Assembly (NCBI GenBank): GCA_965202625.1
Contig: CBDBBI010000010.1
Coordinates: 2,016,001-2,080,000, forward strand
Length of the DNA stretch: 64,000 bases
From: a bacterium
GTDB lineage: Bacteria > UBA8248
Direction: 5' to 3'
In this document: positions 1 to 64,000 of the stretch, one piece after another
Numbering within the stretch: the first letter of the stretch is position 1
How the letters are laid out: every line of letters starts with the position of its first letter
Notes under the pieces: generated by a model
What the model saw: only the letters and a program-made list of their open reading frames with translations
The model's database searches: none
Told to the model about the DNA's origin: nothing
Made by a program: the position numbers and the translations under genes

Positions 1-1026
1 ACTTGTGAAATCTACGTGAATGGACTCTCCACCAGCCTGCCGGTGGACGTTCAAATTCGTATGCTTAGAACTATCAAGGGACTAGAGAGAGCCGAGGTGA
101 TGCGCGCGGGCTACGCCGTGGAATATGACTACGTGAAGCCCACCGCGCTTCACGCCAGCCTGATGGCGAAAAGGATGCCCGGACTATTCCATGCTGGCCA
201 GATAAACGGGACAACTGGTTACGAGGAGGCTGCGGCCCAGGGAATCATGGCGGGCGTCAACGCCGTGAGATACGTTCGGGAGGACGCGCCCGTCATTCTT
301 GGCCGAGAAGAGGCGTATATCGGCGTTTTGATTGACGATCTCGTAACCAAGGGGGTAGCCGAGCCATATCGGATGTTCACAAGTCGAGCTGAGCACAGGC
401 TCTTGCTTCGCCATGACAACGCGGATTTTCGGTTGATGGAATGTGGCTATCGGATTGGCGCGCTGGACAAGGAGACGTATCGCGCCTTCCAGGCGAAAGC
501 GGGGCGCGCGCGCGAGGCCATCAAGTATGCCGAAAACACGACGGTGAACCCGAAGCCGAACGTTCGAAGCGCCATGGAAGCGGCGGGTTTCAGGGCGCTG
601 AAAAAACCCTCGACCCTTGGCGATATTCTCCGCAGGCCAGAGGCGGGGCCGGAACTGGCGAAACAAATTGACTCTATAGGCCAAGGCCGCTTTCGAGAGA
701 TTTGGGAGGGGCTGGACAGGGAGTCTCGTCGATATGTGTTGGCGGAAATAAGATATAAGGAATACTTTGAGAGAGAGCGTCAGCAAGTCTCCCTTCTGAG
801 AATGGCGAACAGGGTGAGAATACCCGAAAGCATCTCGTATGACGACGTGAGCCACCTAAGCGCCGAAGTAAGGCAAAGACTTCAAGAGATACAACCAAAG
901 ACGCTTGGGCAGGCGAGCCGCATTTCCGGAGTGACGCCCGCCGCAATCGCGGTTCTAGAAGTTTATGTGCGAAAACGGAACGAGAAAGCCAGGCAGACTC
1001 CTTCGCCCACCACCGATCAGCAATAG
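1..1026 (+). CDS. mnmG: tRNA uridine 5-carboxymethylaminomethyl modification enzyme MnmG/GidA (3' part; gene starts before window)
   Basis: [54 protein letters not shown] and C-terminal [16 protein letters not shown] motifs. Confidence 0.97.
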
Positions 1027-1076
1027 CCCAAGTGTTCCATTTTAGGCCGCTTCTCTTTAATCTTCGAAATTCCGGT

Positions 1077-1092
1077 TGTTCCACGTGAAACA
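1077..1092. promoter_or_regulatory. parS centromere-like site 1
   Basis: TGTTCCACGTGAAACA matches the bacterial parS consensus and lies directly upstream of parAB. Confidence 0.93.
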
Positions 1093-1112
1093 TGTGACCT
1101 TGAGAGAAATTT

Positions 1113-1128
1113 TGTTCCACGTGAAACA
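1113..1128. promoter_or_regulatory. parS centromere-like site 2
   Basis: Identical 16-mer TGTTCCACGTGAAACA, 20 bp after site 1. Confidence 0.93.
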
Positions 1129-1204
1129 TTTTGTTGAATTTTCTGGTACGATATGAGAATCTTTGACTGTTGGAAATTGTCTTGATCCGCCCTGAAAAAG
1201 ACAC

Positions 1205-2044
1205 ATGGCGACAACGTTTAATGTAGCGGCCTTATCCGATGGCCAAAAATTCGTTGCAAATAGAAACGCGTGCACAGTTGTCGCCGTCGTGAACCAAAAG
1301 GGAGGCGTCGGCAAAACGACGACGGCCGTTAATTTGGCGGCCTGTCTCGCCGTGGCGAATGAACCAACCCTGTTGGTCGATATGGACCCGCAATCGAACG
1401 CAACGAGCAGTTTTGGTGTATTTTCGCAACGTTCTTCACTTTACGAGACGCTGGCGTTGGGCGTTCCGATTGACGATGAATCCTTGTATGATACTGAAAT
1501 AAAAGGGCTAACGCTTATTCCTTCTTCCATTGACTTGGCCGGTGCGGAAGTTGATCTCGCCGATCTACCACAAAGGGAGAGTCGTTTGCGAAACGCTCTT
1601 GAGCCGCTCAAAAGGCGGTTTCGCTATATTTTGATCGACTGCCCCCCCTCTCTTGGTTTTCTCACCATCAACGGCTTGCGTGCGGCGGATGAGGTGCTCA
1701 TTCCTATTCAGGCGGAGTATTTTGCACTTGAGGGTTTGGCTCGACTGATGGATACCGTGGAGCGGATACGCCGAAACGTTCATCCTAGCCTCCGGATAGG
1801 CGGGGTTTTGTTGACTATGTATGATACGAGAACGAATCTTTCTCGTCAGGTGAACGAGGATTTGAAGTCGCACCTTTCGGAGTTGGTGTATCAGGTCTTG
1901 ATTCCAAGAAACGTGCGCTTGGCTGAGGCCCCAAGCCACGGAAAACCGGTGATTGCGTATGATATATCCTCGCCTGGTGCCCAAGCGTATCTTGCACTGG
2001 CGAGTGAGTTTCTGGCCCGATCAAAACGAAGGATGAAAACCTGA
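1205..2044 (+). CDS. parA: Chromosome partitioning ATPase ParA/Soj
   Basis: Deviant Walker A NQKGGVGKTTT, DMDPQSNAT, IDCPPSLG, IPRNVRLAEAPSHG. Confidence 0.96.
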   Translation: MATTFNVAALSDGQKFVANRNACTVVAVVNQKGGVGKTTTAVNLAACLAVANEPTLLVDMDPQSNATSSFGVFSQRSSLYETLALGVPIDDESLYDTEIKGLTLIPSSIDLAGAEVDLADLPQRESRLRNALEPLKRRFRYILIDCPPSLGFLTINGLRAADEVLIPIQAEYFALEGLARLMDTVERIRRNVHPSLRIGGVLLTMYDTRTNLSRQVNEDLKSHLSELVYQVLIPRNVRLAEAPSHGKPVIAYDISSPGAQAYLALASEFLARSKRRMKT

Positions 2045-2046
2045 AC

Positions 2047-2973
2047 ATGGCGGCCGCAAGAAAAAAAGCGCTTGGCCGAGGGCTGGACGCTCTTTTGTCG
2101 TCCACCGAAACGGCGGAGCCTCTACCGTTGGACGTATCGTCCCATCAGGAAGCCGCCGAGACCGCAGGGATTTTGACGCGCGTCTCTCCATCTCGCCTTA
2201 GGCCCGGCGTTCACCAGCCGAGAGTTGATTTTGACGAGGCAGACTTGGCCGAGCTTGCCGAGTCTGTGAGGCGTCACGGCGTGCTTCAGCCTATTTTGGC
2301 AAGGCGATCCTTGGACGGGGTATATGAAATTGTAGCCGGAGAAAGGCGCTGGCGAGCCGCTCGGCAGGCGGCTGTTGATGAGATCCCCGTCATTCTCGTT
2401 GACGCCGGAGGGGATGAGGCGCTGGAGTTGGCGATCGTCGAAAACGTTCAACGCTCAGACCTGAGCCCGATGGAAGAGGCGGCCGCGTATTCCAGCATGA
2501 TGGAACGTCTGCATCTGACGCAAGAAGAGGTGGCTGCGCGCGTGGGCAAGGATCGCTCGACTATAGCAAACTATATGCGGCTCTTGAAGTTGCCCGCCTC
2601 CATTCAGGAGGGCGTGGCGGCTGGATTGCTATCCATGGGACACGCCAGAGCGCTTTTGTCGTTGCGCACGAATGAAGAGATGGCGAGTTGCGGAGAGGCC
2701 GCCATCAAAAGCAGGCTCTCTGTGCGTCAGCTGGAAGCGCAAGTCAGAAGGGTGCTTGAGGGCAAGGGCCAAGAAGGGAAGACTTTCAGGCGTCCCGTTC
2801 TGCAGGAAGGGCCGTCGGGTCGGCAGGCGTTGTATATTCGGGAGGCGAGAGAACGATTGCGGAGTGTGCTGGGGACGAAAGTCTCGATTTTGGGAGATGA
2901 GAACAAGGGCAAGATTGAAATCGAGTATTATTCGACGGAAACGCTTGATGGGCTGATTGAGCGGCTTTCTTGA
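2047..2973 (+). CDS. parB: Chromosome partitioning protein ParB/Spo0J
   Basis: LGRGLDALL N-terminus, GVLQPI, IVAGERRWRAA arginine patch, ENVQRSDL, HTH TQEEVAARVGKDRSTIANYMRLL. Confidence 0.96.
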   Translation: MAAARKKALGRGLDALLSSTETAEPLPLDVSSHQEAAETAGILTRVSPSRLRPGVHQPRVDFDEADLAELAESVRRHGVLQPILARRSLDGVYEIVAGERRWRAARQAAVDEIPVILVDAGGDEALELAIVENVQRSDLSPMEEAAAYSSMMERLHLTQEEVAARVGKDRSTIANYMRLLKLPASIQEGVAAGLLSMGHARALLSLRTNEEMASCGEAAIKSRLSVRQLEAQVRRVLEGKGQEGKTFRRPVLQEGPSGRQALYIREARERLRSVLGTKVSILGDENKGKIEIEYYSTETLDGLIERLS

Positions 2974-3529
2974 ATGCGGACCTTCTTTATCGGGGCTGGT
3001 GCGGAGGTCTGCGGATGGCGAAAAATTACAAGAAAAGCGTTCGCGCATTCTTGGGATAAGCTACAGAGGACACATTCATCATTGGAGCCGCATCAAAGAT
3101 GAAGTTCCACGTCAAGGCCGGCGTTGTCATCGTGATGGGACAGATGGATGAAAAATAGAGGTGAAGGAAAAACGTGAAGTGCGGGACCGCTCTCGACTGA
3201 AAGGTGAAATTCTTTTACACCAAGCATATACATGGAGGAGAGGGATGTGTGCGAGGGAATCTGTCGTATGACGAACGAACGAGGAGAGATGGAGAGAACC
3301 CTCGACAGGGCGGCCCGGAACTACTATAAGAGCGAATCGAGCCCCTCCGAGGAGGGTTGAACGTGACGCCCGTCCCGAGAACGCAGAATGCCAAACCTAC
3401 GTTCTGGAAACCTCGTCGCTGAAATGAAAAGCGTGATATACTGCGTCCAAGCTTGAGGTGGAGACCTTCGCTGCGGGGCCGCTGGTTCGCCACAGAGGCT
3501 CGGGACGATGGGAAAGAGGTGGGTTGGCG

Positions 3530-3799
3530 ATGGAGGAAGGTCGCTCGGTTCTGGGCGTCTTTGTCGGGTTTTTTTTCTGGTTTGGAGTTGCGTATTATTT
3601 TTATCATCGAGATTTTATAGGAGCTTTTTGGTTCGCTGTGGCCAGTGGCCTTTTGTATGGCGTCTATCTTTGGTTTCGCCATCTTTGGGCGGCGCGCCCA
3701 AGGCCTCTGCATATGCAGGATGAAGATGTTGATTTACCGTCCCGATCAGATTTGCCGAATTACGATTTTGAGAACGCTAAACCGAAAGACTTTGAATGA
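3530..3799 (+). CDS. Small two-helix membrane protein, hypothetical
   Basis: Two hydrophobic segments and an acidic tail; start inferred inside the 3458..3799 ORF. Confidence 0.6.
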   Translation: MEEGRSVLGVFVGFFFWFGVAYYFYHRDFIGAFWFAVASGLLYGVYLWFRHLWAARPRPLHMQDEDVDLPSRSDLPNYDFENAKPKDFE

Positions 3800-3864
3800 C
3801 GCGAATTTGATTTTCATTTCTTCTCACGACTTTCTCGGCTGGTTGCGGCGCGATTGGGGCTGAC

Positions 3865-4275
3865 GTGTCTCAGTTCGTGATATATGCCCACAGCGGCGAA
3901 TACGATCGCCTCTACCAAGTAGCGACCATGGCGGTGAGCGCCGCCGCGAATGGAGACGAGGCGCACGTGATTTTATTTTTTCATGCGTTAAAACGATTCG
4001 TGGACGATGACCTAGAAGGCGTCTTCGCGCCTTCCTCTCCTGAAGGGAGCGCCACTCCCGGAAAAGAGGGCGTTCGGGGCGCCAAACCCTCCTCTATCAG
4101 TGAGCTGATAGATTCCGCCAGGCAGCTTGGCAAGCTAAGGTTGTATGCTTGCGCCGCGCAGCCGAGGTTGATGGGCCTCGCGTCCGAGGACTTAGCGGAT
4201 ATTGTGGATGAAATCATTAGTCTGCCCGATTTTATGAGGAAAACAGAGGGGGCAAAGACAAAACTCTTCATTTGA
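3865..4275 (+). CDS. DsrE/DsrF-like (sulfur relay) family protein
   Basis: Size and pattern: AAA.GDE..VILFF.AL, then LYAC, IVDEII, F.......LFI C-terminus. Confidence 0.7.
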   Translation: MSQFVIYAHSGEYDRLYQVATMAVSAAANGDEAHVILFFHALKRFVDDDLEGVFAPSSPEGSATPGKEGVRGAKPSSISELIDSARQLGKLRLYACAAQPRLMGLASEDLADIVDEIISLPDFMRKTEGAKTKLFI

Positions 4276-4376
4276 GCGCGTTCGTCTCGGCTTTCTCGCG
4301 GTGATTTTGCGATCGTGTTGAACGCGCGGAGAGGACGGCTTTGCTTTTGTCCCTGAATCATTTTCGAGAAAAGCGC

Positions 4377-5237
4377 ATGAAATTTCTGGCGGCGGCGGCG
4401 CAAATTGGACCGACATTGGGGAACCTCGACGCGAATCGCGAATTGCTCGTCAAGGAGGTGAAAAAAGCGGAGGAGAGGGGCGTCGATCTCCTCGTTTTTC
4501 CCGAGCTTTCGTTGACGGGTTATTTTCTGAAGGACATGGTTCCTGATGTGGCCGTGAGGCAAGGAGACGAGTGCCTGCAAGAAATCGCCGCTCTCAGTCG
4601 GCGTGTCTCCCTTGTGGTTGGTTTTGTGGAGGAGTCCGCCCAATACGGGTTTTTTAATTCCGCAGCCTATTTCGAGAACGGGGAGATGCTGCACGTTCAT
4701 CGCAAGGTGTATTTGCCAACCTATGGACTGTTCGACGAGAATCGCTACATGGGCGCAGGAGACAAGATTCGCGCTTTTGACACCCGATTCGGCCGGTCGG
4801 CCGTCCTCATTTGCGAGGACGCTTGGCACCCGAGCCTGGCCGGAATCGCGTCGCTTGATGGCGCGGATTTACTTATTGTTCCCTCCGCCAGTCCTGCGCG
4901 CGGCGTCAGAAAGGGAAACGGCGAGGGAGGCCTCGCGATTCAGCGCGTTTGGCGCGCCCTGACGAGAACCTATGCCGCGGCCTACAATCAGCACGTCATT
5001 TTCAGCAACAGGGTGGGATACGAGGATGGAATCCATTTTTGGGGTGGCTCGGAAATTCTCTCACCCAGCGGCGAGCCGATCTCTCGGGCACGGCGCGCTC
5101 GAGAGCAATTTTTGGTCGCCTCTATTGACACGGCGAACGTGCGGCGCGCGAGAATCTCATCCCCCACGACAAGAGACGAGGACATGCATCTCACCCTCCG
5201 CGAACTCCGCCGCATCCAGAAGTCGCGGGAGAGGTAG
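4377..5237 (+). CDS. Nitrilase-family carbon-nitrogen hydrolase, likely stand-alone glutaminase subunit of NAD+ synthetase
   Basis: Glu-Lys-Cys triad motifs FPELSLTGY, HRKVYLPTYGLFDE, LICEDAWH; SASP; close to nadE. Confidence 0.8.
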   Translation: MKFLAAAAQIGPTLGNLDANRELLVKEVKKAEERGVDLLVFPELSLTGYFLKDMVPDVAVRQGDECLQEIAALSRRVSLVVGFVEESAQYGFFNSAAYFENGEMLHVHRKVYLPTYGLFDENRYMGAGDKIRAFDTRFGRSAVLICEDAWHPSLAGIASLDGADLLIVPSASPARGVRKGNGEGGLAIQRVWRALTRTYAAAYNQHVIFSNRVGYEDGIHFWGGSEILSPSGEPISRARRAREQFLVASIDTANVRRARISSPTTRDEDMHLTLRELRRIQKSRER

Positions 5238-5386
5238 GTTCTCGTATCGCGCCCCGGTTCTTGAATTGTACCCGGAATTCCTTTTTGCAGTTTCCGCGTC
5301 CCGAACCGTCTTAGGCGATTCTGCCCACGCTTCTGGAGTCTCGCTGACAACACGGGAGTGAGGCGGCCATGGGGATGGCCGTCGCT

Positions 5387-6166
5387 CTATTCGTCTCGCC
5401 ATTCGGTTTTTGAGGGCAGTGCGCCGCCCCTGAAGTTGAACAATAGCACTGAAGCGTCGCTCGCGTTTTCCACCGTATGCCAAGCGCCGCCGGGCGTGTG
5501 CACCAGATCGCCCGAGGACGCTTCGATGGTTTCGCCCTCCATGATGAAGTTCATGCTCCCTTTCAATACGAGAGTCGCCTCGTCCATCGTTTTCTGATGC
5601 CGATGAACGTGCGGTCTCGCGCCCGGAGGAAAGAAGACCACCTGGCACTCCAGGTATTCTGTGGAGAAGGCGCGCTTGAGACTATTTTCCTTCACTGTTT
5701 TCGGGTCGAAAGTCGTCGTTAGGTCGTCGAGGTCGCCCTTGATGTGCATCACGGGAGGCGCAAGAGGGTTTTTTACAGATTCCGGATCGGGATTCGGGGG
5801 TGGATCGCCTTCAGGCAGGAAGAAGCCCGATGGCATGACGCCGCCCCTGAAATTGAATTCTATCAATTCATCCTCGTCGATGTTTTTCATGTGGTGCATC
5901 GCGCCGCGCGGATTGAGGAGAAGGTTTCCCCTCTCGACGCTGAACGTCGCGCCGTTGCTGTGAATCAACCCGTTTCCACTGTAGATGAGGTAGCCCTCGT
6001 CCATCTCTTCATGGTGTGCATGATAAGGAGGATAAACGCCCGCGCCGAGGGCGATCACCCGCACTTCGAGATTGGGCGTGTCAACGCAGAGGGGAGATCC
6101 CTTTGTCCGCGCTTCTTCTTCATCGTAAACCCATTTTAGATTTTCGATGTTTCCTACGTAAGGCAT
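5387..6166 (-). CDS. Bicupin (two cupin-2 domains) protein
   Basis: Two internally repeated domains with H-x-H...DE and G..H motifs (YHAHHEEMDE/HVHRHQKTMDE; NFRGG twice). Confidence 0.8.
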   Translation of the reverse strand: MPYVGNIENLKWVYDEEEARTKGSPLCVDTPNLEVRVIALGAGVYPPYHAHHEEMDEGYLIYSGNGLIHSNGATFSVERGNLLLNPRGAMHHMKNIDEDELIEFNFRGGVMPSGFFLPEGDPPPNPDPESVKNPLAPPVMHIKGDLDDLTTTFDPKTVKENSLKRAFSTEYLECQVVFFPPGARPHVHRHQKTMDEATLVLKGSMNFIMEGETIEASSGDLVHTPGGAWHTVENASDASVLLFNFRGGALPSKTEWRDE

Positions 6167-6312
6167 GTGAACTCCGTATTATAGGCCTATGGGGCAAGAT
6201 ATACTTGGCGTCCCATAGGGTCAAACGCCTCAATCCATTGCGGAGAGAGTCCTCAAGGGGCATGATAGAAGGCGAATCGCCAGAGAAACATCTCTCATAA
6301 TGGAGATTCCGC

Positions 6313-7164
6313 ATGTTGGATGAGGGGCTTATTCGCCACGCGATGGCGGAACTCGCACTGGACAGCAAGCTCGCCGTCGGCCTGCTCTCCGGGTTCATTC
6401 GGGATGAGGTCTCCAAGGTGGGCGTGAAAAAGTTGGTTCTCGGCCTCTCGGGCGGAATCGACAGCGCGCTTTCCGCTTTTTTGGCGGCGGACGCCATGGG
6501 CCCCAATAACGTAACGGGCTTGATAATGCCCTATCGGCTCTCCAGCCCCCAAAGCGAAGAAGATGCGCGTGCGGTGGCCAAGGCCAGCGGCGTCCAGTTG
6601 AGAGTGGTGGACATTTCGCCGCAGGTGGACTCGTATTTTGGGCGGTTCCCCGATGCCGACAATCTTCGTCGAGGAAACAAGATGGCTCGGGAAAGGATGA
6701 CCATTTTGTATGATCACTCGGCCATGCTCAACGCTTTGGTGGTGGGCACGAGCAACAAAACCGAGCTTTTGCTCGGATATGGGACCTTGTTTGGAGACAT
6801 GGCCAGTGCCGTAAATCCCATCGGGGACTTGTTCAAGACGCAGGTGCGTCAGCTCTCCCGTTATGTTGGTGTGCCGGCGCAAGTGGTGGAGAAGGCCCCG
6901 AGCGCGGACCTTTGGGCAGGGCAAACCGACGAGCAGGAGCTCGGTTATGGCTACGAGGTAGCCGACGCCGTTTTGTATCATATGATAGACTGCCGCTATA
7001 AGCGCGAGGAGCTTTTGGGCGAAGGTTTTGCACCTGGGCTCGTAGATGGCATTCAAAAACTCGTGCAACGCAGCCAATACAAAAGACGCTTGCCGCTGAT
7101 CGCGAAACTCAGCCACCGAACGATCGACAGGGATTTCCGCTACGCCAGAGACTGGGGATTATAG
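6313..7164 (+). CDS. nadE: NAD+ synthetase (synthetase domain only)
   Basis: [12 protein letters not shown]-loop, [39 protein letters not shown]. Confidence 0.95.
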
Positions 7165-7286
7165 TCCCGCCCGCCCCCCTTGATGCGAACCCGGAACTAT
7201 GGCAATATGGAACTTTACATCCTTGCTCCATCTTCGATTTCGTTGGGCGCGCGTGATTTTTTGATTCTCAGGGGGGGGGCAAAATC

Positions 7287-7739
7287 GTGTTGAAAGAAGG
7301 ATCGAAAGCCCCTGCCTTCGCCCTGCGCGATGAAAACGGCAAGGTTCACCGACTCTCGAAATACAAGGGACAGAAGATCGTTCTCTATTTCTATCCGAAA
7401 GACAACACGCCTGGATGCACGACGGAGGCGCGGGATTTTAATAAAAACCTGGGGAAGATACAGAAGAAAAATGCCATTGTCATCGGCATCAGCCCGGACA
7501 ATGAGGTCAGCCACAAGAAATTCTCAAAGAAGCTGGAGTTAGACTTCACTTTGCTGGCGGACCCGGATGGTCTTATCTCGTCAAAGTATGAGGCGTATGG
7601 CGAGAAAACGCTGTTTGGCAGAAAGTTTAACGGAATTTTCCGCACAACCTATATTATTGATGAAAAGGGCGTCATCGAAAAAGTTTTCGAGAACGTCAAG
7701 GTGGATGGGCATACGAAAGACGTGCTGAAGGCGTTGTAG
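7287..7739 (+). CDS. bcp: Peroxiredoxin, BCP/PrxQ subfamily (single Cys)
   Basis: YFYPKDNTPGCTTEA motif; the usual second Cys is replaced by Arg. Confidence 0.92.
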   Translation: MLKEGSKAPAFALRDENGKVHRLSKYKGQKIVLYFYPKDNTPGCTTEARDFNKNLGKIQKKNAIVIGISPDNEVSHKKFSKKLELDFTLLADPDGLISSKYEAYGEKTLFGRKFNGIFRTTYIIDEKGVIEKVFENVKVDGHTKDVLKAL

Positions 7740-7889
7740 GCGTTCGGTCGCGTCCTTTCTCTGTTTTTCAGAATCTCCAATCAAAGAACGTGAGCGGCGA
7801 TTTGTCCGGAAAGACAACCTGGGCTTGAAGCGGCGGCCCGCCGCCTAGATTCCATTCAAGGGAAGCGAGAGACGGGAGGTAGCGCTAAA

Positions 7890-8360
7890 ATGACGATTCG
7901 ACCGAAAGAACTGCCGGAGACTACGGAGAATTGGGCCGAAGCCGACTGCAAGGGCCATGCGAAGAGCATCGTCACCGTCAAGGGTGGCCATACCGTGATT
8001 GTGGATGAACCCAAACGCTTGGGCGGCTCGGACGAAGGCCCCTCGCCTATGGGGTATCTCGTGACTTCGCTCGCCGGCTGCACCGCGGTGATTTTGGAGA
8101 GGTGCGCGAAAGAGGCGAAGCTCGAGATCGGTTCCCTGAAGGTGAAGTCCACCATCGTCTATAGCCCGAGAGGCATTGCGGGCCAAGAGGGATACCAGTC
8201 GAATCCGAGCGAGGCGCATAGCGAAATATGGCTTGAGATCGAGGCGAGCGATGAGCAGGTGGAGGCGTTGAAGGCGGATTATTTCCGAAGATGCCCCGTA
8301 TACAACCTGTTCAAGGCCAGTGGTTGCGTCGTGCGCGACGTTTGGCGCATCAACGAATGA
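7890..8360 (+). CDS. OsmC/Ohr-like family protein
   Basis: DEPKRLGGSDEGPSP...LAGC and RCPV two-Cys pattern. Confidence 0.85.
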   Translation: MTIRPKELPETTENWAEADCKGHAKSIVTVKGGHTVIVDEPKRLGGSDEGPSPMGYLVTSLAGCTAVILERCAKEAKLEIGSLKVKSTIVYSPRGIAGQEGYQSNPSEAHSEIWLEIEASDEQVEALKADYFRRCPVYNLFKASGCVVRDVWRINE

Positions 8361-8461
8361 TGATTGTTGCCTCAGAAGTCGCCTCTTGGGGTGCGGAGGG
8401 GTTTTTCGTTTATGACCCTCTTTGGCTCATGCGAGGATGCGGATAGGTTGTCGTCTCGTTT

Positions 8462-8995
8462 TTATTCTGGGCGCAAGACGCTTTTTGCCTTGTCTCCCGC
8501 CGGCTTGAGAACGAGCGCGTCCAGGGCGGGGCGCGCCGGGCTTCTTGAGAGGATGAGTTCGACGGGCCCATCCAAAACCATGATCTCGTGGACGTCTCCA
8601 GGGGGGAACTGAAGCAAATCTCCTGGCCCCGCCTCCAGTATCTCTCCTTCAACGGCGGCGCGAAGCCTCCCCTTGAGAAGATAAAGAAATTGCTCGTCCC
8701 GGTGGTAGTGTGGGCTGGAATGTGCATTCTCCTCCATGCGGAAATAGCCGATGGTGGTATGCACTCCATCGACCCAGGCGGCGTTTGCGGACACGTAGTC
8801 GGCGGCTTTTCCCTGGTCTTGATTGGCGAGGTCCTTATAGATGGGCATGAAGTCGGCTCCTGTAGAGAACGTGGAAATTCCACCCGGGCGCATTCTAACT
8901 CCAAGGGCTCGCAATCTGTCTAGCTCCCATGTATATTTGGCGTGATTGACGGCGAGCGTATCCGCATCCCGTCGGATGTGTGCCTTGCCAGACAT
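8462..8995 (-). CDS. Cupin-2 domain protein
   Basis: SSPHYHRDEQFLYLLKG and PGDLLQFPPGDVHE cupin motifs. Confidence 0.8.
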   Translation of the reverse strand: MSGKAHIRRDADTLAVNHAKYTWELDRLRALGVRMRPGGISTFSTGADFMPIYKDLANQDQGKAADYVSANAAWVDGVHTTIGYFRMEENAHSSPHYHRDEQFLYLLKGRLRAAVEGEILEAGPGDLLQFPPGDVHEIMVLDGPVELILSRSPARPALDALVLKPAGDKAKSVLRPE

Positions 8996-9035
8996 GTCGC
9001 GCCCAACCCATCCGTGTTTCGGGAGGAACCTGAAC

Positions 9036-9476
9036 GTGAAGATCGCAGCCCCTTTTTTCGTCTTGCTCCTTGGTTCGGCCTTGTACGCTTCGGCATACGA
9101 TCCTGCGAAACATCCCTTACCGGCGAATCCGGACTCCGCGTATGAGTTGGGCCGCGTCCAGATTCATCGTGGAGACATGCGAAGCGCGTTTTTGCATTTT
9201 CGCCAAGCGGTTGTACATGACTCTCAAGATTTCAGAGCCCATACCTTGATGGGTTATGCCCTCCGGCACCTCGATCGCCTGGATGAGGCCGTTGCCGCAT
9301 ACGACAAAGCCTTGCGCGTGAACCCCAAATACGCCGAGGCTCTCGAATACCGAGGCGTCGCCCATCTCTTGCGAGGAAACCGCGCCGCCGCTATGCGTGA
9401 TTACCAGAAATTGGTTCTCCTGCGCTCGCCGTTGGCGGAAGACTTGAGAAAGCGGATCGACGAAAGCGGAAAATAA
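9036..9476 (+). CDS. Exported tetratricopeptide-repeat protein
   Basis: GGAGG RBS before GTG 9036, signal-peptide-like N-terminus, TPR consensus (AHTLMGYAL..L.RLDEAVAAYDKAL..NPKYAEA). Confidence 0.8.
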   Translation: MKIAAPFFVLLLGSALYASAYDPAKHPLPANPDSAYELGRVQIHRGDMRSAFLHFRQAVVHDSQDFRAHTLMGYALRHLDRLDEAVAAYDKALRVNPKYAEALEYRGVAHLLRGNRAAAMRDYQKLVLLRSPLAEDLRKRIDESGK

Positions 9477-9551
9477 AGCGAGTGCTTATGCGCTTGCCCC
9501 TTCTGTTCGCGTCGTTTCACCTTCACTTGAACGCCTGTCCGGAGAAAGTTC

Positions 9552-10583
9552 GTGAGCGAGCCTTCCGTGGATGCGTTTGAATACTTCTTTGACAAGCCTT
9601 GGTCAGACGGCCTGCCAGTCATTCCCCCAACGGAGGAGCGCTTGGCGCTTATGCTGGCGGGTGCGCGCCGCGCTCCGGGCGACGTCATAGGCGACGTCCC
9701 TCCGTTGTTGGGGCAGGCGCGCGTCGAGACGATCGCGGTTCACGCCGTCATGGCGGGATGCAAACCAGAGTATATGCCTGTCCTCATCGCGGCGATGGAG
9801 GCCATTCTTGAGGAGAAATTCAACATGGGCGGCGTGCAGGCGACGCTCTCTTGCGCGGCCCCCCTTTTGATCGTGAATGGCCCCTACGCCAAACAAATCG
9901 GACTGAGCGGCGGACTTGGCTGTTTCGGCCCCGGCAATCGCGCAAATGCGACAATCGGTCGCGCCATCAGGCTTTTGCTTCTCAACACGGGTGGCGGAAT
10001 ACCGGGCATCACTTCCATGAGCACGTTCTCTCAGCCGGCGAGATTCACTTTCTGCATAGCGGAGAACGAGGAGGAAAGCCCTTGGGCGTCTTTTGCGGAG
10101 ACGAGAGGCTTTGACGCGAATGACAACGTTGTCACAGTGGTGAACGTAGAGGGCCCCTGCATGGTCTGGGACGACGTGAGCGACGACCCGGAACGAATGT
10201 TTCCCTCCATTGCGGACGCCATGTCGCATTTGGGAGCGTGGAATTGTTGGGCCAGCACGGATTTGGTGGTGGCGATGAGCCCGCAGCAAGCGGCGATTTG
10301 CGCCAAGAATGGATACTCAAAGGCCGACGTTCATAGGCGTCTTTGCGAAATTGCGGGCCGCACCGTGGGCACGCTCAAGACGGGAGGGCATTTCAGGGAA
10401 AACCGCATTCGGAGCTTCCCGATCCCCGTTGATCTGGATGATGAGGATGCGTTCGTGCCGACGATCAAGGAGGCCGAAAGACTGTTCTTGATCGTGGCGG
10501 GCGGAGTTCCGGGGCCGATGACGGCCGTGATGCACGGTTGGAACGGAAACAGCCGTTCCGTATCCCGGGCGTTTGCGTCCTGA
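9552..10583 (+). CDS. Uncharacterised UGSC-associated ~340-aa protein, paralogue 1
   Basis: PWSDGLPVIPPT, VHAVMAGCKPEY, LIVNGPY, GNRANATIGRAIRL, AENEEESPW motifs shared with the next three genes. Confidence 0.85.
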   Translation: MSEPSVDAFEYFFDKPWSDGLPVIPPTEERLALMLAGARRAPGDVIGDVPPLLGQARVETIAVHAVMAGCKPEYMPVLIAAMEAILEEKFNMGGVQATLSCAAPLLIVNGPYAKQIGLSGGLGCFGPGNRANATIGRAIRLLLLNTGGGIPGITSMSTFSQPARFTFCIAENEEESPWASFAETRGFDANDNVVTVVNVEGPCMVWDDVSDDPERMFPSIADAMSHLGAWNCWASTDLVVAMSPQQAAICAKNGYSKADVHRRLCEIAGRTVGTLKTGGHFRENRIRSFPIPVDLDDEDAFVPTIKEAERLFLIVAGGVPGPMTAVMHGWNGNSRSVSRAFAS

Positions 10584-10611
10584 CGTTGTCCACATATTTT
10601 CTGAGGGAGCG

Positions 10612-11646
10612 ATGGCTTTGAACGGCCCTCAGGACGAATTCGAGTTTTTCCTGGAAAAGCCGTGGTCGGATGGATTGCCCGTCGTCACCCCATCGCAAGA
10701 GCGCGTAGAGCGGATGCTCTCGGGGACGAAGAGGAATCCTGCCGAGGCGATAGGCCGCGTTCCTCCCGCCATGGGCGAGGCCACGGTCCACAGCGTGGCG
10801 GTTCATGCGGTGATGGCCGGTTGTAAGCCGGAGTATTTGCCGGTCGTTCTCGGCGCAGTTTCCCTCATGCTTCGTGATGCGTTCAACGTGAACGGCGTGC
10901 AAGGCACGATGCACGGCGTAGCGCCCCTTATGATCGTCAATGGCCCCTATTCGCAGAAGATCGGCATTCACGGAGGCAATGGTTGCTTTGGCCCCGGTTT
11001 TCGGGCGAACGCCTCCATCGGCCGCGCCATTCGCCTGATCTTGATGAACCTGGGCGGGGGCATACCGGGCGTCTCTTCGATGACGATTTTCGGCACCCCG
11101 CTGCGTTATACCGCGTGCGTCACGGAGAACGTAAAGTTTCACCCCTGGAAGACGCTCGCGGCATCCAGGGGATACGGGGCGGATGAAAACGTGATCACCA
11201 TGGCCATGGTGGAAAGCCCGCGCCTGACCTTTGATGACGTCAGCGAGGAGCCCGAGCGTCTGCTCAGGGGCATCGCGGATGCGATGACGGGCCTGGGCTC
11301 CTGGAACATGCACGCGCCCAGGACGGATATGGTCGTCGCCATGAATCCCCAGCACGCGAAAATTTGCTCTGATGGCGGGCTTTCGCGCGCGGACGCGCAT
11401 CGGCGTCTATGCGCGCTGGCGGGCCGCAAGGTGAAGGAGCTCAAGCGCGGCGGCAACTGGCGACGCGCGCGCGCCCTGGATATGAAAATTGACGTGGACC
11501 CCGACGATGATGAGTGTTTCGTCCCCGTCATCAAAGACCCGAGCGACCTCCATCTTATCGTCGCCGGCGGCTGGGGTTCGGGCAGCGCGGTTTGCCATGG
11601 GTGGAGCGGCGGCAGTCGCGCCGTTCATGGGGCGTATGCGGTTTGA
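10612..11646 (+). CDS. Uncharacterised UGSC-associated protein, paralogue 2
   Basis: Same motif set; GAGGGAG RBS before ATG 10612. Confidence 0.85.
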   Translation: MALNGPQDEFEFFLEKPWSDGLPVVTPSQERVERMLSGTKRNPAEAIGRVPPAMGEATVHSVAVHAVMAGCKPEYLPVVLGAVSLMLRDAFNVNGVQGTMHGVAPLMIVNGPYSQKIGIHGGNGCFGPGFRANASIGRAIRLILMNLGGGIPGVSSMTIFGTPLRYTACVTENVKFHPWKTLAASRGYGADENVITMAMVESPRLTFDDVSEEPERLLRGIADAMTGLGSWNMHAPRTDMVVAMNPQHAKICSDGGLSRADAHRRLCALAGRKVKELKRGGNWRRARALDMKIDVDPDDDECFVPVIKDPSDLHLIVAGGWGSGSAVCHGWSGGSRAVHGAYAV

Positions 11647-11687
11647 CGCCTGGCGCGCCATGCGCGACGAAACGAAGTCGTATCTCC

Positions 11688-12704
11688 ATGGATGAGTTCG
11701 AGTTTTTCTTTCAAAAACCCTGGTCGGATGGCCTTCCGGTGGTTCCGCCTACCCGAGAACGCATGGCCGCCATGCTCTCGGGCGCGAGGTTGCGCGAGGC
11801 CGAGGTCATCGGTCTGGTGCCGCCCCTCATGGGGGAGGCGACCGTCGGGGCGGTTGCCGCACACGCGGTGATGGCGGGGTGCGCGCCCTCGTTTTTACCC
11901 CTCGTCATCGCAGGTCTCGAAGCCCTTCTCGCACCGAACCTCAACCTGAACGGCGTCCAGGGAACGATGCACGGTGCGGCACCCTTGCTTATCGTGAACG
12001 GACCGTATGCGCGGAAAATCGGTCTGCATGGCGGCACGGGATGCTTTGGCCCGGGCTTTCGTGCGAACGCGGCCATCGGCCGCTCCCTCCGCCTCATTCT
12101 CATGAACCTGGGCGGCGGCGTGCCGGCTTCCGCCTCCATGAGCACGTTCGGCTCGCCCGCCAGATATACGTTTTGCGTCGCCGAGAACGAGGCGGAAAGC
12201 CCCTGGGCACCGCTTTCCGTCACGAGAGGATTTCGTCGTGACGACGACGTCGTGACGGCCGTGATGGTGGAGGCACCCCAAGGTTACATCGACGATTATT
12301 CAAAAGAGCCGGAATCTTTTTTCGTGGGCCTGGCGGATAAAATATCCACGTTGGGCGCGCTCAACGTTTGGCTGAAGACCCAGGTCGTCGTCGCCCTGGG
12401 GCCGGATCATGCGCGGATGTGCGCGCGCGCGGGACTTGGCAAAGAAGACGTTCGCCGCAGAATGATGGCACTTGCGCGCAGACCTCTGGGGGAGCTCAAA
12501 AAATCGGGTTACTGGCGTGAGGAGATGGTGGCCAAATGGCCGTTTGACGCAGATCCGCAAGACGATTCGTTCATGGTTCCGGCTATCAAGGATGAAGACG
12601 ACCTCATCCTTGTCGTGGCGGGCGGAACTCCCGGCCCCGTGACGGCCGTCATGCCCGGCTGGGTGGACGGCAGCACGGCGGTCTCCATGGGTTATCGCGC
12701 ATGA
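11688..12704 (+). CDS. Uncharacterised UGSC-associated protein, paralogue 3
   Basis: Same motif set; start MDEFEFFF chosen by alignment to the paralogues. Confidence 0.85.
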   Translation: MDEFEFFFQKPWSDGLPVVPPTRERMAAMLSGARLREAEVIGLVPPLMGEATVGAVAAHAVMAGCAPSFLPLVIAGLEALLAPNLNLNGVQGTMHGAAPLLIVNGPYARKIGLHGGTGCFGPGFRANAAIGRSLRLILMNLGGGVPASASMSTFGSPARYTFCVAENEAESPWAPLSVTRGFRRDDDVVTAVMVEAPQGYIDDYSKEPESFFVGLADKISTLGALNVWLKTQVVVALGPDHARMCARAGLGKEDVRRRMMALARRPLGELKKSGYWREEMVAKWPFDADPQDDSFMVPAIKDEDDLILVVAGGTPGPVTAVMPGWVDGSTAVSMGYRA

Positions 12705-12741
12705 ATCGGGGACGTTTCAGACGGGGGATACTTTTGGAGGC

Positions 12742-13767
12742 GTGCGCATGGATGGGTTCGAGTTTTTCTTTGAGAAGGAATGGTCGGACGGATTGCCCGT
12801 GGTGCCGCCGACCGAAGAGAGAGTCGCTTGGATGCTCTCTGGAACCACGCGGGCACCAGACGAGGTCATAGGCTACGTCGCTCCGGCGGGGGGTGCGCTC
12901 AGCGTCCACGGCGCGGCGGTCCACGCCGTGATGGCGGGGTGCAAGCCTGCGTATATGCCGGTGTTGACGGCGGGTCTGGAGGCGCTTCTTGATGCGCGTT
13001 TCAACGTCAATCTCATTCAGGCCACGACGAGTGCTGGTGCTCCTTTCATGTTGGTGAACGGCCCCTACGCCAAGGAAATCGGGCTGCACGGCGGAGTGGG
13101 CTGCATGGGTCCCGGCTTTCGCGCGAATCTCACCATCGGCCGCGCCGTGAGGCTCATCATGATGAACGTAGGCGGCGGCATCCCTGGCATCACCTGTCTC
13201 GGTGGTTTCGGAGGTCCCTGGCGCACCACTTTTTGCATCATGGAGAACGAGGAGGAGTCGCCTTGGGAGTCGTATGCGGAATCAAAGGGGTTTTCGGGGG
13301 ACGACAACGTGGTGAGCATGATTCCCCTTGAGGGGCCGGCGCAGGTATGGGACGACGCGAGCCTGACTCCCCAGCGATTGCTCACGACCGTGGCCGACAT
13401 GATGTCCGCTTTGGGCGGACCCAACATGTATCGGCAAGCGGATATGGCGGTTGTCCTGGGCGCGCAACATGCGCATCTTTGCGCCGACGCCGGCCTCGGC
13501 CGCGCCGACGTTCACCAAAAATTGCTGGAGATGGGCGGTCGCACCGTTCGGGATATCAAACGCGGCGGCATCTGGCGCGACGAGAAGGGCGCGAATCGTT
13601 GGCCGTTTCCCGTGGACGTGAACGATGACGATTTTTTCGTGCCCGCCGTTGGCGATCCCGACGATCTGCATTTGATCGTCGCCGGAAGCAGGGGTTCGCC
13701 CTCCAGCATGGTGATGCACGGAATTACAGTGGCGTGCCGGGCGGTGACAAAGAAATTTGACGTGTGA
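12742..13767 (+). CDS. Uncharacterised UGSC-associated protein, paralogue 4
   Basis: Same motif set; GGAGG RBS just upstream. Confidence 0.85.
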   Translation: MRMDGFEFFFEKEWSDGLPVVPPTEERVAWMLSGTTRAPDEVIGYVAPAGGALSVHGAAVHAVMAGCKPAYMPVLTAGLEALLDARFNVNLIQATTSAGAPFMLVNGPYAKEIGLHGGVGCMGPGFRANLTIGRAVRLIMMNVGGGIPGITCLGGFGGPWRTTFCIMENEEESPWESYAESKGFSGDDNVVSMIPLEGPAQVWDDASLTPQRLLTTVADMMSALGGPNMYRQADMAVVLGAQHAHLCADAGLGRADVHQKLLEMGGRTVRDIKRGGIWRDEKGANRWPFPVDVNDDDFFVPAVGDPDDLHLIVAGSRGSPSSMVMHGITVACRAVTKKFDV

Positions 13768-13790
13768 GCACCCGCCTTCCGGCAGGCAAT

Positions 13791-13821
13791 GAGGCGTGAA
13801 GCCTCCGGATTTCCACGCCTC
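13791..13821. terminator. Hairpin after the paralogue array (possible terminator)
   Basis: GAGGCGTG...CACGCCTC inverted repeat; no clear U-tract. Confidence 0.35.
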
Positions 13822-14099
13822 TACTTCCCCTTCAAAACTGACAACCTCACAACCTTGACGGTCATAGGTCCAAAGCCTGTTCCCGCAACCACGCCAAACC
13901 ACTGAAAAATCTGGTATTTTTGATTTTTGGCGACATCTATTAGAAATCACCGGGATTCAGAAAAACCACCGGAACAAACATTCAATGTTGTAATTTTAGG
14001 GATCGCGTAGAGAGGTACCTGGCAATGTGTTCGTACTGAACTTCCACGATTTCCATCCGCGAACGATTACGTGATTTTAACAATTAGCGCTAACAGGCC

Positions 14100-15341
14100 C
14101 TATTCCTCGTCTGAGGGTTGCCACTCGATATCCGAATCCTCTTCAAGGGCGTAGGAAAAATCTTTCACCTCCGTTTCCGGCTGGTAGTCCGGGTACAGTC
14201 GGTGCAAGTCCCACTCGTTGATCGCGGTGCGGATCTTGTGGCGCATTCGACGATGAATGCCGGCACCCGCGACGACCTGTGGTGCCGGTGGCCGCGCACC
14301 GTAAGCCTGCTCATAGATGCCGCGCAACTTTTCCAGCACCGCAACGAGCTCGTCATCACCCGGTTGCTCCAGGATGACGCATTCGCGTTCCAGTAGCTGC
14401 ATACCAATTTCGGCCTGTTCGACAATGCCTTTGTATCGGCTCTGCCCTAGCCTCAATCCTATCTTGTCCTTGTCACGCTTATGTCCGTCGGGGTTGATGA
14501 CATGGAAGGCGAAATCGTCCGTCACCGCACCGACCACGACCAAGCCAGGTAAGGCCTCGTCCGCGACGCGTCCCATCCAGCGCGCAAGCTCTGCATAGGC
14601 GCGACCCCGTTGCAAGATCGAATAAGAAGCGACCAGTTCAATCTCGTCGAGAAGAACGACCCAACCTCGATAACCAGCGGCCTTGATAAGCTCGACGACA
14701 AAGCGCAGCCGCTTCGGGGGCAACTCCGCCGCCCTTGGTGCGGAAAATGGATAGTATTCGGCTTTGTGGATTTCCTTCAAACCTCTGCGGAGATTCGCTA
14801 CTGCCATACGATCGCCGGACCAGAAGGCTTCGATTTCCTCTTCAAGACTGAAATCATCGTTGTCTTGATGCACGATGAGGCTCGCTGGGAATATTGGATG
14901 CAGGTCTCCGCGCGACGCGGCATCGTGGACCCATTGGATGAACACTTCATACCGCTCCGAGGATGGATTCAACCGCAAGCTCAACTCTTCCATCAACCGC
15001 CCGTCGTGTCCGGGCAACCTGCCGCTCTCCATAGCGGCGGCAAACACCTTCTCTAGGTTGTAAAGTGGCGTCTCCTTGCTGATCGCCACCCTACTGCACA
15101 CGAAGTCTTCGGCCAACGCCCGCTGTTCCAGATGCGACAAAAGGTGCGATTTGCCGGTTCCAAAGCCGCCTGAAACCAGCATCGCCCGCGAATTCCCAGT
15201 ATCCCCTGGGACCTCCGCCAACATATGTGCAAAACGTTCTTCCACCTCCGGCTGATTACAGCCCAATTCGCGCACCGCATCTCGGTTGGGTACGCCGTTG
15301 CGCAACGCCTCCACCGCCTGCCGGGCAGCGACCTCTGGCAT
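14100..15341 (-). CDS. DUF2791/BrxD-type P-loop ATPase
   Basis: N-terminal EALRNGVP, Walker A GGFGTGKSHLL, Walker B WVVLLDEIE, typical of BrxD-like ATPases. Confidence 0.8.
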   Translation of the reverse strand: MPEVAARQAVEALRNGVPNRDAVRELGCNQPEVEERFAHMLAEVPGDTGNSRAMLVSGGFGTGKSHLLSHLEQRALAEDFVCSRVAISKETPLYNLEKVFAAAMESGRLPGHDGRLMEELSLRLNPSSERYEVFIQWVHDAASRGDLHPIFPASLIVHQDNDDFSLEEEIEAFWSGDRMAVANLRRGLKEIHKAEYYPFSAPRAAELPPKRLRFVVELIKAAGYRGWVVLLDEIELVASYSILQRGRAYAELARWMGRVADEALPGLVVVGAVTDDFAFHVINPDGHKRDKDKIGLRLGQSRYKGIVEQAEIGMQLLERECVILEQPGDDELVAVLEKLRGIYEQAYGARPPAPQVVAGAGIHRRMRHKIRTAINEWDLHRLYPDYQPETEVKDFSYALEEDSDIEWQPSDEE

Positions 15342-15353
15342 AGCATCTTCTCC

Positions 15354-16310
15354 TTAGCTCAACCGCACTAAAGCCGAGACTGGATTGACAATATTCCGGT
15401 CTCGCACATCGTCCATTATTCTCACCTTCAATGCTTCGTATATCCCCCAATCCCTTCCCGATTCCTGCTCAAAGAACTGATAGTTGGTCCTCACTATGAG
15501 CAATGTTCCTGTTAGTAGATCTGTGTCGTCGATGATCTCTCGTAACAGTTGATAGTGATCCATAGTCATCGCCCTGTTGTAATAGTGCTGTCCGTCCTTC
15601 GGGTTGCGGGCGACTGTCAATCGCGCATTGTCGAGCATGACCACCGTGCCCGACCATCCCGCCTGCTGCACCCAATAAAAGATCGACCTGAGGAAGTATC
15701 GCGCCGTGGCACGGTTGATTGTTGTGCAAATCTGAAACGTTCTGACTCTGCCAATTCTTGGGTCGGTACCATTGAGCCAATCTATGACTGGCTGGCGTGT
15801 TGTCCTTCCCGCTGCTGAACTATCAGCCTGCTCCAGGCAAATTTGGGTCATAGCTATCCGAAACGCTTTCACCATGTTTTTGTTCTTCGTGACTTCCTTT
15901 TCAATTTTTTGCCTCAATCCAAGAAGGACCGATCTATGTTCCAAGCCGTTAAGTTGTGCTACGGCATCAATAACGTTTTCTACTGTTCCCGGATCAATGT
16001 CTTTGATTTGATAATTCAATGACTCCAGAGAGCGCAACATAAATTGGCGGGCAAGGAGCCGCCAATCGATCTGTGCTGCAATGCCGAAGAAGATTTTCTG
16101 TGGCATGTGGACGCGATGTTCCTCAGCGTCCAGATTCAGGAAAATATAGCCTTCCTTCTCGCAACACGACCTCAAGGTTTCCAACAATTCCCATTTCCGG
16201 TCATCATCAATAACCGAGAATTTTACTGCCGCGCCACCATCCTTGACGAAGGTAGATAGATATTCTTGCTTAAGAATGTCCATCCATTCCGCAATGGCAA
16301 TGTTCGTCAC
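15354..16310 (-). CDS. DUF2791-like protein with degenerate P-loop
   Basis: GGAAVKF strand followed by no GxxxxGK; WSGTVVMLDN in place of LLDE; YQLLREIIDD and IYEALKVRI segments resemble the BrxD-like C-terminal region. Confidence 0.65.
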   Translation of the reverse strand: MTNIAIAEWMDILKQEYLSTFVKDGGAAVKFSVIDDDRKWELLETLRSCCEKEGYIFLNLDAEEHRVHMPQKIFFGIAAQIDWRLLARQFMLRSLESLNYQIKDIDPGTVENVIDAVAQLNGLEHRSVLLGLRQKIEKEVTKNKNMVKAFRIAMTQICLEQADSSAAGRTTRQPVIDWLNGTDPRIGRVRTFQICTTINRATARYFLRSIFYWVQQAGWSGTVVMLDNARLTVARNPKDGQHYYNRAMTMDHYQLLREIIDDTDLLTGTLLIVRTNYQFFEQESGRDWGIYEALKVRIMDDVRDRNIVNPVSALVRLS

Positions 16311-17119
16311 GAAGGATTCTTCCTAAAACTAATCCCGCAATATTTTACATTATTTCCACTTGGGTCGGTAAAAAACAGTAAGTTTTTTGATGGCTGCCTA
16401 GTTCCGGTGGACGACGGAAAGGAGACGGCAGCCCCATCTCTGGTCTCTCGGGGGCCGTCGCGGTCGAGTAAATACACATCCCGAGCGAAGTCCTGTTGTG
16501 TATAGTCCACCGCACTGCCTGGTAGAGCGGTTATGAGCTTGTATATCCTGATTAACAGAATGATCCGCCCGGCATTCAGTGGACCATTCGGCGCATTAGA
16601 GGTGATGTCTTTGTAGACTCTGTAAAGCGTCTCGATAAACTGCTTCGGCTTGAAGCCACTCTGTCTGTTCTGATTGTGAATGAGAAAATTAACAAGATGG
16701 GATGGCCTTATATCCGAAACTTTTTTTCTGTCGACCTGCACAGCCCGATCCTTCGGGACGATCTTGACGACAGAGGGATAGGAAACTAGGATTCGATCCT
16801 GTTTATGAATGTTCAAACGTTTCTTTTGGGCCACTTGTAGAAGCTCGTTTATATACCTGTCCCTGAGAAACTGAACCTCTTCTTCTTGCGAAAATGGCCA
16901 GAAGGAGGTGATGGAAAAGTCTTCCCGTTGCAGCGCGGCCAAAGCCTCCCCGATCTTTTCCTGCTCGCGCCTAATGGTTGCAATCCGGCCCGTGTGAGCA
17001 GCTTTCTTGAGTGCCCTTGCCCTCGCCGCCAATTCCTTCGCGGCTTGCAACGCTGCCTCGGCGGCACGTTCTGTGTCAGCGCAGGCTTTTTCGAAACTTG
17101 TCATCTCAACTGATCCCAA
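16307..17119 (-). CDS. Hypothetical protein with N-terminal coiled coil, first gene of the DUF2791 module
   Basis: GGAGG RBS; Ala/Lys/Arg heptad-rich N-terminus; GTGA overlap with the next gene. Confidence 0.75.
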   Translation of the reverse strand: MGSVEMTSFEKACADTERAAEAALQAAKELAARARALKKAAHTGRIATIRREQEKIGEALAALQREDFSITSFWPFSQEEEVQFLRDRYINELLQVAQKKRLNIHKQDRILVSYPSVVKIVPKDRAVQVDRKKVSDIRPSHLVNFLIHNQNRQSGFKPKQFIETLYRVYKDITSNAPNGPLNAGRIILLIRIYKLITALPGSAVDYTQQDFARDVYLLDRDGPRETRDGAAVSFPSSTGTRQPSKNLLFFTDPSGNNVKYCGISFRKNPS

Positions 17120-17429
17120 CTGATCCCTCCAAGGACTCTCCAGGAAGAGTCATGCTAAACATCCATCCGGTCGTTCGTCAAGTTTGGCGCGGGTCAGGGA
17201 CAGAGTTATTGCATTTGGCCTATGATCGACCTTGTGAGGGCATCGGAGTTTCCGATGTGTAGATGCTTTCGATGAACGGAGATACCGGGGAGATCGACGT
17301 AACCTTATGGTGCCACTCCCGGACGTTTTGTCCCCCATGATTTGCCCATCGCATGTTGTTCCTTTCACGGAAGTTAAGGGATGGAATTGCTTACATGCCA
17401 TCGCCGTTTCGGGGTGGTTCCGGATGAGG

Positions 17430-17460
17430 AAGCCCCGGCAAGATGCCGGGGCTTTGCTTT
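17430..17460. terminator. Intrinsic terminator hairpin downstream of the molybdoenzyme gene
   Basis: AAGCCCCGGCA-AGA-TGCCGGGGCTT perfect stem just past the stop at 17470. Confidence 0.75.
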
Positions 17461-17469
17461 TCCTGGACG

Positions 17470-19731
17470 TCAACCGCCCCCGTTCTCGCCGTTTTTCTGC
17501 ATCACCGCCCGGCAGACGCGCTCGGGGGTGATGGGCAGGTCGTGGAGCTCCGCGCCTATCGCGTCGTTGACGGCGAGGGCGACGGCGGCCGGTGCGTTGT
17601 TGCACGGCGGCTCTCCAACGCCGCGCGCGCCGTATGGACCCGCCCCCTCGCCGCATTCGAGGACGAGGGACGCAAACTCGCCGACGTCCGATGAGGTGGG
17701 TATCAGGTACTCGTGAAAACTCTGGGAGCGGCAATCTCCCTCCACCATGGTGATTTCCTCGTGCAGCGCGTAGCCGATTCCCATCACCGCGCCTCCTTCG
17801 AATTGCCCTTCCACGCTCGTGGGGTTGAGCGCGCGCCCCACGTCATGGGCGGCGACGTGCTTCAGAAGGTTCACCTCGCCGGTCTCTACGTCCACTTCCA
17901 CCTCGCTCGCGTGAACGCCGAAGGTGTAATCCGACCAGCCGCCCATGCCGTTCATGTAGCGTTGCGGATTCTCATAGTCGTGCCCCGGCATGTTGTAGCC
18001 GTGCGTGCAGTGGAGCGACTCGCCCATTCCCTTGGCTTCGCCCGCCGCGGCTCCAATCCCCACCCTTCTCTGGGGAGCGGAGGAGACCCAGGCCTCGCCG
18101 CCCCCGAAGCGAACGTCCTCCTCCGCGGCTTCGAGCAATGATGCCGCGCCTTTGGCCAACGCCTTGCGAACTTCCTCTGCGGCGAGTTGAACGGCGTGTC
18201 CCGCCATCAACGTTTGGCGCGAGCCTGCGGTGATGCCCGATAGCGGGGTGGTGGCGGAATCGGACAAGCGGGTGGAGACCTGATCGAGCCTGAGCCCCAA
18301 GGTTTCGGCCGTGATGCTTTGAAGCGTAGCCCCCTGGCCCGCGCCTATGTCCGGAGCGCTCACGCGGACCACGGCGCTGCCGTCCGGCTCCAGGTGAACC
18401 GCCGCGTTCGCGTCGTCGTGCGGTCTTCCGTAGCCGGTGATGTTCGCCGCCGCCGCCCGGCCGATGCGCTTTCCCGGGCCCGGCTTCGCGGGCGTGCCCA
18501 AAGCCTGAAGCGCGCTGTCCAGGCACCCCTCCAGGTTGGGCTTGTAAGGAATTTTCTGGCCGGTGGGCAGCTTTTGCCCTTTCTGAATGAAATTTTTTCG
18601 CCTGAACGCGTATTTGTCCATGCCGATGGCGTCCGCGATCAGGTTTATCTGGTTCTCGTAGGCGAAGCAGACCTGGTTCGACCCGACGCCCCGCATGGCG
18701 TTGGTGATGGGGTTGTTCGTGAGATAGCCGTGCGCGCGAATTTGCGCGTTGGGAACGTCGTAAGGGCCTGCGGCGATGCACATGGCGCCCAGGAGGAACA
18801 AGTTGGACTTGTATGGATAGGCGCCCGCGTCGCCCACGATGTCCGCCTGTAAGGCGAGAATTTTTCCGTCCTTGGTCGCTCCCGTCTTGTATCTCATATA
18901 GAAGGGGTGTTTCTTTGAAGTGTTTCGGATGCCTTTCTCGCGGTTCAGCACCATCACGGCGGGCCTTCCCGTATGCCAGGTGAGCAGCGCCAGGTAGGGT
19001 TCCACCGTCAACATTCCCTTGGCGCCGAACCCGCCGCCGACGTAAGTGCCGAGGTGGCGGACGCGGCTCTGGGATATCCCCAGAATCGCCGCGATGGCGC
19101 GATAGTATTCAATGAGCTGCGTGCCGACGCGGATGGTGAGGACGCCGTCCTCCTCCATCCAGGAGGCGCCGGAGGCGGGCTCCAGAAAGGCATGTTCCGC
19201 AAGCTGCGTCGTGTATGTTTTCTCGATGACCACGTCGGCTTCGGCGAACGCGGCTTCCACGTCCCCCCGGGCGACTTCAAAATCACACGCCTGCCGCTTC
19301 TCCGCGCTCGCCTCGTCGTGGCGCGTCGTCCACACGCCTTCTTCCGCGTCAATTTCCACCTCAATGGCCGCGATGGCGGCGTCGAGCGCGTCTCTCGTTT
19401 CGGCGCCCACGATCGCCAGGGCGTCTCCGGTATATTCGATCTTCTCTTCGACCAAAACGGGTTGATGGGGAAGACCCGGCGTGCCCGAGCCGAACCGCAC
19501 GTTTTTGCCGGGAATGTCCTTCGCGGTCAGAACGGCGACGACGCCTGGAATTTTCTCGGCCCTCGAAGCGTCAAGTTTTTTTAGGCGGCCCACCGGAGTG
19601 GGTGTGAACAACACGCCGCATTGCAAGGCGCCAGGGGGTATCGCGTCTTCTCCATAAGGCATGGAGCCGTCCGCTTTTGGTATGGAATCGTATCGAACGT
19701 TCGACTTGCCGATGATGTCGTAATCGGCCAT
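17470..19731 (-). CDS. Xanthine dehydrogenase-family molybdopterin-binding (large) subunit
   Basis: True start MADYDIIGKS with AAGGAG RBS; EHAFLEP, GGGFGAKG, AMRGVG, DIGAGQG, TAGSRQT, VEGQFEGG, GARGVGEPP. Confidence 0.92.
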   Translation of the reverse strand: MADYDIIGKSNVRYDSIPKADGSMPYGEDAIPPGALQCGVLFTPTPVGRLKKLDASRAEKIPGVVAVLTAKDIPGKNVRFGSGTPGLPHQPVLVEEKIEYTGDALAIVGAETRDALDAAIAAIEVEIDAEEGVWTTRHDEASAEKRQACDFEVARGDVEAAFAEADVVIEKTYTTQLAEHAFLEPASGASWMEEDGVLTIRVGTQLIEYYRAIAAILGISQSRVRHLGTYVGGGFGAKGMLTVEPYLALLTWHTGRPAVMVLNREKGIRNTSKKHPFYMRYKTGATKDGKILALQADIVGDAGAYPYKSNLFLLGAMCIAAGPYDVPNAQIRAHGYLTNNPITNAMRGVGSNQVCFAYENQINLIADAIGMDKYAFRRKNFIQKGQKLPTGQKIPYKPNLEGCLDSALQALGTPAKPGPGKRIGRAAAANITGYGRPHDDANAAVHLEPDGSAVVRVSAPDIGAGQGATLQSITAETLGLRLDQVSTRLSDSATTPLSGITAGSRQTLMAGHAVQLAAEEVRKALAKGAASLLEAAEEDVRFGGGEAWVSSAPQRRVGIGAAAGEAKGMGESLHCTHGYNMPGHDYENPQRYMNGMGGWSDYTFGVHASEVEVDVETGEVNLLKHVAAHDVGRALNPTSVEGQFEGGAVMGIGYALHEEITMVEGDCRSQSFHEYLIPTSSDVGEFASLVLECGEGAGPYGARGVGEPPCNNAPAAVALAVNDAIGAELHDLPITPERVCRAVMQKNGENGGG

Positions 19732-19932
19732 TTGTTTGCTCCTTACGATGTAAGAGGGTTTTTGAAAATCAATCTTCATTCTGCCAAACTTCGACGCAAC
19801 TGAGAAGGGGAAATACGCTTGCGCCCGCGTTTTCCAGGGGACAATCCAGCGGGCGACATTCTGGACAAGGGATGCTTTGCGAGATATGATGTGGATAGGG
19901 CTCAATTCACATACCCTACATTGGAGGGCGCC

Positions 19933-20463
19933 ATGGCGAACGAAATGGGATTCATCGACCCGACTGCGGGGGGGACGGCCGAGAAAATAGAACTTGCGCA
20001 ACGGCCCGTCGATCTTTCTGGCAAGGTGGTGGGACTTCTCGACAACACGAAAGAGCAGGCGGACATTATTCTCGAAACTCTGGGAAACGCTCTCCGAGAA
20101 CAATATGACGTGGCGAAGGTCGTCTCGCAGCGCAAGGAGCATTACTCGAAGCCCGCCACGGATGAGATGATTGCGGAAATGGCCCAGGAGGTGGACGTGG
20201 CGATAGCCGCGCTGGGGGGCTGAGGCTCGTGTACGTTGTGCAGTGTGCACGACACGGTGGAATTTGAGAAACGAGGCGTTCCTTCGACCACCATCATCAC
20301 CGAGGCGTTCAAGAACGCAGCGGACTTTCAGTTTCGGGGCAAGGGCATGGAAGGGCACCCATACGTGCAGTTGCCCCACCCGGTCAGCAATTTGCGACCC
20401 GAGGAGATGCGGGAGACGACGCTGAGGTTCGTCGAGGAAGTGGCCAGCCACCTGAAAACCTGA
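19933..20463 (+). CDS. UGSC-family selenoprotein (thioredoxin-like; in-frame TGA 20221-20223 read as Sec97)
   Basis: ORF-track pieces 19819..20223 and 20236..20463 are in the same frame and join as ALGG-U-GSCTLCSVHD; GGAGG RBS; hairpin 11 nt after the TGA. Confidence 0.88.
20228..20256 (+). promoter_or_regulatory. Bacterial SECIS-like hairpin of the UGSC gene
   Basis: GTTGTGCA-GTG-TGCACGAC stem-loop (20235-20253) with a G-containing apical loop, starting 11 nt after the UGA. Confidence 0.7.
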
Positions 20464-20496
20464 TGGGGGCTGAGGAGAAAAGGCGTCTTCCAGGAG

Positions 20497-21285
20497 GTGC
20501 CCGTGCGCGGGTTCGAGACGATATCCTATGAAGAAGAGGACGGATTGGCGGTAGTGAAGCTCAACCGCCCGGAGAGTTTGAACGCGATCAGTTTCAAGAT
20601 GGCGGAAGAATTCGTGGAGCTGGCGCGGGCCTTGGTTGATTCGAGAGACGTGCGCGTTGTGGTTCTCTCTGGCGAGGGACGCGCTTTCAGCACGGGTCGA
20701 GACCTCAAGGAAAGCGCTACGCACACCAAGGAGATGGCCGACCAATATCAGCGTCATGTGATGGCGACGACGACGCTGTGGGAGTGCTTGCCCATGCCTA
20801 CCATCGCCGCCATCAACGGCCATGCGTTTGGTTGGGGTGTGGAAATTACTCTGGGGTGCGACGTCAGGCTCGCCGCGCAAGAAGCCACTCTTTGCCTGCC
20901 GGAGTGCAGCTTGGGAATTTTTCCGGGGGCGGGCGGCGTGGTCAGGCTGCAAAGAATCATGCCGGCTGGACAGGCGAAAGAGCTCGTGTTCACGAGCAAA
21001 CGAATTGACGGGAAGGAGGCCGAGCGCATCGGCCTGGTGAACAAGGCGCATCCCCTGAATGCGCTCATGGGCGAAGCGAGGGGTATGGCGGAGAGGATAA
21101 GGGACAATGGCCCTCTGGGGGTTCGCGGCGCGAAAAAGGTGATCGACCAGACGCTCGACATGCCGCTCGCCCAGGCGGTGGAGTTTTCCAACGCTCTGAG
21201 GCTGCCGCTCAACCACACCAAGGATTTTGCCGAGGCACTGGCCGCTTTCAGGGAGAAGAGGAAACCTGTTTTCACAGGAGAATAG
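20497..21285 (+). CDS. Enoyl-CoA hydratase/isomerase family protein
   Basis: LNRPESLNA, AFSTGRDL, AAINGHAFGWGVE, LPECSLGIFPGAGG; both catalytic Glu positions present. Confidence 0.92.
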   Translation: MPVRGFETISYEEEDGLAVVKLNRPESLNAISFKMAEEFVELARALVDSRDVRVVVLSGEGRAFSTGRDLKESATHTKEMADQYQRHVMATTTLWECLPMPTIAAINGHAFGWGVEITLGCDVRLAAQEATLCLPECSLGIFPGAGGVVRLQRIMPAGQAKELVFTSKRIDGKEAERIGLVNKAHPLNALMGEARGMAERIRDNGPLGVRGAKKVIDQTLDMPLAQAVEFSNALRLPLNHTKDFAEALAAFREKRKPVFTGE

Positions 21286-21360
21286 AAGACGCCGGCGGCT
21301 TTGCCCGAAATGCCCATCCTGTCCTCGAGAGGATGGGCGTTTTGTTCATCGTGGCGGAAC

Positions 21361-22062
21361 ATGAACGAAGACCTCCTCGTCAAACGTGTGCAATCGGGGG
21401 TGGCGCGCCTCACCCTGAATCGCCCGCAGGCCCGAAATGCGGTGAACACGCCGCTTATGGAAGCCATCTGCGAAGCGATGGATGAGATGGGAAGCCGAGA
21501 AGACATGAAGGCGCTGATCGTTGCGGGCGCGGGAAGCGCTTTTTGCGCAGGCCGGGATTTGAAAGAGAGCACCTCCCACACACGGGCGCAGGCGGCGCGC
21601 TTCATGGTGCTGGGCGAGCGATGGAGCGCGGCGCTTCGTGAATTCCCCGTTCCCACGATCGCGGCTGTGAACGGCCCCGCATTGGGATGGGGCATGGTGT
21701 TGATGCTCGAGTGCGACCTTCGCATCGGGGCGAATAACGCCGTTTTGGGATACCCGGAGACCACGTTGGGGGTGTTTCCGGGAGCCGATGCCACCGTGCG
21801 CCTTACGCGGCAGACTTTTGTTCCATCCGCGAAAGATTTGGCACTCACCGGCAGGAGGTTGGACGCGCGCGAGGGGCTTCGCTTGGGGTTGCTGAATCGC
21901 GTTGTGCCCAAAGGCGACTTGATGGCCGAAGTGGACGCCCTGGGCGCCGAGATTGCCCAGCGTCCGCTGGAAAGACTCAGGGCGATGAAGGCGAGTTTCC
22001 TGAAAGTGGAAGCGATGTCGCGCTTCGGGCATTTGTCCCTGGCAGAGAGAATGGAGCGATGA
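21361..22062 (+). CDS. Enoyl-CoA hydratase/isomerase family protein (paralogue, first catalytic Glu absent)
   Basis: LNRPQARNA, AFCAGRDL, AAVNGPALGWGMV, YPETTLGVFPG. Confidence 0.88.
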   Translation: MNEDLLVKRVQSGVARLTLNRPQARNAVNTPLMEAICEAMDEMGSREDMKALIVAGAGSAFCAGRDLKESTSHTRAQAARFMVLGERWSAALREFPVPTIAAVNGPALGWGMVLMLECDLRIGANNAVLGYPETTLGVFPGADATVRLTRQTFVPSAKDLALTGRRLDAREGLRLGLLNRVVPKGDLMAEVDALGAEIAQRPLERLRAMKASFLKVEAMSRFGHLSLAERMER

Positions 22063-22469
22063 GGGTTCGGGAGTGTTTTTTGCAAGCGGTGGCGATTGTG
22101 GGAGCGGAAGAAGACGTCAGGGACGCTTGGGCGGCCATGAACAGGATCAACGCGCCTTGGGCGGCGGTTTTCGATGCCAAGCGGCTGGTTGGCGTCTTGA
22201 ACAAGGAAGATATCGATGCGTTGATTCGCACGCCTGAGACGTTTCAAAACGCGGGCGATGTCGCCCATGGAGGAGCACCCGCCAGGCGGGCGATGTCGTT
22301 GTCTCCAAACGCGGATTTGAACGAGGCCGTCCTTCAGCTTGAAATGGCGGAAGCCGATGCCGCTTTTGTCGAAGGCGTTGGCGGACCGCCCAGCGTCCTG
22401 GAGGCGGATGTGGCCAATCGTGCGCTGTCGCGCTCTTCGCGTTGTTCTCCTCGTTTTCGGAGCTGGTGA
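22059..22469 (+). CDS. Divergent CBS-domain protein
   Basis: MRVREC..., DAWAAM......AAVFDAKRLVGVL..EDI CBS-like pattern; ATGA overlap with the upstream gene. Confidence 0.6.
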   Translation: MRVRECFLQAVAIVGAEEDVRDAWAAMNRINAPWAAVFDAKRLVGVLNKEDIDALIRTPETFQNAGDVAHGGAPARRAMSLSPNADLNEAVLQLEMAEADAAFVEGVGGPPSVLEADVANRALSRSSRCSPRFRSW

Positions 22470-22483
22470 GTGGAGGGATGTCC

Positions 22484-23680
22484 ATGGAATTCACGTTGAA
22501 TGAAGAACAGTTGCGAATTCAGCAGATTGCCAGAAAATTCTCTTATGAAGAATTGGCCCCGGTGGCTCCTGAGCGCGATCAAATTCAAAACTGGGAGGAG
22601 CGAATGCCGTGGGACTTGACGGAAAAGGCGAGCGCCCTGGGGCTCAGGCAGCTGCCTTACCCCAAAGAATATGGCGGCATGGATGCCGACGTGCTTTCGT
22701 GCTGTCTGGCGGGAGAGGAGCTTGCCGCGGGCGATCTGGGTTTTGCGGTCAACCTGGATCAGACGTGGAAGCTGTCCCATATACTGCAAAAAGTAGAGCC
22801 TGCGCTCAGAGACGTCTGGATGAAGCGCTTATGTGAGGAGCCGAGATTCCTGGTCGCGATTTCCATGACCGAGGAAGGAGCGGGGAGCGATCATCAAGGA
22901 TATTACGACGACCCCTCCATCGCGCTTTATGCGCGCGCGGAGAGAAAAAACAGCAAGTGGATCATCAACGGGAAAAAGCGCTACATCAGCAATGGTCCTG
23001 TGGCTTCGTTATACGTTTTGGCGGCGAGAACCGACCTCAGCAAAAATTTAAGAGAAGGATTGACCGGTTTTCTCGTTCCCAGAGACGCCCCTGGCGTATC
23101 GATTGGCCGCGTGCATGAGAAAATCGGGCAACGCCTTTCCATGAACGCAGAAATATTTTACGAGGACGTCGAGATTCCCGAGAGTCACGTTATCCTGGGC
23201 GAGGGGAACATGTTTGAGATCAGGGGCAATCTTCTGGCGATGGGAAAGCCAGAAGCCGCCGCCACGGCCCTGGGCGTCGGGCGCGCCGCGTTCGAGAAGG
23301 CACTGGATCACGGCCGCAAGCGCGTCCAGGGGGGAAAGCCCATCGCCCGCCACCAGGCGATAGAAACCATGCTCGCTGACATGGCGATGAATTTGGACGT
23401 CGCTCGTACCTATATCTGGCGCACCGCATGGGCGGTGGATCATCAAAAGCCCTACGATTTCACGCAAGGGTGGAAGTGTAAAATTTTCGCATCAGAGGTC
23501 GCCTTTGATTGCGCGCGCCTGGGCATGGAGATATTCGGTGGGGCGGGCATCATGCGTGATGCGCCGATGGAGAAATATCTTCGCGACGCCAGCACGTTCC
23601 TGCATTCAGACGGCACCAATCAAATCTTGCGGCTGCGGACGGCGCAAGCATATGTGAATGGCGCGGCCACGGCGTTTTAG
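22484..23680 (+). CDS. Acyl-CoA dehydrogenase family protein
   Basis: PKEYGG, SMTEEGAGSD, INGKKRYISNG, KIGQR, RVQGGKPI..HQAI, GGAGI..D.PMEKYLRDA. Confidence 0.92.
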   Translation: MEFTLNEEQLRIQQIARKFSYEELAPVAPERDQIQNWEERMPWDLTEKASALGLRQLPYPKEYGGMDADVLSCCLAGEELAAGDLGFAVNLDQTWKLSHILQKVEPALRDVWMKRLCEEPRFLVAISMTEEGAGSDHQGYYDDPSIALYARAERKNSKWIINGKKRYISNGPVASLYVLAARTDLSKNLREGLTGFLVPRDAPGVSIGRVHEKIGQRLSMNAEIFYEDVEIPESHVILGEGNMFEIRGNLLAMGKPEAAATALGVGRAAFEKALDHGRKRVQGGKPIARHQAIETMLADMAMNLDVARTYIWRTAWAVDHQKPYDFTQGWKCKIFASEVAFDCARLGMEIFGGAGIMRDAPMEKYLRDASTFLHSDGTNQILRLRTAQAYVNGAATAF

Positions 23681-23703
23681 CGACGCGGAAAGAGGCGTTT
23701 GGA

Positions 23704-24255
23704 ATGACGGACTGGCTGAACGAACGGCGACAGGGTGAATTGTTCCATCAAGCAGGGGAGGCGACGAGGATTCGTACCGCGCGTTGGCTGGAAAGGGTGC
23801 GCGCGGAATTTTCTGTCTTTGCATCGTCTGAGGGCGTTGCGGAAATCAGAATGCTCTACGGCGTAGAGAAACCTCTTGCGGCGCGTTGCGCGAATGAACG
23901 GTCAACGTCATTGGGCACGGAAGCCTCCAAGCAAATAGAAGAATATCTGAGGGGTGCGCGGCGGAGTTTTCGGTTGAAAACGGACCTCTCCTCTCTCACG
24001 CCCTTCATGCGAAAAGTCCTCAGACAGACTGAGAAAATTCTTTACGGGCAGACGCGCTCCTACGGATGGGTGGCGAAGCGGATCGGCAGCCTGAAGGCGT
24101 CGCGCGCCGTTGGGCAGGCGTTGCATAGAAATCCCGTTCCTCTTGTAATACCCTGACATCGGGTCATCGCGAGCTCAGGCGAGCTCGGTGGATTCGCCAG
24201 TGGTCTATCGCTGAAAGCGGCGCTCCTGGCGCACGAGATGGATCACGAAACCTAG
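23704..24255 (+). CDS. ogt: Methylated-DNA-protein-cysteine methyltransferase with active-site selenocysteine (TGA 24154-24156 read as Sec151)
   Basis: YGQTRSYG...[49 protein letters not shown]: the TGA falls exactly on the PCHRV Cys and the frame continues with the conserved C-terminus to TAG 24253-24255. Confidence 0.88.
24161..24195 (+). promoter_or_regulatory. Bacterial SECIS-like hairpin of ogt
   Basis: CGAGCTC-AGGC-GAGCTCG upper stem (24170-24187) with a GG-containing loop, plus a lower GGGTC/GATTC stem. Confidence 0.7.
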
Positions 24256-24309
24256 ATGATTTGGCTCGCATCCTGCGGTATGTGAGAGACATATCTGGAG
24301 GAAGAAAAA

Positions 24310-24885
24310 ATGTCGAGGAGCATGGCGGATTTTATCGATCAGGTGCGCGAAATAGTGAAGGCGGGCGGTTCGGAGGAGGAAATCACCGCACGGGTGGCGG
24401 CGGGCCTTGTGCCGCTTTTGGATGACCCCAACCTGCTGAACGCCGATCATCTATTGGTGAAAAAAGAAGGTTTTACGCTCAACCGGATTCACGTCGAGCT
24501 GGACGAGAGCTTCTCCGTGGGCACCGGTATATGGGACGTGGGCCAGACCACCCCGATTCACGATCATGGCGCTTGGGGGGTGATAGGCATTTACCGCGGC
24601 ATGGAGAGAGAAGAAAGTTTTTTGCGCGAAGGCCCCAGGGAAAGCGGCGCCTGCGTGAGGCTCATCCCCAAGGGCGTGCGCGTGGCTGGTCCCGGAGACG
24701 TTTTTGTCTGCTGCACGCAAGATGATGACGTGCATCGCGTCAGTTGCGCTTCGTCCCAGCCCGTGGTGGGCATCCACGTGTATGGCGGCGATCTGGCCAA
24801 GATACCGCGTTTTCAGTATGAGGAATCCACCGGCCAGGTGAAGTCGTTTCAGACGGGGTGGGACTATGCGAAAGTTTCCGCCTGA
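24310..24885 (+). CDS. Thiol dioxygenase (cysteine/3-mercaptopropionate dioxygenase) family cupin
   Basis: WDVGQTTPIHDHGAWGVIG, DVHRV, VGIHVYGGD three-His motifs. Confidence 0.8.
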   Translation: MSRSMADFIDQVREIVKAGGSEEEITARVAAGLVPLLDDPNLLNADHLLVKKEGFTLNRIHVELDESFSVGTGIWDVGQTTPIHDHGAWGVIGIYRGMEREESFLREGPRESGACVRLIPKGVRVAGPGDVFVCCTQDDDVHRVSCASSQPVVGIHVYGGDLAKIPRFQYEESTGQVKSFQTGWDYAKVSA

Positions 24886-25029
24886 ATCATAAAAACGGTC
24901 GATTTTCTTTTCAGGGTGCCTGGAAAACTCGTCTCTGGAATTTGACAAGAGGCGGCTGAGACGAGAGCGCGCATCCCGCCTGGCCAAGGGTCGTCGTCGC
25001 TTCTCCTCAGACGTTGATGGGTACGCCAT

Positions 25030-25734
25030 CTACCACGCCATGGGCTTTCTGTCCTGAAAATAGCCTCCAGTCGGTCCATCATCGGGTAAAAGGGCGAGCC
25101 ACGTGGGCGTGTCCGCTCCCTCGTCGATGGATTTCGAGGCATTCTTGCCTCCCATGTCGGTTCTCACCCATCCTGGATGACAACAATTCACCAACACTCC
25201 GGCATTCCGGAATTCATCGGCGAGGATCTTCGTCAGCGCGTTCAGCGCGGTTTTGGTGATTCGATACGCGGGAGAGCCTCCCCTCATGGTGGCGAGAGAG
25301 CCCATGCCGCTCGAGACGTTCACGATTCTGCCTGTCGCGCTCCTCTTCAGAAGAGGTGCCAGGGCCTGGCACATCATGAGGGGGCCGTATAAGTTCGTCT
25401 CCATCATTTCGCGGACGATCTCGACGGGAACGTCCATTCCCGTCATTCCCCCATCTTTTCTGATGGCCGCGTTATTGACTAAAACGTCCAGCCGGCCAAA
25501 TTCTTTGGTCAGAAACCCCGCCAGCGCGTCAACGCTATGCCGATCGGCGACGTTCAGGGGATGGAACATGACTTCCAGTCCTTCCTTCGCCAATCGCTCT
25601 TTGGCGATTTCACCCTTGCGCGCGTCCCGCGCCGTCAGGATGGTTTTTGCCCCTCGCTTCGCAAGCACTCGGCATATGCCGAGGCCGATGCCTTTGTTTC
25701 CACCCGTCACGACGGCGATTTTCTCCTCAGCCAA
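25030..25734 (-). CDS. Short-chain dehydrogenase/reductase (carbonyl reductase-like)
   Basis: TGGNKGIG, NNAA, YRITK, HPGWVRTDMGG. Confidence 0.92.
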   Translation of the reverse strand: MAEEKIAVVTGGNKGIGLGICRVLAKRGAKTILTARDARKGEIAKERLAKEGLEVMFHPLNVADRHSVDALAGFLTKEFGRLDVLVNNAAIRKDGGMTGMDVPVEIVREMMETNLYGPLMMCQALAPLLKRSATGRIVNVSSGMGSLATMRGGSPAYRITKTALNALTKILADEFRNAGVLVNCCHPGWVRTDMGGKNASKSIDEGADTPTWLALLPDDGPTGGYFQDRKPMAW

Positions 25735-25926
25735 CTTTCACCTCCTTTGTCTTTGTGGCTCGCCCCGTATGTTCAAGGCGTTTTAGGTTCTCGTCCTCGT
25801 TACGTCCGCCTGTGGCTCATCATCCAACAGAACCATTCACGAGGACAGCCCGATCGTGCGCGGCGCATCTGTTGCGTGTTATATCATGGGGAGAAATCGT
25901 CTCGCGCTCTCTGGGCGCATTCATCC

Positions 25927-26652
25927 ATGCGTAGTGGAAAGAAGCGATTGAATTCGGTTCATTTGATCTTGTTCGACGTGGACGGGACGCTGCTTTTAAG
26001 CGGAGGCGCGGGCGCGAGAGCGTTGAATCTCGCTTTTGCGGAAGCGTATGGCGCACCGAATGCGATGCGCCATGTGCAGCCCCACGGAAAGACGGATGCA
26101 CTCATCATACAAGAAATGTTTCGCTCTCATCTTGGGCGTTGTGCGAGTGTGCCTGAAGTGAAGTCTCTTTTACGGAAATACCTGGAAATCCTGCCTGCTG
26201 CGGTTTCTGCTTCTCCAAACTTTCAGTTGATGCCCGGAATTTCCGACTTGCTCGCGCACTTGTATGATCGGCAAGATGTCCTCATGGGGCTGGGGACGGG
26301 AAACGTTGAGGAGGGTGCGCGGATCAAGCTTGCGCGCGGCGGGTTGAACCGCTTTTTTTCGTTTGGGGGCTTCGGCTCTGATTCTGGAGAGAGGACGGAA
26401 TTGCTGGAAGCGGGGTTTCGGCGCGGCGAGGGAATCATTCAAAAGAAATTCTCGGGCGCGTCTGTTTCCCGCTGGGTGATAGGTGATACGTGGCGCGATG
26501 TATCTGCGGGGCGCGCGTGTGGGGCGAAGACGATGGCCGTGGCCACCGGTGGCGATTCGCTTTATGCGTTGGCGGGCGCATCTCCGGATTTCCTTTTCGC
26601 TACCCTAGAGAATGAGGAGAGGTTTTGCGAGATTTTGGATGCGGGTGATTAG
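25927..26652 (+). CDS. HAD-superfamily hydrolase (phosphatase-like)
   Basis: FDVDGTLL, HGKTD, TGN, GGFGSD, IGDTWRD. Confidence 0.9.
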   Translation: MRSGKKRLNSVHLILFDVDGTLLLSGGAGARALNLAFAEAYGAPNAMRHVQPHGKTDALIIQEMFRSHLGRCASVPEVKSLLRKYLEILPAAVSASPNFQLMPGISDLLAHLYDRQDVLMGLGTGNVEEGARIKLARGGLNRFFSFGGFGSDSGERTELLEAGFRRGEGIIQKKFSGASVSRWVIGDTWRDVSAGRACGAKTMAVATGGDSLYALAGASPDFLFATLENEERFCEILDAGD

Positions 26653-26655
26653 GGG

Positions 26656-27339
26656 ATGAAAGAACCTCCGTGCCCGATTGCGCCGAGCGAAGTTTCCCGG
26701 GCGTATCGGCAAATTCCCATGTGGGCGAGGGGTGAACTCGCCGATTTGTCCGAGGCGCAGCTGGACAGAACGGGCGCGGAGGAATGGGCGCGCTGGTCTC
26801 CAAGAAGACAACTGAGCCACATGGCCTACATCACGACGAGGTGGTTCATGGTTCTCTATGGCGCCACCCGCTTGCCATGGAGCGTCGTGGACATGAGCCA
26901 GTTCGCCACGTTCATCAATACACGAGACGACGACCGTCGTTTTTCGTCGGATCGGTATAGGGATGCCGAATGGTTGCATTTGCGTTTTTTTGAGGCGTGC
27001 GAAGCGGCGGCGACCCAGATTGAAAAACGCGGGGAGGAGGGCGCGACGGACAAAACGCTTCTGTTCGTTTTTACGGATTCATCTCTTGTGGGCGCGAGCG
27101 AGGAGCGTTCAGTTGATTTGTGGAATCGTTGCATGAGGTGCCATCCGGATGGATTTGTGGTCGACTCTGAACATGGGCATGGATTTCGGATTACGCCTTT
27201 TGCGATTTTGCGTCATGTGCTTTGGGACAATTTGATTCATTTGCGCTCCATCAGGTTGCATCGTGAAGCCTTGGGGCTATCGCCCGTCTATCCTGATGCT
27301 CCCCTGGGCGGCTATGCCCCCGCTTATCCAGTTCGTTGA
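26656..27339 (+). CDS. DinB/YfiT-like protein, paralogue A
   Basis: WSPRRQLSHMA ... LRHVLWDNLIHLRSI His-triad pattern. Confidence 0.65.
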   Translation: MKEPPCPIAPSEVSRAYRQIPMWARGELADLSEAQLDRTGAEEWARWSPRRQLSHMAYITTRWFMVLYGATRLPWSVVDMSQFATFINTRDDDRRFSSDRYRDAEWLHLRFFEACEAAATQIEKRGEEGATDKTLLFVFTDSSLVGASEERSVDLWNRCMRCHPDGFVVDSEHGHGFRITPFAILRHVLWDNLIHLRSIRLHREALGLSPVYPDAPLGGYAPAYPVR

Positions 27340-27842
27340 TGCGAATCGTCAATCCATCACGGGCGAATTTCCTTTTCTGGTTTTTGTTCGTCTCGTTCGC
27401 ATCCGCAACGGGTGCTCTTTTGTTCTTTTCTGAATCGCTGTTTCTGGGCAGAGCGGGCGTAAAAGCGTCCTTGATGGAGGAGGCAAAGAAATTAAAGGGC
27501 ATGGCGCCAGAGGCGCGCACGAAAAACGTGGGTCGCATTCTCAAGGGGTATTTGGATGCCTCGAAACACACGAGTCGCGCGGTTGTTCGCGTTTCAGAGG
27601 CCACCGCTGATAGATTGTCGCTCGACGTGCGGCTGCCGTGGGCGGAGGTGAGTGCGAAAAAAAGAAGGCAAAGGGCGGAACTCGTTTGCCGCCTGGGCGG
27701 CGATTTGCTTGCGGGGGCGGGGGCAAAGGACGCGGTTTTTCTCGTGAACATCGTCCGGATGAGAAAAGATGCAACGGGCGGCGAGCACGTGGGCGCGATG
27801 AGGTATTCTGCGAGCGATAAAGAGTGCATCTGGAAAGAGTAG
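27336..27842 (+). CDS. Hypothetical protein with N-terminal membrane anchor
   Basis: Coupled ORF with a hydrophobic N-terminal helix; no family recognised. Confidence 0.6.
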   Translation: MMRIVNPSRANFLFWFLFVSFASATGALLFFSESLFLGRAGVKASLMEEAKKLKGMAPEARTKNVGRILKGYLDASKHTSRAVVRVSEATADRLSLDVRLPWAEVSAKKRRQRAELVCRLGGDLLAGAGAKDAVFLVNIVRMRKDATGGEHVGAMRYSASDKECIWKE

Positions 27843-27940
27843 TTTTTGGGGAAATTCCGGTCGTGTTTCAGGCTAAAAGCGCCTTGTTTCTGCTAGACTG
27901 AACGCCTATGGCTGATCTCTGACGCCGAACGGAAGGGGAA

Positions 27941-28846
27941 ATGGTTGTGGCCTTTGCAACTGTCGCCATTATAAGCCCGGGAGATATGGGACATGCGGTA
28001 GGTCGCGCGCTGGGTTCGCATGGGATTGAGGTGATAACCTGCCTTGCGAACAGAAGCGAGCGAACGAGGCGCTTGGCCTCGAAAGGGGGAATACGGGATT
28101 GTCCGACTTTGGCGGAAATGCTGGAGCGCGCGGACGTTGTGTTGTCCATCGTGCCTCCGGGCGCGGCCGTTCAGACGGCGGATGCAGTGGCGAAATCCAT
28201 GTGGGTTTCTGGCTTTCACCCCCCTTATGCGGATTGCAACGCTGTATCGCCAGAGGCGGCGCGCGCTATCGCAAGGAGAATTGCAGGTGTCGGAGCAGAT
28301 TTTATTGACGGAGGGATATTGGGTCCCCCGCCCGGCGAGGCGAGGAGTGCAACCAGGTTGTATTTCAGCGGGGAGCGGGCGGAGTCGTTGGCGGAATTGG
28401 ATGGAAAGGGAATCGTCGTTCGCATGCTTGGAGGGGAAGTGGGGCGGGCTTCTGGACTCAAGATGTGCTACGCCGCTCTCACGAAAGGAACCCACGCTCT
28501 TCAAACGGCGGTCCTCACCCTGGCGGAAGCCCTTGGCCTCACCGAGGAGGCGAGCCGTGAGTTTCAAACCAGCCAGGAGGCTCTTTATAAACAAATGGTT
28601 TCGAGCGCGCCTCGTCTTCCCGTCGTAGCGTGGCGATACGTTGATGAGATGAAACAAATTGCGCAGACCTTCGAGGCGGCCGGCGTCACCCCGATGTTTC
28701 ATCAAGGAGCGGCGGCCGTCTATTCCCATCTGGCGGGCACGCCCTTGGCGGAACAAACCTTGGAGACCATGAACAAGGCCTTGTCGCCGCATCAAGCCGC
28801 TGCGGTGTATGCGGAGTACTTGCCGATGAAAACGGACGGCAGTTGA
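27941..28846 (+). CDS. NAD(P)-dependent oxidoreductase, beta-hydroxyacid dehydrogenase-like (DUF1932-type C-terminus)
   Basis: ISPGDMGHAVG, YADCNAVSP, DGGILGPPP, ASGLKMCYAALTKG, AWRYVDEM. Confidence 0.85.
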   Translation: MVVAFATVAIISPGDMGHAVGRALGSHGIEVITCLANRSERTRRLASKGGIRDCPTLAEMLERADVVLSIVPPGAAVQTADAVAKSMWVSGFHPPYADCNAVSPEAARAIARRIAGVGADFIDGGILGPPPGEARSATRLYFSGERAESLAELDGKGIVVRMLGGEVGRASGLKMCYAALTKGTHALQTAVLTLAEALGLTEEASREFQTSQEALYKQMVSSAPRLPVVAWRYVDEMKQIAQTFEAAGVTPMFHQGAAAVYSHLAGTPLAEQTLETMNKALSPHQAAAVYAEYLPMKTDGS

Positions 28847-28864
28847 AGCTTAGGGGAAAACGAC

Positions 28865-29536
28865 GTGCCAGAAGACTTATCCATTCCAGGGCTGGACGTT
28901 TTTCCGGAATACGGAAGCTTGGCGGATTTGTTTAGAGGAGAGACGGACGGACTTGCGCAAGAGTTCTGTGAATGGAGGTTGCCTGAGAAAAGTTGGGGGG
29001 TTTGGTCCATCAAGGAGCAAGTCAGCCATACGGCTTGGATACCGTATCTTTTTTTTCTCGAGCTCTGGCCTCCCGTTTTGTATCCGGATTCTTTGCCGCG
29101 CGATAAATCTTTGGCGGATACGGGGGATGCGGACAGAATGCTGGATCCCGTCCGATTTCCCGAAATGTCCGACGTTCTGGCAGCCCTTGATGATGCTTGC
29201 GCTTTGTGCCGGGAGGTTCTCTCGAAAGAAACGCTTGCGACGTTGAGAAACAAGGAATTGCCCAGGCGATATTCTCCGGATAGGGCGTGGTCGAACGGCG
29301 AGCGGGTGATGGACTATCTACGAAACCTTGTTTTGCCCGCCCACAAGAGCGGTTTTCGTCAAGACGAAAACGATTCGCATCTGTATTACCAGACGCTTGA
29401 ATGCACGTTTCGCCACATATTGTGGGAGGCGTATGCGCACTTGATCACGATTCAGGCATTCAAACGCATCAAAAGCTTTCCGATTCATTCCAATGTGCCG
29501 AGAGACGGATACGCCGCGTTGCTCGCATGGGAGTAG
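28865..29536 (+). CDS. DinB/YfiT-like protein, paralogue B
   Basis: WSIKEQVSHTA ... FRHILWEAYAHLITI; colinear with 26656..27339. Confidence 0.65.
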   Translation: MPEDLSIPGLDVFPEYGSLADLFRGETDGLAQEFCEWRLPEKSWGVWSIKEQVSHTAWIPYLFFLELWPPVLYPDSLPRDKSLADTGDADRMLDPVRFPEMSDVLAALDDACALCREVLSKETLATLRNKELPRRYSPDRAWSNGERVMDYLRNLVLPAHKSGFRQDENDSHLYYQTLECTFRHILWEAYAHLITIQAFKRIKSFPIHSNVPRDGYAALLAWE

Positions 29537-29836
29537 CCGCGCTCATTTTCCGGAGTTGTTTTCGTTTTGCCATTCGACTCGAAACGGGAGATAGTCCATG
29601 AATCCCCCTTGACGGGAGAGTGGCGCGTCGCCTGCTGGACGTTCGTTCGTGCAATCCGTCATGTCGGGGGGGCTTCACGCCGCTCAATGGGTTCCGCGCA
29701 TTCCGGGTTCAAAGAGATGATGGCTCCAGGATACTGCAAGTTTCGATGCCCGAGCTAGGCCGTTCGTTTGGTTCCCTCGTTGATCGAGCCTGTGCGGGGT
29801 TACACTTGCCTGCCGGCCAGCCTGGATTTGGAAGTT

Positions 29837-30087
29837 CAGGCCGCCGCGTTCTATCGGCAGCGGCTGCGCGACGCCCCCGCGCATCCCGACGTCGAGAACG
29901 CGGCGGACACGGACGCCCTCGCCGCCATCACGCTCGACGACCTGCTTTGAACGACTTTTGCAACGCCCTTGCACGGCCGTTTTACGAGCCGTTTATGCCG
30001 CTAAAAACAGCGGATTTTCCAAGGTGTTTTGCCTCCGAAAATCCGCCGTTTTTCCAGGCCATTCGCAATTATTTTTGTTTGGCTACA
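29837..30087 (+). mobile_element. Small phage relic: 3' fragment of a tail-fibre-assembly-like gene plus a putative transposable-phage end
   Basis: YRQRLRDAPAHPDVENAADTDALAAITLDDLL* fragment; ATTCGCAATTATTT shared with the 57.5-61.3 kb relic; ends in ACA. Confidence 0.5.
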
Positions 30088-30120
30088 AAGCGTTTTCGGA
30101 ACGGGCTTTAGGGATAAGCA

Positions 30121-30900
30121 CTAAAATCTGGGTTTGGAATACACCTCAAGGCAAGAAAGAATTTTTTCCGTATTTTCTTTGAGGCCAAAGAGGACGAGCC
30201 CTTCGGCTTTCTCCCCGTTCGCGAGTTTTTTCAGATCAAGAGCGCGACCATCTGGATGATGCGCGCCTCCGCCCACTTCTGCTAAAACCGCCAGGGGTCC
30301 CAGGATGTCCCAGATTTGTGGACTATCGACCAGGGCGGCGATGACGCCTCCGGTGGCTGCATATGCCACGTGAGCGGAAGCGCTTCCGTAGGCGACGGAT
30401 TTTCCCGGGTAGTCCAGCTTGTAAAACCGTTTTCGGGATGAGGGGCCAAGCATCACAGTTTGATTGGTGATTTCCACGGCCTCCAGGAACGGGAGCGTCT
30501 TTCCGTTTCTTGTGGCTCCTGCTCCCTGAATGGCGAGAAACGTCTCATCCACCATGGGCATGTGAAATCCTCCGGCGATGGGTTTTCCATTTTCCATGAC
30601 GCCGATGGATATGCCCCAGGTAGGCAGCCCATGCAGAAATGGATTTGTTCCGTCAATAGGATCGATCGCCCAAAGACGAGAGTGCCTCTGAGGCTGCGTC
30701 TCTCCGCCTCCGAGTTCTTCTCCAATCACGGCGTCTCCCGGAAACGATCCTCTGAGGCGGGAGATGATGAACCTCTCTACTTCAAAGTCGGCTTCGCTCA
30801 CCAGGCTCCGATCCTGTTTTCGGACACCTTTGGCCTTGTCTGTGAATGAGAGGGCCAGTTCTCCGGCATCTTTCAGGATATTTTCTATGAATTCGAGCAT
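30121..30900 (-). CDS. Inositol monophosphatase family protein
   Basis: VSEAD, IGEE, WAIDPIDGTNPF, WDI motifs; start MLEFIE at 30900. Confidence 0.9.
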   Translation of the reverse strand: MLEFIENILKDAGELALSFTDKAKGVRKQDRSLVSEADFEVERFIISRLRGSFPGDAVIGEELGGGETQPQRHSRLWAIDPIDGTNPFLHGLPTWGISIGVMENGKPIAGGFHMPMVDETFLAIQGAGATRNGKTLPFLEAVEITNQTVMLGPSSRKRFYKLDYPGKSVAYGSASAHVAYAATGGVIAALVDSPQIWDILGPLAVLAEVGGGAHHPDGRALDLKKLANGEKAEGLVLFGLKENTEKILSCLEVYSKPRF

Positions 30901-31053
30901 GGAAGCACCGAGCACTCCGATTGCTTTGAACGTGTGGCCATCGCCGAGGGAACAACCTATCCTGTGGAGCGGAAACTTTCCAGCCCGCTGGGGAAAACGC
31001 CCATCCGAGAGGTTGCGGATACCGTTTTGTTTCAATTGAGATAAGATTGGCGC

Positions 31054-32427
31054 ATGACGCGCTTGAGAACGCAAGTCAAAAGATATGATTATACCGAAGG
31101 CGCCATCGGGCGAGGTCTGGTGGTTCTTTCCCTGCCCATTTTCGCAGAACTGATAGCCTGGAACGTTGACACCATCGTTGAAATTTATTGGGTGGGCCGG
31201 TTGGGTCCGGATGCGCTCGGGGCGATGTCGCTGGGATTCATGGTTCCCATGATGGTGAGAGCTGTGGGCATGGGGATTCGCGTGGCGGGACAAGCACTCA
31301 TCGCGCAGAGAATTGGCGCGAACGACGAGGAGGGAGCCGCTCTTCTCGCCGGCCAATGTATTCTGCTTCAAGTGCTTTTTTTTATCCCCCTATGCGGAGC
31401 GGGGTACCTTCTCGCCCCTCGCCTGATGGGATGGATGACGTCCGATCCGCAGCTTTTGCGTTTGGCGACAAGCTACGTGCGCGCCGGATTTCTCATGCTC
31501 TTGTTCATTGATGGCGTATTTACGCTTGCGAATATATTTCGCGGCGCCGGCGAGCCGAAGTATTCGCTTTTCGCCATGATCGTCAATTCATGCGTTACGT
31601 TCGTTGCCATGCCCGCTCTTATTTTTGGTTTTGGGCCGATTCCGCCGTTACACTTAGCCGGCGCGTATCTTGGGTTGGGCGTCGGCAGACTGACCGGATC
31701 CGCCGTCATGCTGCGTATTCTTTTTAAAGGAAACGCCAGGATACGCTTGAAGTGGCGCCATCTCGCCCCACGCTCACAGGAGATGAAGCGCGTGTTGGAG
31801 CTGGGGTGGCCCGCTTGGGGACAAATGTTTTTCGAGCGGGGCGCCAACCTTGTGTTGGTGTGGATGCTTGCTCCGTTTGGCGCGTTGGCGCTTGCGGCGT
31901 GGGGCCTGGGCAGTCGCGTCAACAACATGGGGAGGATGCCCGGATTCTCGCTTCAAGGGGCGGTGCGAACGATGGTGGGTCAAAACATCGGCGCGAGAAA
32001 GCCTGGGCGGGCCATGCGCAGCGCATGGGTGACGGTGGGGGCGGTATTTTCTATCATGGTTGTCGTCATCACAGGTTTTGGCGTTTGGGCGAAGGAGATC
32101 GTCTCTTTTTTTGGAGTGAGGGGCGCCGCTTTGTCCCACGCGGTCGTTTGTCTGCGGATATTGTGCGTTGGTCTCGGGTTTGAGGCCGTGCGGCGCGTGG
32201 TGGCGGGGATATTTGAAGGGGCGTCATACACCAGACCTCCGATGATCGTTGAGGCGATAGTGCGCTGGGTTGTGCAGTTGCCCGGCGCGTATGTGCTGGC
32301 TGTGTGGATGGGATTCAAGGAATTGGGAATTTGGTGGGCGGTGGCGGCGAGTCAGCTTATCGGCGGCGTGGCGCTGTTCGCGTGGTTTGCGATTGGCTGG
32401 CGGCGGCGGGTGGGGCACCTTGAATGA
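31054..32427 (+). CDS. MATE family efflux transporter
   Basis: LSLPI, WVGRLGPDALGA, IAQRIGA, FRGAGE, VGQNIGA; 12-TM pattern. Confidence 0.92.
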   Translation: MTRLRTQVKRYDYTEGAIGRGLVVLSLPIFAELIAWNVDTIVEIYWVGRLGPDALGAMSLGFMVPMMVRAVGMGIRVAGQALIAQRIGANDEEGAALLAGQCILLQVLFFIPLCGAGYLLAPRLMGWMTSDPQLLRLATSYVRAGFLMLLFIDGVFTLANIFRGAGEPKYSLFAMIVNSCVTFVAMPALIFGFGPIPPLHLAGAYLGLGVGRLTGSAVMLRILFKGNARIRLKWRHLAPRSQEMKRVLELGWPAWGQMFFERGANLVLVWMLAPFGALALAAWGLGSRVNNMGRMPGFSLQGAVRTMVGQNIGARKPGRAMRSAWVTVGAVFSIMVVVITGFGVWAKEIVSFFGVRGAALSHAVVCLRILCVGLGFEAVRRVVAGIFEGASYTRPPMIVEAIVRWVVQLPGAYVLAVWMGFKELGIWWAVAASQLIGGVALFAWFAIGWRRRVGHLE

Positions 32428-33698
32428 AAGGCCGAACCGCCTGCGGCGTCAAGACCTGAGCGTCATTCCTCATGCCTGGAGCCAATAACCTGGAACGCCG
32501 ATAAGATGGTCGAAATCTTTTGGGTGGGGTGCCTGGGGCCCGAATAGCTGGCCGCTGTGTCTTTGAGCTTTCTGATCATCTTCTTTTTTCTTGCGGTTAG
32601 CTTTGGCGTCAGAATCGCCGACAGTGCTTTGGTGGCCCAGAAGGTTGGAGCGGGAGAACCTGAAAGCGCAAGCCATGTGGCAGGCCAGTCGCTTTTGCTT
32701 GCGGGTGCGTATTACGTCGCGTTTGCTCAGCCTCCTGACTTCCGACGCTGAAGTGATTCGGGTGGACGTTGGATATTTGCAGGCGTCGCTCACCATCGCG
32801 TTCGTGGACGGCGCTTTTGCGGTCTCGCATCAACTGAGAGCGACTGGCCAACCTGGAAAGTCTTTGGCTGGTCTTGGCGTTTCGACCCTCGTGTCCGTCG
32901 CCTTGATTCCCTCTCTTGTCTTTGGACTGGGACCGTTTCCGGAATGGGGGCTCCCTGGTTCCGCTTTTGGCGTCGGTGCGGGCCGGACGCTTTCGTCTCT
33001 ATATCAGATGGCGTCATCTTAAGCCCCATGCGGGGACCATGTGGCGCATCGTTTCTTTGGGTTGGCCGGCGTCGACGCAAAATGTGCTTGAGTGAGGCGC
33101 TCTTCGCATTCTGCTTAAGATTTTAGCGTTGCTTGGTCCGTTGGTGCTGGGCGCATGGTCGATTGGAAATCGACTTGGAACGGTTTCTCGTTTGCTTGAT
33201 TTTGGAATTCAGTCCGTCGTCCGGACGATGGTGGGGCAAAACATAGGCGCCGATCGGCCAGATCGCGCGTTGCGGAGCGTGAATCTCGCCATGTCTGGTT
33301 TGTTCGCCATCATGTGCGATATTATTTTTCTTTTTTATTTTTATGCGCAGGACATAGTTTTCCTCTTCGGAATGAGAGACGAAGGAATCAGCGTCGGCGT
33401 CCTTTGCGTGTGGGTACTCACCTTCGGCGCCTTGTTTGAGGCCATGCGGCGCATGTTGGCGGGCGCTTTTCAGGGAGCGGCCCATACGAAGCCGCCGATG
33501 GTTGTGGAGGCGTTCATTCGTTGGGGTTTTCAAATACCTCTCGCGTATTGCGCCGCCTTGCCGCTGGGGTTCGGCAACTCCGGCGTATAGGGTGCGATGG
33601 CGATAAGTCATTTTGCGGGCGGTATATGCCTTTTGGTTTGGTTTTACGTTTGGATCCGCAGGGGCGGGATCGGCTCACATGCGGAAGCGAGGTCTTGA
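32420..33698 (+). pseudogene. Degraded tandem MATE paralogue
   Basis: Fragments in several frames align to the upstream MATE (VEIFWVG, VAQKVGA, RTMVGQNIGA, TKPPMVVEA); in-frame TAG at 32545 and 33588 plus frameshifts and deletions. Confidence 0.85.
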
Positions 33699-33899
33699 CG
33701 GCTAGGCGACGCGAACCTTCCCTGAAACATTCTGTTCCATGACAATCGGGTTTGGGTGCGCCGATGGGGCGTATGCGCATGAAGCGGCGGAATGGCGCAA
33801 GTGGCTATGGCGCGGCTGATGGATTCTCGACGCGTCAAGTCCTCTTTTGGCATGGGCGTATGATTTGCTGTTGATTCATCGCGCGCCGAGACGAACGAC

Positions 33900-36284
33900 G
33901 TGAAAGGCGAGAGATTTATGAACCATAAAACGTGTTGTCTTTGTTTGATGTTGGTGGTTCTGTGCGTCTTCTCCCCTGTTGCGCATGTGGCGCAGGCTGA
34001 TTCCCTTGAAACAACGGAGGCGAAGGATTGGGGGATCGTTTTGGGCGATGCGACTCGATATCTGCAAGGCGGCGAGAAAACCCCCGGTCTTACCCAGGGG
34101 TATTTGTCCCTGGTGCGACGCGTCCGGGTGCGCGCGGATAGTGCCAAGGCGCGCTACGAAGAAGATCTTCGCCTTTCTGAAAAACTGCTCAAGGCCATCG
34201 GTCCTCCGCCGGCGAAGGGCGAGCTGCCCGAGACGAAGGAGATAGACGAGAGAAGGGAGCGTTATCACCGTCGAGTCACCATCGCACGCGCTCGCCTTGC
34301 CGAGGCAGAGGTGACCATCCTTCGCGCAGGAGGGCTTGAAGAAGCTTTGTCCGGCGTGAAGCTGGAGCGGCTGTTGAAAGGCGTTTCCCGGCGCCTTCCT
34401 GTGCCTGTTTCTCCGGACGTAATCAGAAAGGGTGTTCCAGAACTTGGAGCGAGGTTGTGGCGGGTGTTCCTTTCTCCGTTGGATTGGCGCGCGAATCTGC
34501 CTCCTGAAAGTAGTGCTGGCGCCGTTTTATGGCCAGGGATCGTAGTATTGGTTCTGGGCGCATTTTTGGGGTGGGGAATCAGGCGAAAGGTTTTGGCTTT
34601 CCTCGGCCGAGACTCTGGCATGTCGGAGCCCTCCTATGCGCGTCGGCTCGGCGGTGCCATCGCCGAAGGCGGCGCCAACGGCGTTTTGCCAGGCGTCGTT
34701 TTGGCGGCGCTTTATTTGTGGCTCACCCAACCAGGCGCTTTGGTGAGCGGGCTTTTTGCCGAGGCGCTCACTTCTTTTCTTGTGTCCATGCTGTTCTTTT
34801 GTTTGGTGGCCGCCTTCGCCCGATCGTTCTTCTCTCCCGATCGGCCGGCCTGGCGGCTCACCGGGCAATCCGCAGAAAACGCACGAAGCGCGTATCGCTT
34901 GATTCTTGTTCTAGCGGCGATTTTCTCGATCGACATGTTTTTTTCAAATCTTTGGGGCGAGGAGGGGGGTTCTCCTGAGTCCACGTCTATCTATCAGGCG
35001 GTGTTTGGCGTTTTGGAGGGTTGGTTTTTCATCAGGCTGGGGCGAGGGGAGCTCTGGCGAGCCGAAGCGCCCCAGGAAGGCGAAGGATTGCCTCCGGGAC
35101 GGGCGTGGGAATTCGTGCGTCGCGTGGCGAGGGGGCTCGCCATGCTCGGGGTTGCGGCGTTGTTTGTCGGCTATGGCGTTTTCGGCAAGCGCCTTCTCGC
35201 CAATCTCATCCTGACGAGCCTTCTTCTTTTTGCGGCGCTTTTTCTGCGCAGACTCCTGCATGAACTCCTGTCTTGGTCCGTCCGGTCGGAATTTGTCCAG
35301 AAGAAGTTGCGTGTTTCCTCTCCGATGGTGGAGGCGCTTCGTCCTTGGGTGCACGTGATTCTCGAGGCGGCCGTTTTCCTCTTCGGTGCTGTCCTTATCG
35401 TAGTCGCTTGGGGGGCACCGCCGGATGATCTCCTGCGCTGGATTTTGCGGGCGCTATCCGGATTCCAGATAGGCAGCATTCGCATCTCTGTCATCGACGT
35501 TGTTCTGGCCGTCCTCACCTTCTTTCTCGTCATGGCGGGGGCGAGGTTTTTGCAAATGCAGTTGTCCGAGCGGTTTCTTGAACAGACGAATTTGCCCTCG
35601 AGCGTGCGCCATTCCCTCAACGCGGGTCTGAGCTATGTGAGCGTGATCTTTGCGGCCCTGTTAAGCGTTTCTGTGGCGGGAATCAATCTCACAAATCTCG
35701 CTCTGGTTGCCGGTGCCATCTCTGTCGGGGTCGGTTTTGGACTGCAAAACGTGGTGAACAACTTTGTTTCTGGAATGATCCTTCTGGTCGAGAGGCCTAT
35801 CAAGGTGGGGGATTGGGTCCGCGTGGAGGACGATGAGGGAATTGTAAAAAAAGTCCAGTTTCGCGCGACGGAACTGGAAACTTTCCAGCGCGCTTCGGTG
35901 ATCATTCCGAACGCGAAGATCATTTCAACGTCGGTCCTCAATCTCACTCATCGGGACAACTATGGCCGCGTGGAAGTGAAGGTGGGCGTAGCGTATGGTT
36001 CTGACGTGGAAAAGGTGCGGGAGGTTCTGCTGGACGTCGCCAGTAAAAACGAACGGGTGAGCGATTCTCCGGCTCCTTTCGTCGTATTTCGCGATTTTGG
36101 TGCGAGCAGCTTGGATTTTGAGGTCCGCTGTTTCACTTCAAACGTCATGAGCCGAATGGGGGTCGGAAGCGATTTGAGGTTTACAATCGAGCGCCGATTT
36201 CGTGAGGAGGGCATCGAAATACCCTTCCCGCAAAGGGTGGTGAATCTTGTCAACCCGAAAGAGAACGAGGAGGAAGAGGCGTAG
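33900..36284 (+). CDS. Large MscS-family mechanosensitive channel (MscK/DUF3772-like)
   Basis: Signal peptide, coiled periplasmic domain, many TMs, GVGFGLQNVVNNFVSG, ERPIKVGDW, GVAYGSD, IEIPFPQR. Confidence 0.93.
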   Translation: MKGERFMNHKTCCLCLMLVVLCVFSPVAHVAQADSLETTEAKDWGIVLGDATRYLQGGEKTPGLTQGYLSLVRRVRVRADSAKARYEEDLRLSEKLLKAIGPPPAKGELPETKEIDERRERYHRRVTIARARLAEAEVTILRAGGLEEALSGVKLERLLKGVSRRLPVPVSPDVIRKGVPELGARLWRVFLSPLDWRANLPPESSAGAVLWPGIVVLVLGAFLGWGIRRKVLAFLGRDSGMSEPSYARRLGGAIAEGGANGVLPGVVLAALYLWLTQPGALVSGLFAEALTSFLVSMLFFCLVAAFARSFFSPDRPAWRLTGQSAENARSAYRLILVLAAIFSIDMFFSNLWGEEGGSPESTSIYQAVFGVLEGWFFIRLGRGELWRAEAPQEGEGLPPGRAWEFVRRVARGLAMLGVAALFVGYGVFGKRLLANLILTSLLLFAALFLRRLLHELLSWSVRSEFVQKKLRVSSPMVEALRPWVHVILEAAVFLFGAVLIVVAWGAPPDDLLRWILRALSGFQIGSIRISVIDVVLAVLTFFLVMAGARFLQMQLSERFLEQTNLPSSVRHSLNAGLSYVSVIFAALLSVSVAGINLTNLALVAGAISVGVGFGLQNVVNNFVSGMILLVERPIKVGDWVRVEDDEGIVKKVQFRATELETFQRASVIIPNAKIISTSVLNLTHRDNYGRVEVKVGVAYGSDVEKVREVLLDVASKNERVSDSPAPFVVFRDFGASSLDFEVRCFTSNVMSRMGVGSDLRFTIERRFREEGIEIPFPQRVVNLVNPKENEEEEA

Positions 36285-36286
36285 AA

Positions 36287-37303
36287 TTACGTATACGTGT
36301 AGGGTCTTGGCTCGGGCTTTTGCCCCACCTTGTTTCTTAGGACGCCGAGCGGTCCCATGTCAATTTCCACGACGTCCCCTGGTTGAATCCATCGGCCGAT
36401 CTCCATGCCGCATCCTCCGGGGACGGTGCCTGAGCCCAGCAAGTCTCCCGTGAGGAGGTTCTCGTCCCGCGCGGTGTAGGCGAGCATCTGCCCAAAAGTC
36501 CAATACATCTCTCCAGGCGTGGTTTCCACCCAGGTTTCTCCGTTGACTCTCGCGGCCATGGGAATGTTTTTGGGGTCGCCGACCTCATCCGCCGTGGCTA
36601 TCCAGGGGCCGAAGCTCCAGCACCAATCCTTGCTTTTGTAGGGCCCTGTTCCCATTGCCATTTCGCCCCCTTGTGCGTCTCGCGCGCTCCAGTCGTTCAA
36701 TATCGCGTAGCCAAAGATGTGCTTATGCGCATCCTCTTCTGCAATATCCCTTCCTGGCACACCGACTACGCAGCAGAACTCGAGCTCGAAATCCATCTTG
36801 TCAGTGAAGCTGGGCCAAGGTGCCTCCTCCTCAGGCCCGGCCATGTGGGCGCAACTCGACTTGAAAGCGAGAGGGCGATCATACCAGGTTTGGGGAATTT
36901 CGAGGTTCATCGCCGTGAACGTTTTTTTGAGGTGTCGCTCGAATCCGGCAAAGCCACGGATGAGCGGAGGCCGCTTTATCGGCGCGAGAAGCCGGGTTTC
37001 GCTCGGCGTATATATGATTTGCTCCCCGCGAGGTCCTCGGGCGTCCTCATGGTTGAGCGCGTATTCGAATGCCTCTTCTGCGGCTTCGACGCCGCCTTGG
37101 CCGGACGCGGCGAGGGCCAGCATGTCTGATGGAATGAGGGCGTCCGCCATGGCTTGCGCGCGCGCGGAGCCGCACTGCTTGAATTTCGCCGCCGCCGCGA
37201 AGTTGAGGTCAACGTATCGGAAGCCATCGCTCTTGGATACGACGGCGCCCAAGCGTTCGAACGGACCAACGGGCGTACGGACTTCAAAGGCGCAAAATTT
37301 CAT
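36287..37303 (-). CDS. Fumarylacetoacetate hydrolase family protein
   Basis: FERHL, MDFELE, ILNDWSARD, KSKDW, GDLLGSGT. Confidence 0.9.
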   Translation of the reverse strand: MKFCAFEVRTPVGPFERLGAVVSKSDGFRYVDLNFAAAAKFKQCGSARAQAMADALIPSDMLALAASGQGGVEAAEEAFEYALNHEDARGPRGEQIIYTPSETRLLAPIKRPPLIRGFAGFERHLKKTFTAMNLEIPQTWYDRPLAFKSSCAHMAGPEEEAPWPSFTDKMDFELEFCCVVGVPGRDIAEEDAHKHIFGYAILNDWSARDAQGGEMAMGTGPYKSKDWCWSFGPWIATADEVGDPKNIPMAARVNGETWVETTPGEMYWTFGQMLAYTARDENLLTGDLLGSGTVPGGCGMEIGRWIQPGDVVEIDMGPLGVLRNKVGQKPEPRPYTYT

Positions 37304-37411
37304 GGCGGCTCTCCGTGTGGATGAAATTCAGATGGCGTCCATCGCCGCGGGGCCTAACTCGCGGATCGTCTTTTCGCGCATCACCCTCAAAAAACGATGC
37401 GCGAGACCCTC

Positions 37412-37936
37412 TCATTCCAAATCGATTTTGTCCTTCTCGTCCGTTTCCGGAAAAGGACCTTCCTTGATTTCGATAAGTTTTGAATCATCTTCGAGAAACT
37501 CCACTTCATGTCCTTCATACATCAATATGAGATCGTCACGGCACAAAATCGCATCGCCCAGATTTTCTCCTTCCCTGGTGAACACGCCAACCCGAACCTT
37601 GCCGCGCTGACACAAGAGAATCTGGTGCCGCGTGGCGTTCGTGGTTCTCCCTTCCACTACGTGATAATGCGCTTTGGTGATAGCGCCTTTGGGTCTGTTC
37701 AGGACGATGATTTGAAGGGGGACGTCATCGTCTGTTAGGTGGGCCTTGGTATTGCGCTCCGCATCGATCCCTTGGCCAGCGTATGCGGTGCGAATGTGTT
37801 CTTTCGCCTCATCGGTATCCAAATAGGGGGGAAATTTGGCGTAGTCGCTGAAATCCCCTTTGACGTGAATGGCGATCGTGCGTCCATCGGAAGCCTTGTA
37901 GTAGTCTACGCTTTTGTAATCCATTTCTAGAGTCAT
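37412..37936 (-). CDS. Hypothetical cupin-like protein
   Basis: GAGGA RBS; KAHYH...HQIL...GH.VEFLED..LIEIKEGP cupin-like pattern. Confidence 0.65.
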   Translation of the reverse strand: MTLEMDYKSVDYYKASDGRTIAIHVKGDFSDYAKFPPYLDTDEAKEHIRTAYAGQGIDAERNTKAHLTDDDVPLQIIVLNRPKGAITKAHYHVVEGRTTNATRHQILLCQRGKVRVGVFTREGENLGDAILCRDDLILMYEGHEVEFLEDDSKLIEIKEGPFPETDEKDKIDLE

Positions 37937-38006
37937 CGTTTTTCCTCGGATGTGATCGGAGTCTGGTGTTTCAGGACGCATCTACCATGAGAGATTTTAA
38001 AAAATA

Positions 38007-38891
38007 TCATAAATGGACCTTTGTGATCTTCATGTGAAAATCAAGCGGAGGGGCGGCGCGGACGAGCGAACTGGTGGAAATGTAGTCCACTCCCGTCTGC
38101 GCAACGCGCCTCAAGTCGCCGTCGCCAACGCCAGAAGCCTCGAGCGCGTAGGGTTTTCGGGTTTTTGAGGCGTTGCCAGCCTCTCGGGCGCGGGAGACGG
38201 CCTTTTGAAGTGTTTCCACGTCCATGTTGTCGAGCAGGATCATGTGGACGCGCCCGTCTTCGATTACCTCGTCCAGCTGCGTCAGGTTTTGCGCTTCAAT
38301 TTGAATTTCCGTCATGTAGCGGTTGCCGAATTGTCTGTCGATGGCAGCGGCGATGGAGCCAGCGGCCGCAATGTCGTTGTCCTTTATCAGCGCGCCATCG
38401 AAAAAACCGAGGCGATGATTTTGTCCCCCGCCTGCGCGGACTGCGTATTTTTCAAAATAGCGCAAGCCCGGCCGGTTTTTTCGCGTATCGACGATGCCCT
38501 TGAACGTTGCGGGGAAATCTCCGAAACGAGCGAGCGCGCGCGCTGTATGCGTGGCAATTTCGGATATATGGGAGATAAGGTTAAGGGCGGTGCGCTCCGC
38601 CTTCAGAATGGTCTGGGCGTGTGCGGAAACGCGTGCCAGCAGCTCGCCTTGGGAAATTTTGGCGCCTTCGCTTTTTTGCCAGCGCACTTGAGGCGATTGA
38701 CCCTCCCCAAGGGCTAAAAGATTTTGGGTCTCCTCCAACACGGGAAGGAAGAATGGCGCGCCCGCGAGAACGGCGTCGGTTTTGGAGCGGAACTCCGCCA
38801 CGCACCAAGGGTCTTTTGCGGCTTCATACTGAAGGGGTGCGTCTCCAAAGTCCTCTAAGAGCCATTCTCGAATTTTAGAGCGGACGTCCAT
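38007..38891 (-). CDS. nadC: Nicotinate-nucleotide diphosphorylase (quinolinate phosphoribosyltransferase)
   Basis: AERTALN, DTRK, EKYAVRAGGGQNHR, LIKDN, ILLDNM, EASG, GVDYIS. Confidence 0.93.
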   Translation of the reverse strand: MDVRSKIREWLLEDFGDAPLQYEAAKDPWCVAEFRSKTDAVLAGAPFFLPVLEETQNLLALGEGQSPQVRWQKSEGAKISQGELLARVSAHAQTILKAERTALNLISHISEIATHTARALARFGDFPATFKGIVDTRKNRPGLRYFEKYAVRAGGGQNHRLGFFDGALIKDNDIAAAGSIAAAIDRQFGNRYMTEIQIEAQNLTQLDEVIEDGRVHMILLDNMDVETLQKAVSRAREAGNASKTRKPYALEASGVGDGDLRRVAQTGVDYISTSSLVRAAPPLDFHMKITKVHL

Positions 38892-38908
38892 GTGTCGAGT
38901 GAAGCGCG

Positions 38909-40021
38909 CTATACGATTTCAAGCATACGTTCGATGGGTATTCGCGCGCGCCGCGCCAGCTCTGCGTCCACGGTAATTTCATGTTTCAGGTCGCGCAGGC
39001 ATTCATAGAGGTTTTGCAACGTGTTTTGCTTCATGTAGGCGCAAAGCGCCTCCCGGCTCGCGGGAATCAAGGTTTTATTCGGAACTGCCTTGGACATGGG
39101 ATGGAGGTTTCCTACCTCGGTGGCCACGATGACCTCCGAATGCGGAACCTCTTCGACCAGCTTGATCATGCCTTGGGTGGATCGGAACTGGAGCATGTTC
39201 TCGGGCACGATGCCGTCTTTCACCTGACGCATACACGCGCTGGTGCATCCGCACTCGGGATGCACCACGGTGATGGCTTCAGGATGTAGTTGTTGCTGTG
39301 CCGCGACGTGATGCGGACGAATTCTCTCATGGACGTGACACGCGCCCATCATAAGGTGGAGACGGTCGAGGGTGTGGCCTTCGCTCTCCAAGAGCTTGGC
39401 CGCGTAGAAGCCTAAGAATACGTCGGGCAAAAACAGTATGGGCTGTTCGGGTTTCGAGTTTTCGAGGATGTGGAGGGTGACCTTGCCCGCATTGGCGGAC
39501 GCGCAACAGTAATCGCTCTCCGCCTTCACCTCCAGGTATGTGTTGACGTAACTGATGATGATTCCGTCGGGGTGGGCCGTTTTCCATCGTCGAATTTTAT
39601 CGACGTCGGCGTGCGCAGCCAAAGAGCAAAGCGCCTTGAGGCTGGGGGCCAAGACGGTCTGATGCGACTTTTTGAGCGCGGCCAGAATCTGGTTCATGAA
39701 CAACACGGACGGCTCCACCAGATAATCTGCGTCTGAAGCGGCGCCTTGCTGGGCTAAAAACAACGAATCGCCTATGATGTCGGATACGTCCTGAATATCT
39801 TTGGGCACATAGTTGTGGGCGAGGACGAGCGCGTTTCTCTCTTTCTTGAGACGCCCTATCTCGCCTTGGAGAAACTCTCTTTCCTCCTCCGTGACATTCT
39901 CGGGGCGCGCGTTCTCGGGAATTTCGGGAACGTCGATGGAAGGTCCAAGGTCTGTTTGGTCCATGAACGCGATGGCGTCTTTTGCGGGCAGTATGTCTCC
40001 AGCTTCAATATCTACAATCAT
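38909..40021 (-). CDS. nadA: Quinolinate synthase A
   Basis: LAHNY, IGDS, CSLA, YVNT, CHVH, HPEC, STQGM, VATE, CAYMK; start chosen at the ATG after a GGAG RBS. Confidence 0.92.
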   Translation of the reverse strand: MIVDIEAGDILPAKDAIAFMDQTDLGPSIDVPEIPENARPENVTEEEREFLQGEIGRLKKERNALVLAHNYVPKDIQDVSDIIGDSLFLAQQGAASDADYLVEPSVLFMNQILAALKKSHQTVLAPSLKALCSLAAHADVDKIRRWKTAHPDGIIISYVNTYLEVKAESDYCCASANAGKVTLHILENSKPEQPILFLPDVFLGFYAAKLLESEGHTLDRLHLMMGACHVHERIRPHHVAAQQQLHPEAITVVHPECGCTSACMRQVKDGIVPENMLQFRSTQGMIKLVEEVPHSEVIVATEVGNLHPMSKAVPNKTLIPASREALCAYMKQNTLQNLYECLRDLKHEITVDAELARRARIPIERMLEIV

Positions 40022-40494
40022 TTCACACTCCATGGCCAAGGACGTCGCAACAACGCGTCTCTCATCCTTCGTCGGCGGGAAACCCGATGAGTTGCCCGGT
40101 TCTCTTAACGCCAAAAATCACAAGCGTGGAGAAAAAACGAGAACCTCGGCAACGTCTCCGCTCCTAAGCTCCTATAGAATAAAGTGTGATGCAGGATATT
40201 AGGTTACCCTTCTTCCAGTTTTAATTATTTCACGTCTCGTGCAGATAAGCAAAATCGAAACAGAGAAAAAACATGATTTTTTCTTGCCGATCGGGGCTCT
40301 TTTTGTTAGTTTTTCTGTTGAGGGTCTCTGCTTTGTCCATCCATATAGTAGCGGGCGAGGCGCATCTTCCTGTCAAGTAGTTTGAATCTCGGGTCGCCGA
40401 GCGGGACGATCCGTTTTTTGTTTGTTTGCGCATGAATCCGACGCGGCCTCTGAAACCCGTTTCGGTTTCGCGTGTGGAAACTATCGGGGAATCC

Positions 40495-40695
40495 ATGATG
40501 ACCCGCGGCGTGATTTGGTTGTTGGGCGCGTTGGCTTTGTCGGGCCTGTTGGTTTTCGCGTTGAATGGAGTTTGTTCAAATACGTCGATCTTTCCGGTGC
40601 TGAGCGGATATTTTTGTCCTAAGCCTTGGTTGAAATTTGAAGACGGTTCCACCAAATCCCCACTCAAAGAGGTGGAGCGACAAAAAAATGAGTGA
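40495..40695 (+). CDS. Small single-pass membrane/exported hypothetical protein
   Basis: Hydrophobic N-terminal helix, two Cys; upstream of the PrpD-family gene. Confidence 0.4.
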   Translation: MMTRGVIWLLGALALSGLLVFALNGVCSNTSIFPVLSGYFCPKPWLKFEDGSTKSPLKEVERQKNE

Positions 40696-40724
40696 CGCCA
40701 GGGTTTTTTTAGAAAGGTGAGGCC

Positions 40725-42131
40725 ATGACGGATTCAGATTCTCTTATCACGGACGCCATAGTCGAGTTTGTCTTGGAGACAGGGGAGGAGGACGTTCCTG
40801 AGGACGTAAGGGTGATCATGCGCCGTTGTTTCGTAGATGGTGCCGGCTTGATGGTTGCGGGTTCCACGGAGGAGAGCGGCCGTATCATTCAAAATTACCT
40901 CAGAGAAATTGGCGGAGAGCCAGAGGCGCGCGTGATCGGAACGAATATCATGGTACCGGCGCATCTCGCCGCTTTGGCCAACGGGGTCGCGGGCCATGCG
41001 ATGGATTATGACGACACACAGTTGAGCAGCTATCCAGACCGCGTGTATGGCCTGTTGACGCACCCCACGTGCCCGGTGATGCCTGCCGCGCTCGCCCTTG
41101 CGGAGACTCTGGGCGCGACGGGGCGGGAACTTCTCACCGCGTTCGCGCTGGGTTTTGAGGTGGAATGCAAGGTGGCGGAGGCGATTCGGCCAGATCATTA
41201 CGTCAAAGGGTTTCATACTACGGGAACCATCGGTGCCATTGGAGCGGCAACCGCGGCGGCCAAGTTGATGGGGTTGGATGAGCACCAGTTGCGCATGTGC
41301 TACGGCATCGCTTGCTCGGAAAGCGCGGGTCTGCGCGCGAATTTTGGAACGATGACGAAGCCGTACCACTGCGGCCGTGCGGCGGAGAACGGCATCGTGG
41401 CGGCGAGGCTGGCCTCGGGCGGCTACTCTTCTGATCCCGCGATATTTGATGGTTGCTGGGGATTTTTCCAGATCATGGGCGGCGGCTGCGATCAAGATTA
41501 CGTCGTTGGAAAACTTGGCGCCCCCTGGTCGGCGGTAGACCCGGGGGTTTCGATCAAGCCCTACCCTTGCGGCTCTCTCTCGCACCCCGCCATGGACGCC
41601 GCCAGAGATTTGATTTTGGAGAACGACGTAAGGCACGAGCAGGTCAAGGAGCTGCGCTTCGGCACCACCTCGCGCGTGTTGGAACCTCTGCGTTATGAGG
41701 CGCCGCAAAATGAACTTGAGGCGAAGTTCTCTCTGCAGTTTGGTTTCGCCGTCTTGTTGTTGGAGCGCGCGGCCGGAATCGCCCAATACAAGGACGAAGT
41801 CGTCAAGCGCGCGGACGTCGTGGAGATGATGAAGAAGATAAAGACTTTCAAAGACCCCGAAATCGAGGCACAGGGTTACGCCCTCATCCGTGGCAAGGTC
41901 GAGATAGAGCTCGAAGACGGGACGGTGCACGAGAAAATGTCGGAAATCTCCCGCGGTGCCCCGCAGCGTCCCATGGACCGCGAGGAGCTTTTTGAGAAGT
42001 TCACCGAGTGCAGCAGCCTTGTGTATGACGACGAGCAAATCGCCATGCTTGAGGCGAAGCTCTACAAGATCGATACGCTCGAAAACGTTCATGGCCTCAT
42101 CGAACTCTTGGGTGAAAGAAGGGAAGCATAG
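40725..42131 (+). CDS. MmgE/PrpD family protein
   Basis: AALANGVAGHAMDYDD, GFHTTGT, NFGTMTKPYH, IKPYPCG..SH, EAKFS. Confidence 0.92.
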   Translation: MTDSDSLITDAIVEFVLETGEEDVPEDVRVIMRRCFVDGAGLMVAGSTEESGRIIQNYLREIGGEPEARVIGTNIMVPAHLAALANGVAGHAMDYDDTQLSSYPDRVYGLLTHPTCPVMPAALALAETLGATGRELLTAFALGFEVECKVAEAIRPDHYVKGFHTTGTIGAIGAATAAAKLMGLDEHQLRMCYGIACSESAGLRANFGTMTKPYHCGRAAENGIVAARLASGGYSSDPAIFDGCWGFFQIMGGGCDQDYVVGKLGAPWSAVDPGVSIKPYPCGSLSHPAMDAARDLILENDVRHEQVKELRFGTTSRVLEPLRYEAPQNELEAKFSLQFGFAVLLLERAAGIAQYKDEVVKRADVVEMMKKIKTFKDPEIEAQGYALIRGKVEIELEDGTVHEKMSEISRGAPQRPMDREELFEKFTECSSLVYDDEQIAMLEAKLYKIDTLENVHGLIELLGERREA

Positions 42132-42316
42132 TGATTTTCCCTTCGATCCGTCGTGCGCTTCTCGTCTGTCGGATGGATGGAGGAGCGAGAGCAGGACGGG
42201 GCTTTGCATCGCGCGAAGGCGTTCTGAAGGCGAAAAATCTCGGACAGCCATGCGCGGCTGGGGGCTGCAGTAGACTGTGCGTCGTCTTGTCCGGGCGCGT
42301 CTGGATGTGAAATTTT

Positions 42317-42742
42317 GTGTATGGAGACAAGCATTTGGTGAAGAGAGAAGAGGCGGGAAGGGTTTTTGTCGCTTGTTCTGATTTGATGTTCTCTGCGGGA
42401 ATTCGAGAAGAGGGTGCCTCTCTGGGGGTTGCGTTGGTGTTCATCGACTCTCAAGAGAAATTTGACGAGGCGCTCGAGATATTTCGCCCCGTATTGCTCA
42501 TGTCTGATCTGCACCACCACAAACTTGGTGGCGAGAGAGCGGGCGCGCTTGTGAAGAAACTGAAAGCCGGTGAAAAAACGAAGGATGCAGACGCCGTCGC
42601 CTGGGGCAAGCATACCGAGCCGGAGTTGCTCAAGTCGGCGCGGCGATGGGGTTTCGACAGGGTGATGCCGCGTTCTTTGTTTGTGAAAGAAATGCCCGAT
42701 ATCGTTCGGCGCGCGGCGAGACGGGCTCAGGCGATTGCATGA
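42317..42742 (+). CDS. Receiver-like (response-regulator fold) single-domain protein
   Basis: DLMFS...LLMSDL...AWGKH....L..ARRWGFDRVMPRSLF pattern. Confidence 0.6.
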   Translation: MYGDKHLVKREEAGRVFVACSDLMFSAGIREEGASLGVALVFIDSQEKFDEALEIFRPVLLMSDLHHHKLGGERAGALVKKLKAGEKTKDADAVAWGKHTEPELLKSARRWGFDRVMPRSLFVKEMPDIVRRAARRAQAIA

Positions 42743-42999
42743 CGCCCCATCGCGCAGGCGAGAGACCCAATCCGGAGCCGTGCGAGGGTTCTCTCATCTG
42801 GTGGGTGTATGCGCCGACGGGGGAGCAAAACTATTTACAAGGCCTCAAGAAAGACGAGCACGGCGAACTTGTCTCGCTTGCGTGCCTGGATTCATTGATT
42901 GACGCGAAAGTACTTCTCGACATTTTCCGTCAAGAAATCAACCTTCAGATACCAGATTCCGCACCTTCGTTTACCCCTGCCGAACAACCTCAACCATAA
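42739..42999 (+). CDS. Hypothetical protein
   Basis: ATGA-coupled ORF between the receiver-like gene and tupA. Confidence 0.45.
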   Translation: MTPHRAGERPNPEPCEGSLIWWVYAPTGEQNYLQGLKKDEHGELVSLACLDSLIDAKVLLDIFRQEINLQIPDSAPSFTPAEQPQP

Positions 43000-43071
43000 A
43001 AGATGCGCCCACGGCAGGGGGCTCTCTCTCTCAATGAGTCCTGCGCTGTCGTTGGGAGTAGAAGGGAAGGA

Positions 43072-43905
43072 ATGGCATATAGGCGGTTTCTGTTGTTTTT
43101 GAAGGTTTTTGTAATTGCGACGTTTCTGGGATTTTCTGCGGATTCTCTCGCTCTGGATCGCCTGAAGCTGGCCACGACGACGAGCACGGAGAACTCCGGC
43201 TTACTCGACGAGTTGCATCCGAGGTTTGAGAAAAAGTATGGCGTCCTCGTGCATACAATATCCGTAGGCACGGGAAAAGCGCTGCGTTTGGGCCAGAACG
43301 GAGACGTGGACGTGGTGTTCGTCCATGCGAAAGAGGCGGAGGATGCGTTTGTGGCGCGAGGCTACGGGGTTCGCAGAAGAGCCGTTATGTACAACGATTT
43401 CGTGATCGTGGGTCCAGCCTCGGACCCCGCCGGAGTATCACGCGCGTTCGATGCCTCTGAGGCGTTGCTTCGAATCGTGGACTCTCAAAGTCTTTGGTTC
43501 AGCAGAGGGGATGACTCCGGAACACATAAGAAGGAACTGAGGCTTTGGAAAGACGCCGGCGTTCGCGCGTTTGGGCCCTGGTATCGCGCCCTGGGCCAGG
43601 GAATGGGCAGAACCCTCATAGCGGCGGACGAGAAAAACGGATACACGATTACGGACAGGGGCACGTACATTGCTCTCGTTCAGAAGGGGAAGATCGCTCT
43701 CAGGGTGCAAGGGCCAAAAGGGGGGCGCTTACACAATCCTTACAGCGTGATCGCCGTGAACCCAAGACGATATCCGCACGTGCGGTTTGATCTGGCGACC
43801 AAATATATTGATTTTCTCACGTCTGCCGAAGGACAGGGAATTATTAGCGACTTTCGGCTGATGGGAAAGCTCCTCTTTTACCCAAACGCGCAGAGAGCAC
43901 GCTGA
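43072..43905 (+). CDS. tupA: Tungstate ABC transporter substrate-binding protein
   Basis: Signal peptide, ATTTSTENSGLL tungstate motif, GTGKAL, MYNDFVIVGP, SRGDDSGTH, DRGTY. Confidence 0.93.
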   Translation: MAYRRFLLFLKVFVIATFLGFSADSLALDRLKLATTTSTENSGLLDELHPRFEKKYGVLVHTISVGTGKALRLGQNGDVDVVFVHAKEAEDAFVARGYGVRRRAVMYNDFVIVGPASDPAGVSRAFDASEALLRIVDSQSLWFSRGDDSGTHKKELRLWKDAGVRAFGPWYRALGQGMGRTLIAADEKNGYTITDRGTYIALVQKGKIALRVQGPKGGRLHNPYSVIAVNPRRYPHVRFDLATKYIDFLTSAEGQGIISDFRLMGKLLFYPNAQRAR

Positions 43906-43930
43906 CGGATGGAGGCGGAGGATAAGCACT

Positions 43931-44617
43931 TTGGAATACTTACTTGAGGGGTTTGCGGATGGATTGATGCGGGTACTCAGTGCCGACCCCCAGGTGATGC
44001 GCGCCGCCTGGGTGACCATCAAGGTGGGGTTTTTGGCGACGGTGCTGGCCTCTCTCATCGGCCTGCCCATTGGCTTCTTGTTGGCGACAGCCCGTTTTCG
44101 AGGGCGCGAGTTCGCCATCGTCATGCTTCAAACGGCACTTGGCTTGCCGACCGTCGTCATCGGCCTGCTGGTCTATGGCTTCATTTCTCGGCGAGGGCCC
44201 TTGGGATTTGCCGACTTGCTGTTCACTCCTTCTGCCATCGTCATCGGGTTAGTTGTGCTGGCGGTTCCGCTCGTGGCGGTATTCTCCATGACGTCCGTCG
44301 CCTCCGTTGATGAGCGGGCGCGAGAGACGGCGCTCACTCTGGGCGCGTCCGATAAGCTCGTGGCGTGGACGGTCCTGTGTGAAGCGCGCTTTGGAATGGT
44401 GGCGGCTGTGCTGGCGGCGTTTGGCCGCGTTTCTTCAGAAGTGGGAATCGCCATGATGCTCGGAGGGAACATAGAGGGATATACCCGAACTCTGACCACG
44501 GCTATCGCCCTTGAGAGCATGAAGGGAGAATTCGGTTTTGGAATCGCTTTGGGTGTAGCGCTTCTGGTGATTATCCTAGTGACGAATTTGCTTTCCCGCT
44601 TTATTCAAAGGTACTGA
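43931..44617 (+). CDS. tupB: Tungstate ABC transporter permease
   Basis: LPTVVIGL, SRRGPLG, EVGIAMMLGGNI..YTRTLTTAIALE. Confidence 0.92.
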   Translation: MEYLLEGFADGLMRVLSADPQVMRAAWVTIKVGFLATVLASLIGLPIGFLLATARFRGREFAIVMLQTALGLPTVVIGLLVYGFISRRGPLGFADLLFTPSAIVIGLVVLAVPLVAVFSMTSVASVDERARETALTLGASDKLVAWTVLCEARFGMVAAVLAAFGRVSSEVGIAMMLGGNIEGYTRTLTTAIALESMKGEFGFGIALGVALLVIILVTNLLSRFIQRY

Positions 44618-44618
44618 T

Positions 44619-45260
44619 TTGGACGCGTTTTTCCTCGAGAACGTGAAATTTCGGTTTGGATCCGACTGGGTTCTCGATATCCAGGAACTGCAAGTCCTGT
44701 CCGGTATGGTGACCCTCCTCACTGGAGCGAATGGTTCCGGAAAAACGACGCTGTTGCGCGTGATGGCGGGTTTGCTCACCCCAGAGGGCATTGTCGCTTA
44801 TCGAGGCGAGCCCGTCGTTTTCGGCAAGCCGGGGCTCAACCACCGCAGGAGGGTAACGCTCCTCGCCCAAGAGCCGTATCTTTTTCAGGGGAGCGTTCTG
44901 CAGAACGTCTCGTATCCCCCCCGTGCGCGTGGGATGAATATGGCGCAGGCGAGCGAAAAGGCCAAGGAAGCCATCCTTAAAACGCGATGCGAAAGCTTGA
45001 CGCGCCGAGACGCCACGAAACTCTCTGGTGGAGAGAAAAAGCGCGTAGCACTTGCGAGAGCTTTGGCGGCGGGAGCAGAAACTCTTCTTTTGGATGAGCC
45101 CATCTCCCACGTGGATGAGGAGAACAGCGTGCTGATCGTTAGAATTATCGAGAATTTGGCCGCTTCGGGAATCACTTTGGTCGTCAGTTCTCATGCGTTG
45201 GAATGGGCGAATTCCCTTTCTGTGCGCACTGTGCGCCTCGCGCATGGCAGGGTGGCGTGA
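44619..45260 (+). CDS. tupC: Tungstate ABC transporter ATP-binding protein
   Basis: GANGSGKTT, LSGGE, LLLDEP; third gene of the operon. Confidence 0.88.
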   Translation: MDAFFLENVKFRFGSDWVLDIQELQVLSGMVTLLTGANGSGKTTLLRVMAGLLTPEGIVAYRGEPVVFGKPGLNHRRRVTLLAQEPYLFQGSVLQNVSYPPRARGMNMAQASEKAKEAILKTRCESLTRRDATKLSGGEKKRVALARALAAGAETLLLDEPISHVDEENSVLIVRIIENLAASGITLVVSSHALEWANSLSVRTVRLAHGRVA

Positions 45261-45261
45261 C

Positions 45262-46026
45262 TTAAGGCAGTTCGCTCTCGTTGATGTGATGGGAATCACC
45301 GAACAAATCAGCCTCCATAGGCCCTCCGCGCCAGTCCGGATAATGCCTGAAATAGTAATCCACGAGACCCGCCTCAAATACTTTTGGTTGCGTATAATCC
45401 GTCGCCTGCCTTTGGGAGCGGTGACATGCTTGCGCTTTGGATCTCGCGCGCGGAAAGTTGCGCCCGTCGATGATGGTTGTGTAGTCGTTTCGATAGACGA
45501 GATCGGGGCGATTATAAAGGGTGCGTCTTTTATCGGGCGATACCCGGTGATAGAGGCGCTTGGGTGCAGAAATCGGATTTTCCCGCATAAGTCGGTAGAA
45601 AGCCTTTGTGGTCCAGCGGCCGACGGCCACGTGATCCGGATGCCCGGTAACGCCGTCTTCTCCATACGTCACAACCACGTCGGGAGAGAAATTTCGCATG
45701 AACTCCTTGATGCGGGGCAGAATTTCCGCATCTTCCAAGGATCGTAATCCGCCGTCGGGGTAGCCCCAGAGCGTCAGGTGCTCGACGCCGAGAACCCGGC
45801 AAGCGTCTTTGAGTTCCGCCTCCCGGACGTCGCCCAGCTCATCCGTCCTGCACACGCCGTTCGTGAGTCCCGCCTCTCCGCGCGTGAGGGTGAGGAGGCC
45901 CATGCGCGCCCCCCGGTTCGCATAGAGCATGAATGTGGCGGGGTTTCCGAAAGATTCATCATCTGGATGCGCATAAACGTGAAGTATGGGAGGCTTCGAA
46001 GTCCGTTTGTTCATGGTGGGTCGCAA
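45262..46026 (-). CDS. PIG-L family deacetylase (BshB/MshB/Mca-like)
   Basis: AHPDDE, TRGEAG, REAEL, YPDG, GHPDH, HRSQ. Confidence 0.9.
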   Translation of the reverse strand: MRPTMNKRTSKPPILHVYAHPDDESFGNPATFMLYANRGARMGLLTLTRGEAGLTNGVCRTDELGDVREAELKDACRVLGVEHLTLWGYPDGGLRSLEDAEILPRIKEFMRNFSPDVVVTYGEDGVTGHPDHVAVGRWTTKAFYRLMRENPISAPKRLYHRVSPDKRRTLYNRPDLVYRNDYTTIIDGRNFPRARSKAQACHRSQRQATDYTQPKVFEAGLVDYYFRHYPDWRGGPMEADLFGDSHHINESELP

Positions 46027-46343
46027 TGCGTTGGACAGTCTCCATATAGTCTGGCTAAATATATTAGCATTTCAGGCAGATAATTCAAGAGTGCGTAGCC
46101 TCGCTGGTCTCCATCTGTTCAGGACTGGCGGGAAAAAAAGATCCTCACTACCCCTGCCCCATCCGTCTTGAAGGGGCTAGGTTTCGTCTTCCTGAACGCG
46201 ATTCCCTTGCCCCGCACTCCACTTTGGTTTATATGAGAAGCAAGCCTTGAATATCCTGCAATTTGGTATGATGAAGGCCAACATCCTGGCACACGCTTGT
46301 GGATGGTTCGTAAATCCTTCTTCCATTACAAGGAGTCGGTATT

Positions 46344-47501
46344 GTGGAGTTCGCCATTGCAAGGGATACCTTTCTCAAAGCTCTTCAAATGATACAGGGC
46401 GTCGTGGAGACCAGAAGCAGCGCGATGCGGATACTGCAAAACGTGCTCGTTGAGACCGAGGGCAAAAAGAATGTCCGTCTGTTGGGCACGAATCTTGATA
46501 TCAGCATGCGGGGAATGTTTGAGGCCGAAGTAGAGAGAGCGGGCAAGGTTACGCTTAACGCGAGGATGTTGTTTGACATCGTTCGGGAACTCCCCGAGGC
46601 GGAGATTCGTTTGGTCGAGGAGGATGAGCAATGGGTTCGATTGCGCTGTGCGCGGTCGAATTTCCGCTTTCCCGGGCTGCCGCCTTCGGAATTTCCTGCG
46701 CTTCCTGATTTGAAAAAAGCGAAGATACACAAGGTTTCCGCTTCGGTTTTATCCGAGATGATTCGCAAGACGATGTTCGCGATATCCCAGGACGAGACGC
46801 GCTACACTTACAATGGCGTTTTCATGGAGACAGAATCCGACACGTTACGCCTCGTCGCCACGGATGGCCATCGACTTGCGATGATTGAACGTCAAAGCGA
46901 GGGGTTGCAGTTTGATGCGGGAGTCATCGTTCATAAAAGAGCTTTGGCGGAACTTGTAAAGCTCCTGCAGGGAGTTGAGGGTGAGGTATCCGTCGCCCTC
47001 ATTCATGCTCAAACGAGAGAGCCCGGAGCTTTGCCCGAGGGAGACGAAGCCCCTTCACCTCCCCCGAACCACATCGTTTTTCAAGTGGAGGACGTAGAAT
47101 TGTCCGCCCGGCTGATAGACGCGGATTTTCCAAAATACAGGCAAGTGATTCCGAGCGACAACGACCACTCTATTTTGATGAACCGAGAGAGCTTGACGCA
47201 GGCACTCCGGCGGGCCTCCATTTTCACGAACGAAACGGGAATGGTGAAATTCGAGTTCTCTCCTGGCCAGTTGAGGTTGACGACGAACAGCCCGGAGGCG
47301 GGAGAGGCCGAGGAAATTATCGAGTCGAGCGCGCAGGCTGACGTTACGATAGGTTTTAATTCGAGATATTGTCTAGATGTGCTCTCCGTCCTGGAAGAAG
47401 AACAGATCAGTATGGAGCTGAAAGATTCATTGAGCCCGGGGATAATTTCTCCTAAAGACGCACAGGACTATACCTATGTCGCGATGCCGATGCGCATCTA
47501 G
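46344..47501 (+). CDS. dnaN: DNA polymerase III beta sliding clamp
   Basis: AAGGAG RBS; GTNLD, SEFP, DETRY, VATDGHRLA, RLID.DFPKY, IGFNSRY, YVAMPMRI C-terminus. Confidence 0.95.
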   Translation: MEFAIARDTFLKALQMIQGVVETRSSAMRILQNVLVETEGKKNVRLLGTNLDISMRGMFEAEVERAGKVTLNARMLFDIVRELPEAEIRLVEEDEQWVRLRCARSNFRFPGLPPSEFPALPDLKKAKIHKVSASVLSEMIRKTMFAISQDETRYTYNGVFMETESDTLRLVATDGHRLAMIERQSEGLQFDAGVIVHKRALAELVKLLQGVEGEVSVALIHAQTREPGALPEGDEAPSPPPNHIVFQVEDVELSARLIDADFPKYRQVIPSDNDHSILMNRESLTQALRRASIFTNETGMVKFEFSPGQLRLTTNSPEAGEAEEIIESSAQADVTIGFNSRYCLDVLSVLEEEQISMELKDSLSPGIISPKDAQDYTYVAMPMRI

Positions 47502-47567
47502 ACGTCCATTTGGTTTTGCGCGAATTTTTCTCAAGAAATGAGAACTTTGCAGGGCTCATCGCTCTCT

Positions 47568-47601
47568 GGGCGCCTCATTAATGGGGGCGCCCGCATTTTT
47601 T
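47568..47601 (+). terminator. Possible intrinsic terminator after dnaN
   Basis: GGGCGCC...GGCGCCC stem followed by a T run. Confidence 0.5.
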
Positions 47602-47620
47602 CCGTTGCGGGCCTAAAAAA

Positions 47621-48856
47621 ATGATCCCTCATTTTTCAGAGCGAGCGAGCGAGAATTCAGGTTGCTACTACGGCTGGGTGATCGTCGGTCTCACTTTTTT
47701 CACCATGGCTGTGGGTGGCTCCATCGTCGGGACGTTTCCTATTTTTTACGTGGTCTTTCTCGATGAATTTGGGTGGTCTCGGGCGGACACTGCCCTCGCA
47801 TTTTCTTTTTCGATGGCCACTTTTGCGATTTCCGCCGGTTTCATTGGCGCGATGGTGGATCGTTGGGGGCCGAGGGTGATCATTCCGGCGGGAATCACCG
47901 TTCTGGGCGTCGGTCTCGCTTTGATGTCGTTGGTTTCCAGCTTGCCCACCCTGTATTTTTTCTACGGTGGCGTCGTGGCCCTGGGTGTCACCATGTTTGG
48001 GTTTATTCCCACGAGCACCGTCGTGAGCCAATGGTTCACGCGGCATCGTTCTACGGCGATGGGAATATCCTTGTCGGGGAGGAGCTGCGGCGGCATCGTC
48101 ATGGTTCCGCTTTCTGCCTATCTCATCGCCGCTTTTGGGTGGCGCGCGGCCTATGTTTTTCTGGGGATGGGCATCATCGTTTTGCTGGTTCCCCTGAATG
48201 TGTTTTTACACCGTGACCGCACAGAAGCGAGAGAGGGCAGGACAAGCGTGTCTTCCGGACCGAACTGGACTCTGAAAGACGCCTTGGCCGATTCGGTTTT
48301 CTGGTTTTTGTTTCTGGCGGGCATATTCAATGGCGTTGGCTTCAGCGTGGTTGGCGTCCATCAGGCTGCGCATATGGTCGATGTGGGGATAAGCCCGATG
48401 AAGGCTGCCTCCCTTATCGGGGGTCTGGCCGTAGTGAGAGCTTCAGGAGGTATTCTGGGCGGTTGGGTGGGAGACAGGATTGGACGCATTCGAACCTTTT
48501 ATTTACTCAGCGTTGTCGCCATGTTGGGCGTTTTTCTACTGATGAATTTGTCTGAGCGTCATGCGTGGCTGGGTTATGCGTATGTTTTGGTATATGGAAT
48601 CGGTGCCGGCGCACGTGGCACGATCCTCGTATCAATCAAGGCTGATCTTTTCCCCAGCAGGAATTTTGGCCGCATCTTAGGCTTCAGCCAGATGGGCGGA
48701 GGGCTGGCTTCGGCCGTAGGCCCTTGGCTCGCAGGGTATTTTTTCGATTTATGGAAAAATTATTACTGGGCGTTCATCCTTGTAGTGGGCGTCCAAGTTC
48801 TCTCGATTGTCGCGGTGGCGGCGGCGTCCTCAAAAGCGAAGATAGGGGAAGGCTGA
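47621..48856 (+). CDS. MFS transporter (OFA/MCT-like)
   Basis: YYGWVIV, FGWSR, GAMVDRWGPR, QWF..HRSTAMG, GWVGDRIGR. Confidence 0.92.
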   Translation: MIPHFSERASENSGCYYGWVIVGLTFFTMAVGGSIVGTFPIFYVVFLDEFGWSRADTALAFSFSMATFAISAGFIGAMVDRWGPRVIIPAGITVLGVGLALMSLVSSLPTLYFFYGGVVALGVTMFGFIPTSTVVSQWFTRHRSTAMGISLSGRSCGGIVMVPLSAYLIAAFGWRAAYVFLGMGIIVLLVPLNVFLHRDRTEAREGRTSVSSGPNWTLKDALADSVFWFLFLAGIFNGVGFSVVGVHQAAHMVDVGISPMKAASLIGGLAVVRASGGILGGWVGDRIGRIRTFYLLSVVAMLGVFLLMNLSERHAWLGYAYVLVYGIGAGARGTILVSIKADLFPSRNFGRILGFSQMGGGLASAVGPWLAGYFFDLWKNYYWAFILVVGVQVLSIVAVAAASSKAKIGEG

Positions 48857-48928
48857 TTTTTCGGGGAAGGCATGCGCCTCCGGTACGCCTCGAAATGGTT
48901 CGTCGGTCCCTTCTCTTTCAATCTCCGC

Positions 48929-49501
48929 TCACGAAGCTACCTTTTCTTTTTCCATGAGTATCATCTTGATTAGGGAAATCATGCTGTCTGGCGTCGTTTG
49001 CTCGATGTTCAAGATGCCGTGATAAAGGGTCGGTTCCGCGAAGTCGACGTGAAAAAAATACTGGGAAAACAAGCCTTGGTCTCGGTCGCACCTCTTGATG
49101 GTTTCCTCCGAGGCCGTTCTCGTCACGCCCGATGACTCCATGAAGTGCCGGATGCGGGACTCCACGCTGCCGACGATTCGCATATGGAGGGTGTCGGATC
49201 GATCCTTGAGGAGCACCTGCCCTCCCCACCCGACGATAACGACGTTCCCCTCATCCGCCGCTTCGTTCATGCTCTCCGACAGGACGTTTCGCAGGTTCTC
49301 TCGTCCCACCCCAAATGTGCGCTCAAGAATCGTTGGTGCGCGTCCTTCAATTTTCTCTAAATCCATTTTTAGACCTCGTCGATTGCAGGCATCGACAAGT
49401 TCATCGCGTCCCAGAAAATCATAGTGCAATTTTTCCGCCAGCTTGCGTGCTATGAAAATTCCGCCGGTTCCGTATTGACGTGAGATGGTGACGACGGCCA
49501 T
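48929..49501 (-). CDS. Cytidylate kinase-like family protein
   Basis: VTISRQYGTGG..IA..LAEKL, GNVVIVGWGG, DRDQ..F..YFF. Confidence 0.85.
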   Translation of the reverse strand: MAVVTISRQYGTGGIFIARKLAEKLHYDFLGRDELVDACNRRGLKMDLEKIEGRAPTILERTFGVGRENLRNVLSESMNEAADEGNVVIVGWGGQVLLKDRSDTLHMRIVGSVESRIRHFMESSGVTRTASEETIKRCDRDQGLFSQYFFHVDFAEPTLYHGILNIEQTTPDSMISLIKMILMEKEKVAS

Positions 49502-49717
49502 GTGAAATCTCCTTGTGAGCGCGATACAGTTTTTCCCCAAAGTGCACCTTGTCTCAATTTTATCAAAAATACACGAATATGCGCGACTTTTGTGGCGGAG
49601 TCTTGCGCCACAATTTTTTGGGCGTAGGGTATAAATGGATTATTATACTTGGGGTATTTTCAGGCGGAGCGTTTTCCACATATCTCCGTCAATCCCGTTC
49701 ATGGAAGGGGAGGCTTC

Positions 49718-50284
49718 ATGGCGATTTCACCTGATGTGCTTCTCAAGCGACTTGGTGTTCACACCCGCTTGTATGCCGCGGATGAAAAAGGAATTTTCGC
49801 CATCCTGAATGATCAGGAAAAGGGGCATTTCTTTGCCGTGGATCGCGCAAGCGGCAATTTCCGCTGGCGCGTGGAGAATACCTCAGGCTGGGTGATCGCC
49901 CCTCCACTCATCTGGAAGGATGTCTACGTTGTGGGGACGAGCGGGGTGGAGATGAAGCGAGAAGAGAAGGGCGGGTCCCTCGCCACAGTGGATTGGAAGC
50001 GCGGAGGTTCGGTTTACGCTTTCGATGCAAGGGACGGCGCGGTGCGATTTTGGGATGAGAGGGTAGGGGTGGTGCGGGATACGCCCAGGACGGAGGCCGA
50101 CGTGTTGTTCGTCGAAGGAGAAATTCGGCTGGGCGGCTTTCGGGACGGCGAGGCGTGGTCTTCGTCCGCGCGCGTGGAAAGTCGGTTTTCCTTGACGGAC
50201 GAGCTTTTAATCGCCCGCCGCGTCCGAGGGAAGGCTCCCGCCGGATATTTTCAGGGAGAAGTGTCGCCAACGGAGTGGACCTGA
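49718..50284 (+). CDS. PQQ-like beta-propeller repeat protein
   Basis: GGAGG RBS; FAVDRASGNFRW and VYAFDARDGAVRFW repeats. Confidence 0.65.
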   Translation: MAISPDVLLKRLGVHTRLYAADEKGIFAILNDQEKGHFFAVDRASGNFRWRVENTSGWVIAPPLIWKDVYVVGTSGVEMKREEKGGSLATVDWKRGGSVYAFDARDGAVRFWDERVGVVRDTPRTEADVLFVEGEIRLGGFRDGEAWSSSARVESRFSLTDELLIARRVRGKAPAGYFQGEVSPTEWT

Positions 50285-51200
50285 GGTTCTCACCTTTTTT
50301 TCTCAGTTCCTGTGCCATGAGAGTCGCGTTTTGGGGGGCGAGGTTCGCTCGAAACCAGTTGCGGTATTCATCCATGTGAACATGCGGAGTTGTCTTCGGT
50401 AGGGTGCGGTGTTCTTTCAGGGCGGCGGCGGTCCGAGAGCGCAATTTTGTCATGTAGCCTCTGAATTCATCCCATACCCTTGATGCGGGTTGGGCGGGGA
50501 CCGGCCCATGCCCGGGGATGAGGTGCTTGGCGGGAAATCTCTTGAGCCTTGGCATTGCGTCTATCCAGTTGCTGAAGTCGCCCAGCCTTGCCACCGGGTG
50601 CGTTCGGTAGTCGAGCAGATCTCCGGGAAACAGAATTTTCTCCTCTGGCATCCACACGATGGCGTCTCCCTTTGTGTGGCAATGGCCAATGTGAATCATC
50701 TCAAAGAATCGCCCACCATAGCGGATGGAAATTTTATCTCCAAAGGTCACTATGGGCGGCGCGATGTGGAGTTTGCCAATTAGGTGCTCCACTTTTTGCG
50801 ACCTGCCCGCCATCTGTTTTACCCAGATGCCCGCGTTCTCCTCTCGCCCCATCTCCAGACGCACGTTGTCCTCGCCGATGGAGACGGCGCCGCGCTTGTG
50901 GTAGTATTCATCATCCGAAGTATGGTTGAAATTGTGATGGGTGTTCAGCACCAACCCGGGTGATTTTCGTGTAATTTCTTTTGCGCCGGATACAAAGGTT
51001 TTCCGAACCCGAATGTCGTTGTCGATGATGACGGGTTTCTTTTTCGTGAGCACAAGGCCGAAATTCGTCGCCCCATCTCCTGCGACGAATACGTGCGCGC
51101 CCTCTGCGATTTCGAAGAATCCTTGGGCGTTGGCCGGGCTTGGCAATGCCTTCGCTTTGCGCGCCGTTTTTTCTCCTTGCGGGGCTTTGGTGATGGCGAT
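49908..51200 (-). pseudogene. MBL-fold metallo-hydrolase (cyclase-like), apparently decaying
   Basis: NTHHNFNH (degenerate HxHxDH), HTKGD, FPGDL, IPGHG; no ATG at the expected N-terminus (ATC GCC ATC...) and the frame runs about 375 nt into the convergent gene. Confidence 0.55.
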
Positions 51201-51285
51201 ACGTTATGGGAGCCAAATGGAAGGTGGCAAGCTCCCCTTGAGGCGACAACGCTTAGGGATGAAGCCTCGCGCACGGGGTGGTGAA

Positions 51286-52238
51286 GTGGGTTCTTATTCC
51301 GCGTTCATAGGTCTTGAGTGCTCGAGAACGATGGAGCGATTCGCGGCCGACGACTTGATGAATCTAAATCCTTCCGGCGCTCCGCTACTGGTGCGATATG
51401 ACGTCGAAGCCGCCGCACGGACTCTGGATATCAAGAAAATAGCGGGCCGCGTTCATTCGATGTGGTGTTATAACGAGATGCTTCCAGCCCCTGATGAAAA
51501 CGCCGTCATCACCTTGGGCGAGGGCGTGACGCCCTCGTTTTTATACCGGAAAAAGCGCCCGGCGTCCATAAAACAGAATGCGTCCTGTTGGGGGCCGACG
51601 TGACCGTCATGCGTGGCTACATCCACCATTGCGCGGAAATCGTGGCAAGGAGGACGGAGGCGGAGGGATGGTTCGAGCTGTCCACGTTGAAAGAGCCATA
51701 TCGCGCGGAGGGCAAGAAAACGATGGCCTACCAACTGGTCGAGCAATTCGGCGGTGACACCCCAGACGTGATTCTCTATCCCACTGGCGGCGGGACGGGA
51801 CTAGTGGCGATGTGGTGCTCCTTTGGCGAGCTGGAGGATTTGGGCTGGATAGGGAAGAAGAGACTCCGCATGATTTGCGTTCAAGCGGAGGGTTGCGCCC
51901 CGCTCGCGCGTGCGTATGAGAGCGGAGGAGACGTCTCGTCTCCGTGGGAGAACCCCGCTACGGCCGTGTCCGGCTTGCGCGCCATTCGAGAGAGCCAAGG
52001 GACGACCGTCGCCGTCTCGGATGAGGTGATGTTTGAAGCCCAAAGAAAAGCGGGGGCGTCCGGGGGGATGCCGATTTGTCCGGAAGGCGGGGCGGGTATA
52101 GTGGCACTGGACGTTTTGCTTGAGAGGGGGGAGGTGGAGTGGAATGAGCGAATTGTTGCCTTCAACACGGCCACGGGCTTGAAATACGCGGATATGATAG
52201 AGACGGACCCTCCTGTCGTCGCCGCGGGTTCAGGATAG
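51286..52238 (+). pseudogene. thrC: Threonine synthase pseudogene
   Basis: N-part (LECS, PLLVRYD, TLGEGVTP) and C-part (STLKEPYRAEGKKTM, YPTGGGTG, CPEGGA, NTATGLKY) in different frames; the PLP-Lys NPTGSFK segment is deleted. Confidence 0.85.
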
Positions 52239-52249
52239 GTGAAAGAGAA

Positions 52250-52678
52250 ATGATCGAAATAACGAGACGGGAGGAATTCTGCGCAGCCCACCGATTGTTT
52301 CAACCCGGTTGGAGTGACGAGCACAACGAAGCCGTGTATGGGAAATGTGCCAACCCACGCTATCATGGCCACAATTATGTTTTTGAGGTCACCTTGAGAG
52401 GCCCTCTCCACACCGAAACGGGCATGACCTATAACATCGCTGATCTGAAAAACATCATGAAGCGAGAAGTGGTGGAGTGCCTTGATCATAAAAACCTGAA
52501 CGAAGACGCGGCGGGATTCATGAAAAACCGAATTCCCACGGCGGAGAACATTGCGATTTCGATTTGGGAGCGCTTGGCGGAACGCATAGAGGCGGTGCTT
52601 CTCTTTCGCGTCCGCCTGTATGAGAACGAGCGGAATTTCGTAGATTATTATGGAGAAAGTCCCGATGGAGTTCGGTGA
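52250..52678 (+). CDS. 6-pyruvoyltetrahydropterin synthase / QueD family protein
   Basis: FCAAHRL, YGKCANPRYHGHNY, LDHKNLN, PTAENIA, LYENERN. Confidence 0.9.
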   Translation: MIEITRREEFCAAHRLFQPGWSDEHNEAVYGKCANPRYHGHNYVFEVTLRGPLHTETGMTYNIADLKNIMKREVVECLDHKNLNEDAAGFMKNRIPTAENIAISIWERLAERIEAVLLFRVRLYENERNFVDYYGESPDGVR

Positions 52679-53396
52679 GTCCGGCTGTCTGCGGAAAAGG
52701 CGCATTGTCCTCACCGGCGCCTCTCGGGGAATAGGCCGCGCGAGTGCGCTTCGTCTCGCGAAAGCGGGGGCGAGGGTGCTTGCCGTATCGAGGGACGCCG
52801 ACGCCCTGGCGCGGCTGGCGTTTGATTCGAAAGAGTGCGTGGGCCAAATTCTCCCGCATAGTTGTGATGTAACGAAGGTCGATGAGGTGGAGGCACTCAT
52901 CGAAATGACTGGAAAGCGCCTGGAGGGTGTGGACGCGCTGATCAACAACGCGGGTTCGGGCGTTTTCAAGGACATGGAAAGTCTCTCGGTGGATGAGTTT
53001 CATTCTACGCTGTCCGTGTGCCTCGTCGCTCCTTTCATGCTGACGCGGGCATTTTTTCCCATGCTCGAAGAGGCGAAAGGCGAGGTCATCAACATATCCT
53101 CGATCAGCGCCGTGTCTGGTTTTCCGGGAGCGTCGGCGTATTGCGCGGCGAAAGCCGGCCTTGAGGGATTGTCTAGGGCGTTGGTGGAGGAGCTGAGGCC
53201 CAAGGGCATACGTCTGACCATCGTTCGTCCCGGAGCTTGCGCGACGGATATGTGGAAGTCCATTCCCGGAGAGTTCGACTTTGGTGAGATGATCCCGCCG
53301 GATCTGGTGGCGGAATCTATAGAGTTTTTGCTGTCCCAGTCCCGCAGGGTCTGGACGGAATCAATGGTGGTGCTTCCGCCGAAGGGCATGATCTAA
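52650..53396 (+). CDS. Short-chain dehydrogenase/reductase
   Basis: TGASRGIG, NNAG, SS, YCAAK, PGACATDMW. Confidence 0.9.
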   Translation: MEKVPMEFGESGCLRKRRIVLTGASRGIGRASALRLAKAGARVLAVSRDADALARLAFDSKECVGQILPHSCDVTKVDEVEALIEMTGKRLEGVDALINNAGSGVFKDMESLSVDEFHSTLSVCLVAPFMLTRAFFPMLEEAKGEVINISSISAVSGFPGASAYCAAKAGLEGLSRALVEELRPKGIRLTIVRPGACATDMWKSIPGEFDFGEMIPPDLVAESIEFLLSQSRRVWTESMVVLPPKGMI

Positions 53397-53622
53397 GGTT
53401 GTCCGTCTTCCCCCTTCAGGAATCCGCCCCCCATTACCGTTTGCGATGCGAACGGGGAAGCGTGACGTGATCAAGGGTGTCCCTTGAAGGAGAGGAGGAA
53501 GGAGAATAACTTTGTTGGCTTCTTGGCCGACGGGTTTCGTCAGACTCCTCTCGGCGTGAGAAGTGTTTTGAGGGCGCGTCGTCTTGAAATTTTTGTTTCA
53601 CTGTTTCTCCAGGAGGTTGGCT

Positions 53623-53922
53623 TTGATAGTGATTCGATACGAAAACATCAATGTGGAGTATGAGGTGGAGGTGGGAAATTCCATTCTTGATGCGGATCTG
53701 GAGAATGGCGTTGACCATACTAATGATTGTGGCGGTAATTGCGCCTGTTCCACCTGCAAGGTGATCGTGGTTTCCGGGAGAGAGTTTCTCTCTCCCCAGA
53801 AAGAAGACGAGAGGGATACCCTGGATGCCTATGGGTGGGATCCGGATGGGTATCGCCTGGCTTGTCAATGTATTGTTCAAGAAGAGGGGCAGGTTGTCTT
53901 GAATATGCCAGAGCCGGAATAA
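53623..53922 (+). CDS. 2Fe-2S ferredoxin (adrenodoxin/ISC type)
   Basis: CGGNCACSTC...RLACQ; AGGAGG RBS before TTG. Confidence 0.9.
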   Translation: MIVIRYENINVEYEVEVGNSILDADLENGVDHTNDCGGNCACSTCKVIVVSGREFLSPQKEDERDTLDAYGWDPDGYRLACQCIVQEEGQVVLNMPEPE

Positions 53923-53925
53923 AAC

Positions 53926-54576
53926 TCAGAAGGCGCGTGCCTCCTCGTCGTTCCAAACGCGAACCACCGACTCAAAATCAACCATGCCTTCGCGTAAGAG
54001 CTCTGGTTTTTCTCCTCTCGCGTCCACCACGGTAGAGGGCAGCGTGTTTTTTGTTTTTCCCCCGTCCAGGACGAATGCTATCTTTTTTTGAAATTGGCGC
54101 GAGATCTCCTGGGCACTCTGTAGCGGAGGCTCGCCCGATGGGTTCGCGCTCGTCGCCACGAACGGGCCGAAACGAATGGCCAGCGCGCGGCAAAGCGCGA
54201 GAGCGGGCATACGAACGGCGACGCTCGCGCCGTCTTCTGAAAGTCGGGGAAAAAGTTGGGGACGCGCGGAAAGAATCAAAGTGAGCCCCGCAGGCCATAA
54301 AGAATCGATCAGGCGTGTCGCACGAGAGGAGACGTCGCTGGCGAGGTCTTTGACCTGGTGACGGCACCCGATGAGAACGGGGGCGCCTTTCTCTTCTTTT
54401 CTTCCTTTCGCCTCGTAGAGCTTCTCGATGGCTTTCTCGTCGAGGGCGCGGGCGCATAGCCCGTAAATCGTATCCGTGGGCAAGGCGACGAGGTTTCCGG
54501 CGCGCAACTCTTCGCCGGCTCGTCGAACGATATCCTCTTCTGGCGAATCGAGGTTCACTGGGAGAATTCTGCTCAC
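53926..54576 (-). CDS. tsaC: L-threonylcarbamoyladenylate synthase
   Basis: ALPTDTIYGL, AKGR, AVRMP, TSANPSG, PSTVVD, LREG. Confidence 0.92.
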   Translation of the reverse strand: MSRILPVNLDSPEEDIVRRAGEELRAGNLVALPTDTIYGLCARALDEKAIEKLYEAKGRKEEKGAPVLIGCRHQVKDLASDVSSRATRLIDSLWPAGLTLILSARPQLFPRLSEDGASVAVRMPALALCRALAIRFGPFVATSANPSGEPPLQSAQEISRQFQKKIAFVLDGGKTKNTLPSTVVDARGEKPELLREGMVDFESVVRVWNDEEARAF

Positions 54577-55205
54577 CGTTTATTTTTTCCGGCGCGCCCA
54601 CGTCCGCGCGTTTGTTTTGGCCTTGGTTTTTGTTCAGGCTTTTTTACGGCCTCGCCTCTCGGTTGGCTCACTTCCTCCTGCGCTTGGATGGGCGGAGGGG
54701 AGATTTCTTTTTGAAGCGCTTCGTCTGCGGCCAGAGTCTTCTCGGTTTGCTGCTGCGCAAAACGCCGGTATTCCTTGGCCAGCTTTGCATCCGCCAAAGC
54801 GAGTATCCGGACGGAGTGAAGGGCCGCGTTCCTCGCCCCTGGGCCGCCAATTCCCATCGTCGCCACGGGAATGCCGGGGGGCATTTGCACTGTGGAGAGA
54901 AGGGAGTCGAGACCACCGAGCGAGGAGCTGTCGATGGGAACCCCGATGACGGGCAAGTCGGTGGCGGCGCCGACGACGCCCGCCAGATGCGCCGACATGC
55001 CGGCTCCGGCGATTAGCACGCGGATTCCGCGATCGGGCGCCGTCTTGACGTAATTATGAACGGCGTCGGGCGTGCGGTGGGCGGATAGAATTCTCATCTC
55101 CGAGGGAACGTTAAAGGCGTCAAGGGCTTTGACGGCCTCTTCCATCACGGGTTTGTCCGACGCGCTTCCCATCAGTATCCCCACCAGGGGGGCTCTCGTG
55201 GCCAA
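54573..55205 (-). CDS. purE: N5-carboxyaminoimidazole ribonucleotide mutase (with basic C-terminal tail)
   Basis: MGSASD, SAHRTP, AGAGMSAHLAGV, PVIGVP, LLSTVQMPPGIPVAT. Confidence 0.95.
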   Translation of the reverse strand: MATRAPLVGILMGSASDKPVMEEAVKALDAFNVPSEMRILSAHRTPDAVHNYVKTAPDRGIRVLIAGAGMSAHLAGVVGAATDLPVIGVPIDSSSLGGLDSLLSTVQMPPGIPVATMGIGGPGARNAALHSVRILALADAKLAKEYRRFAQQQTEKTLAADEALQKEISPPPIQAQEEVSQPRGEAVKKPEQKPRPKQTRGRGRAGKNKR

Positions 55206-55220
55206 AGGGTTGTCCTCTTT

Positions 55221-55610
55221 TTATTGGGGAATGAAAGCGAGCAACTCGATTTCAAGTTTCGCGCCCGCGATAATTTTTGACGCTTGAAATGTCGTTCGCG
55301 CCGGCGGGTCTTCCGTCCCGAAATACTCTTCAAAGACGGCGTTCATCGCCTGGAGGTCCGCCAGATCTTCCATGAAGATGGTGACTTTTACGGCGTTTTT
55401 CAAGGCCGTTCCCCCCGCCTCGCACACCGCCTTCAGGTTTTCGATGACTTGTCGTGTCTGCTCGGCGGTTCCACCCGGCGCCAATTCCCCCGTCTTGGGG
55501 TCGATGGGCAGCTGCCCCGAGCAATGGAGCCACTCCCCAAATTGAATCGCTTGGGATAGTGGCACCTTGCCCGAAGCTGCCTTGTCGGTGTGAATGACTT
55601 TTTTCTCCAT
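55221..55610 (-). CDS. RidA/YjgF family protein
   Basis: SQAI, SGQLPIDP, NLKAV, PPART, LEIE. Confidence 0.92.
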   Translation of the reverse strand: MEKKVIHTDKAASGKVPLSQAIQFGEWLHCSGQLPIDPKTGELAPGGTAEQTRQVIENLKAVCEAGGTALKNAVKVTIFMEDLADLQAMNAVFEEYFGTEDPPARTTFQASKIIAGAKLEIELLAFIPQ

Positions 55611-55926
55611 GGATGCTCCCACACGTTAAAAAGAACCATTGCTTGAATGGATACGCTCTCACAACGCAACCGCTCTGCCTCGCGCTCATCCGGATTAGAG
55701 GGACGAGGAGAACTCCCGAATATCCCACAGAAGGCATCTGCGAGAAACTCTCGATGCACAAGATGAGAGAAAATAGCGTTTCTTGAAGACGCGAACCGCG
55801 CGCTTTTGGGCGCATCCGTATGTTTGGTTGTCAAGACGCCCGTTCAACGCCGCAGGGCCATGCTTGGTTTCAAAAATGGGGGAAACAGGTGCTATGGTAC
55901 AGTGCATCTTAGTTGGGGGAATTATC

Positions 55927-57378
55927 TTGGAGAGAGATTTATTTGATCCGAGGGAGGGTGGCGGGAGCGGCTTGGACGGAGCGTCGCAAACCCGCATTGA
56001 TTTAGGCGCGCCTTTGGCCGAGCGAATGCGGCCCAGAACCTTGGGTGAGGTTTTGGGGCAGGAGCATTTGATCGGGGAGGACCGCGTGCTCAGGCGGGCG
56101 GTGGAAGAGGACGCCTTGCGCCCGTTCATTTTCTGGGGGCCGCCGGGGACGGGAAAAACCACTCTGGCGCGCATCATCGCCAAAACGACGAACGCGCATT
56201 TCATCACGCTGAGCGCTGTGCTTCACGGGGTGAAGGAATTGAGAGCCTCCGTGGACGAGGCGAAGCGCATGGCGCGCAGAAAAGTCCGAACGATATTGTT
56301 CGTTGATGAGATACACCGCTTCAACAAAGCACAGCAGGATGCCCTCCTGCCTCAAGTAGAAGATGGCACGGTGATTCTCATAGGCGCGACGACGGAGAAT
56401 CCCTCTTTTGAGGTCATCACTCCCCTTCTCTCCCGCGTGCGCGTGCTCGTTCTGGAAAGCTTGCAGGAGTCGCACCTTGTCGCGCTGCTGCGTCGTGCTC
56501 TGGCGGACGCCGAACGGGGTCTGGGGGGCATGGGACTCAGCGCAGAGGATGAGGCTCTGCGCCGCGCCGCGATGATGAGCGGCGGAGACGCGCGATCCGC
56601 CCTTAACGTTTTGGAGGCTGCCGCCACTCTCGCCGGTGAGAATCGGCGCATCGACGCCGCGCTGATTGGAGAGGCGGCCCAGCGTAAAATCCTCCTTTAC
56701 GATAAATCCGGAGAGGAGCATTACAATCTCATCTCGGCGCTTCACAAGACGATGCGCGCCTCGGATCCGGACGCCGCGCTCTATTGGCTCGCGCGAATGC
56801 TGGAGGGGGGAGAAGACCCCATGTACGTGCTGAGGCGCCTGGTTCGATTCGCTTCTGAGGACGTCGGCATGGCGGACCCGCGCGCGCTGAGCGTGGCGAC
56901 GGCCGCCCAGCAGGCGTTTCATTTCATCGGCCCGCCCGATGGGAAACTCGCCATCGCGCAGGCGGTGGTCTATCTTGCGCAAGCTCCTAAGAGCGACGCG
57001 GTATACCGTGGTTTTGGGGCCGCCGAGCGCGCCGTGCGCGAGCGCGAAGCATCTCCTGTTCCCCATCATCTCAGAAATGCGCCGACGGGCTTGATGCGGG
57101 ATTTAGGCTATGGCGACGGCTACCAGCACGCGCATCAATTTGATGACGCGGTCGTGGAGATGGAGGGAATGCCGGAGGGGTTGCAGGGTACCCGATTCTA
57201 TCATCCCACTTCCAGGGGATATGAGACGGAAGTGCGGAAGAGGCTGGCTAGGAGAGAGGAGACATGGAACCAGCGCATGGGCGAGCGATTGCACACGCCC
57301 GAGGAGGGACGTCTGGACGACAGGCGCCCCGCCGATCCTGCCATGCCCGGAAAAAGAGGCAGGCGAAGGGGCGGGTGA
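55927..57378 (+). CDS. rarA: Replication-associated recombination protein A (MgsA/RarA)
   Basis: PLAERMRP, WGPPGTGKTT, DEIHRFNKAQQD, ATTENPSF, ISALHK, ASEDVG.ADP, VPHHLRNAP. Confidence 0.95.
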   Translation: MERDLFDPREGGGSGLDGASQTRIDLGAPLAERMRPRTLGEVLGQEHLIGEDRVLRRAVEEDALRPFIFWGPPGTGKTTLARIIAKTTNAHFITLSAVLHGVKELRASVDEAKRMARRKVRTILFVDEIHRFNKAQQDALLPQVEDGTVILIGATTENPSFEVITPLLSRVRVLVLESLQESHLVALLRRALADAERGLGGMGLSAEDEALRRAAMMSGGDARSALNVLEAAATLAGENRRIDAALIGEAAQRKILLYDKSGEEHYNLISALHKTMRASDPDAALYWLARMLEGGEDPMYVLRRLVRFASEDVGMADPRALSVATAAQQAFHFIGPPDGKLAIAQAVVYLAQAPKSDAVYRGFGAAERAVREREASPVPHHLRNAPTGLMRDLGYGDGYQHAHQFDDAVVEMEGMPEGLQGTRFYHPTSRGYETEVRKRLARREETWNQRMGERLHTPEEGRLDDRRPADPAMPGKRGRRRGG

Positions 57379-57516
57379 TGTGTTCTTGACTTGGTGATAC
57401 CTACAATTCCTGCGCCAGGGCGCCGATCTCCAGACTCGAAATTTCCGTGTTCGCATTCCTCTTAGAGAGAAGCCCGCGCCCGCATCGCGTTCAGGGGTTT
57501 GTGCCTTGAGGGATGG

Positions 57517-58341
57517 GCGTTGCGGCGCGCGGTGTCGCAGATCGGCTCCGACGCCGGGGCCATGATTCCGGAATCCATGATGCTGGAGTTCGTGCAGGCG
57601 TCCAGCGGGGGCAAGGGGCCGGACGTTTATAGGGAGTTGTGCGCCCACCTTGACGGCCAGGTCACGCTCGCGGTTCTGGGGCAGAACCTGACGACGGAGG
57701 TGTCGGGCGGGAGTTTCGCGGCGGCGAACGTCCATGACCGGGTGCGAACGGACATCATGCGCTCGGACGCCCGTCAACTGGCGGCCACGCTCAACCGCGA
57801 CCTGATTCGCCCGATGATTGACTTGAACCTCGGCCCCCAGGCCGCCTATCCGCGTCTCGTCATCGGTCTGCCGGACGAGTGGGGTCGGGAAAAAATTGAA
57901 TCTGTGGGCGCGATGGTGGACCGTGGGCTGGAAGTGCCGCAAGAGGTCATCCGCCGAAAACTCGGCATCCCTGACCCGGAGAGCGACCAGAAAAGGCTCC
58001 ATCCTGCCGGCGCTCCGGTTCCCGATTCGGATCGCGCGGCGGGCGTGGCCTGCGCTGCCTGCGGCGCGACGGCGGCGGCGCGGGCGGAGGGAGCGCCTGC
58101 GCGCGACGCGATGGAGGCGCTGACGGATGAGGCTCTTGAGGACTGGGAGGAGTGGACGCGGCCCCTCGTCGCGCCGGTGGAGAACCTGCTCGCCGAATCG
58201 CGCGACCTGAAAGAGTTTCGCGCGAGACTGATTGAGGCTCTCACCGAGATGAAAACAGAGGAGATCGCCGACCTCCTCGCCCGCGCGGGTTTCTCGGCGC
58301 GCGCCGCCGGCGCCGGCGGCGCTCCCGTTGCCCGCGATTGA
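57517..58341 (+). pseudogene. Mu gp29-like (DUF935) portal protein, 5'-truncated
   Basis: AVSQIGSDAGAMIPESMMLEF, LAVLGQNLTT..SGGSFAAANVHDRVR.DI..SDA..LA.TLNRDLI; the N-terminal half is missing. Confidence 0.85.
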
Positions 58342-60418
58342 GCTCAAGCCCCTCCCTCCGGAGGCGGCGATCCGTTTTTTTGAGTCGAAAGGCTACAAGA
58401 CGGGATTTGACTGGCGCGACGTCTGGCGGGAGGAGCACGCGCACGCCTTCACGGTGGCGAAGGCGATGCGCGCGGACGTTCTGGCGGACATCCGGGAGGC
58501 GGTGGACGACGCCCTGCGGAGCGGTCGGACGCTGGCGCAGTTCTCCGAAGGGCTGACTCCTCTTTTGCAAAAGAAAGGCTGGTGGGGGCGTCAGCTGGTG
58601 ATCGACCCGAAGACGGGCGAGGAAGTCTCCGCCCTTCTGGGAAGCCCGCATCGGCTGCGCACCATATTTGACACGAACCTGCGGTCCTCCTACGCGGCCG
58701 GGCGCTGGGAGCGCATTCAGCGACAGAAGGACGCGATGCCCTGGCTGCGCTACTCCGCCGTGCAGGACGTGCGGACGCGGCCTCACCACGCCGCGTGGCA
58801 CGGGACGCTCCTTCCGGTGGACCACGCATGGTGGAACACGCACTATCCGCCGAACGGATGGTATTGCCGATGCCGCGCCATTCAGATATCGGACCGGCAG
58901 GTGAAGCGGCGGGGGCTTCGTCCCACGAAGTCTCCGCCCGCCGGAACGCGCAAGTGGCTGAACAGGCGCACGGGCGCGGTGAGCGAGATTCCCCTTGGAA
59001 TCGATCCGGGCTTTGACTGGAACGTAGGGCGTGGACGCGGCTGGAAGGGCGCGCCCGCCCCGCCTCCGGATCCGAATGCCATTCCGGAGCTCGACGCCAA
59101 GGCGGCGATGGAGCGTCTGGTGGCTCCGGCGAGCGGCTCCAATCCGGGGGGACTCTATCGCGGCGCGGACGGGGTGGAGCGCTACGTCAAGCAATACGAC
59201 GACCCCGCCCAGGCCTACTCCGAGGCGGCGGCGAACCGCATCTATCGGGAGCTGGGGTTTGAGGCGCCCGTCTCCTCTCTCGTCCGAGAGGGGGAGAAAA
59301 CTCTCCATAGCGAACGACTTCATCGAGAACACCGGAACCCTCGGCAAGAACAGGCTGACGAAAGCGCACGCGAACAAGGTGCTTGATGGTTTTGCCGCCG
59401 ACGTCTGGCTCGCCAACTGGGACGCGGTGGGCCTCAAACTCGACAACGTCGTCATAGCGGGAAAGAAGGTCGTCCGCATCGACCAGGGCGGCTCCCTCCT
59501 GTTCCGCGCACGCGCGGGCAGAAAACCCCTGGACCGCCTCCATAAAATCGCCGAGTGGGACGGCTTCAGCAACCCTTCCATCAACCCCGCCTACGTGCGG
59601 ATATTCGAGAAGGCGGACCTCATCGACGCGGACGAACTCGGCCGCCGTGCCCTCCGCCAGATGGAGGACATCAAAAAACTCGGGGAGCGCACGAACGACT
59701 TCGCCGACCTCGTTCCGGCCGTGAAGGGCGTCCCGAAAGCGGACAGGGACGCGATACTCGACCTCCTGCGAAGGCGCGCGCGCCTGCTGGAGAACGAGAT
59801 CGCACCCCGCGTCCGCAAGGCGATGGAAGCGGCCAGAAACGTCCCCAAGCCCCACCGCAACTTCAAAAAGCAGGATGGGGCGGCAATTCCGCTCTTTTCT
59901 CTCCGCCGCCAGGGGCAGGATGCCGGACGGGCAGCGCCACGGCCTGAGCGATATAGAGATGGCGGCCCGCTACGCCTACACCACCAGCGACTCGAAGTGG
60001 GGCTACGGGCCCCTGAACCAGGCGCTGCGGACGGGAAGCCCAAAGCAGCGGACGAAATATGAAAACTACAGGAGAACCCTCAGCGACGCCCTCGCAAAGA
60101 TGCCCGATTATCAAGGGGAGGTGCGGCGCGGGACGACGCTGCCCGATGACGTTCTTGACGGAATCGAGAAGGGCGGAATTTTTGAGGAGCGGGGCTTTTT
60201 CAGCACCTCCCACAGCGGAGAGGCGGCGTTTGGTGGCCCCCATGAATTCGTGGTACAATCCAGACACGGCAAGCGCATCAACGGGGCTTCCGCTTTCCCC
60301 AGCGAGCGCGAGGTCCTCTTCACCTCCGGGACGAGGTTTGAGGTAGAGCGGATCAGGCCCAAGGGCAAGGGCAACGGCAACGGCATATGGGAGATTCATG
60401 ATGAGAGAGATGGACTGA
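58328..60418 (+). pseudogene. MuF (Mu gpF-like) head morphogenesis protein fused to a HipA/PI3K-like kinase domain and an ADP-ribosyltransferase domain; interrupted by +1 frameshifts
   Basis: MuF: HAHAFTVAK, RLRTIFDTN, DVRTRPHH, YPPNGWYCRC, IDPGFDWN; kinase-like: GSNPGG..YVK..E..FAADVWLANWD..DN..RIDQG; ART: YT..Y..LNQALR, VRRG, FSTS, SEREVLF. Confidence 0.8.
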
Positions 60419-60636
60419 TGGCGATCGAGATCACCGAGGAATATAGAGCGAGCACCGGTGTCCGCGCGGTGAAATACAGGGCGGATGACGGCAATATTGC
60501 CTCTAGCGTCTGGCCTGAAGAGATGACCCGCGAGGAACTTATCGCCGACATTGAGGAATATGAGGCGGGATTCCGGAAACGCCAGAAACAGGAAAAGCGC
60601 GCCCTGGAGGCGGCCGGCTTAAATACGCCGGCATGA
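60418..60636 (+). CDS. Small hypothetical protein (candidate immunity protein 1)
   Basis: ATG overlaps the inferred MuF-toxin stop (TGATG at 60416-60420); 72 aa. Confidence 0.55.
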   Translation: MAIEITEEYRASTGVRAVKYRADDGNIASSVWPEEMTREELIADIEEYEAGFRKRQKQEKRALEAAGLNTPA

Positions 60637-60929
60637 GCGATGCGGAAAAAGAAGAGGTGCACGCGGAGGCCAGGGAATACATAAAACTGCTGATGTTCAC
60701 CGAGGCACAGTGGGACAAGGCCGTGATTGCGGCCACGGCGAACATGACCCACGGCATGTCCAACCTCGCCAAGAAGATGCAGGACCAAGCCCTCACCAGC
60801 GCAGCGCTCAGGCCCGGAACCAAGGCACGCCAGCTCCACGACGAAATCAGCAACATGACGCCTGAGGAACTCTACGCGAAATACCCCGAAGCCCTGGAGC
60901 CGCCGGACGATGAAGACGAGGACGCCTGA
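60633..60929 (+). CDS. Small acidic hypothetical protein (candidate immunity protein 2)
   Basis: ATGA overlap with the previous ORF; 98 aa, acidic C-terminus. Confidence 0.6.
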   Translation: MSDAEKEEVHAEAREYIKLLMFTEAQWDKAVIAATANMTHGMSNLAKKMQDQALTSAALRPGTKARQLHDEISNMTPEELYAKYPEALEPPDDEDEDA

Positions 60930-60948
60930 GCACCCCCGCCTCGACCCT

Positions 60949-61218
60949 GAAAACCCCTTGATTCACGAAGCGCGAACTGGCGGATACCGCCGCTCCTCCT
61001 CCTGAGCGCCCCGCGCCCGCAGCACCCCGGAAAACCCCTTGCTTCAAAGGCGCATCAACAGGCCGAAAACGCCCTCCATGAACGCTCCCGAAATACCCCC
61101 CGATTCACGCGCCTTTGCAACGCTGAAAATACCCCCGATAAACGCCCTTGAAACACCCTGGAAAAAGGCCGAAAAAGGGCGTGTTTTCGCCTTTTACACG
61201 CGAAATTCGCAATTATTT
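60949..61218. repeat. Short direct repeats at the prophage end
   Basis: GAAAACCCCTTG twice, AAATACCCCC(C)GAT twice, plus AACGCCCTTG and ATTCGCAATTATTT also found at 29962 and 30061. Confidence 0.6.
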
Positions 61219-61281
61219 CTTTCCGCCCGAAACCGACCCTGCGCGCGCCCGTAAATCACCGAAAAACAGCCTCTTGTTCAT

Positions 61282-61338
61282 AGGGATCCCGACGGAAACC
61301 TGATTGAGATGTCTAACTATCCCGACGAGACGGAGTGA
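61282..61338 (+). pseudogene. C-terminal stub of a VOC/glyoxalase-family gene
   Basis: RDPDGNLIEMSNYPDETE* is the characteristic VOC C-terminus, with no upstream coding region. Confidence 0.7.
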
Positions 61339-61479
61339 ATCGTCCCGCCGTTTTTTCCTGAAGTTCGTCCTGTATGGGCGCTCAGTGTCATCTTGTGAGG
61401 ATTTGAGGCGGAATCCATATGGCGATCGAAGAGTGGAGGCGGGCCGACGCGCGTCGGGTTCGTACTTCCCTTCTTGATC

Positions 61480-62346
61480 CTAGCGGAAAATCTCTATTTC
61501 GGCTTCCGCCTCTCCGTGATACACGGCTTTCGCCTTGAGTAGATCGTCCATCACCACTCTCTTGTCGCGCGGATTTCGGAGCAGATAGGCGGGATGATAG
61601 GTCGGAAGACAGGGGATTCCTTGGTAGCGTCCGAACTTCCCCCGGATCTTGCCGATGGGCGTTCTCGTCTGGAGCAGCCATTGCGCGGCGAATCTTCCCA
61701 GCGCCAGAATCAATTTGGGATGGATGATAGCGAGTTGCTTGTGAAGATAGGGCTCGCAACAGGCGATCTCCCCAGGTTCGGGATCGCGGTTGTCCGGCGG
61801 TCGGCATTTGAGGATGTTGCAGATATAGACCTCCTGACGAGGGACTGCGATGACGTTTTCAATCATTTTCGTCAGCATTTGACCCGCCCGGCCGACGAAG
61901 GGGACTCCCTCCGCGTCTTCGTTGGCTCCCGGTGCTTCGCCCACGATGACGAGTTTCGCGTTCGGGTTTCCCGCCCCGAATACGAGATTCGTTCGCCTCT
62001 CTCCCAGTTTGCAGCGCAGGCAACCCTCTACGGCGGTATAGAGTGCATCAAGCGAAATGTTCGCGTTCGGATCAAAGGGTAAGGGCGGTGGCTCTGGCCC
62101 CCGGTTCACACGCCTCCCCGTGGAATTCAAAGCGGGTTCCGGCCCCGTCGGAGGGATCAGGATTTGCTGCTCAGAACTCTTTGCGGATGCGGACTCCAGC
62201 GTCGGGGAGGGTGCGACCCTCTCGGCGCGTGGGGCTTCGGAAATCGGTTCGCGAGGAGCACCTAGGCCCACGTAGCCGATCCCTGCGGCTTTTTGGTTTC
62301 GCAGATGCCCAATTACACATCGAAGCAACTCTTCTCGGTTGGTCAT
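61480..62346 (-). CDS. Uracil-DNA glycosylase, family 4 (Fe-S)
   Basis: CLRCKL, VGEAPG..ED..G.PFVGRAG, NILKCRPP.NR, TYHPAYLLR. Confidence 0.93.
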   Translation of the reverse strand: MTNREELLRCVIGHLRNQKAAGIGYVGLGAPREPISEAPRAERVAPSPTLESASAKSSEQQILIPPTGPEPALNSTGRRVNRGPEPPPLPFDPNANISLDALYTAVEGCLRCKLGERRTNLVFGAGNPNAKLVIVGEAPGANEDAEGVPFVGRAGQMLTKMIENVIAVPRQEVYICNILKCRPPDNRDPEPGEIACCEPYLHKQLAIIHPKLILALGRFAAQWLLQTRTPIGKIRGKFGRYQGIPCLPTYHPAYLLRNPRDKRVVMDDLLKAKAVYHGEAEAEIEIFR

Positions 62347-62379
62347 CGTGTCAACCGCAGGGTGCGGCGAGAAATGAAT

Positions 62380-63624
62380 TCACGCGGAAGTATTTTGCCA
62401 TAGTTTTGCGAGATGATCGAGAATGCGCCCCGCCAGAATCCGTTTTGGGAGCAGGGGAAGGGCTTGCGTCGCCCCGTCTGGATGAATAATGCAGGTGCGG
62501 GAAGAATCCGCGCCCATCGCGTCTTCTTCTCCGCAAACGGCGTTCGCCACGATGAAATCCAGCCTCTTTCGCTTGAGTTTGTCTTTCGCACGCTTGACCA
62601 TCCGTTCGGTTTCGGCGGCGAAGCCAATAAGAATTTTGTTCCCCTTTTCCGCTCCCAGTTCAGAGAGTATGTCGGTTGTGCGCTCAAGTTCGATGGAGAG
62701 TGCGCCGCCGCCTTTTTTGTGTTTTTGGAATGAGGGGGAGATAGGACGATAGTCCGCCACGGCCGCCGCCATGATGAGGGCGTGTGCGTCGGCCCAGACG
62801 TCTTTCACCGCTTCGCGCATGTCAGCGGCGGATTCCACGCGAACCACTCTCACCCCAGGCGGGTCGGGGAGGGCGACGGGGCCGCTGACGATGCGCACAT
62901 CCGCTCCGCGCCCGGCGGCTTCCCTCGCCAGAGCGAAGCCCATCTTTCCGCTTGAGCGATTCGAGAGAAAGCGTACGGCGTCCCATCTCTCTCTCGTTGG
63001 CCCCGCCGTGACGATGATCCGCATGCCGGAGAGGTCCGGATTCGCCGCTAGGATGCGCCGCGCGACCAGCAGTATTTCTCGCGGCTCGGGCATCCGCCCC
63101 TGTCCCGCTCCCTCCTCCGCGCGCGCCATGTGGCCTGCGCCTGGTTCCATGACGATGTGGCCTCGCTCGCGCAGGATTTCTATGTTCTCCTGAACGGCGG
63201 ACGACGCCCACATTCGGGGATTCATGGCCGGAGCGATGAGCACCGGCGGTTTTGCGGACAACAGAAGGGTCGAGAGAAAATCGTCCCCCACTCCGTGGGT
63301 GAACTTCGCGATGATGTTCGCCGTGGCCGGCGCGATGAGCATGAGGTCCGCGCGATCGGATAGGGAGACGTGCGGCATATCCCCTGTGAACGCGTCCCCC
63401 TCCACCGGGAGTGTTCTTTGAATGGGCGTCTTGCCCGTGAGCACTTCAAAGGGCAGGGGCTGAACGAACGAGGAGGCGTTTTGCGTTAGGACCGTTTGCA
63501 CCTCGGCGCCGTCTAGGACAAGAAGGCGCGCAAGCGCGATGGATTTGTATGAGGCGATGCCGCCCGATACGCCGAGGATCGTTGTTTTGCCGGCGATGGG
63601 GCCTGAGGGGAGATGCGCGCTCAA
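62380..63624 (-). CDS. coaBC: Bifunctional phosphopantothenoylcysteine decarboxylase/synthetase
   Basis: GVSGGIASYK, IAPATAN, APAMN..MW, TAGPTRE..D.VRFLSNRSSGKMG, AAAVADY, GFAAET. Confidence 0.95.
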   Translation of the reverse strand: MSAHLPSGPIAGKTTILGVSGGIASYKSIALARLLVLDGAEVQTVLTQNASSFVQPLPFEVLTGKTPIQRTLPVEGDAFTGDMPHVSLSDRADLMLIAPATANIIAKFTHGVGDDFLSTLLLSAKPPVLIAPAMNPRMWASSAVQENIEILRERGHIVMEPGAGHMARAEEGAGQGRMPEPREILLVARRILAANPDLSGMRIIVTAGPTRERWDAVRFLSNRSSGKMGFALAREAAGRGADVRIVSGPVALPDPPGVRVVRVESAADMREAVKDVWADAHALIMAAAVADYRPISPSFQKHKKGGGALSIELERTTDILSELGAEKGNKILIGFAAETERMVKRAKDKLKRKRLDFIVANAVCGEEDAMGADSSRTCIIHPDGATQALPLLPKRILAGRILDHLAKLWQNTSA

Positions 63625-64000
63625 CGGGGATTTCCCTCCCCTCTTCTTTTGAGGAGGAGGTCTCTCAGTTTCCGAAAGGCGGCTTCCATGTCGTCGTTGA
63701 TGATGACGTGGTCGTAGAGATATCTTTGCGTCATCTCCTCTTCCGCCTCCGAGAGTCGGGATTCCATTTTTTCATCAGATTCCGTCGCCCGGCCTTTGAG
63801 GCGGTCGCGAAGCGCATCAAGTGAGGGCGGCATGACGAAGATGAGGCTGGCGTCCGCTCGCCTTCTCTTGATTTGCAAGGCGCCCTGTACATCCAGGTCC
63901 ATGATCACGTCGTCTCCCCTGGAGAGATGCGCTTCTACGTCCCCTTGAGGCGTTCCGTAGTATTCGCCATACACGTGCGCCCATTCGAGGAATTCGTTTT
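63621..64000 (-). CDS. gmk: Guanylate kinase (3' part; gene starts beyond window)
   Basis: FLEWAHVYGEYYGT, DLDVQGA, IFVMPPS, RL.GRATES, YDHVIINDD. Confidence 0.93.
   Translation of the reverse strand, partial: NEFLEWAHVYGEYYGTPQGDVEAHLSRGDDVIMDLDVQGALQIKRRRADASLIFVMPPSLDALRDRLKGRATESDEKMESRLSEAEEEMTQRYLYDHVIINDDMEAAFRKLRDLLLKRRGEGNPR

Follow-up and report, generated by a model that had tools for sequence, protein, structure and literature searches.

An uncharacterised protein family and UGSC selenoproteins are genomic partners: a four-gene array with a probable common selenocysteine subunit

In the window (the whole stretch of 64,000 nucleotides that was analysed), four consecutive genes of an uncharacterised protein family, here called FAM, lie upstream of a single gene for a UGSC selenoprotein. 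FAM and UGSC are obligate genomic partners, and the link between them is very strong. We consider it probable that the two form a two-component thiol/selenol enzyme, in which the single UGSC protein encoded 6 kb downstream of the array would be the common partner of all four paralogues. It appears that the glycine and proline reductases have a so far undescribed relative in this pair. UGSC thus gains a partner family of about 5900 clusters (5887 at 50% identity) that lacks both a Pfam model and a solved fold, an anchor by homology to the selenocysteine (Sec) domain of GrdB and PrdB, and a predicted interface at a loop that varies between the paralogues. A long-standing unknown becomes a testable system, for which the four-gene array with its single UGSC is a natural test case of one Sec subunit with several partners.

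The array occupies positions 9552-13767 and consists of four consecutive plus strand open reading frames, each encoding a FAM paralogue, with pairwise identities of 49-55% in the alignment (54-55% to paralogue 1). Paralogue 1 (9552..10583, 343 aa) was delimited by its reading frame and the alignment, and scores 477 bits with the family's own HMM. Paralogues 2 (10612..11646), 3 (11688..12704) and 4 (12742..13767, 341 aa), all on the plus strand, are defined by reading frame, alignment and family HMM. The reading frame of paralogue 2 spans 10573-11646. Homology points to the ATG at 10612 as the likely start, with GAGGGAG closely upstream, and the TTG at 10573 is an alternative start that would overlap gene 1. 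Paralogue 3 similarly lies in a longer frame (11514-12704) with a likely start, by homology, at the ATG at 11688. The initial annotation described four tandem, diverged paralogues with common motifs, and the alignment agrees: WSDGLPV, HAVMAGC, NGPY, RANxxIGR, ENxxxxPW and L[IV]VAG are all present. The variable loop (QATLSC, QGTMHG, QGTMHG and QATTSA in paralogues 1 to 4) and the variable stretch downstream of it (WNCW, WNMH, LNVW and PNMY) also differ as it had claimed.

The same annotation placed a UGSC selenoprotein about 6 kb 3' of the array on the same strand, and this gene is real. It lies at 19933..20463 (plus strand) and encodes 176 aa with Sec97, Cys100 and Cys103; the TGA (20221-20223) is codon 97, within GGUGSCTLC. 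The product belongs to the UGSC family, as it matches PF24696 with 176 bits (cut-off 25; E 7e-52) and NF041046 with 149 bits (cut-off 125). Of the Sec machinery, the genome has selB, above the cut-off, and selD, which itself contains a TGA (Sec) codon. A 9-bp hairpin that begins 6 nt past the UGA (20227..20252, plus strand) is a candidate SECIS element; the 70-nt stretch as a whole has a z-score of 0.36, which is not significant. The predicted structure of UGSC (pLDDT 96.2) has a repeating, flavodoxin-like strand-helix layout, and most of the Foldseek matches listed (E 1e-4 to 1e-3, TM about 0.5) have flavodoxin-like or related alpha/beta folds. A thioredoxin fold was considered and rejected, as the predicted model is flavodoxin-like and no thioredoxin is among the Foldseek matches listed.

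The initial annotation had also stated that FAM commonly neighbours UGSC or is fused to it, and neighbourhood and HMM analysis bears this out. The loci come from other genomes and are the 80 most similar ones out of 561; the sample is therefore biased towards the window's own subfamily. At 64 of these 80 loci, a UGSC gene is found on the same strand at most 300 bp away. Altogether, 71 of 92 FAM genes adjoin a UGSC gene (downstream in 44 cases, upstream in 27), and an in-frame TGA is present in 70 of the 71 UGSC genes examined. Fusions tell the same story. Among the top 150 FAM representatives, 33 of the 63 long proteins are UGSC fusions, with both domain orders represented, and PF24696 is carried by 46 of 91 FAM proteins longer than 601 aa. 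No third gene recurs at FAM loci, the commonest neighbour being a CoA-transferase III gene (15 of 85 loci analysed), and the gene context therefore names no substrate.

Further fusions connect FAM to reductant-side modules. Thioredoxin reductase (TrxR)-type domains are fused to FAM in 25 of the 91 proteins longer than 601 aa, and AhpC/Redoxin (thioredoxin-like) domains and the ferredoxin-thioredoxin-reductase domain FeThRed_B also occur as fusion partners. Because of these fusions, FAM appears to stand at the accepting end of a thiol/selenol relay. They also bear on the idea that FAM is dedicated to the reduction, recycling or maturation of UGSC, which would itself act in an acyl-CoA pathway. 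The TrxR fusions might represent a module for electron input, and UGSC has its own promoter-like site (19862..19890, plus strand; a consensus match only, with 10 of 12 hexamer positions). Directly 3' of UGSC lie two enoyl-CoA hydratase genes and one acyl-CoA dehydrogenase gene (20497..23680, plus strand, assigned by Pfam), which are possible operon mates; the hydratase genes follow after 34 bp. An enoyl-CoA hydratase gene also follows UGSC at another locus, L006, and a CoA-transferase III gene does so at L001. Even so, we regard such a role of FAM as unlikely. Fusion to three reductant-side modules (TrxR, thioredoxin/AhpC-like and the ferredoxin-thioredoxin-reductase catalytic chain) fits an acceptor rather than a donor. 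A protein of 340 aa with near-invariant Arg, Asn, Glu, Trp and Cys residues, present as several paralogues per UGSC, is unlike a chaperone, and acyl-CoA genes are found near a minority of loci (within 7 kb at 36 of 85, directly adjacent at 6 of 85).

That FAM is uncharacterised, as the initial annotation had it, holds for the resources searched. The four paralogues match no Pfam and no NCBIfam family, no curated family recurs among 84 FAM members at E up to 1, and the best hit of a profile search of the PDB has an E-value of 0.36. No solved fold corresponds to the confident FAM model (pLDDT 95.6): the Foldseek comparison that had been suggested gave nothing significant (best E 2e-3, TM 0.29-0.33), and in structure comparison the best VIA Z of 5.8 is below significance. 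Conservation in 240 distant FAM domains singles out Cys70 (kept in 232, 96%), Arg137 (kept in all 240), and Asn132 and Glu171 (99%); together with Trp178 they make up the near-invariant set. The other cysteines are less well conserved (Cys168 83%, Cys124 27%). An Fe-S hydro-lyase of the class I fumarate hydratase type was rejected, as the best Foldseek match, 7xky_A, is the insignificant one just given, and as three cluster-ligand cysteines would be needed, of which Cys70 and Cys168 are conserved. The single family-wide cysteine, the faint fold likeness to hydro-lyases and cyclic amide hydrolases, and the frequent MmgE/PrpD, amidase, enolase-type and CoA-transferase genes nearby would also suit a Cys-dependent, non-redox enzyme for organic acids (a hydrolase, isomerase/racemase or lyase), the thiol of which UGSC merely protects or regulates. 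We consider this improbable: the fold matches are insignificant, and the retention of Sec, together with the recurrent TrxR, ferredoxin-thioredoxin-reductase and thioredoxin fusions, would be costly for protection alone. Moreover, homologues of UGSC are catalytic in the Grd and Prd systems.

In the window, array and UGSC gene are 6.2 kb apart, with four opposite-strand genes between them, and belong to separate transcription units. It could thus be asked whether they are neighbours by chance, the array acting alone or with another UGSC. The initial annotation regarded a DUF2791 island and an Xdh gene as having separated the two, and this is correct for the island only. The island (14100..17119, minus strand, three genes, two of them BrxD/PF10923-like by Pfam and PADLOC) is a variable insert with a GC content of 0.54, as against 0.60-0.62 in both flanks. 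On another contig of the same assembly (C6), a CRISPR-Cas locus occupies its slot, and the window retains one solo repeat. The insert is outside the FAM-UGSC system and adds spacer length only. The Xdh gene (17470..19731, minus strand), which encodes an Xdh-type molybdopterin-binding (Moco) subunit of 753 aa according to Pfam, is instead a conserved spacer gene between array and UGSC. An Xdh gene takes the same place in L006, and in three of five congeneric genomes the spacer is 2.6 kb, which, judged by size alone, one Xdh gene would fill.

In each of these five congeners, which are kin and not independent samples, a single four-gene FAM array is followed by a UGSC gene at a distance of 2.6-4.9 kb. 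Their coordinates place all 33 UGSC genes at most 5 kb from a same-strand FAM gene: 27 are no more than 300 bp away, one is 460 bp away, and the five others are those at the four-gene arrays. The layout of array, spacer and UGSC is also that of L006. In the window's own genome, the other two of the three UGSC genes each follow a FAM gene of their own, by 114 and 135 bp. The genes for the closest FAM proteins (63-75% identity to those of the window) and for the closest UGSC proteins (58-75%) are neighbours, and in Betaproteobacteria the UGSC proteins most similar to the window's, of the same GGUGSCTLC type, are encoded directly next to orthologues of paralogues 2 and 4. This pattern is confined to the closest relatives, as over all pairs the identities of FAM and UGSC to the window's proteins are not correlated (Spearman 0.15, p 0.22). 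Chance proximity is thus very unlikely indeed, and the distal UGSC stands as the cognate partner of the array.

The preferred reading of the four paralogues as substrate-specific modules has to be weighed against a second one, in which they are subunits of one hetero-oligomer (e.g. two heterodimers) and UGSC is its working partner. Of the long proteins, 18 were checked, and every one is a double-FAM fusion in tandem, with Cys70 in 33 of the 36 halves; FAM is therefore suggested to act as a dimer. All five congeners have kept the four-gene array whole, and each paralogue falls into its own old subclade, as would be expected of fixed subunits: paralogue 1 clusters with P0003/P0009 and Tectomicrobia/Nitrospinota proteins, paralogue 2 with L012, L014, P0080 and P0104 (support 100/100), and paralogue 4 with L008, L009 and L010 from Burkholderiales (support 100/100), while paralogue 3 stands alone at the base of a 27-row clade. 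However, some Betaproteobacteria pair one UGSC with a lone FAM gene, orthologous to paralogue 2 in L012 and to paralogue 4 in L008 and L009, so that a single FAM type suffices there. Furthermore, L006 has three copies instead of four, without one-to-one match to those of the window, and every conserved residue is kept in all four copies. A hetero-oligomer therefore appears rather doubtful, if less so than the other alternatives.

A structural model points to where FAM and UGSC would meet. It was built from the two separated domains of P0334, a natural fusion; this is a distant Cys-type protein and not one of the window's. The complex scored 0.85, compared to 0.00 for the best control, a mark that 116 of 157 solved complexes reach, as do 2 of 215 mismatched pairs. 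The runs had at least 84% of contacts in common, and the partner had a pLDDT of 85. The predicted interface includes the Sec-equivalent Cys on one side and residues 63-67 and 93-99 of FAM on the other; residues 93-99 are the paralogue-variable loop, against which the Sec-equivalent residue is thus predicted to sit. Cys70 is absent from the confident contacts of this model. In the mechanism that we propose, FAM would bind and activate a small substrate of the organic-acid type in a pocket formed by Cys70, Asn132, Arg137, Glu171 and Trp178. UGSC would dock via its conserved N-terminal arm and thereby set Sec97 against the variable loop and the FAM helix with Cys70 at its end. The selenolate could then attack the activated substrate, or resolve an adduct on Cys70; Cys100 would close a Se-S bond with release of the reduced product, and the thioredoxin system would re-reduce this bond. 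The paralogues would be substrate-specific modules for one common Sec subunit, comparable to GrdB/E, GrdF/G and GrdH/I, for which the remainder of glycine reductase is common.

Comparison of sequence profiles shows UGSC to be a stand-alone homologue of the C-terminal Sec domain of selenoprotein B (GrdB/GrdF/GrdH/PrdB), a relationship that is new here. In hhalign, 41 UGSC proteins and 12 GrdB proteins align over 92 columns with a probability of 96.1% (E 3.7e-9), which places UGSCTLC on UGTCTRC and aligns the Sec, both cysteines of UxxCxxC and the PHP motif. The selenoprotein B model TIGR01917 is weakly matched by 22 of the 41 UGSC proteins (best E 1.5e-5). UGSC is not a full-length selenoprotein B (TIGR01917, TIGR01918, TIGR04483), as the match to TIGR01917 reaches 16 bits, where the cut-off is 602, and covers GrdB positions 325-409 only. 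FAM was considered as a pyruvoyl proenzyme partner of the GrdE/PrdA type and rejected: hhalign of 84 FAM against 7 GrdE proteins gave a probability of 0.1%, and none of the 84 matches the Gly_reductase models at E up to 1. Against GrdB residues 1-325 the probability is 0.2%, and GrdB/PrdB structures are absent among the fold matches listed. Since FAM is not detectably similar to GrdE/PrdA or to the N-terminal part of GrdB, the analogy to the Grd and Prd systems is carried by UGSC alone.

More tentatively, FAM and UGSC may represent a new and very widespread two-component selenoenzyme class, with a GrdB/PrdB-type Sec domain recruited to a novel-fold subunit without homology to the Grd/Prd partners, for Stickland-like reductive cleavage of carbon-heteroatom bonds. 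The bond cut would be a C-N, C-S or C-O bond adjoining a carboxylate or thioester, the reaction would be powered by thioredoxin in aerobic or microaerobic bacteria of marine, groundwater and soil habitats, and paralogue arrays would be substrate-specific cassettes for one common Sec subunit.

In their treatment of UGSC, Zhang and Gladyshev (2008, PMC2398784) describe its fusion to a conserved unknown domain with a conserved Cys ('UGSC/Unknown_1'), assign no function and propose a thioredoxin-like fold, and a 2026 review (PMC13188914), where it turns to this family, still counts it among selenoproteins of largely uncharacterised function. In contrast to the 2008 description, the window's UGSC is predicted to be flavodoxin-like and is homologous to GrdB/PrdB. 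The FAM-UGSC pair resembles the Grd and Prd systems in combining a Sec subunit with a larger second subunit (UGSC with FAM, compared to GrdB with GrdE, GrdF with GrdG, GrdH with GrdI and PrdB with PrdA), in the existence of paralogous substrate modules, and in a link to thioredoxin reductase, made by the FAM-TrxR fusions on the one hand and a TrxR-like ORF adjoining grdE on the other. It differs in that UGSC lacks the approximately 325 N-terminal residues of GrdB, that GrdA, GrdC and GrdD genes are absent among the annotated recurrent FAM neighbours, and that the hosts belong to Nitrospinota, Chloroflexota, Burkholderiales and similar groups and are not Stickland fermenters. By analogy, FAM may also be likened to thioredoxin-dependent single-Cys reductases (MsrA/B, ArsC, 1-Cys and 2-Cys peroxiredoxins) and to fused TrxR systems (NTRC, AhpF): the enzyme would carry a single essential nucleophilic Cys, a partner would supply the (seleno)thiol pair for resolution and be re-reduced by TrxR, and the modules are sometimes fused. 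FAM has no sequence or fold relation to these enzymes, and its resolving partner would be a GrdB-type Sec domain instead of thioredoxin.

The four tandem genes of the array encode paralogues of a protein family that we call FAM. They lie on the forward strand at 9552-10583 (paralogue 1), 10612-11646 (paralogue 2), 11688-12704 (paralogue 3) and 12742-13767 (paralogue 4). These coordinates are those after trimming of the ORFs to the starts indicated by homology, which for paralogue 2 is an ATG with GAGGGAG upstream. In full-length alignment, paralogues 2-4 are 54-55% identical to paralogue 1, and pairwise identity across all four is 49-55%. Each of the motifs that the initial annotation had described as shared is found in the alignment, and so are the two stretches that it had singled out as variable, namely the loop QATLSC / QGTMHG / QGTMHG / QATTSA and the stretch WNCW / WNMH / LNVW / PNMY. 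On the same strand, peroxiredoxin (AhpC/TSA, BCP-like) and OsmC-like genes (7287-8360, +) precede the array by about 1.2 kb, with genes for a cupin and a TPR protein in between.

Of 8000 candidate proteins scored, over 7535 belong to FAM at E <= 1e-3. In clusters at 50% identity, the family numbers 5887 at E <= 1e-3, 1649 of them at E <= 1e-30. Among the fetched loci, the hosts with a name include Nitrospinota, Dehalococcoidia/Chloroflexota, Burkholderiales, Methylomirabilota/Rokubacteria, Acidimicrobiales and others. The family had been presented as uncharacterised, and searches of Pfam-A, NCBIfam, PDB and folds agree in finding no known family or fold for it. The four paralogues have no match in Pfam-A or NCBIfam, 84 diverse members have no recurrent match in Pfam even at E up to 1, and a profile search of PDB sequences gave a best E of only 0.36. 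The AlphaFold2 model of paralogue 1, built from 84 sequences, has very high confidence (pLDDT 95.6, pTM 0.93). Foldseek found nothing in the PDB at E <= 1e-3, the top match being a class I fumarate hydratase subunit (E 2e-3, TM 0.29-0.33), and in a VIA-align comparison with 48,161 chains the best Z was 5.8 over 90 residues, with none at Z >= 8. The predicted FAM structure has no convincing solved counterpart.

Among 240 distant FAM domains, Asp19-Gly-Leu-Pro22 is near-invariant, and Cys70 (in AVMAGC), Asn132, Arg137, Glu171 and Trp178 are conserved in 96%, 99%, 100%, 99% and 97%, respectively. Conservation falls to 83% for Cys168 and to just 27% for Cys124. By this pattern of conservation, FAM looks like an enzyme with a single essential Cys, and not like one with a three-Cys metal cluster site. 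The idea that FAM is an Fe-S hydro-lyase came from weak fumarate hydratase rows and from P0166, a relative in which PF01989, UGSC and FAM are fused; it was dropped because one Cys alone is conserved family-wide. Two other relatives, P0011 and P0030, carry the source name 'Thioredoxin'. A FAM copy in a congeneric genome (G185:C1:2513311-2514324, +) contains an in-frame TGA, and is either a pseudogene or a Sec-containing FAM. A further copy (G000:C10:969764-970177, locus L005) is decayed to a short fragment with several stop codons.

The initial annotation held that FAM genes neighbour, or are fused to, genes for the UGSC selenoprotein (PF24696 / NF041046), and this is borne out on both counts. 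The best 80 of 561 related loci, from species-representative genomes, were scanned with custom FAM and UGSC profiles, with TGA read through. In this sample, a FAM gene has a same-strand UGSC gene no more than 300 bp away in 64 of 80 loci, and UGSC is present anywhere in the flank in 67. Counted by gene, 71 of 92 FAM genes adjoin UGSC, which is downstream in 44 cases and upstream in 27. An in-frame TGA is present in 70 of the 71 UGSC genes examined, and only locus L073 has Cys at this position.

Fusions were surveyed twice. Among 91 FAM relatives of 602-2000 aa, PF24696 is present in 46, TrxR-type Pyr_redox_2 in 25, AhpC/Redoxin in 2 and a piece of CoA-transferase III in 1, and 15 have no Pfam domain. 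Thirteen of these 15 consist of two FAM domains in tandem, as do five additional representatives. The second survey covered 63 proteins longer than 400 aa among the top 150 FAM representatives: 33 contain UGSC, two AhpC-TSA, one the ferredoxin-thioredoxin reductase catalytic chain and one TrxR. The whole UGSC domain is N-terminal in 13 of the 33 UGSC fusions, whereas 17 begin right after the Sec position and 3 stop right before it. The partial forms are gene-caller cuts of Sec-containing fusions at TGA, and therefore both fusion orders exist.

The association also holds when taken from the UGSC side. Comparison of coordinates by hand placed all 33 UGSC genes of five congeneric genomes within 5 kb of a same-strand FAM gene (27 within 300 bp, one at 460 bp), although these genomes are kin and count as one lineage rather than five tests. 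In a wider sample of the phylum, UGSC is present in 43 of 51 genomes, including all 41 of the window's family, with 2-9 copies each. The window's own genome has three UGSC genes, two of which sit 114 and 135 bp after a FAM gene; the third is the one in the window. Taken together, these data show that FAM and UGSC are obligate genomic partners. A second FAM-UGSC pair of the window's genome is found in locus L001 (7263-12132), where a gene that joins CoA-transferase III to a dienelactone-hydrolase-like part begins 9 bp after UGSC; the next gene encodes a class III aminotransferase.

The window UGSC gene (19933-20463, +) encodes a clear member of its family (PF24696 at 7e-52, NF041046 above cut-off), with TGA as codon 97 within GGUGSCTLC. 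The genome contains selB and a Sec-containing selD. A 9-bp hairpin begins 6 nt past the UGA, although the 70-nt stretch gave no SECIS signal by folding energy (z-score 0.36). UGSC has a promoter-like site of its own (19862-19890), and the genes that follow it are two for ECH and one for ACAD. A second selenoprotein gene (23704-24255, +), 3 kb from UGSC, encodes a methylated-DNA-protein-cysteine methyltransferase with a P-U-H-R active site; its TGA is at codon 151, and translation with table 11 shortens the product to 150 aa. This selenoprotein family is already listed in passages of reviews (PMC13188914).

Four lines of evidence say that the window UGSC is the partner of the four-gene array. 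The layout of array, spacer and UGSC is repeated in 5/5 congeners, each with exactly one UGSC gene 2.6-4.9 kb downstream of the array. It recurs in L006, a locus from a more distant nitrite-oxidiser MAG (64% identity), in the order three FAM genes, minus-strand ORF, Xdh gene, UGSC and ECH gene. The UGSCs most similar to that of the window are those of L006 (75% identity) and of loci L012 (72%), L008 (67%), L009 (66%) and L014 (58%), and the most window-like UGSCs adjoin the most window-like FAMs (63-75% identity). Across 66 pairs, FAM and UGSC identities to the window's proteins do not correlate (Spearman 0.15, p 0.22); the pair-of-pairs correlation is 0.49 (n = 2140), and co-descent is visible only there and in the nearest relatives.

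In the tree, each of the four paralogues belongs to a supported subclade of its own inside one clade of 27 rows. The paralogue 2 subclade contains L012, L014 and two Chloroflexota proteins, and the paralogue 4 subclade contains L008, L009 and L010, each with support of 100/100. The duplications are old, and not a recent local burst. In Betaproteobacteria of those subclades, a UGSC gene of the GGUGSCTLC type comes immediately after a single FAM gene. Because these lone relatives of paralogues 2 and 4 adjoin it, the same UGSC type is used by different paralogue lineages, which is what one shared Sec subunit would predict. The four paralogues could instead be subunits of one hetero-oligomeric complex rather than four enzymes. 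The double-FAM fusions, which keep Cys70 in 33 of 36 halves, suggest that FAM acts as dimers, but the single-copy orthologues with one UGSC in Betaproteobacteria argue against a hetero-oligomer as the obligatory state.

The spacer between array and UGSC had been attributed to an island and to the Xdh gene. This view holds for the three-gene insert (14100-17119, -), but not for the Xdh-type gene (17470-19731, -), which L006 keeps between array and UGSC as well. The insert consists of two BrxD-like ORFs and a 270-aa ORF without family match, and has a GC content of 0.54, against 0.60-0.62 on both sides. The two BrxD-like ORFs are adjacent and match different parts of BrxD/PF10923, as in a split or two-part ATPase. 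A 12-bp hairpin (17429-17455) lies between insert and Xdh gene. Contig C6 of the same assembly (L004, 1505-7855) is a variant of the array locus, with ends that are 99.2% identical to 13840-11851 and 99.8% to 18972-17469 of the window. Between paralogue 4 and the Xdh gene, it encodes Cas1 and a protein of 1272 aa that bears a Cas12f1-like TNB domain, and has a CRISPR array in which about 30 repeats of about 25 nt alternate with spacers of only about 17-18 nt, for a period of 43 nt. The window has a single solo repeat of this type, with two mismatches (13818-13842, -), 51 bp past the paralogue 4 stop. Because C6 carries CRISPR-Cas where the window has the BrxD-like insert, the slot between array and Xdh gene is a variable defence-gene site. 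Judged by size alone, the 2.6-kb spacers of three congeners could accommodate the Xdh gene. This gene encodes a solitary Moco-binding large subunit of the Xdh/aldehyde-oxidase type, and neither FAD nor Fe-S subunit genes adjoin it; an Xdh-family gene is also present in the flanks of locus L046.

A FAM-UGSC complex was modelled from P0334, a natural Cys-type fusion split into UGSC (1-195) and FAM (205-549) domains, with a 13-row alignment of such fusions as input. For this distant homologue of the window proteins, whose two chains are joined by a linker in nature, the scores were 0.85, 0.85 and 0.84, against 0.00 for the best control, with the verdict 'supports binding'. The score mark is attained by 116 of 157 solved complexes and by 2 of 215 mismatched pairs. 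At least 84% of contacts are common to the runs, and partner pLDDT is 85. Positions were converted by constant offsets in the alignment. On the UGSC side, the confidently predicted interface includes the N-terminal arm, the invariant Phe126 and the Sec-equivalent Cys along with both its neighbours; on the FAM side it includes Trp17, the PPT motif, residues 50-67 (of the helix ending at Cys70), 93-94 and 97-99. Residues 97-99 are part of the paralogue-variable QATLSC/QGTMHG loop. As for the proximity of Sec to the AGC cysteine, which the initial annotation had put up for modelling, the P0334 interface includes both the Sec-equivalent Cys and part of the Cys70 helix, but Cys70 itself is outside the confident list.

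A Trx-like fold for UGSC was proposed in a passage of a 2008 survey (PMC2398784). The UGSC model (pLDDT 96.2) has the layout of a flavodoxin-like alpha/beta/alpha sandwich, in which Sec97 sits at the N-terminal end of helix 98-113. The best match of the UGSC profile among PDB sequences (E 0.022) was judged to be chance. Of 41 UGSC proteins, 22 weakly match glycine reductase selenoprotein B (best E 1.5e-5), and weak matches were also obtained to GrdF (17), GrdH (12), TIGR01918 (11) and PrdB (8). In profile-profile alignment with 12 GrdB genes from Bacillota genomes, UGSC 78-175 aligns with GrdB 327-421 (probability 96.1%, E 3.7e-9), with U-G-S-C-T-L-C on U-G-T-C-T-R-C and a PHP motif in common. 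These matches make UGSC a free-standing homologue of the selenoprotein B Sec domain. For FAM, homology was detected neither to the GrdB N-domain (hhalign against GrdB, probability 0.2%) nor to GrdE/PrdA (seven GrdE sequences, 0.1%). PrdA and GrdE are proteins that become pyruvoyl enzymes through cleavage.

In proline and glycine reductase, the selenolate attacks the activated substrate, a neighbouring Cys resolves the adduct into Se-S, and a dithiol system reduces the Se-S bond. UGSC bears a UxxC(xxC) motif of the GrdB/PrdB type, and the modules fused to FAM on the reductant side are of four kinds (UGSC, Trx/AhpC-like, FTR catalytic chain and TrxR). By analogy, we infer a mechanism in which FAM would bind and activate the substrate, Sec97 would attack it or resolve a Cys70 adduct, Cys100 would close the Se-S bond, and thioredoxin with TrxR would restore the reduced state. 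That FAM is a recycling factor for UGSC fits poorly with its fusion to three different electron-input modules. FAM may also, less probably, be a non-redox Cys enzyme.

For a substrate-activating FAM, the neighbouring genes give a loose hint that the substrates may be small organic acids or CoA esters of these. No conserved third partner gene was found near FAM in 85 loci, where the neighbours form a mixed set of genes for organic-acid and acyl-CoA enzymes. Counted as loci holding the family within 7 kb, they include CoA-transferase III (15/85), ECH (14/85), SDR and luciferase-like monooxygenase (13/85 each), Zn-ADH (11/85), TctC and NHL (9/85 each), ACAD (7/85), and MmgE/PrpD and TauD (6/85 each). 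An acyl-CoA enzyme of some kind is encoded no more than 7 kb away in 36 of 85 loci, yet just 6 have one as the immediate neighbour.

The 2008 survey (PMC2398784) already describes the UGSC family and a 'UGSC/Unknown_1' fusion, Unknown_1 being only a candidate for FAM. Passages of a 2022 review (PMC9312934) and a 2026 review (PMC13188914) still call UGSC uncharacterised, and no paper found in a literature search on UGSC and selenoproteins assigned it a function, named a partner family or linked it to GrdB/PrdB. Compared with the literature found, the UGSC partner family and the link of UGSC to GrdB/PrdB thus appear to be new. We rate the pair as a selenoprotein-B-type Sec domain that works with a partner of new fold. 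The system differs from selenoprotein B in this partner, FAM, which has no detectable relation to the rest of that system, and resembles it in the Sec domain that UGSC represents.

Follow-up and report, generated by a model that had tools for sequence, protein, structure and literature searches.

A mobile three-gene cassette with paired BrxD-like ATPases in a chromosomal defence hotspot: probably the reduced form of a candidate anti-phage system

The window (the whole stretch of 64,000 nucleotides that was analysed, from a bacterium of the GTDB lineage UBA8248) contains a module of three coupled minus-strand open reading frames, g1, g2 and g3, inside a low-GC insert of 3.65 kb flanked by two convergent core genes. 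The GC content of the module is 0.47–0.59 compared with 0.60–0.66 in both flanks. The three-gene arrangement, the GTGA overlap between g1 and g2, the 12-nt spacer between g2 and g3 (which contains GGAG) and the AT-richness of the module relative to the flanks are all as described in an earlier note made from the sequence alone. That note had delimited the module as 13822..17400; its start falls within a solitary CRISPR repeat (13818..13842, minus strand) and the insert, measured against the empty sites of same-genus genomes, spans about 13777..17429, with homology to these sites ending on the left at 13760–13776 and resuming on the right at 17430–17489. Relative to haplotig C6 of the same assembly, the allele-specific part comprises 13841–17468. 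All three reading frames are intact, with translational coupling kept, and three metatranscriptome contigs are identical to parts of g3 and g1, although these contigs could also derive from DNA carry-over.

The first gene, g1 (16307..17119, minus strand), is an open reading frame of 270 residues belonging to an unnamed family. Its start is probably the ATG at 17104, giving 265 residues, because homologues open with M-x-SFEQ and because a second allele lacks 10 nt between the TTG at 17119 and this ATG. No family could be assigned from Pfam, PADLOC, NCBIfam or PHROGs, and the Pfam and PADLOC matches at E ≤ 0.1 consist of two sub-threshold rows at chance level, with no TerB among them. The AF2 model (pLDDT 88) predicts a helical hairpin (residues 9–73), an α/β subdomain (residues ∼76–153) and a winged-helix-like subdomain (residues ∼153–270), the last with weak winged-helix matches (Z of 5–6.5). 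The earlier description of g1 as an unknown protein is supported, the model giving it a helical-hairpin N-terminus and a weakly winged-helix-like C-terminus. The g1 family contains 877 representative clusters (50% identity) at E ≤ 1e-3; scanning 185,579 species, each represented by one genome, yielded 211 relatives, and a metagenome scan 565.

The other two genes encode BrxD-like proteins. The 413-residue g3 (14100..15341, minus strand) matches the Pfam family BrxC_BrxD (PF10923; E = 8.7e-23, 81.3 bits) and the PADLOC BrxD model (E = 3.9e-18). As judged from its motifs, GGFGTGKS and VVLLDEIE, it has an intact Walker A (GTGKS) and Walker B (LLDE), and Gly61, Gly63, Lys64, Ser65, Asp232 and Glu233 are invariant among 29 sequences. 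The 318-residue g2 (15354..16310, minus strand), whose start overlaps the g1 stop, matches PF10923 over residues 123–317 only (E = 3.1e-10, 40 bits) and PADLOC BrxD with an E value of 3.1e-9; both proteins exceed the PF10923 gathering cut-off of 22.2 bits. In g2 a canonical Walker A is absent and the sequence VVMLDN carries LDN where an intact Walker B would read LDE, with LLDN being the consensus of the g2 family. The proposed pairing of an active and a degenerate ATPase is supported. The further claim that g2 lacks the P-loop lysine holds in so far as no canonical Walker A is found; Gly25, Gly26 and Lys30 are invariant in the g2 family, so loss of the lysine is not strictly established. Profile similarity between g2 and g3 is confined to the Walker B region (hhalign probability 10.5%), and matches of their profiles to solved AAA+ proteins cover the P-loop only (best TnsC, E = 0.012, then BrxC–BrxB, E = 0.23).

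The non-coding region upstream of the operon (17120..17428, minus strand) contains one σ70-like match (17181..17152) and a GGAGG before the start; promoter-like matches upstream of g1 were not above chance (4 compared with 2.9 ± 2.0 in shuffled sequences). At its far end lies a GC-rich hairpin with a 12-pair stem and a T-run (17429..17455, plus strand). The hairpin is ancestral, being present at the empty-site loci L104 and L106 (two of the three empty sites tested), and is most likely to be the former terminator of the left flank gene, now separated from it by the insert.

A search for the conserved triad, as suggested in the earlier note, found the order g1–g2–g3 in 79 of 80 genome loci, the remaining one ending at a contig edge, and in 68 of 80 loci of a distant metagenome set, where 11 of the other 12 are truncated immediately behind g1 and one (L156) lacks g2 and g3 despite having space for them. 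Such a recurring arrangement is not due to chance. The window proteins are 41–60% identical to those of the 79 same-order loci, 71 of which (including L074, cut by a contig end) have directly 3′ of the triad a gene, g4, for an SNF2 helicase (PF00176 and PF00271) that carries a conserved N-domain. The helicase is also present in 23 of the 33 informative distant loci; 20 of these 23 encode a homologue of the fused N-domain as a separate gene of 185 residues (E = 9e-12), and 13 have an Mrr_cat domain (PF04471, E = 3e-23) at the C-terminal end of the helicase. No fifth gene conserved across the 80 related loci was found. The view of the triad as self-contained was not upheld: since the family operon normally has four or five genes and ends in an SNF2 helicase, fused to Mrr in one branch, the window carries a reduced form. 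The possibility that homologues always lie within complete BREX or other named loci was not borne out, as the relatives lie in no BREX locus, but the accompanying idea of a fragment of a larger unit largely was.

In the window itself, tblastn found no g4, and at E ≤ 1e-3 neither SNF2 nor the N-domain has a match anywhere in the genome (99.7% complete). The position of the helicase gene in relatives corresponds here to a non-coding stretch of 257 nt 3′ of g3 (13843..14099, minus strand), and a profile of 63 g4 N-termini detected no helicase remnant in the six frames of 13701–14160 (best E = 0.71, with a negative score).

The chromosomal slot is empty in 19 of 22 congeners, with the flanks abutting across a gap of 70–206 bp. 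Three congeners have it filled: G006 by an Eco57I-type methylase and a partner gene, G012 by an NgoFVII endonuclease, a C5-methylase and Vsr, and G015 by an IS1380. In haplotig C6 it is occupied by Cas12c (1082 bits), Cas1 and 30 CRISPR repeats. The solitary repeat at the edge of the module is identical to the repeat of this Cas12c array at 23 of 25 nt; it occurs once in the window and contig C10, compared with 30 copies in C6, and left-flank homology to C6 extends to 13840. Contigs from two samples connect the right flank to the Cas12c allele. The slot is a chromosomal defence hotspot, occupied by different defence systems in relatives and empty in others. Restriction–modification (R-M) systems or a Cas12c CRISPR locus at the same slot in relatives place the triad in a defence context more firmly than the earlier note could see, and the presence of g1 in none of the 22 same-genus genomes, together with the empty sites, bears out the horizontal acquisition proposed there. 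None of the 61 other ORFs in the window matches PADLOC at 1e-10, in keeping with the statement that BREX partners are absent nearby, and no named system in PADLOC or NCBIfam fits the locus.

Several known systems nevertheless resemble the family in part. PMC12839542 describes BrxD as a stand-alone AAA+ ATPase of the ORC/Cdc6 type that forms a tight pair with the BrxHI helicase, and proposes it as a possible helicase loader or activator. The BrxD–BrxHI pair of BREX type 2 (and type 6) shares with the triad family a stand-alone PF10923 ATPase next to a superfamily 2 helicase, which in our case is found in the family and not in the window. BrxHI, however, is Lhr/Ski2-like whereas the family helicase is of the SNF2 type; the family has g1, which BREX lacks, and two BrxD-like genes, one of them degenerate; the window contains no PglX, PglZ, BrxC or PglW; and the equivalog-level model BREX_BrxD (NCBIfam NF033438, cut-off 350 bits) is far from being reached by g3 (65.4 bits) or g2 (34 bits). 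Shango, outlined in Johnson et al. (10.1101/2022.11.11.516204), is a small operon of a TerB-like SngA, an ATPase SngB and a DEAD/DEAH helicase SngC that occurs in a core defence hotspot. The triad family likewise combines an accessory protein, ATPase and helicase in a small operon, the window locus too lies in a defence hotspot, and the PADLOC SngB model gives weak, complementary partial matches (g3 residues 38–94, E = 1.8e-7, 28.6 bits; g2, E = 0.0021, 15.2 bits). Unlike SngA, g1 carries no TerB domain; Shango has one ATPase gene where two ATPase-like genes occur here; and the family helicase, absent in the window, is an SNF2 protein with its own N-domain; SngC is not among the best 25 of the 43 PADLOC families for g4.

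The SNF2 core of g4 matches Zorya type I ZorD, Dpd DpdE and DISARM DrmD with E values of 3e-70, 6e-64 and 8e-44, respectively, and the distant branch of the family shares the combination of SNF2 and Mrr nuclease given by PADLOC for ZorD. The partner genes of all three systems are absent, as is any such helicase gene in the window, and g4 stays far below the NCBIfam cut-offs (for ZorD, 137 bits against 1500). As a functional analogy and not as clade membership, an active and a degenerate subunit side by side and next to a helicase may be compared with initiator/loader AAA+ proteins of the ORC/Cdc6 type; the modelled C-terminus of g1 is also weakly similar to ORC/Cdc6 and kleisin winged-helix domains (Z of 4.9–6.1).

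Selection on the triad was assessed with a second allele from another study, which has the same left junction as the window allele. The two differ at 25 codons, 20 non-synonymous and five synonymous (708 N and 219 S sites), giving a ratio of 1.24; ω = 1 fits these data (P = 0.44) and ω ≤ 0.38 is rejected (P = 0.009), the estimate resting on 25 codons in single contigs at a depth of 3–5 and only on stretches at least 95% alike. The window nests among 22 helicase-bearing loci (support 97) and has the longest terminal branch (0.73, median 0.16). Of the columns with a conservation of 90% or more, 30 are altered in the window, a higher count than in any other row (median 8), but other helicase-bearing loci reach 26–28 such deviations and the window is no clear outlier. 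As far as can be read from the sequences, the substitution pattern of the window lineage fits an absence of purifying selection; a ratio near 1 is also expected from diversifying selection on an immune sensor.

As the helicase arm occurs nowhere in the genome, the triad is most likely an effector-less remnant that drifts without purifying selection. Our preferred reading, to which we assign a probability of about 0.55, is that it represents the sensor/loader (ATPase/adaptor) half of an unnamed, mobile candidate anti-phage system with BrxD-like ATPases and a helicase, probably decaying and without its effector here. The full system would consist of g1, a catalytically dead BrxD-like g2, a live BrxD-like AAA+/P-loop g3 and then the N-domain and SNF2 helicase, with the N-domain as its own gene and the helicase ending in an Mrr-type nuclease in one branch. 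In such a system g1 may bind DNA through its winged-helix-like domain and dimerize or dock through its helical hairpin, while g2 and g3 might assemble into a heteromeric switch that is driven by ATP and has a single catalytic site, as in initiator/loader ATPases. On encountering foreign DNA, this switch would load or activate the SNF2 translocase, which could then displace the invader or, where the nuclease is present, cut it. The cassette landed in a defence hotspot that is occupied by a Cas12c CRISPR locus in some members of the same population, and the triad, intact and with pieces in an RNA library, is probably no longer functional alone as a defence. Counter to decay run its intact and coupled reading frames, the RNA-library contigs, the recurrence of helicase-less triads and the purifying selection on such triads in Vicinamibacterales described below; the sample behind ω is small, diversifying selection gives the same ratio and the window is no clear outlier in its deviations.

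The reading that survives best beside this one is that the three genes are an autonomous defence, in which g1 and the g2/g3 pair would both detect foreign DNA and act against it with no need of a helicase, perhaps through ATP-driven clamping or a replication block, and in which the fast change reflects diversifying selection on a sensor surface. Helicase-less triads are found at eight of the 79 near and ten of the 33 informative distant loci and arose at least five times on the tree. In a helicase-less Vicinamibacterales clade (five genomes) pairwise dN/dS is 0.15–0.38 for all three genes, matching helicase-bearing Binatia (0.11–0.35); therefore, selection can keep the triad without an adjacent helicase. 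Two of five helicase-less genomes searched have no close g4 orthologue elsewhere, and the remaining three have, at best, a match of 36–41% identity over the SNF2 core. The intact, coupled frames and the RNA-library contigs favour autonomy too, as does the clustering of 11 of the 19 changed g3 codons within residues 116–146, a family-variable stretch. Yet beyond the variable patch both alleles alter near-invariant residues (g2 242 and 245; g3 93, 126 and 319), including g2 Thr245, which is Thr in 78 of 79 family members and Asn in the window, and the window has radical changes at columns of g2 that are 97–99% conserved (D72K, E208R and E254Q). Since, moreover, the helicase is present in most of the family, including the relatives among which the window nests, and the triad has no recognizable effector domain, we consider autonomy possible but doubtful.

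A bolder form of this proposal, which we regard as unlikely, would make the triad the autonomous core of a new, widespread immune family that detects foreign DNA and acts alone or with exchangeable effectors (SNF2, SNF2–Mrr or none). The near-neutral ratio would then reflect diversifying selection on a DNA-contacting insert of the live ATPase, and recombination at a CRISPR repeat would have let the cassette displace a Cas12c CRISPR locus, leaving two alternative immune alleles to segregate in one natural population.

That the family is not immune at all, and is instead a DNA-maintenance, regulatory or mobile-element module in which a loader-like ATPase pair and a remodeller act on the host chromosome, seems improbable. 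The surroundings of related loci include many metabolic genes, two of the 15 related loci scanned have no PADLOC neighbour, several PADLOC matches are generic ATPases or polymerases, and g4 scores best in NCBIfam against an SCO1167-type helicase and a `pilus expression-regulating Snf2 helicase', in both cases far short of the cut-off. Nevertheless, 23 of 124 neighbour ORFs in these 15 loci match PADLOC at 1e-10, compared with none of the 61 in the window, and seven of the 15 have specific defence neighbours (type I R-M, AbiE and AbiL, an OLD-like ATPase, PDC-S68, PDC-S01, a NERD helicase and a reverse transcriptase). The patchy distribution, the use of the slot by R-M systems and CRISPR, the Mrr nuclease fused to the helicase in one branch and the near-complete absence of the family from plasmids and viral contigs likewise argue against it. 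Least probable is a triad that functions with an unlinked partner, either another helicase or nuclease or a neighbouring defence system: an Mrr-like domain lies ∼800 kb away (C10:2832455–2832778, 36% identity, E = 3e-11) and defence modules are known to swap parts, a subject treated in a preprint on modularity (10.1101/2025.09.30.679545), but nothing ties this distant gene to the triad, the genome has no SNF2 or N-domain match, the 64 kb window holds no other PADLOC match and a substitution ratio near 1 argues against maintained function.

Under the preferred reading of a reduced sensor/loader half, the window locus, probably a drifting copy without its effector, would be a poor choice for cloning, and a relative with four or five genes would be the better test object. 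The family offers a natural series (triad alone, triad with SNF2, and triad with an N-domain gene and SNF2–Mrr) for the role of BrxD-like ATPases, a question common to BREX type 2 and Shango. The window is also a clean case of immune-cassette turnover, with R-M, Cas12c CRISPR and the triad at one slot, a remaining CRISPR repeat at the junction and the two alleles present in the same samples. If the family is immune, it would add a fairly large uncharacterized lineage (877 g1 clusters at 50% identity; 211 and 565 relatives) that belongs with the defence modules pairing a BrxD-type ATPase and a helicase.

The three genes, here called g1, g2 and g3, all lie on the minus strand and together occupy 14100–17119, with intact open reading frames for g1 (16307–17119, 270 aa), g2 (15354–16310, 318 aa) and g3 (14100–15341, 413 aa). 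The stop codon of g1 overlaps the start codon of g2 in a GTGA tetranucleotide and g2 is separated from g3 by 12 nt containing GGAG, which agrees with the tight coupling described in the earlier note; its observation as a whole is confirmed, with small corrections. The module is also more AT-rich than its surroundings, as had been noticed, with a GC content of 0.47–0.59 versus 0.60–0.66 in both flanks. The g3 product matches the Pfam family BrxC_BrxD (PF10923) with an E value of 8.7e-23 and has the intact Walker motifs attributed to it (GGFGTGKS and VVLLDEIE). The g2 product matches the same family over its C-terminal two thirds only (E 3.1e-10) and reads VVMLDN, that is, LDN in place of LDE, as the note had it. 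Paralogy of g2 and g3 is taken from this common Pfam membership and not from direct similarity, as hhalign aligned 44 columns at a probability of 10.5%, with direct likeness only around Walker B. PADLOC matches of the two ATPase genes are weak for BrxD and weaker for SngB, and the NCBIfam BREX_BrxD model is matched with a score far under its cut-off. No family for g1 was found in Pfam, PADLOC, NCBIfam or PHROGs, PHROGs gave no match to any of the three proteins and no tRNA genes were found in the window.

Proteins related to g1 form a well defined family of ∼265 residues. A word-indexed search returned 149 clusters, none with a Pfam domain and few with names, all of them 'hypothetical protein'; profile-based searching across 1.84 billion representatives gave 877 clusters at E ≤ 1e-3, falling to 652 at 1e-10 and 281 at 1e-30, and the clusters retrieved from a protein atlas were all unnamed. 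A scan of one genome per species (185 579 species) yielded 211 relatives, and the loci of the best 80 constitute the near set. The earlier note had proposed a search for a conserved triad; tblastn recovers g1, g2 and g3, collinear and on one strand, in 79 of these 80 loci, the sequence of the remaining one (L048) stopping 62 nt past g1. Clustering of all neighbouring ORFs revealed one more conserved gene directly 3′ of g3, referred to as g4, which encodes a protein of ∼690 aa with SNF2-related and Helicase_C domains and a helicase core that matches the ZorD, DpdE and DrmD models. It directly follows the triad in 71 of 79 near loci (in one of these, L074, it is cut by the contig end) and is absent beside the triad in eight of 79 and in the window. 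No fifth gene is common to more than nine near loci.

The distant set, comprising the loci of the best 80 of 565 metagenome relatives, retains the triad order in 68 of 80 cases, while 11 loci are cut just past g1. The last, L156, has no g2 or g3 despite sufficient room; its g1 homologue (6031–6687, with 6 kb of sequence downstream) is the sole such case among the 160 loci. Among distant loci with a complete g3, a helicase is present in 23, lacking in ten (scored only where at least 2.5 kb of sequence lies 3′ of g3) and not assignable in 19 that are too short to judge. Of the 23 helicase-bearing loci, 20 have a separate gene of 185 aa interposed between g3 and the helicase; it is homologous to the N-terminal domain (N-domain) of the fused near-branch helicase (27% identity over 172 residues, E 9e-12), and 13 of the 23 distant helicases have a C-terminal Mrr-type restriction endonuclease domain (PF04471, E 3e-23). 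Together, the near and distant loci therefore describe a full system of g1, a dead ATPase, a live ATPase, the N-domain and an SNF2 helicase, with or without a nuclease. We place the probability that the window triad belongs to this family at about 0.95. A metagenome scan with P0269 found no relative, a plasmid collection gave no match to g1 or g3 and viral contigs gave a single weak match of 77 residues.

Individual loci show further variation. In nine of them (L013, L015, L018, L019, L020, L023 and three more from Caldilineaceae) g1 is immediately preceded, on its own strand and at a distance of ∼200–1100 nt, by a gene for an HNH endonuclease (PF13391, 295 aa); its equivalent in L008 is an AspBHI-like methyl-directed endonuclease fused to HNH, and the same locus has a PDC-S68 gene (1503 bits) after the helicase. 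Conserved g3 columns show more deviations in L014 (18) than in any other locus, and the g3 of L014 (11799–13036) is probably frameshifted, because it is matched in two overlapping pieces in different frames. The g2–g3 gap is 160–330 nt in the helicase-less Vicinamibacterales loci L065, L066, L069 and L080, compared with the usual 15–60 nt, and L023 contains a second, partial helicase copy (17572–18555, residues 346–673, 69% identity) 2.5 kb past the complete one.

The AlphaFold2 model of g1 (pLDDT 88) consists of a long helical hairpin (residues 9–73) followed by α/β regions; modelled alone, the C-terminal 195 residues (pLDDT 87) form two subdomains. The coiled-coil N-terminus proposed in the earlier note is matched by the hairpin, whereas the winged-helix C-terminus is a weak reading: the second subdomain repeatedly matches winged-helix proteins (kleisins, ORC/Cdc6, ESCRT-II, forkhead proteins and linker histones) at Z scores of 4.9–6.1, under the trustworthy level, and matches throughout this region do not exceed 6.5. 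The Foldseek comparison that the note had suggested returned nothing at E ≤ 1e-3 for the whole model, the fold searches being dominated by the hairpin, and no match for the C-terminal model. Weak frataxin-like matches of the first subdomain (residues 76–153, Z 6.4) were not relied upon. In sequence searches of the PDB neither the g1 profile nor g3 by itself had a match, and the g3 profile matched at the P-loop level only.

A mechanism can be proposed by analogy with BrxD, which a recent survey describes as a stand-alone ORC/Cdc6-type AAA+ ATPase that is tightly linked to the BrxHI helicase and is suggested to load or activate it (NAR 2026, PMC12839542). We infer every step of the following scheme from this likeness. 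A g2/g3 heteromer, having one active site, would be held on DNA by the g1 protein; once foreign DNA is recognised, ATP binding or hydrolysis may load the SNF2 translocase or turn it on, along with the nuclease where present.

The triad lies between an unnamed 341-aa gene on the left (12742–13767) and a molybdopterin dehydrogenase subunit gene on the right, which ends at 17470. A 1248-aa ORF listed at 17470–21216 is an over-extension, as its Pfam domains fit a gene of ∼756 aa at 17470–19740. The left flank gene is the last of four tandem paralogues of ∼340 aa (9552–13767), each starting ...FEFFxEKPWSDGLPVVPPT; this last copy, the sole one scanned, has no Pfam family, and many further copies occur in genomes of the same genus, with up to 13 DNA matches per genome. 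Both flank genes were found in 22 of 22 same-genus genomes, 70–206 bp apart in 19, and g1 in none of the 22. The slot is a defence hotspot: inserts at it comprise an Eco57I-type N6-methylase with a 220-aa partner (2.4 kb, genome G006), an NgoFVII-type endonuclease with a C5-methylase and Vsr (G012) and an IS1380 transposase (G015). Defence context, a check raised in the earlier note, is evident both in this slot, which holds restriction–modification or Cas12c genes in relatives, and at related loci, where 23 of 124 neighbouring ORFs (15 loci) match PADLOC at 1e-10. These include type I restriction–modification, AbiE and AbiL, an OLD-like ATPase, PDC-S68, PDC-S01, a NERD helicase and reverse transcriptases, and part of the matches are to generic ATPases or polymerases; as a crude control from a single region, none of the 61 other ORFs of the window matches at this threshold. 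The note's view of the module as horizontally acquired and a defence candidate therefore stands, but with g4 in 71 of 79 near loci it is probably not self-contained.

The assembly consists of one 2.92 Mb contig (C10) and nine short contigs (C1–C9). Eight of the nine match parts of C10 at 79–99.8% identity with internal differences, and C4 matches only C5; such strain-variant haplotigs may explain the 4.7% 'contamination' of the assembly. One haplotig, C6, has flanks 99.2–99.8% identical to those of the triad and in its slot carries 6.35 kb (1505–7855) with Cas12c (1272 aa, NCBIfam NF033950, 1082 bits), Cas1 (341 aa) and an array in which a 25-nt CRISPR repeat occurs 30 times with a period of 43 nt (18-nt spacers), a complete-looking type V-C locus. 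The window has exactly one copy of this repeat (13818–13842, 23 of 25 nt identical), at which its homology to C6 ends. Since the 64 nt at 13777–13840 are common to the triad and C6 alleles and absent from empty sites, these alleles share history, and the most economical interpretation, with an order of events that is itself inferred, has the triad cassette taking the place of a Cas12c locus. An ancestral hairpin at 17429–17455 is kept by the triad allele and lacking in C6, so the history was not one internal swap. This T-run hairpin, the probable terminator of the left flank gene, lies just past that gene in two of three empty sites tested; the window insert puts 3.65 kb between the two, and read-through from the left flank gene would cross g3–g1 antisense. 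Contigs from two samples of one study join the right flank to the Cas12c allele and the triad also occurs in those runs, so both alleles coexist. In run X1 the triad contig has a depth of 3.8 versus 11.9–12.7 for the flanks, suggesting a minority allele, although contig depth is no measure of cell shares.

No helicase arm was detected for the window triad. Queries with g4 including its N-domain matched nothing in the window or in the 99.7% complete genome, the separate N-domain gene matched nothing in that genome and a profile of 63 helicase N-termini found no remnant in the 257 nt 3′ of g3 (best E 0.71, negative score); an eight-residue 'WLR' likeness there was dismissed on its negative score. 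An Mrr-like restriction endonuclease domain at C10 2832455–2832778, 36% identical to the nuclease end of a distant-branch helicase, is ∼800 kb distant from the triad and shows no apparent connection to it.

Some observations speak for a living helicase-less triad, beginning with the intact ORFs. The tree of concatenated proteins requires at least five changes for the helicase-less state, and in a helicase-less Vicinamibacterales clade of five loci pairwise dN/dS is 0.15–0.38 for all three genes, similar to helicase-bearing Binatia (0.11–0.35), with Caldilineaceae somewhat lower (0.03–0.14). The best helicase matches elsewhere in five helicase-less genomes are weak (E 7e-4 and 3.5e-14) or 36–41% identical over the SNF2 core. 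For the lineage of the window, the tree and the second allele described below speak against it. The window falls inside a clade of 22 helicase-bearing loci (support 97) on by far the longest terminal branch (0.73 versus a median of 0.16). Of the columns conserved to at least 90%, it deviates at 30, the highest count of any row (median 8; four helicase-bearing loci reach 26–28), including D72K, E208R and E254Q in g2 and W349A and Y399L in g3. On the favourable side, three contigs of a metatranscriptome library are identical to portions of g3 and g1, which is compatible with expression of the triad but does not prove it.

A second allele, from a run of another study labelled as a sponge metagenome, shares with the window the left junction that spans the solitary repeat. 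It is represented by single contigs of depth 3–5, of which only stretches at least 95% alike were compared. Stretches of the triad left uncovered in runs X4, X5 and X6 carry no weight here. The flanks differ from the window at five of 1579 positions and five insert pieces at 44 of 1400. The covered coding parts contain 25 changed codons, 20 non-synonymous (708 sites) and five synonymous (219 sites), giving a ratio of 1.24; these counts fit ω = 1 (P = 0.44) and reject ω = 0.38 (P = 0.009) and 0.25 (P = 3e-4). Each allele changes near-invariant residues that the other allele or the family retains: Thr245 of g2, present in 78 of 79 family members, is Asn in the window, and Pro126 and Arg319 of g3 are changed in the second allele. 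Diversifying selection is the alternative to drift, and the two are not separable with these data because 11 of 19 changed g3 codons are concentrated within residues 116–146, a stretch variable across the family. At 17104–17119 the window has an apparent imperfect 10-nt tandem duplication that pushes GGAGG away from the ATG; in the second allele (run X5) 10 nt are missing from the stretch between TTG 17119 and ATG 17104, so that the alleles differ in start codon and ribosome-binding context.

Among known arrangements, the nearest are the BrxD–BrxHI dyad of BREX type 2 and Shango, which combines a TerB protein with an ATPase and a DEAD helicase and is described in a preprint (10.1101/2022.11.11.516204) from a core defence hotspot. 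As the earlier note had supposed, the triad corresponds to no named system: BREX core genes are missing and BREX_BrxD equivalog scores are sub-threshold, Shango's TerB is likewise missing, and the likeness of the family's helicase arm to ZorD, DpdE and DrmD goes no further than their all being SNF2 proteins. No description of the operon was found in the openly searchable literature; a 2016 metagenome paper (PMC5099237) reports that three sponge metagenomes contain PF10923 genes and that seawater does not. We regard the window copy as a reduced, probably drifting member of the family, and lean towards its not being an autonomous working system. The family itself we rate as a variant on the known pairing of a BrxD-type ATPase with a helicase, and a role in defence is likely.
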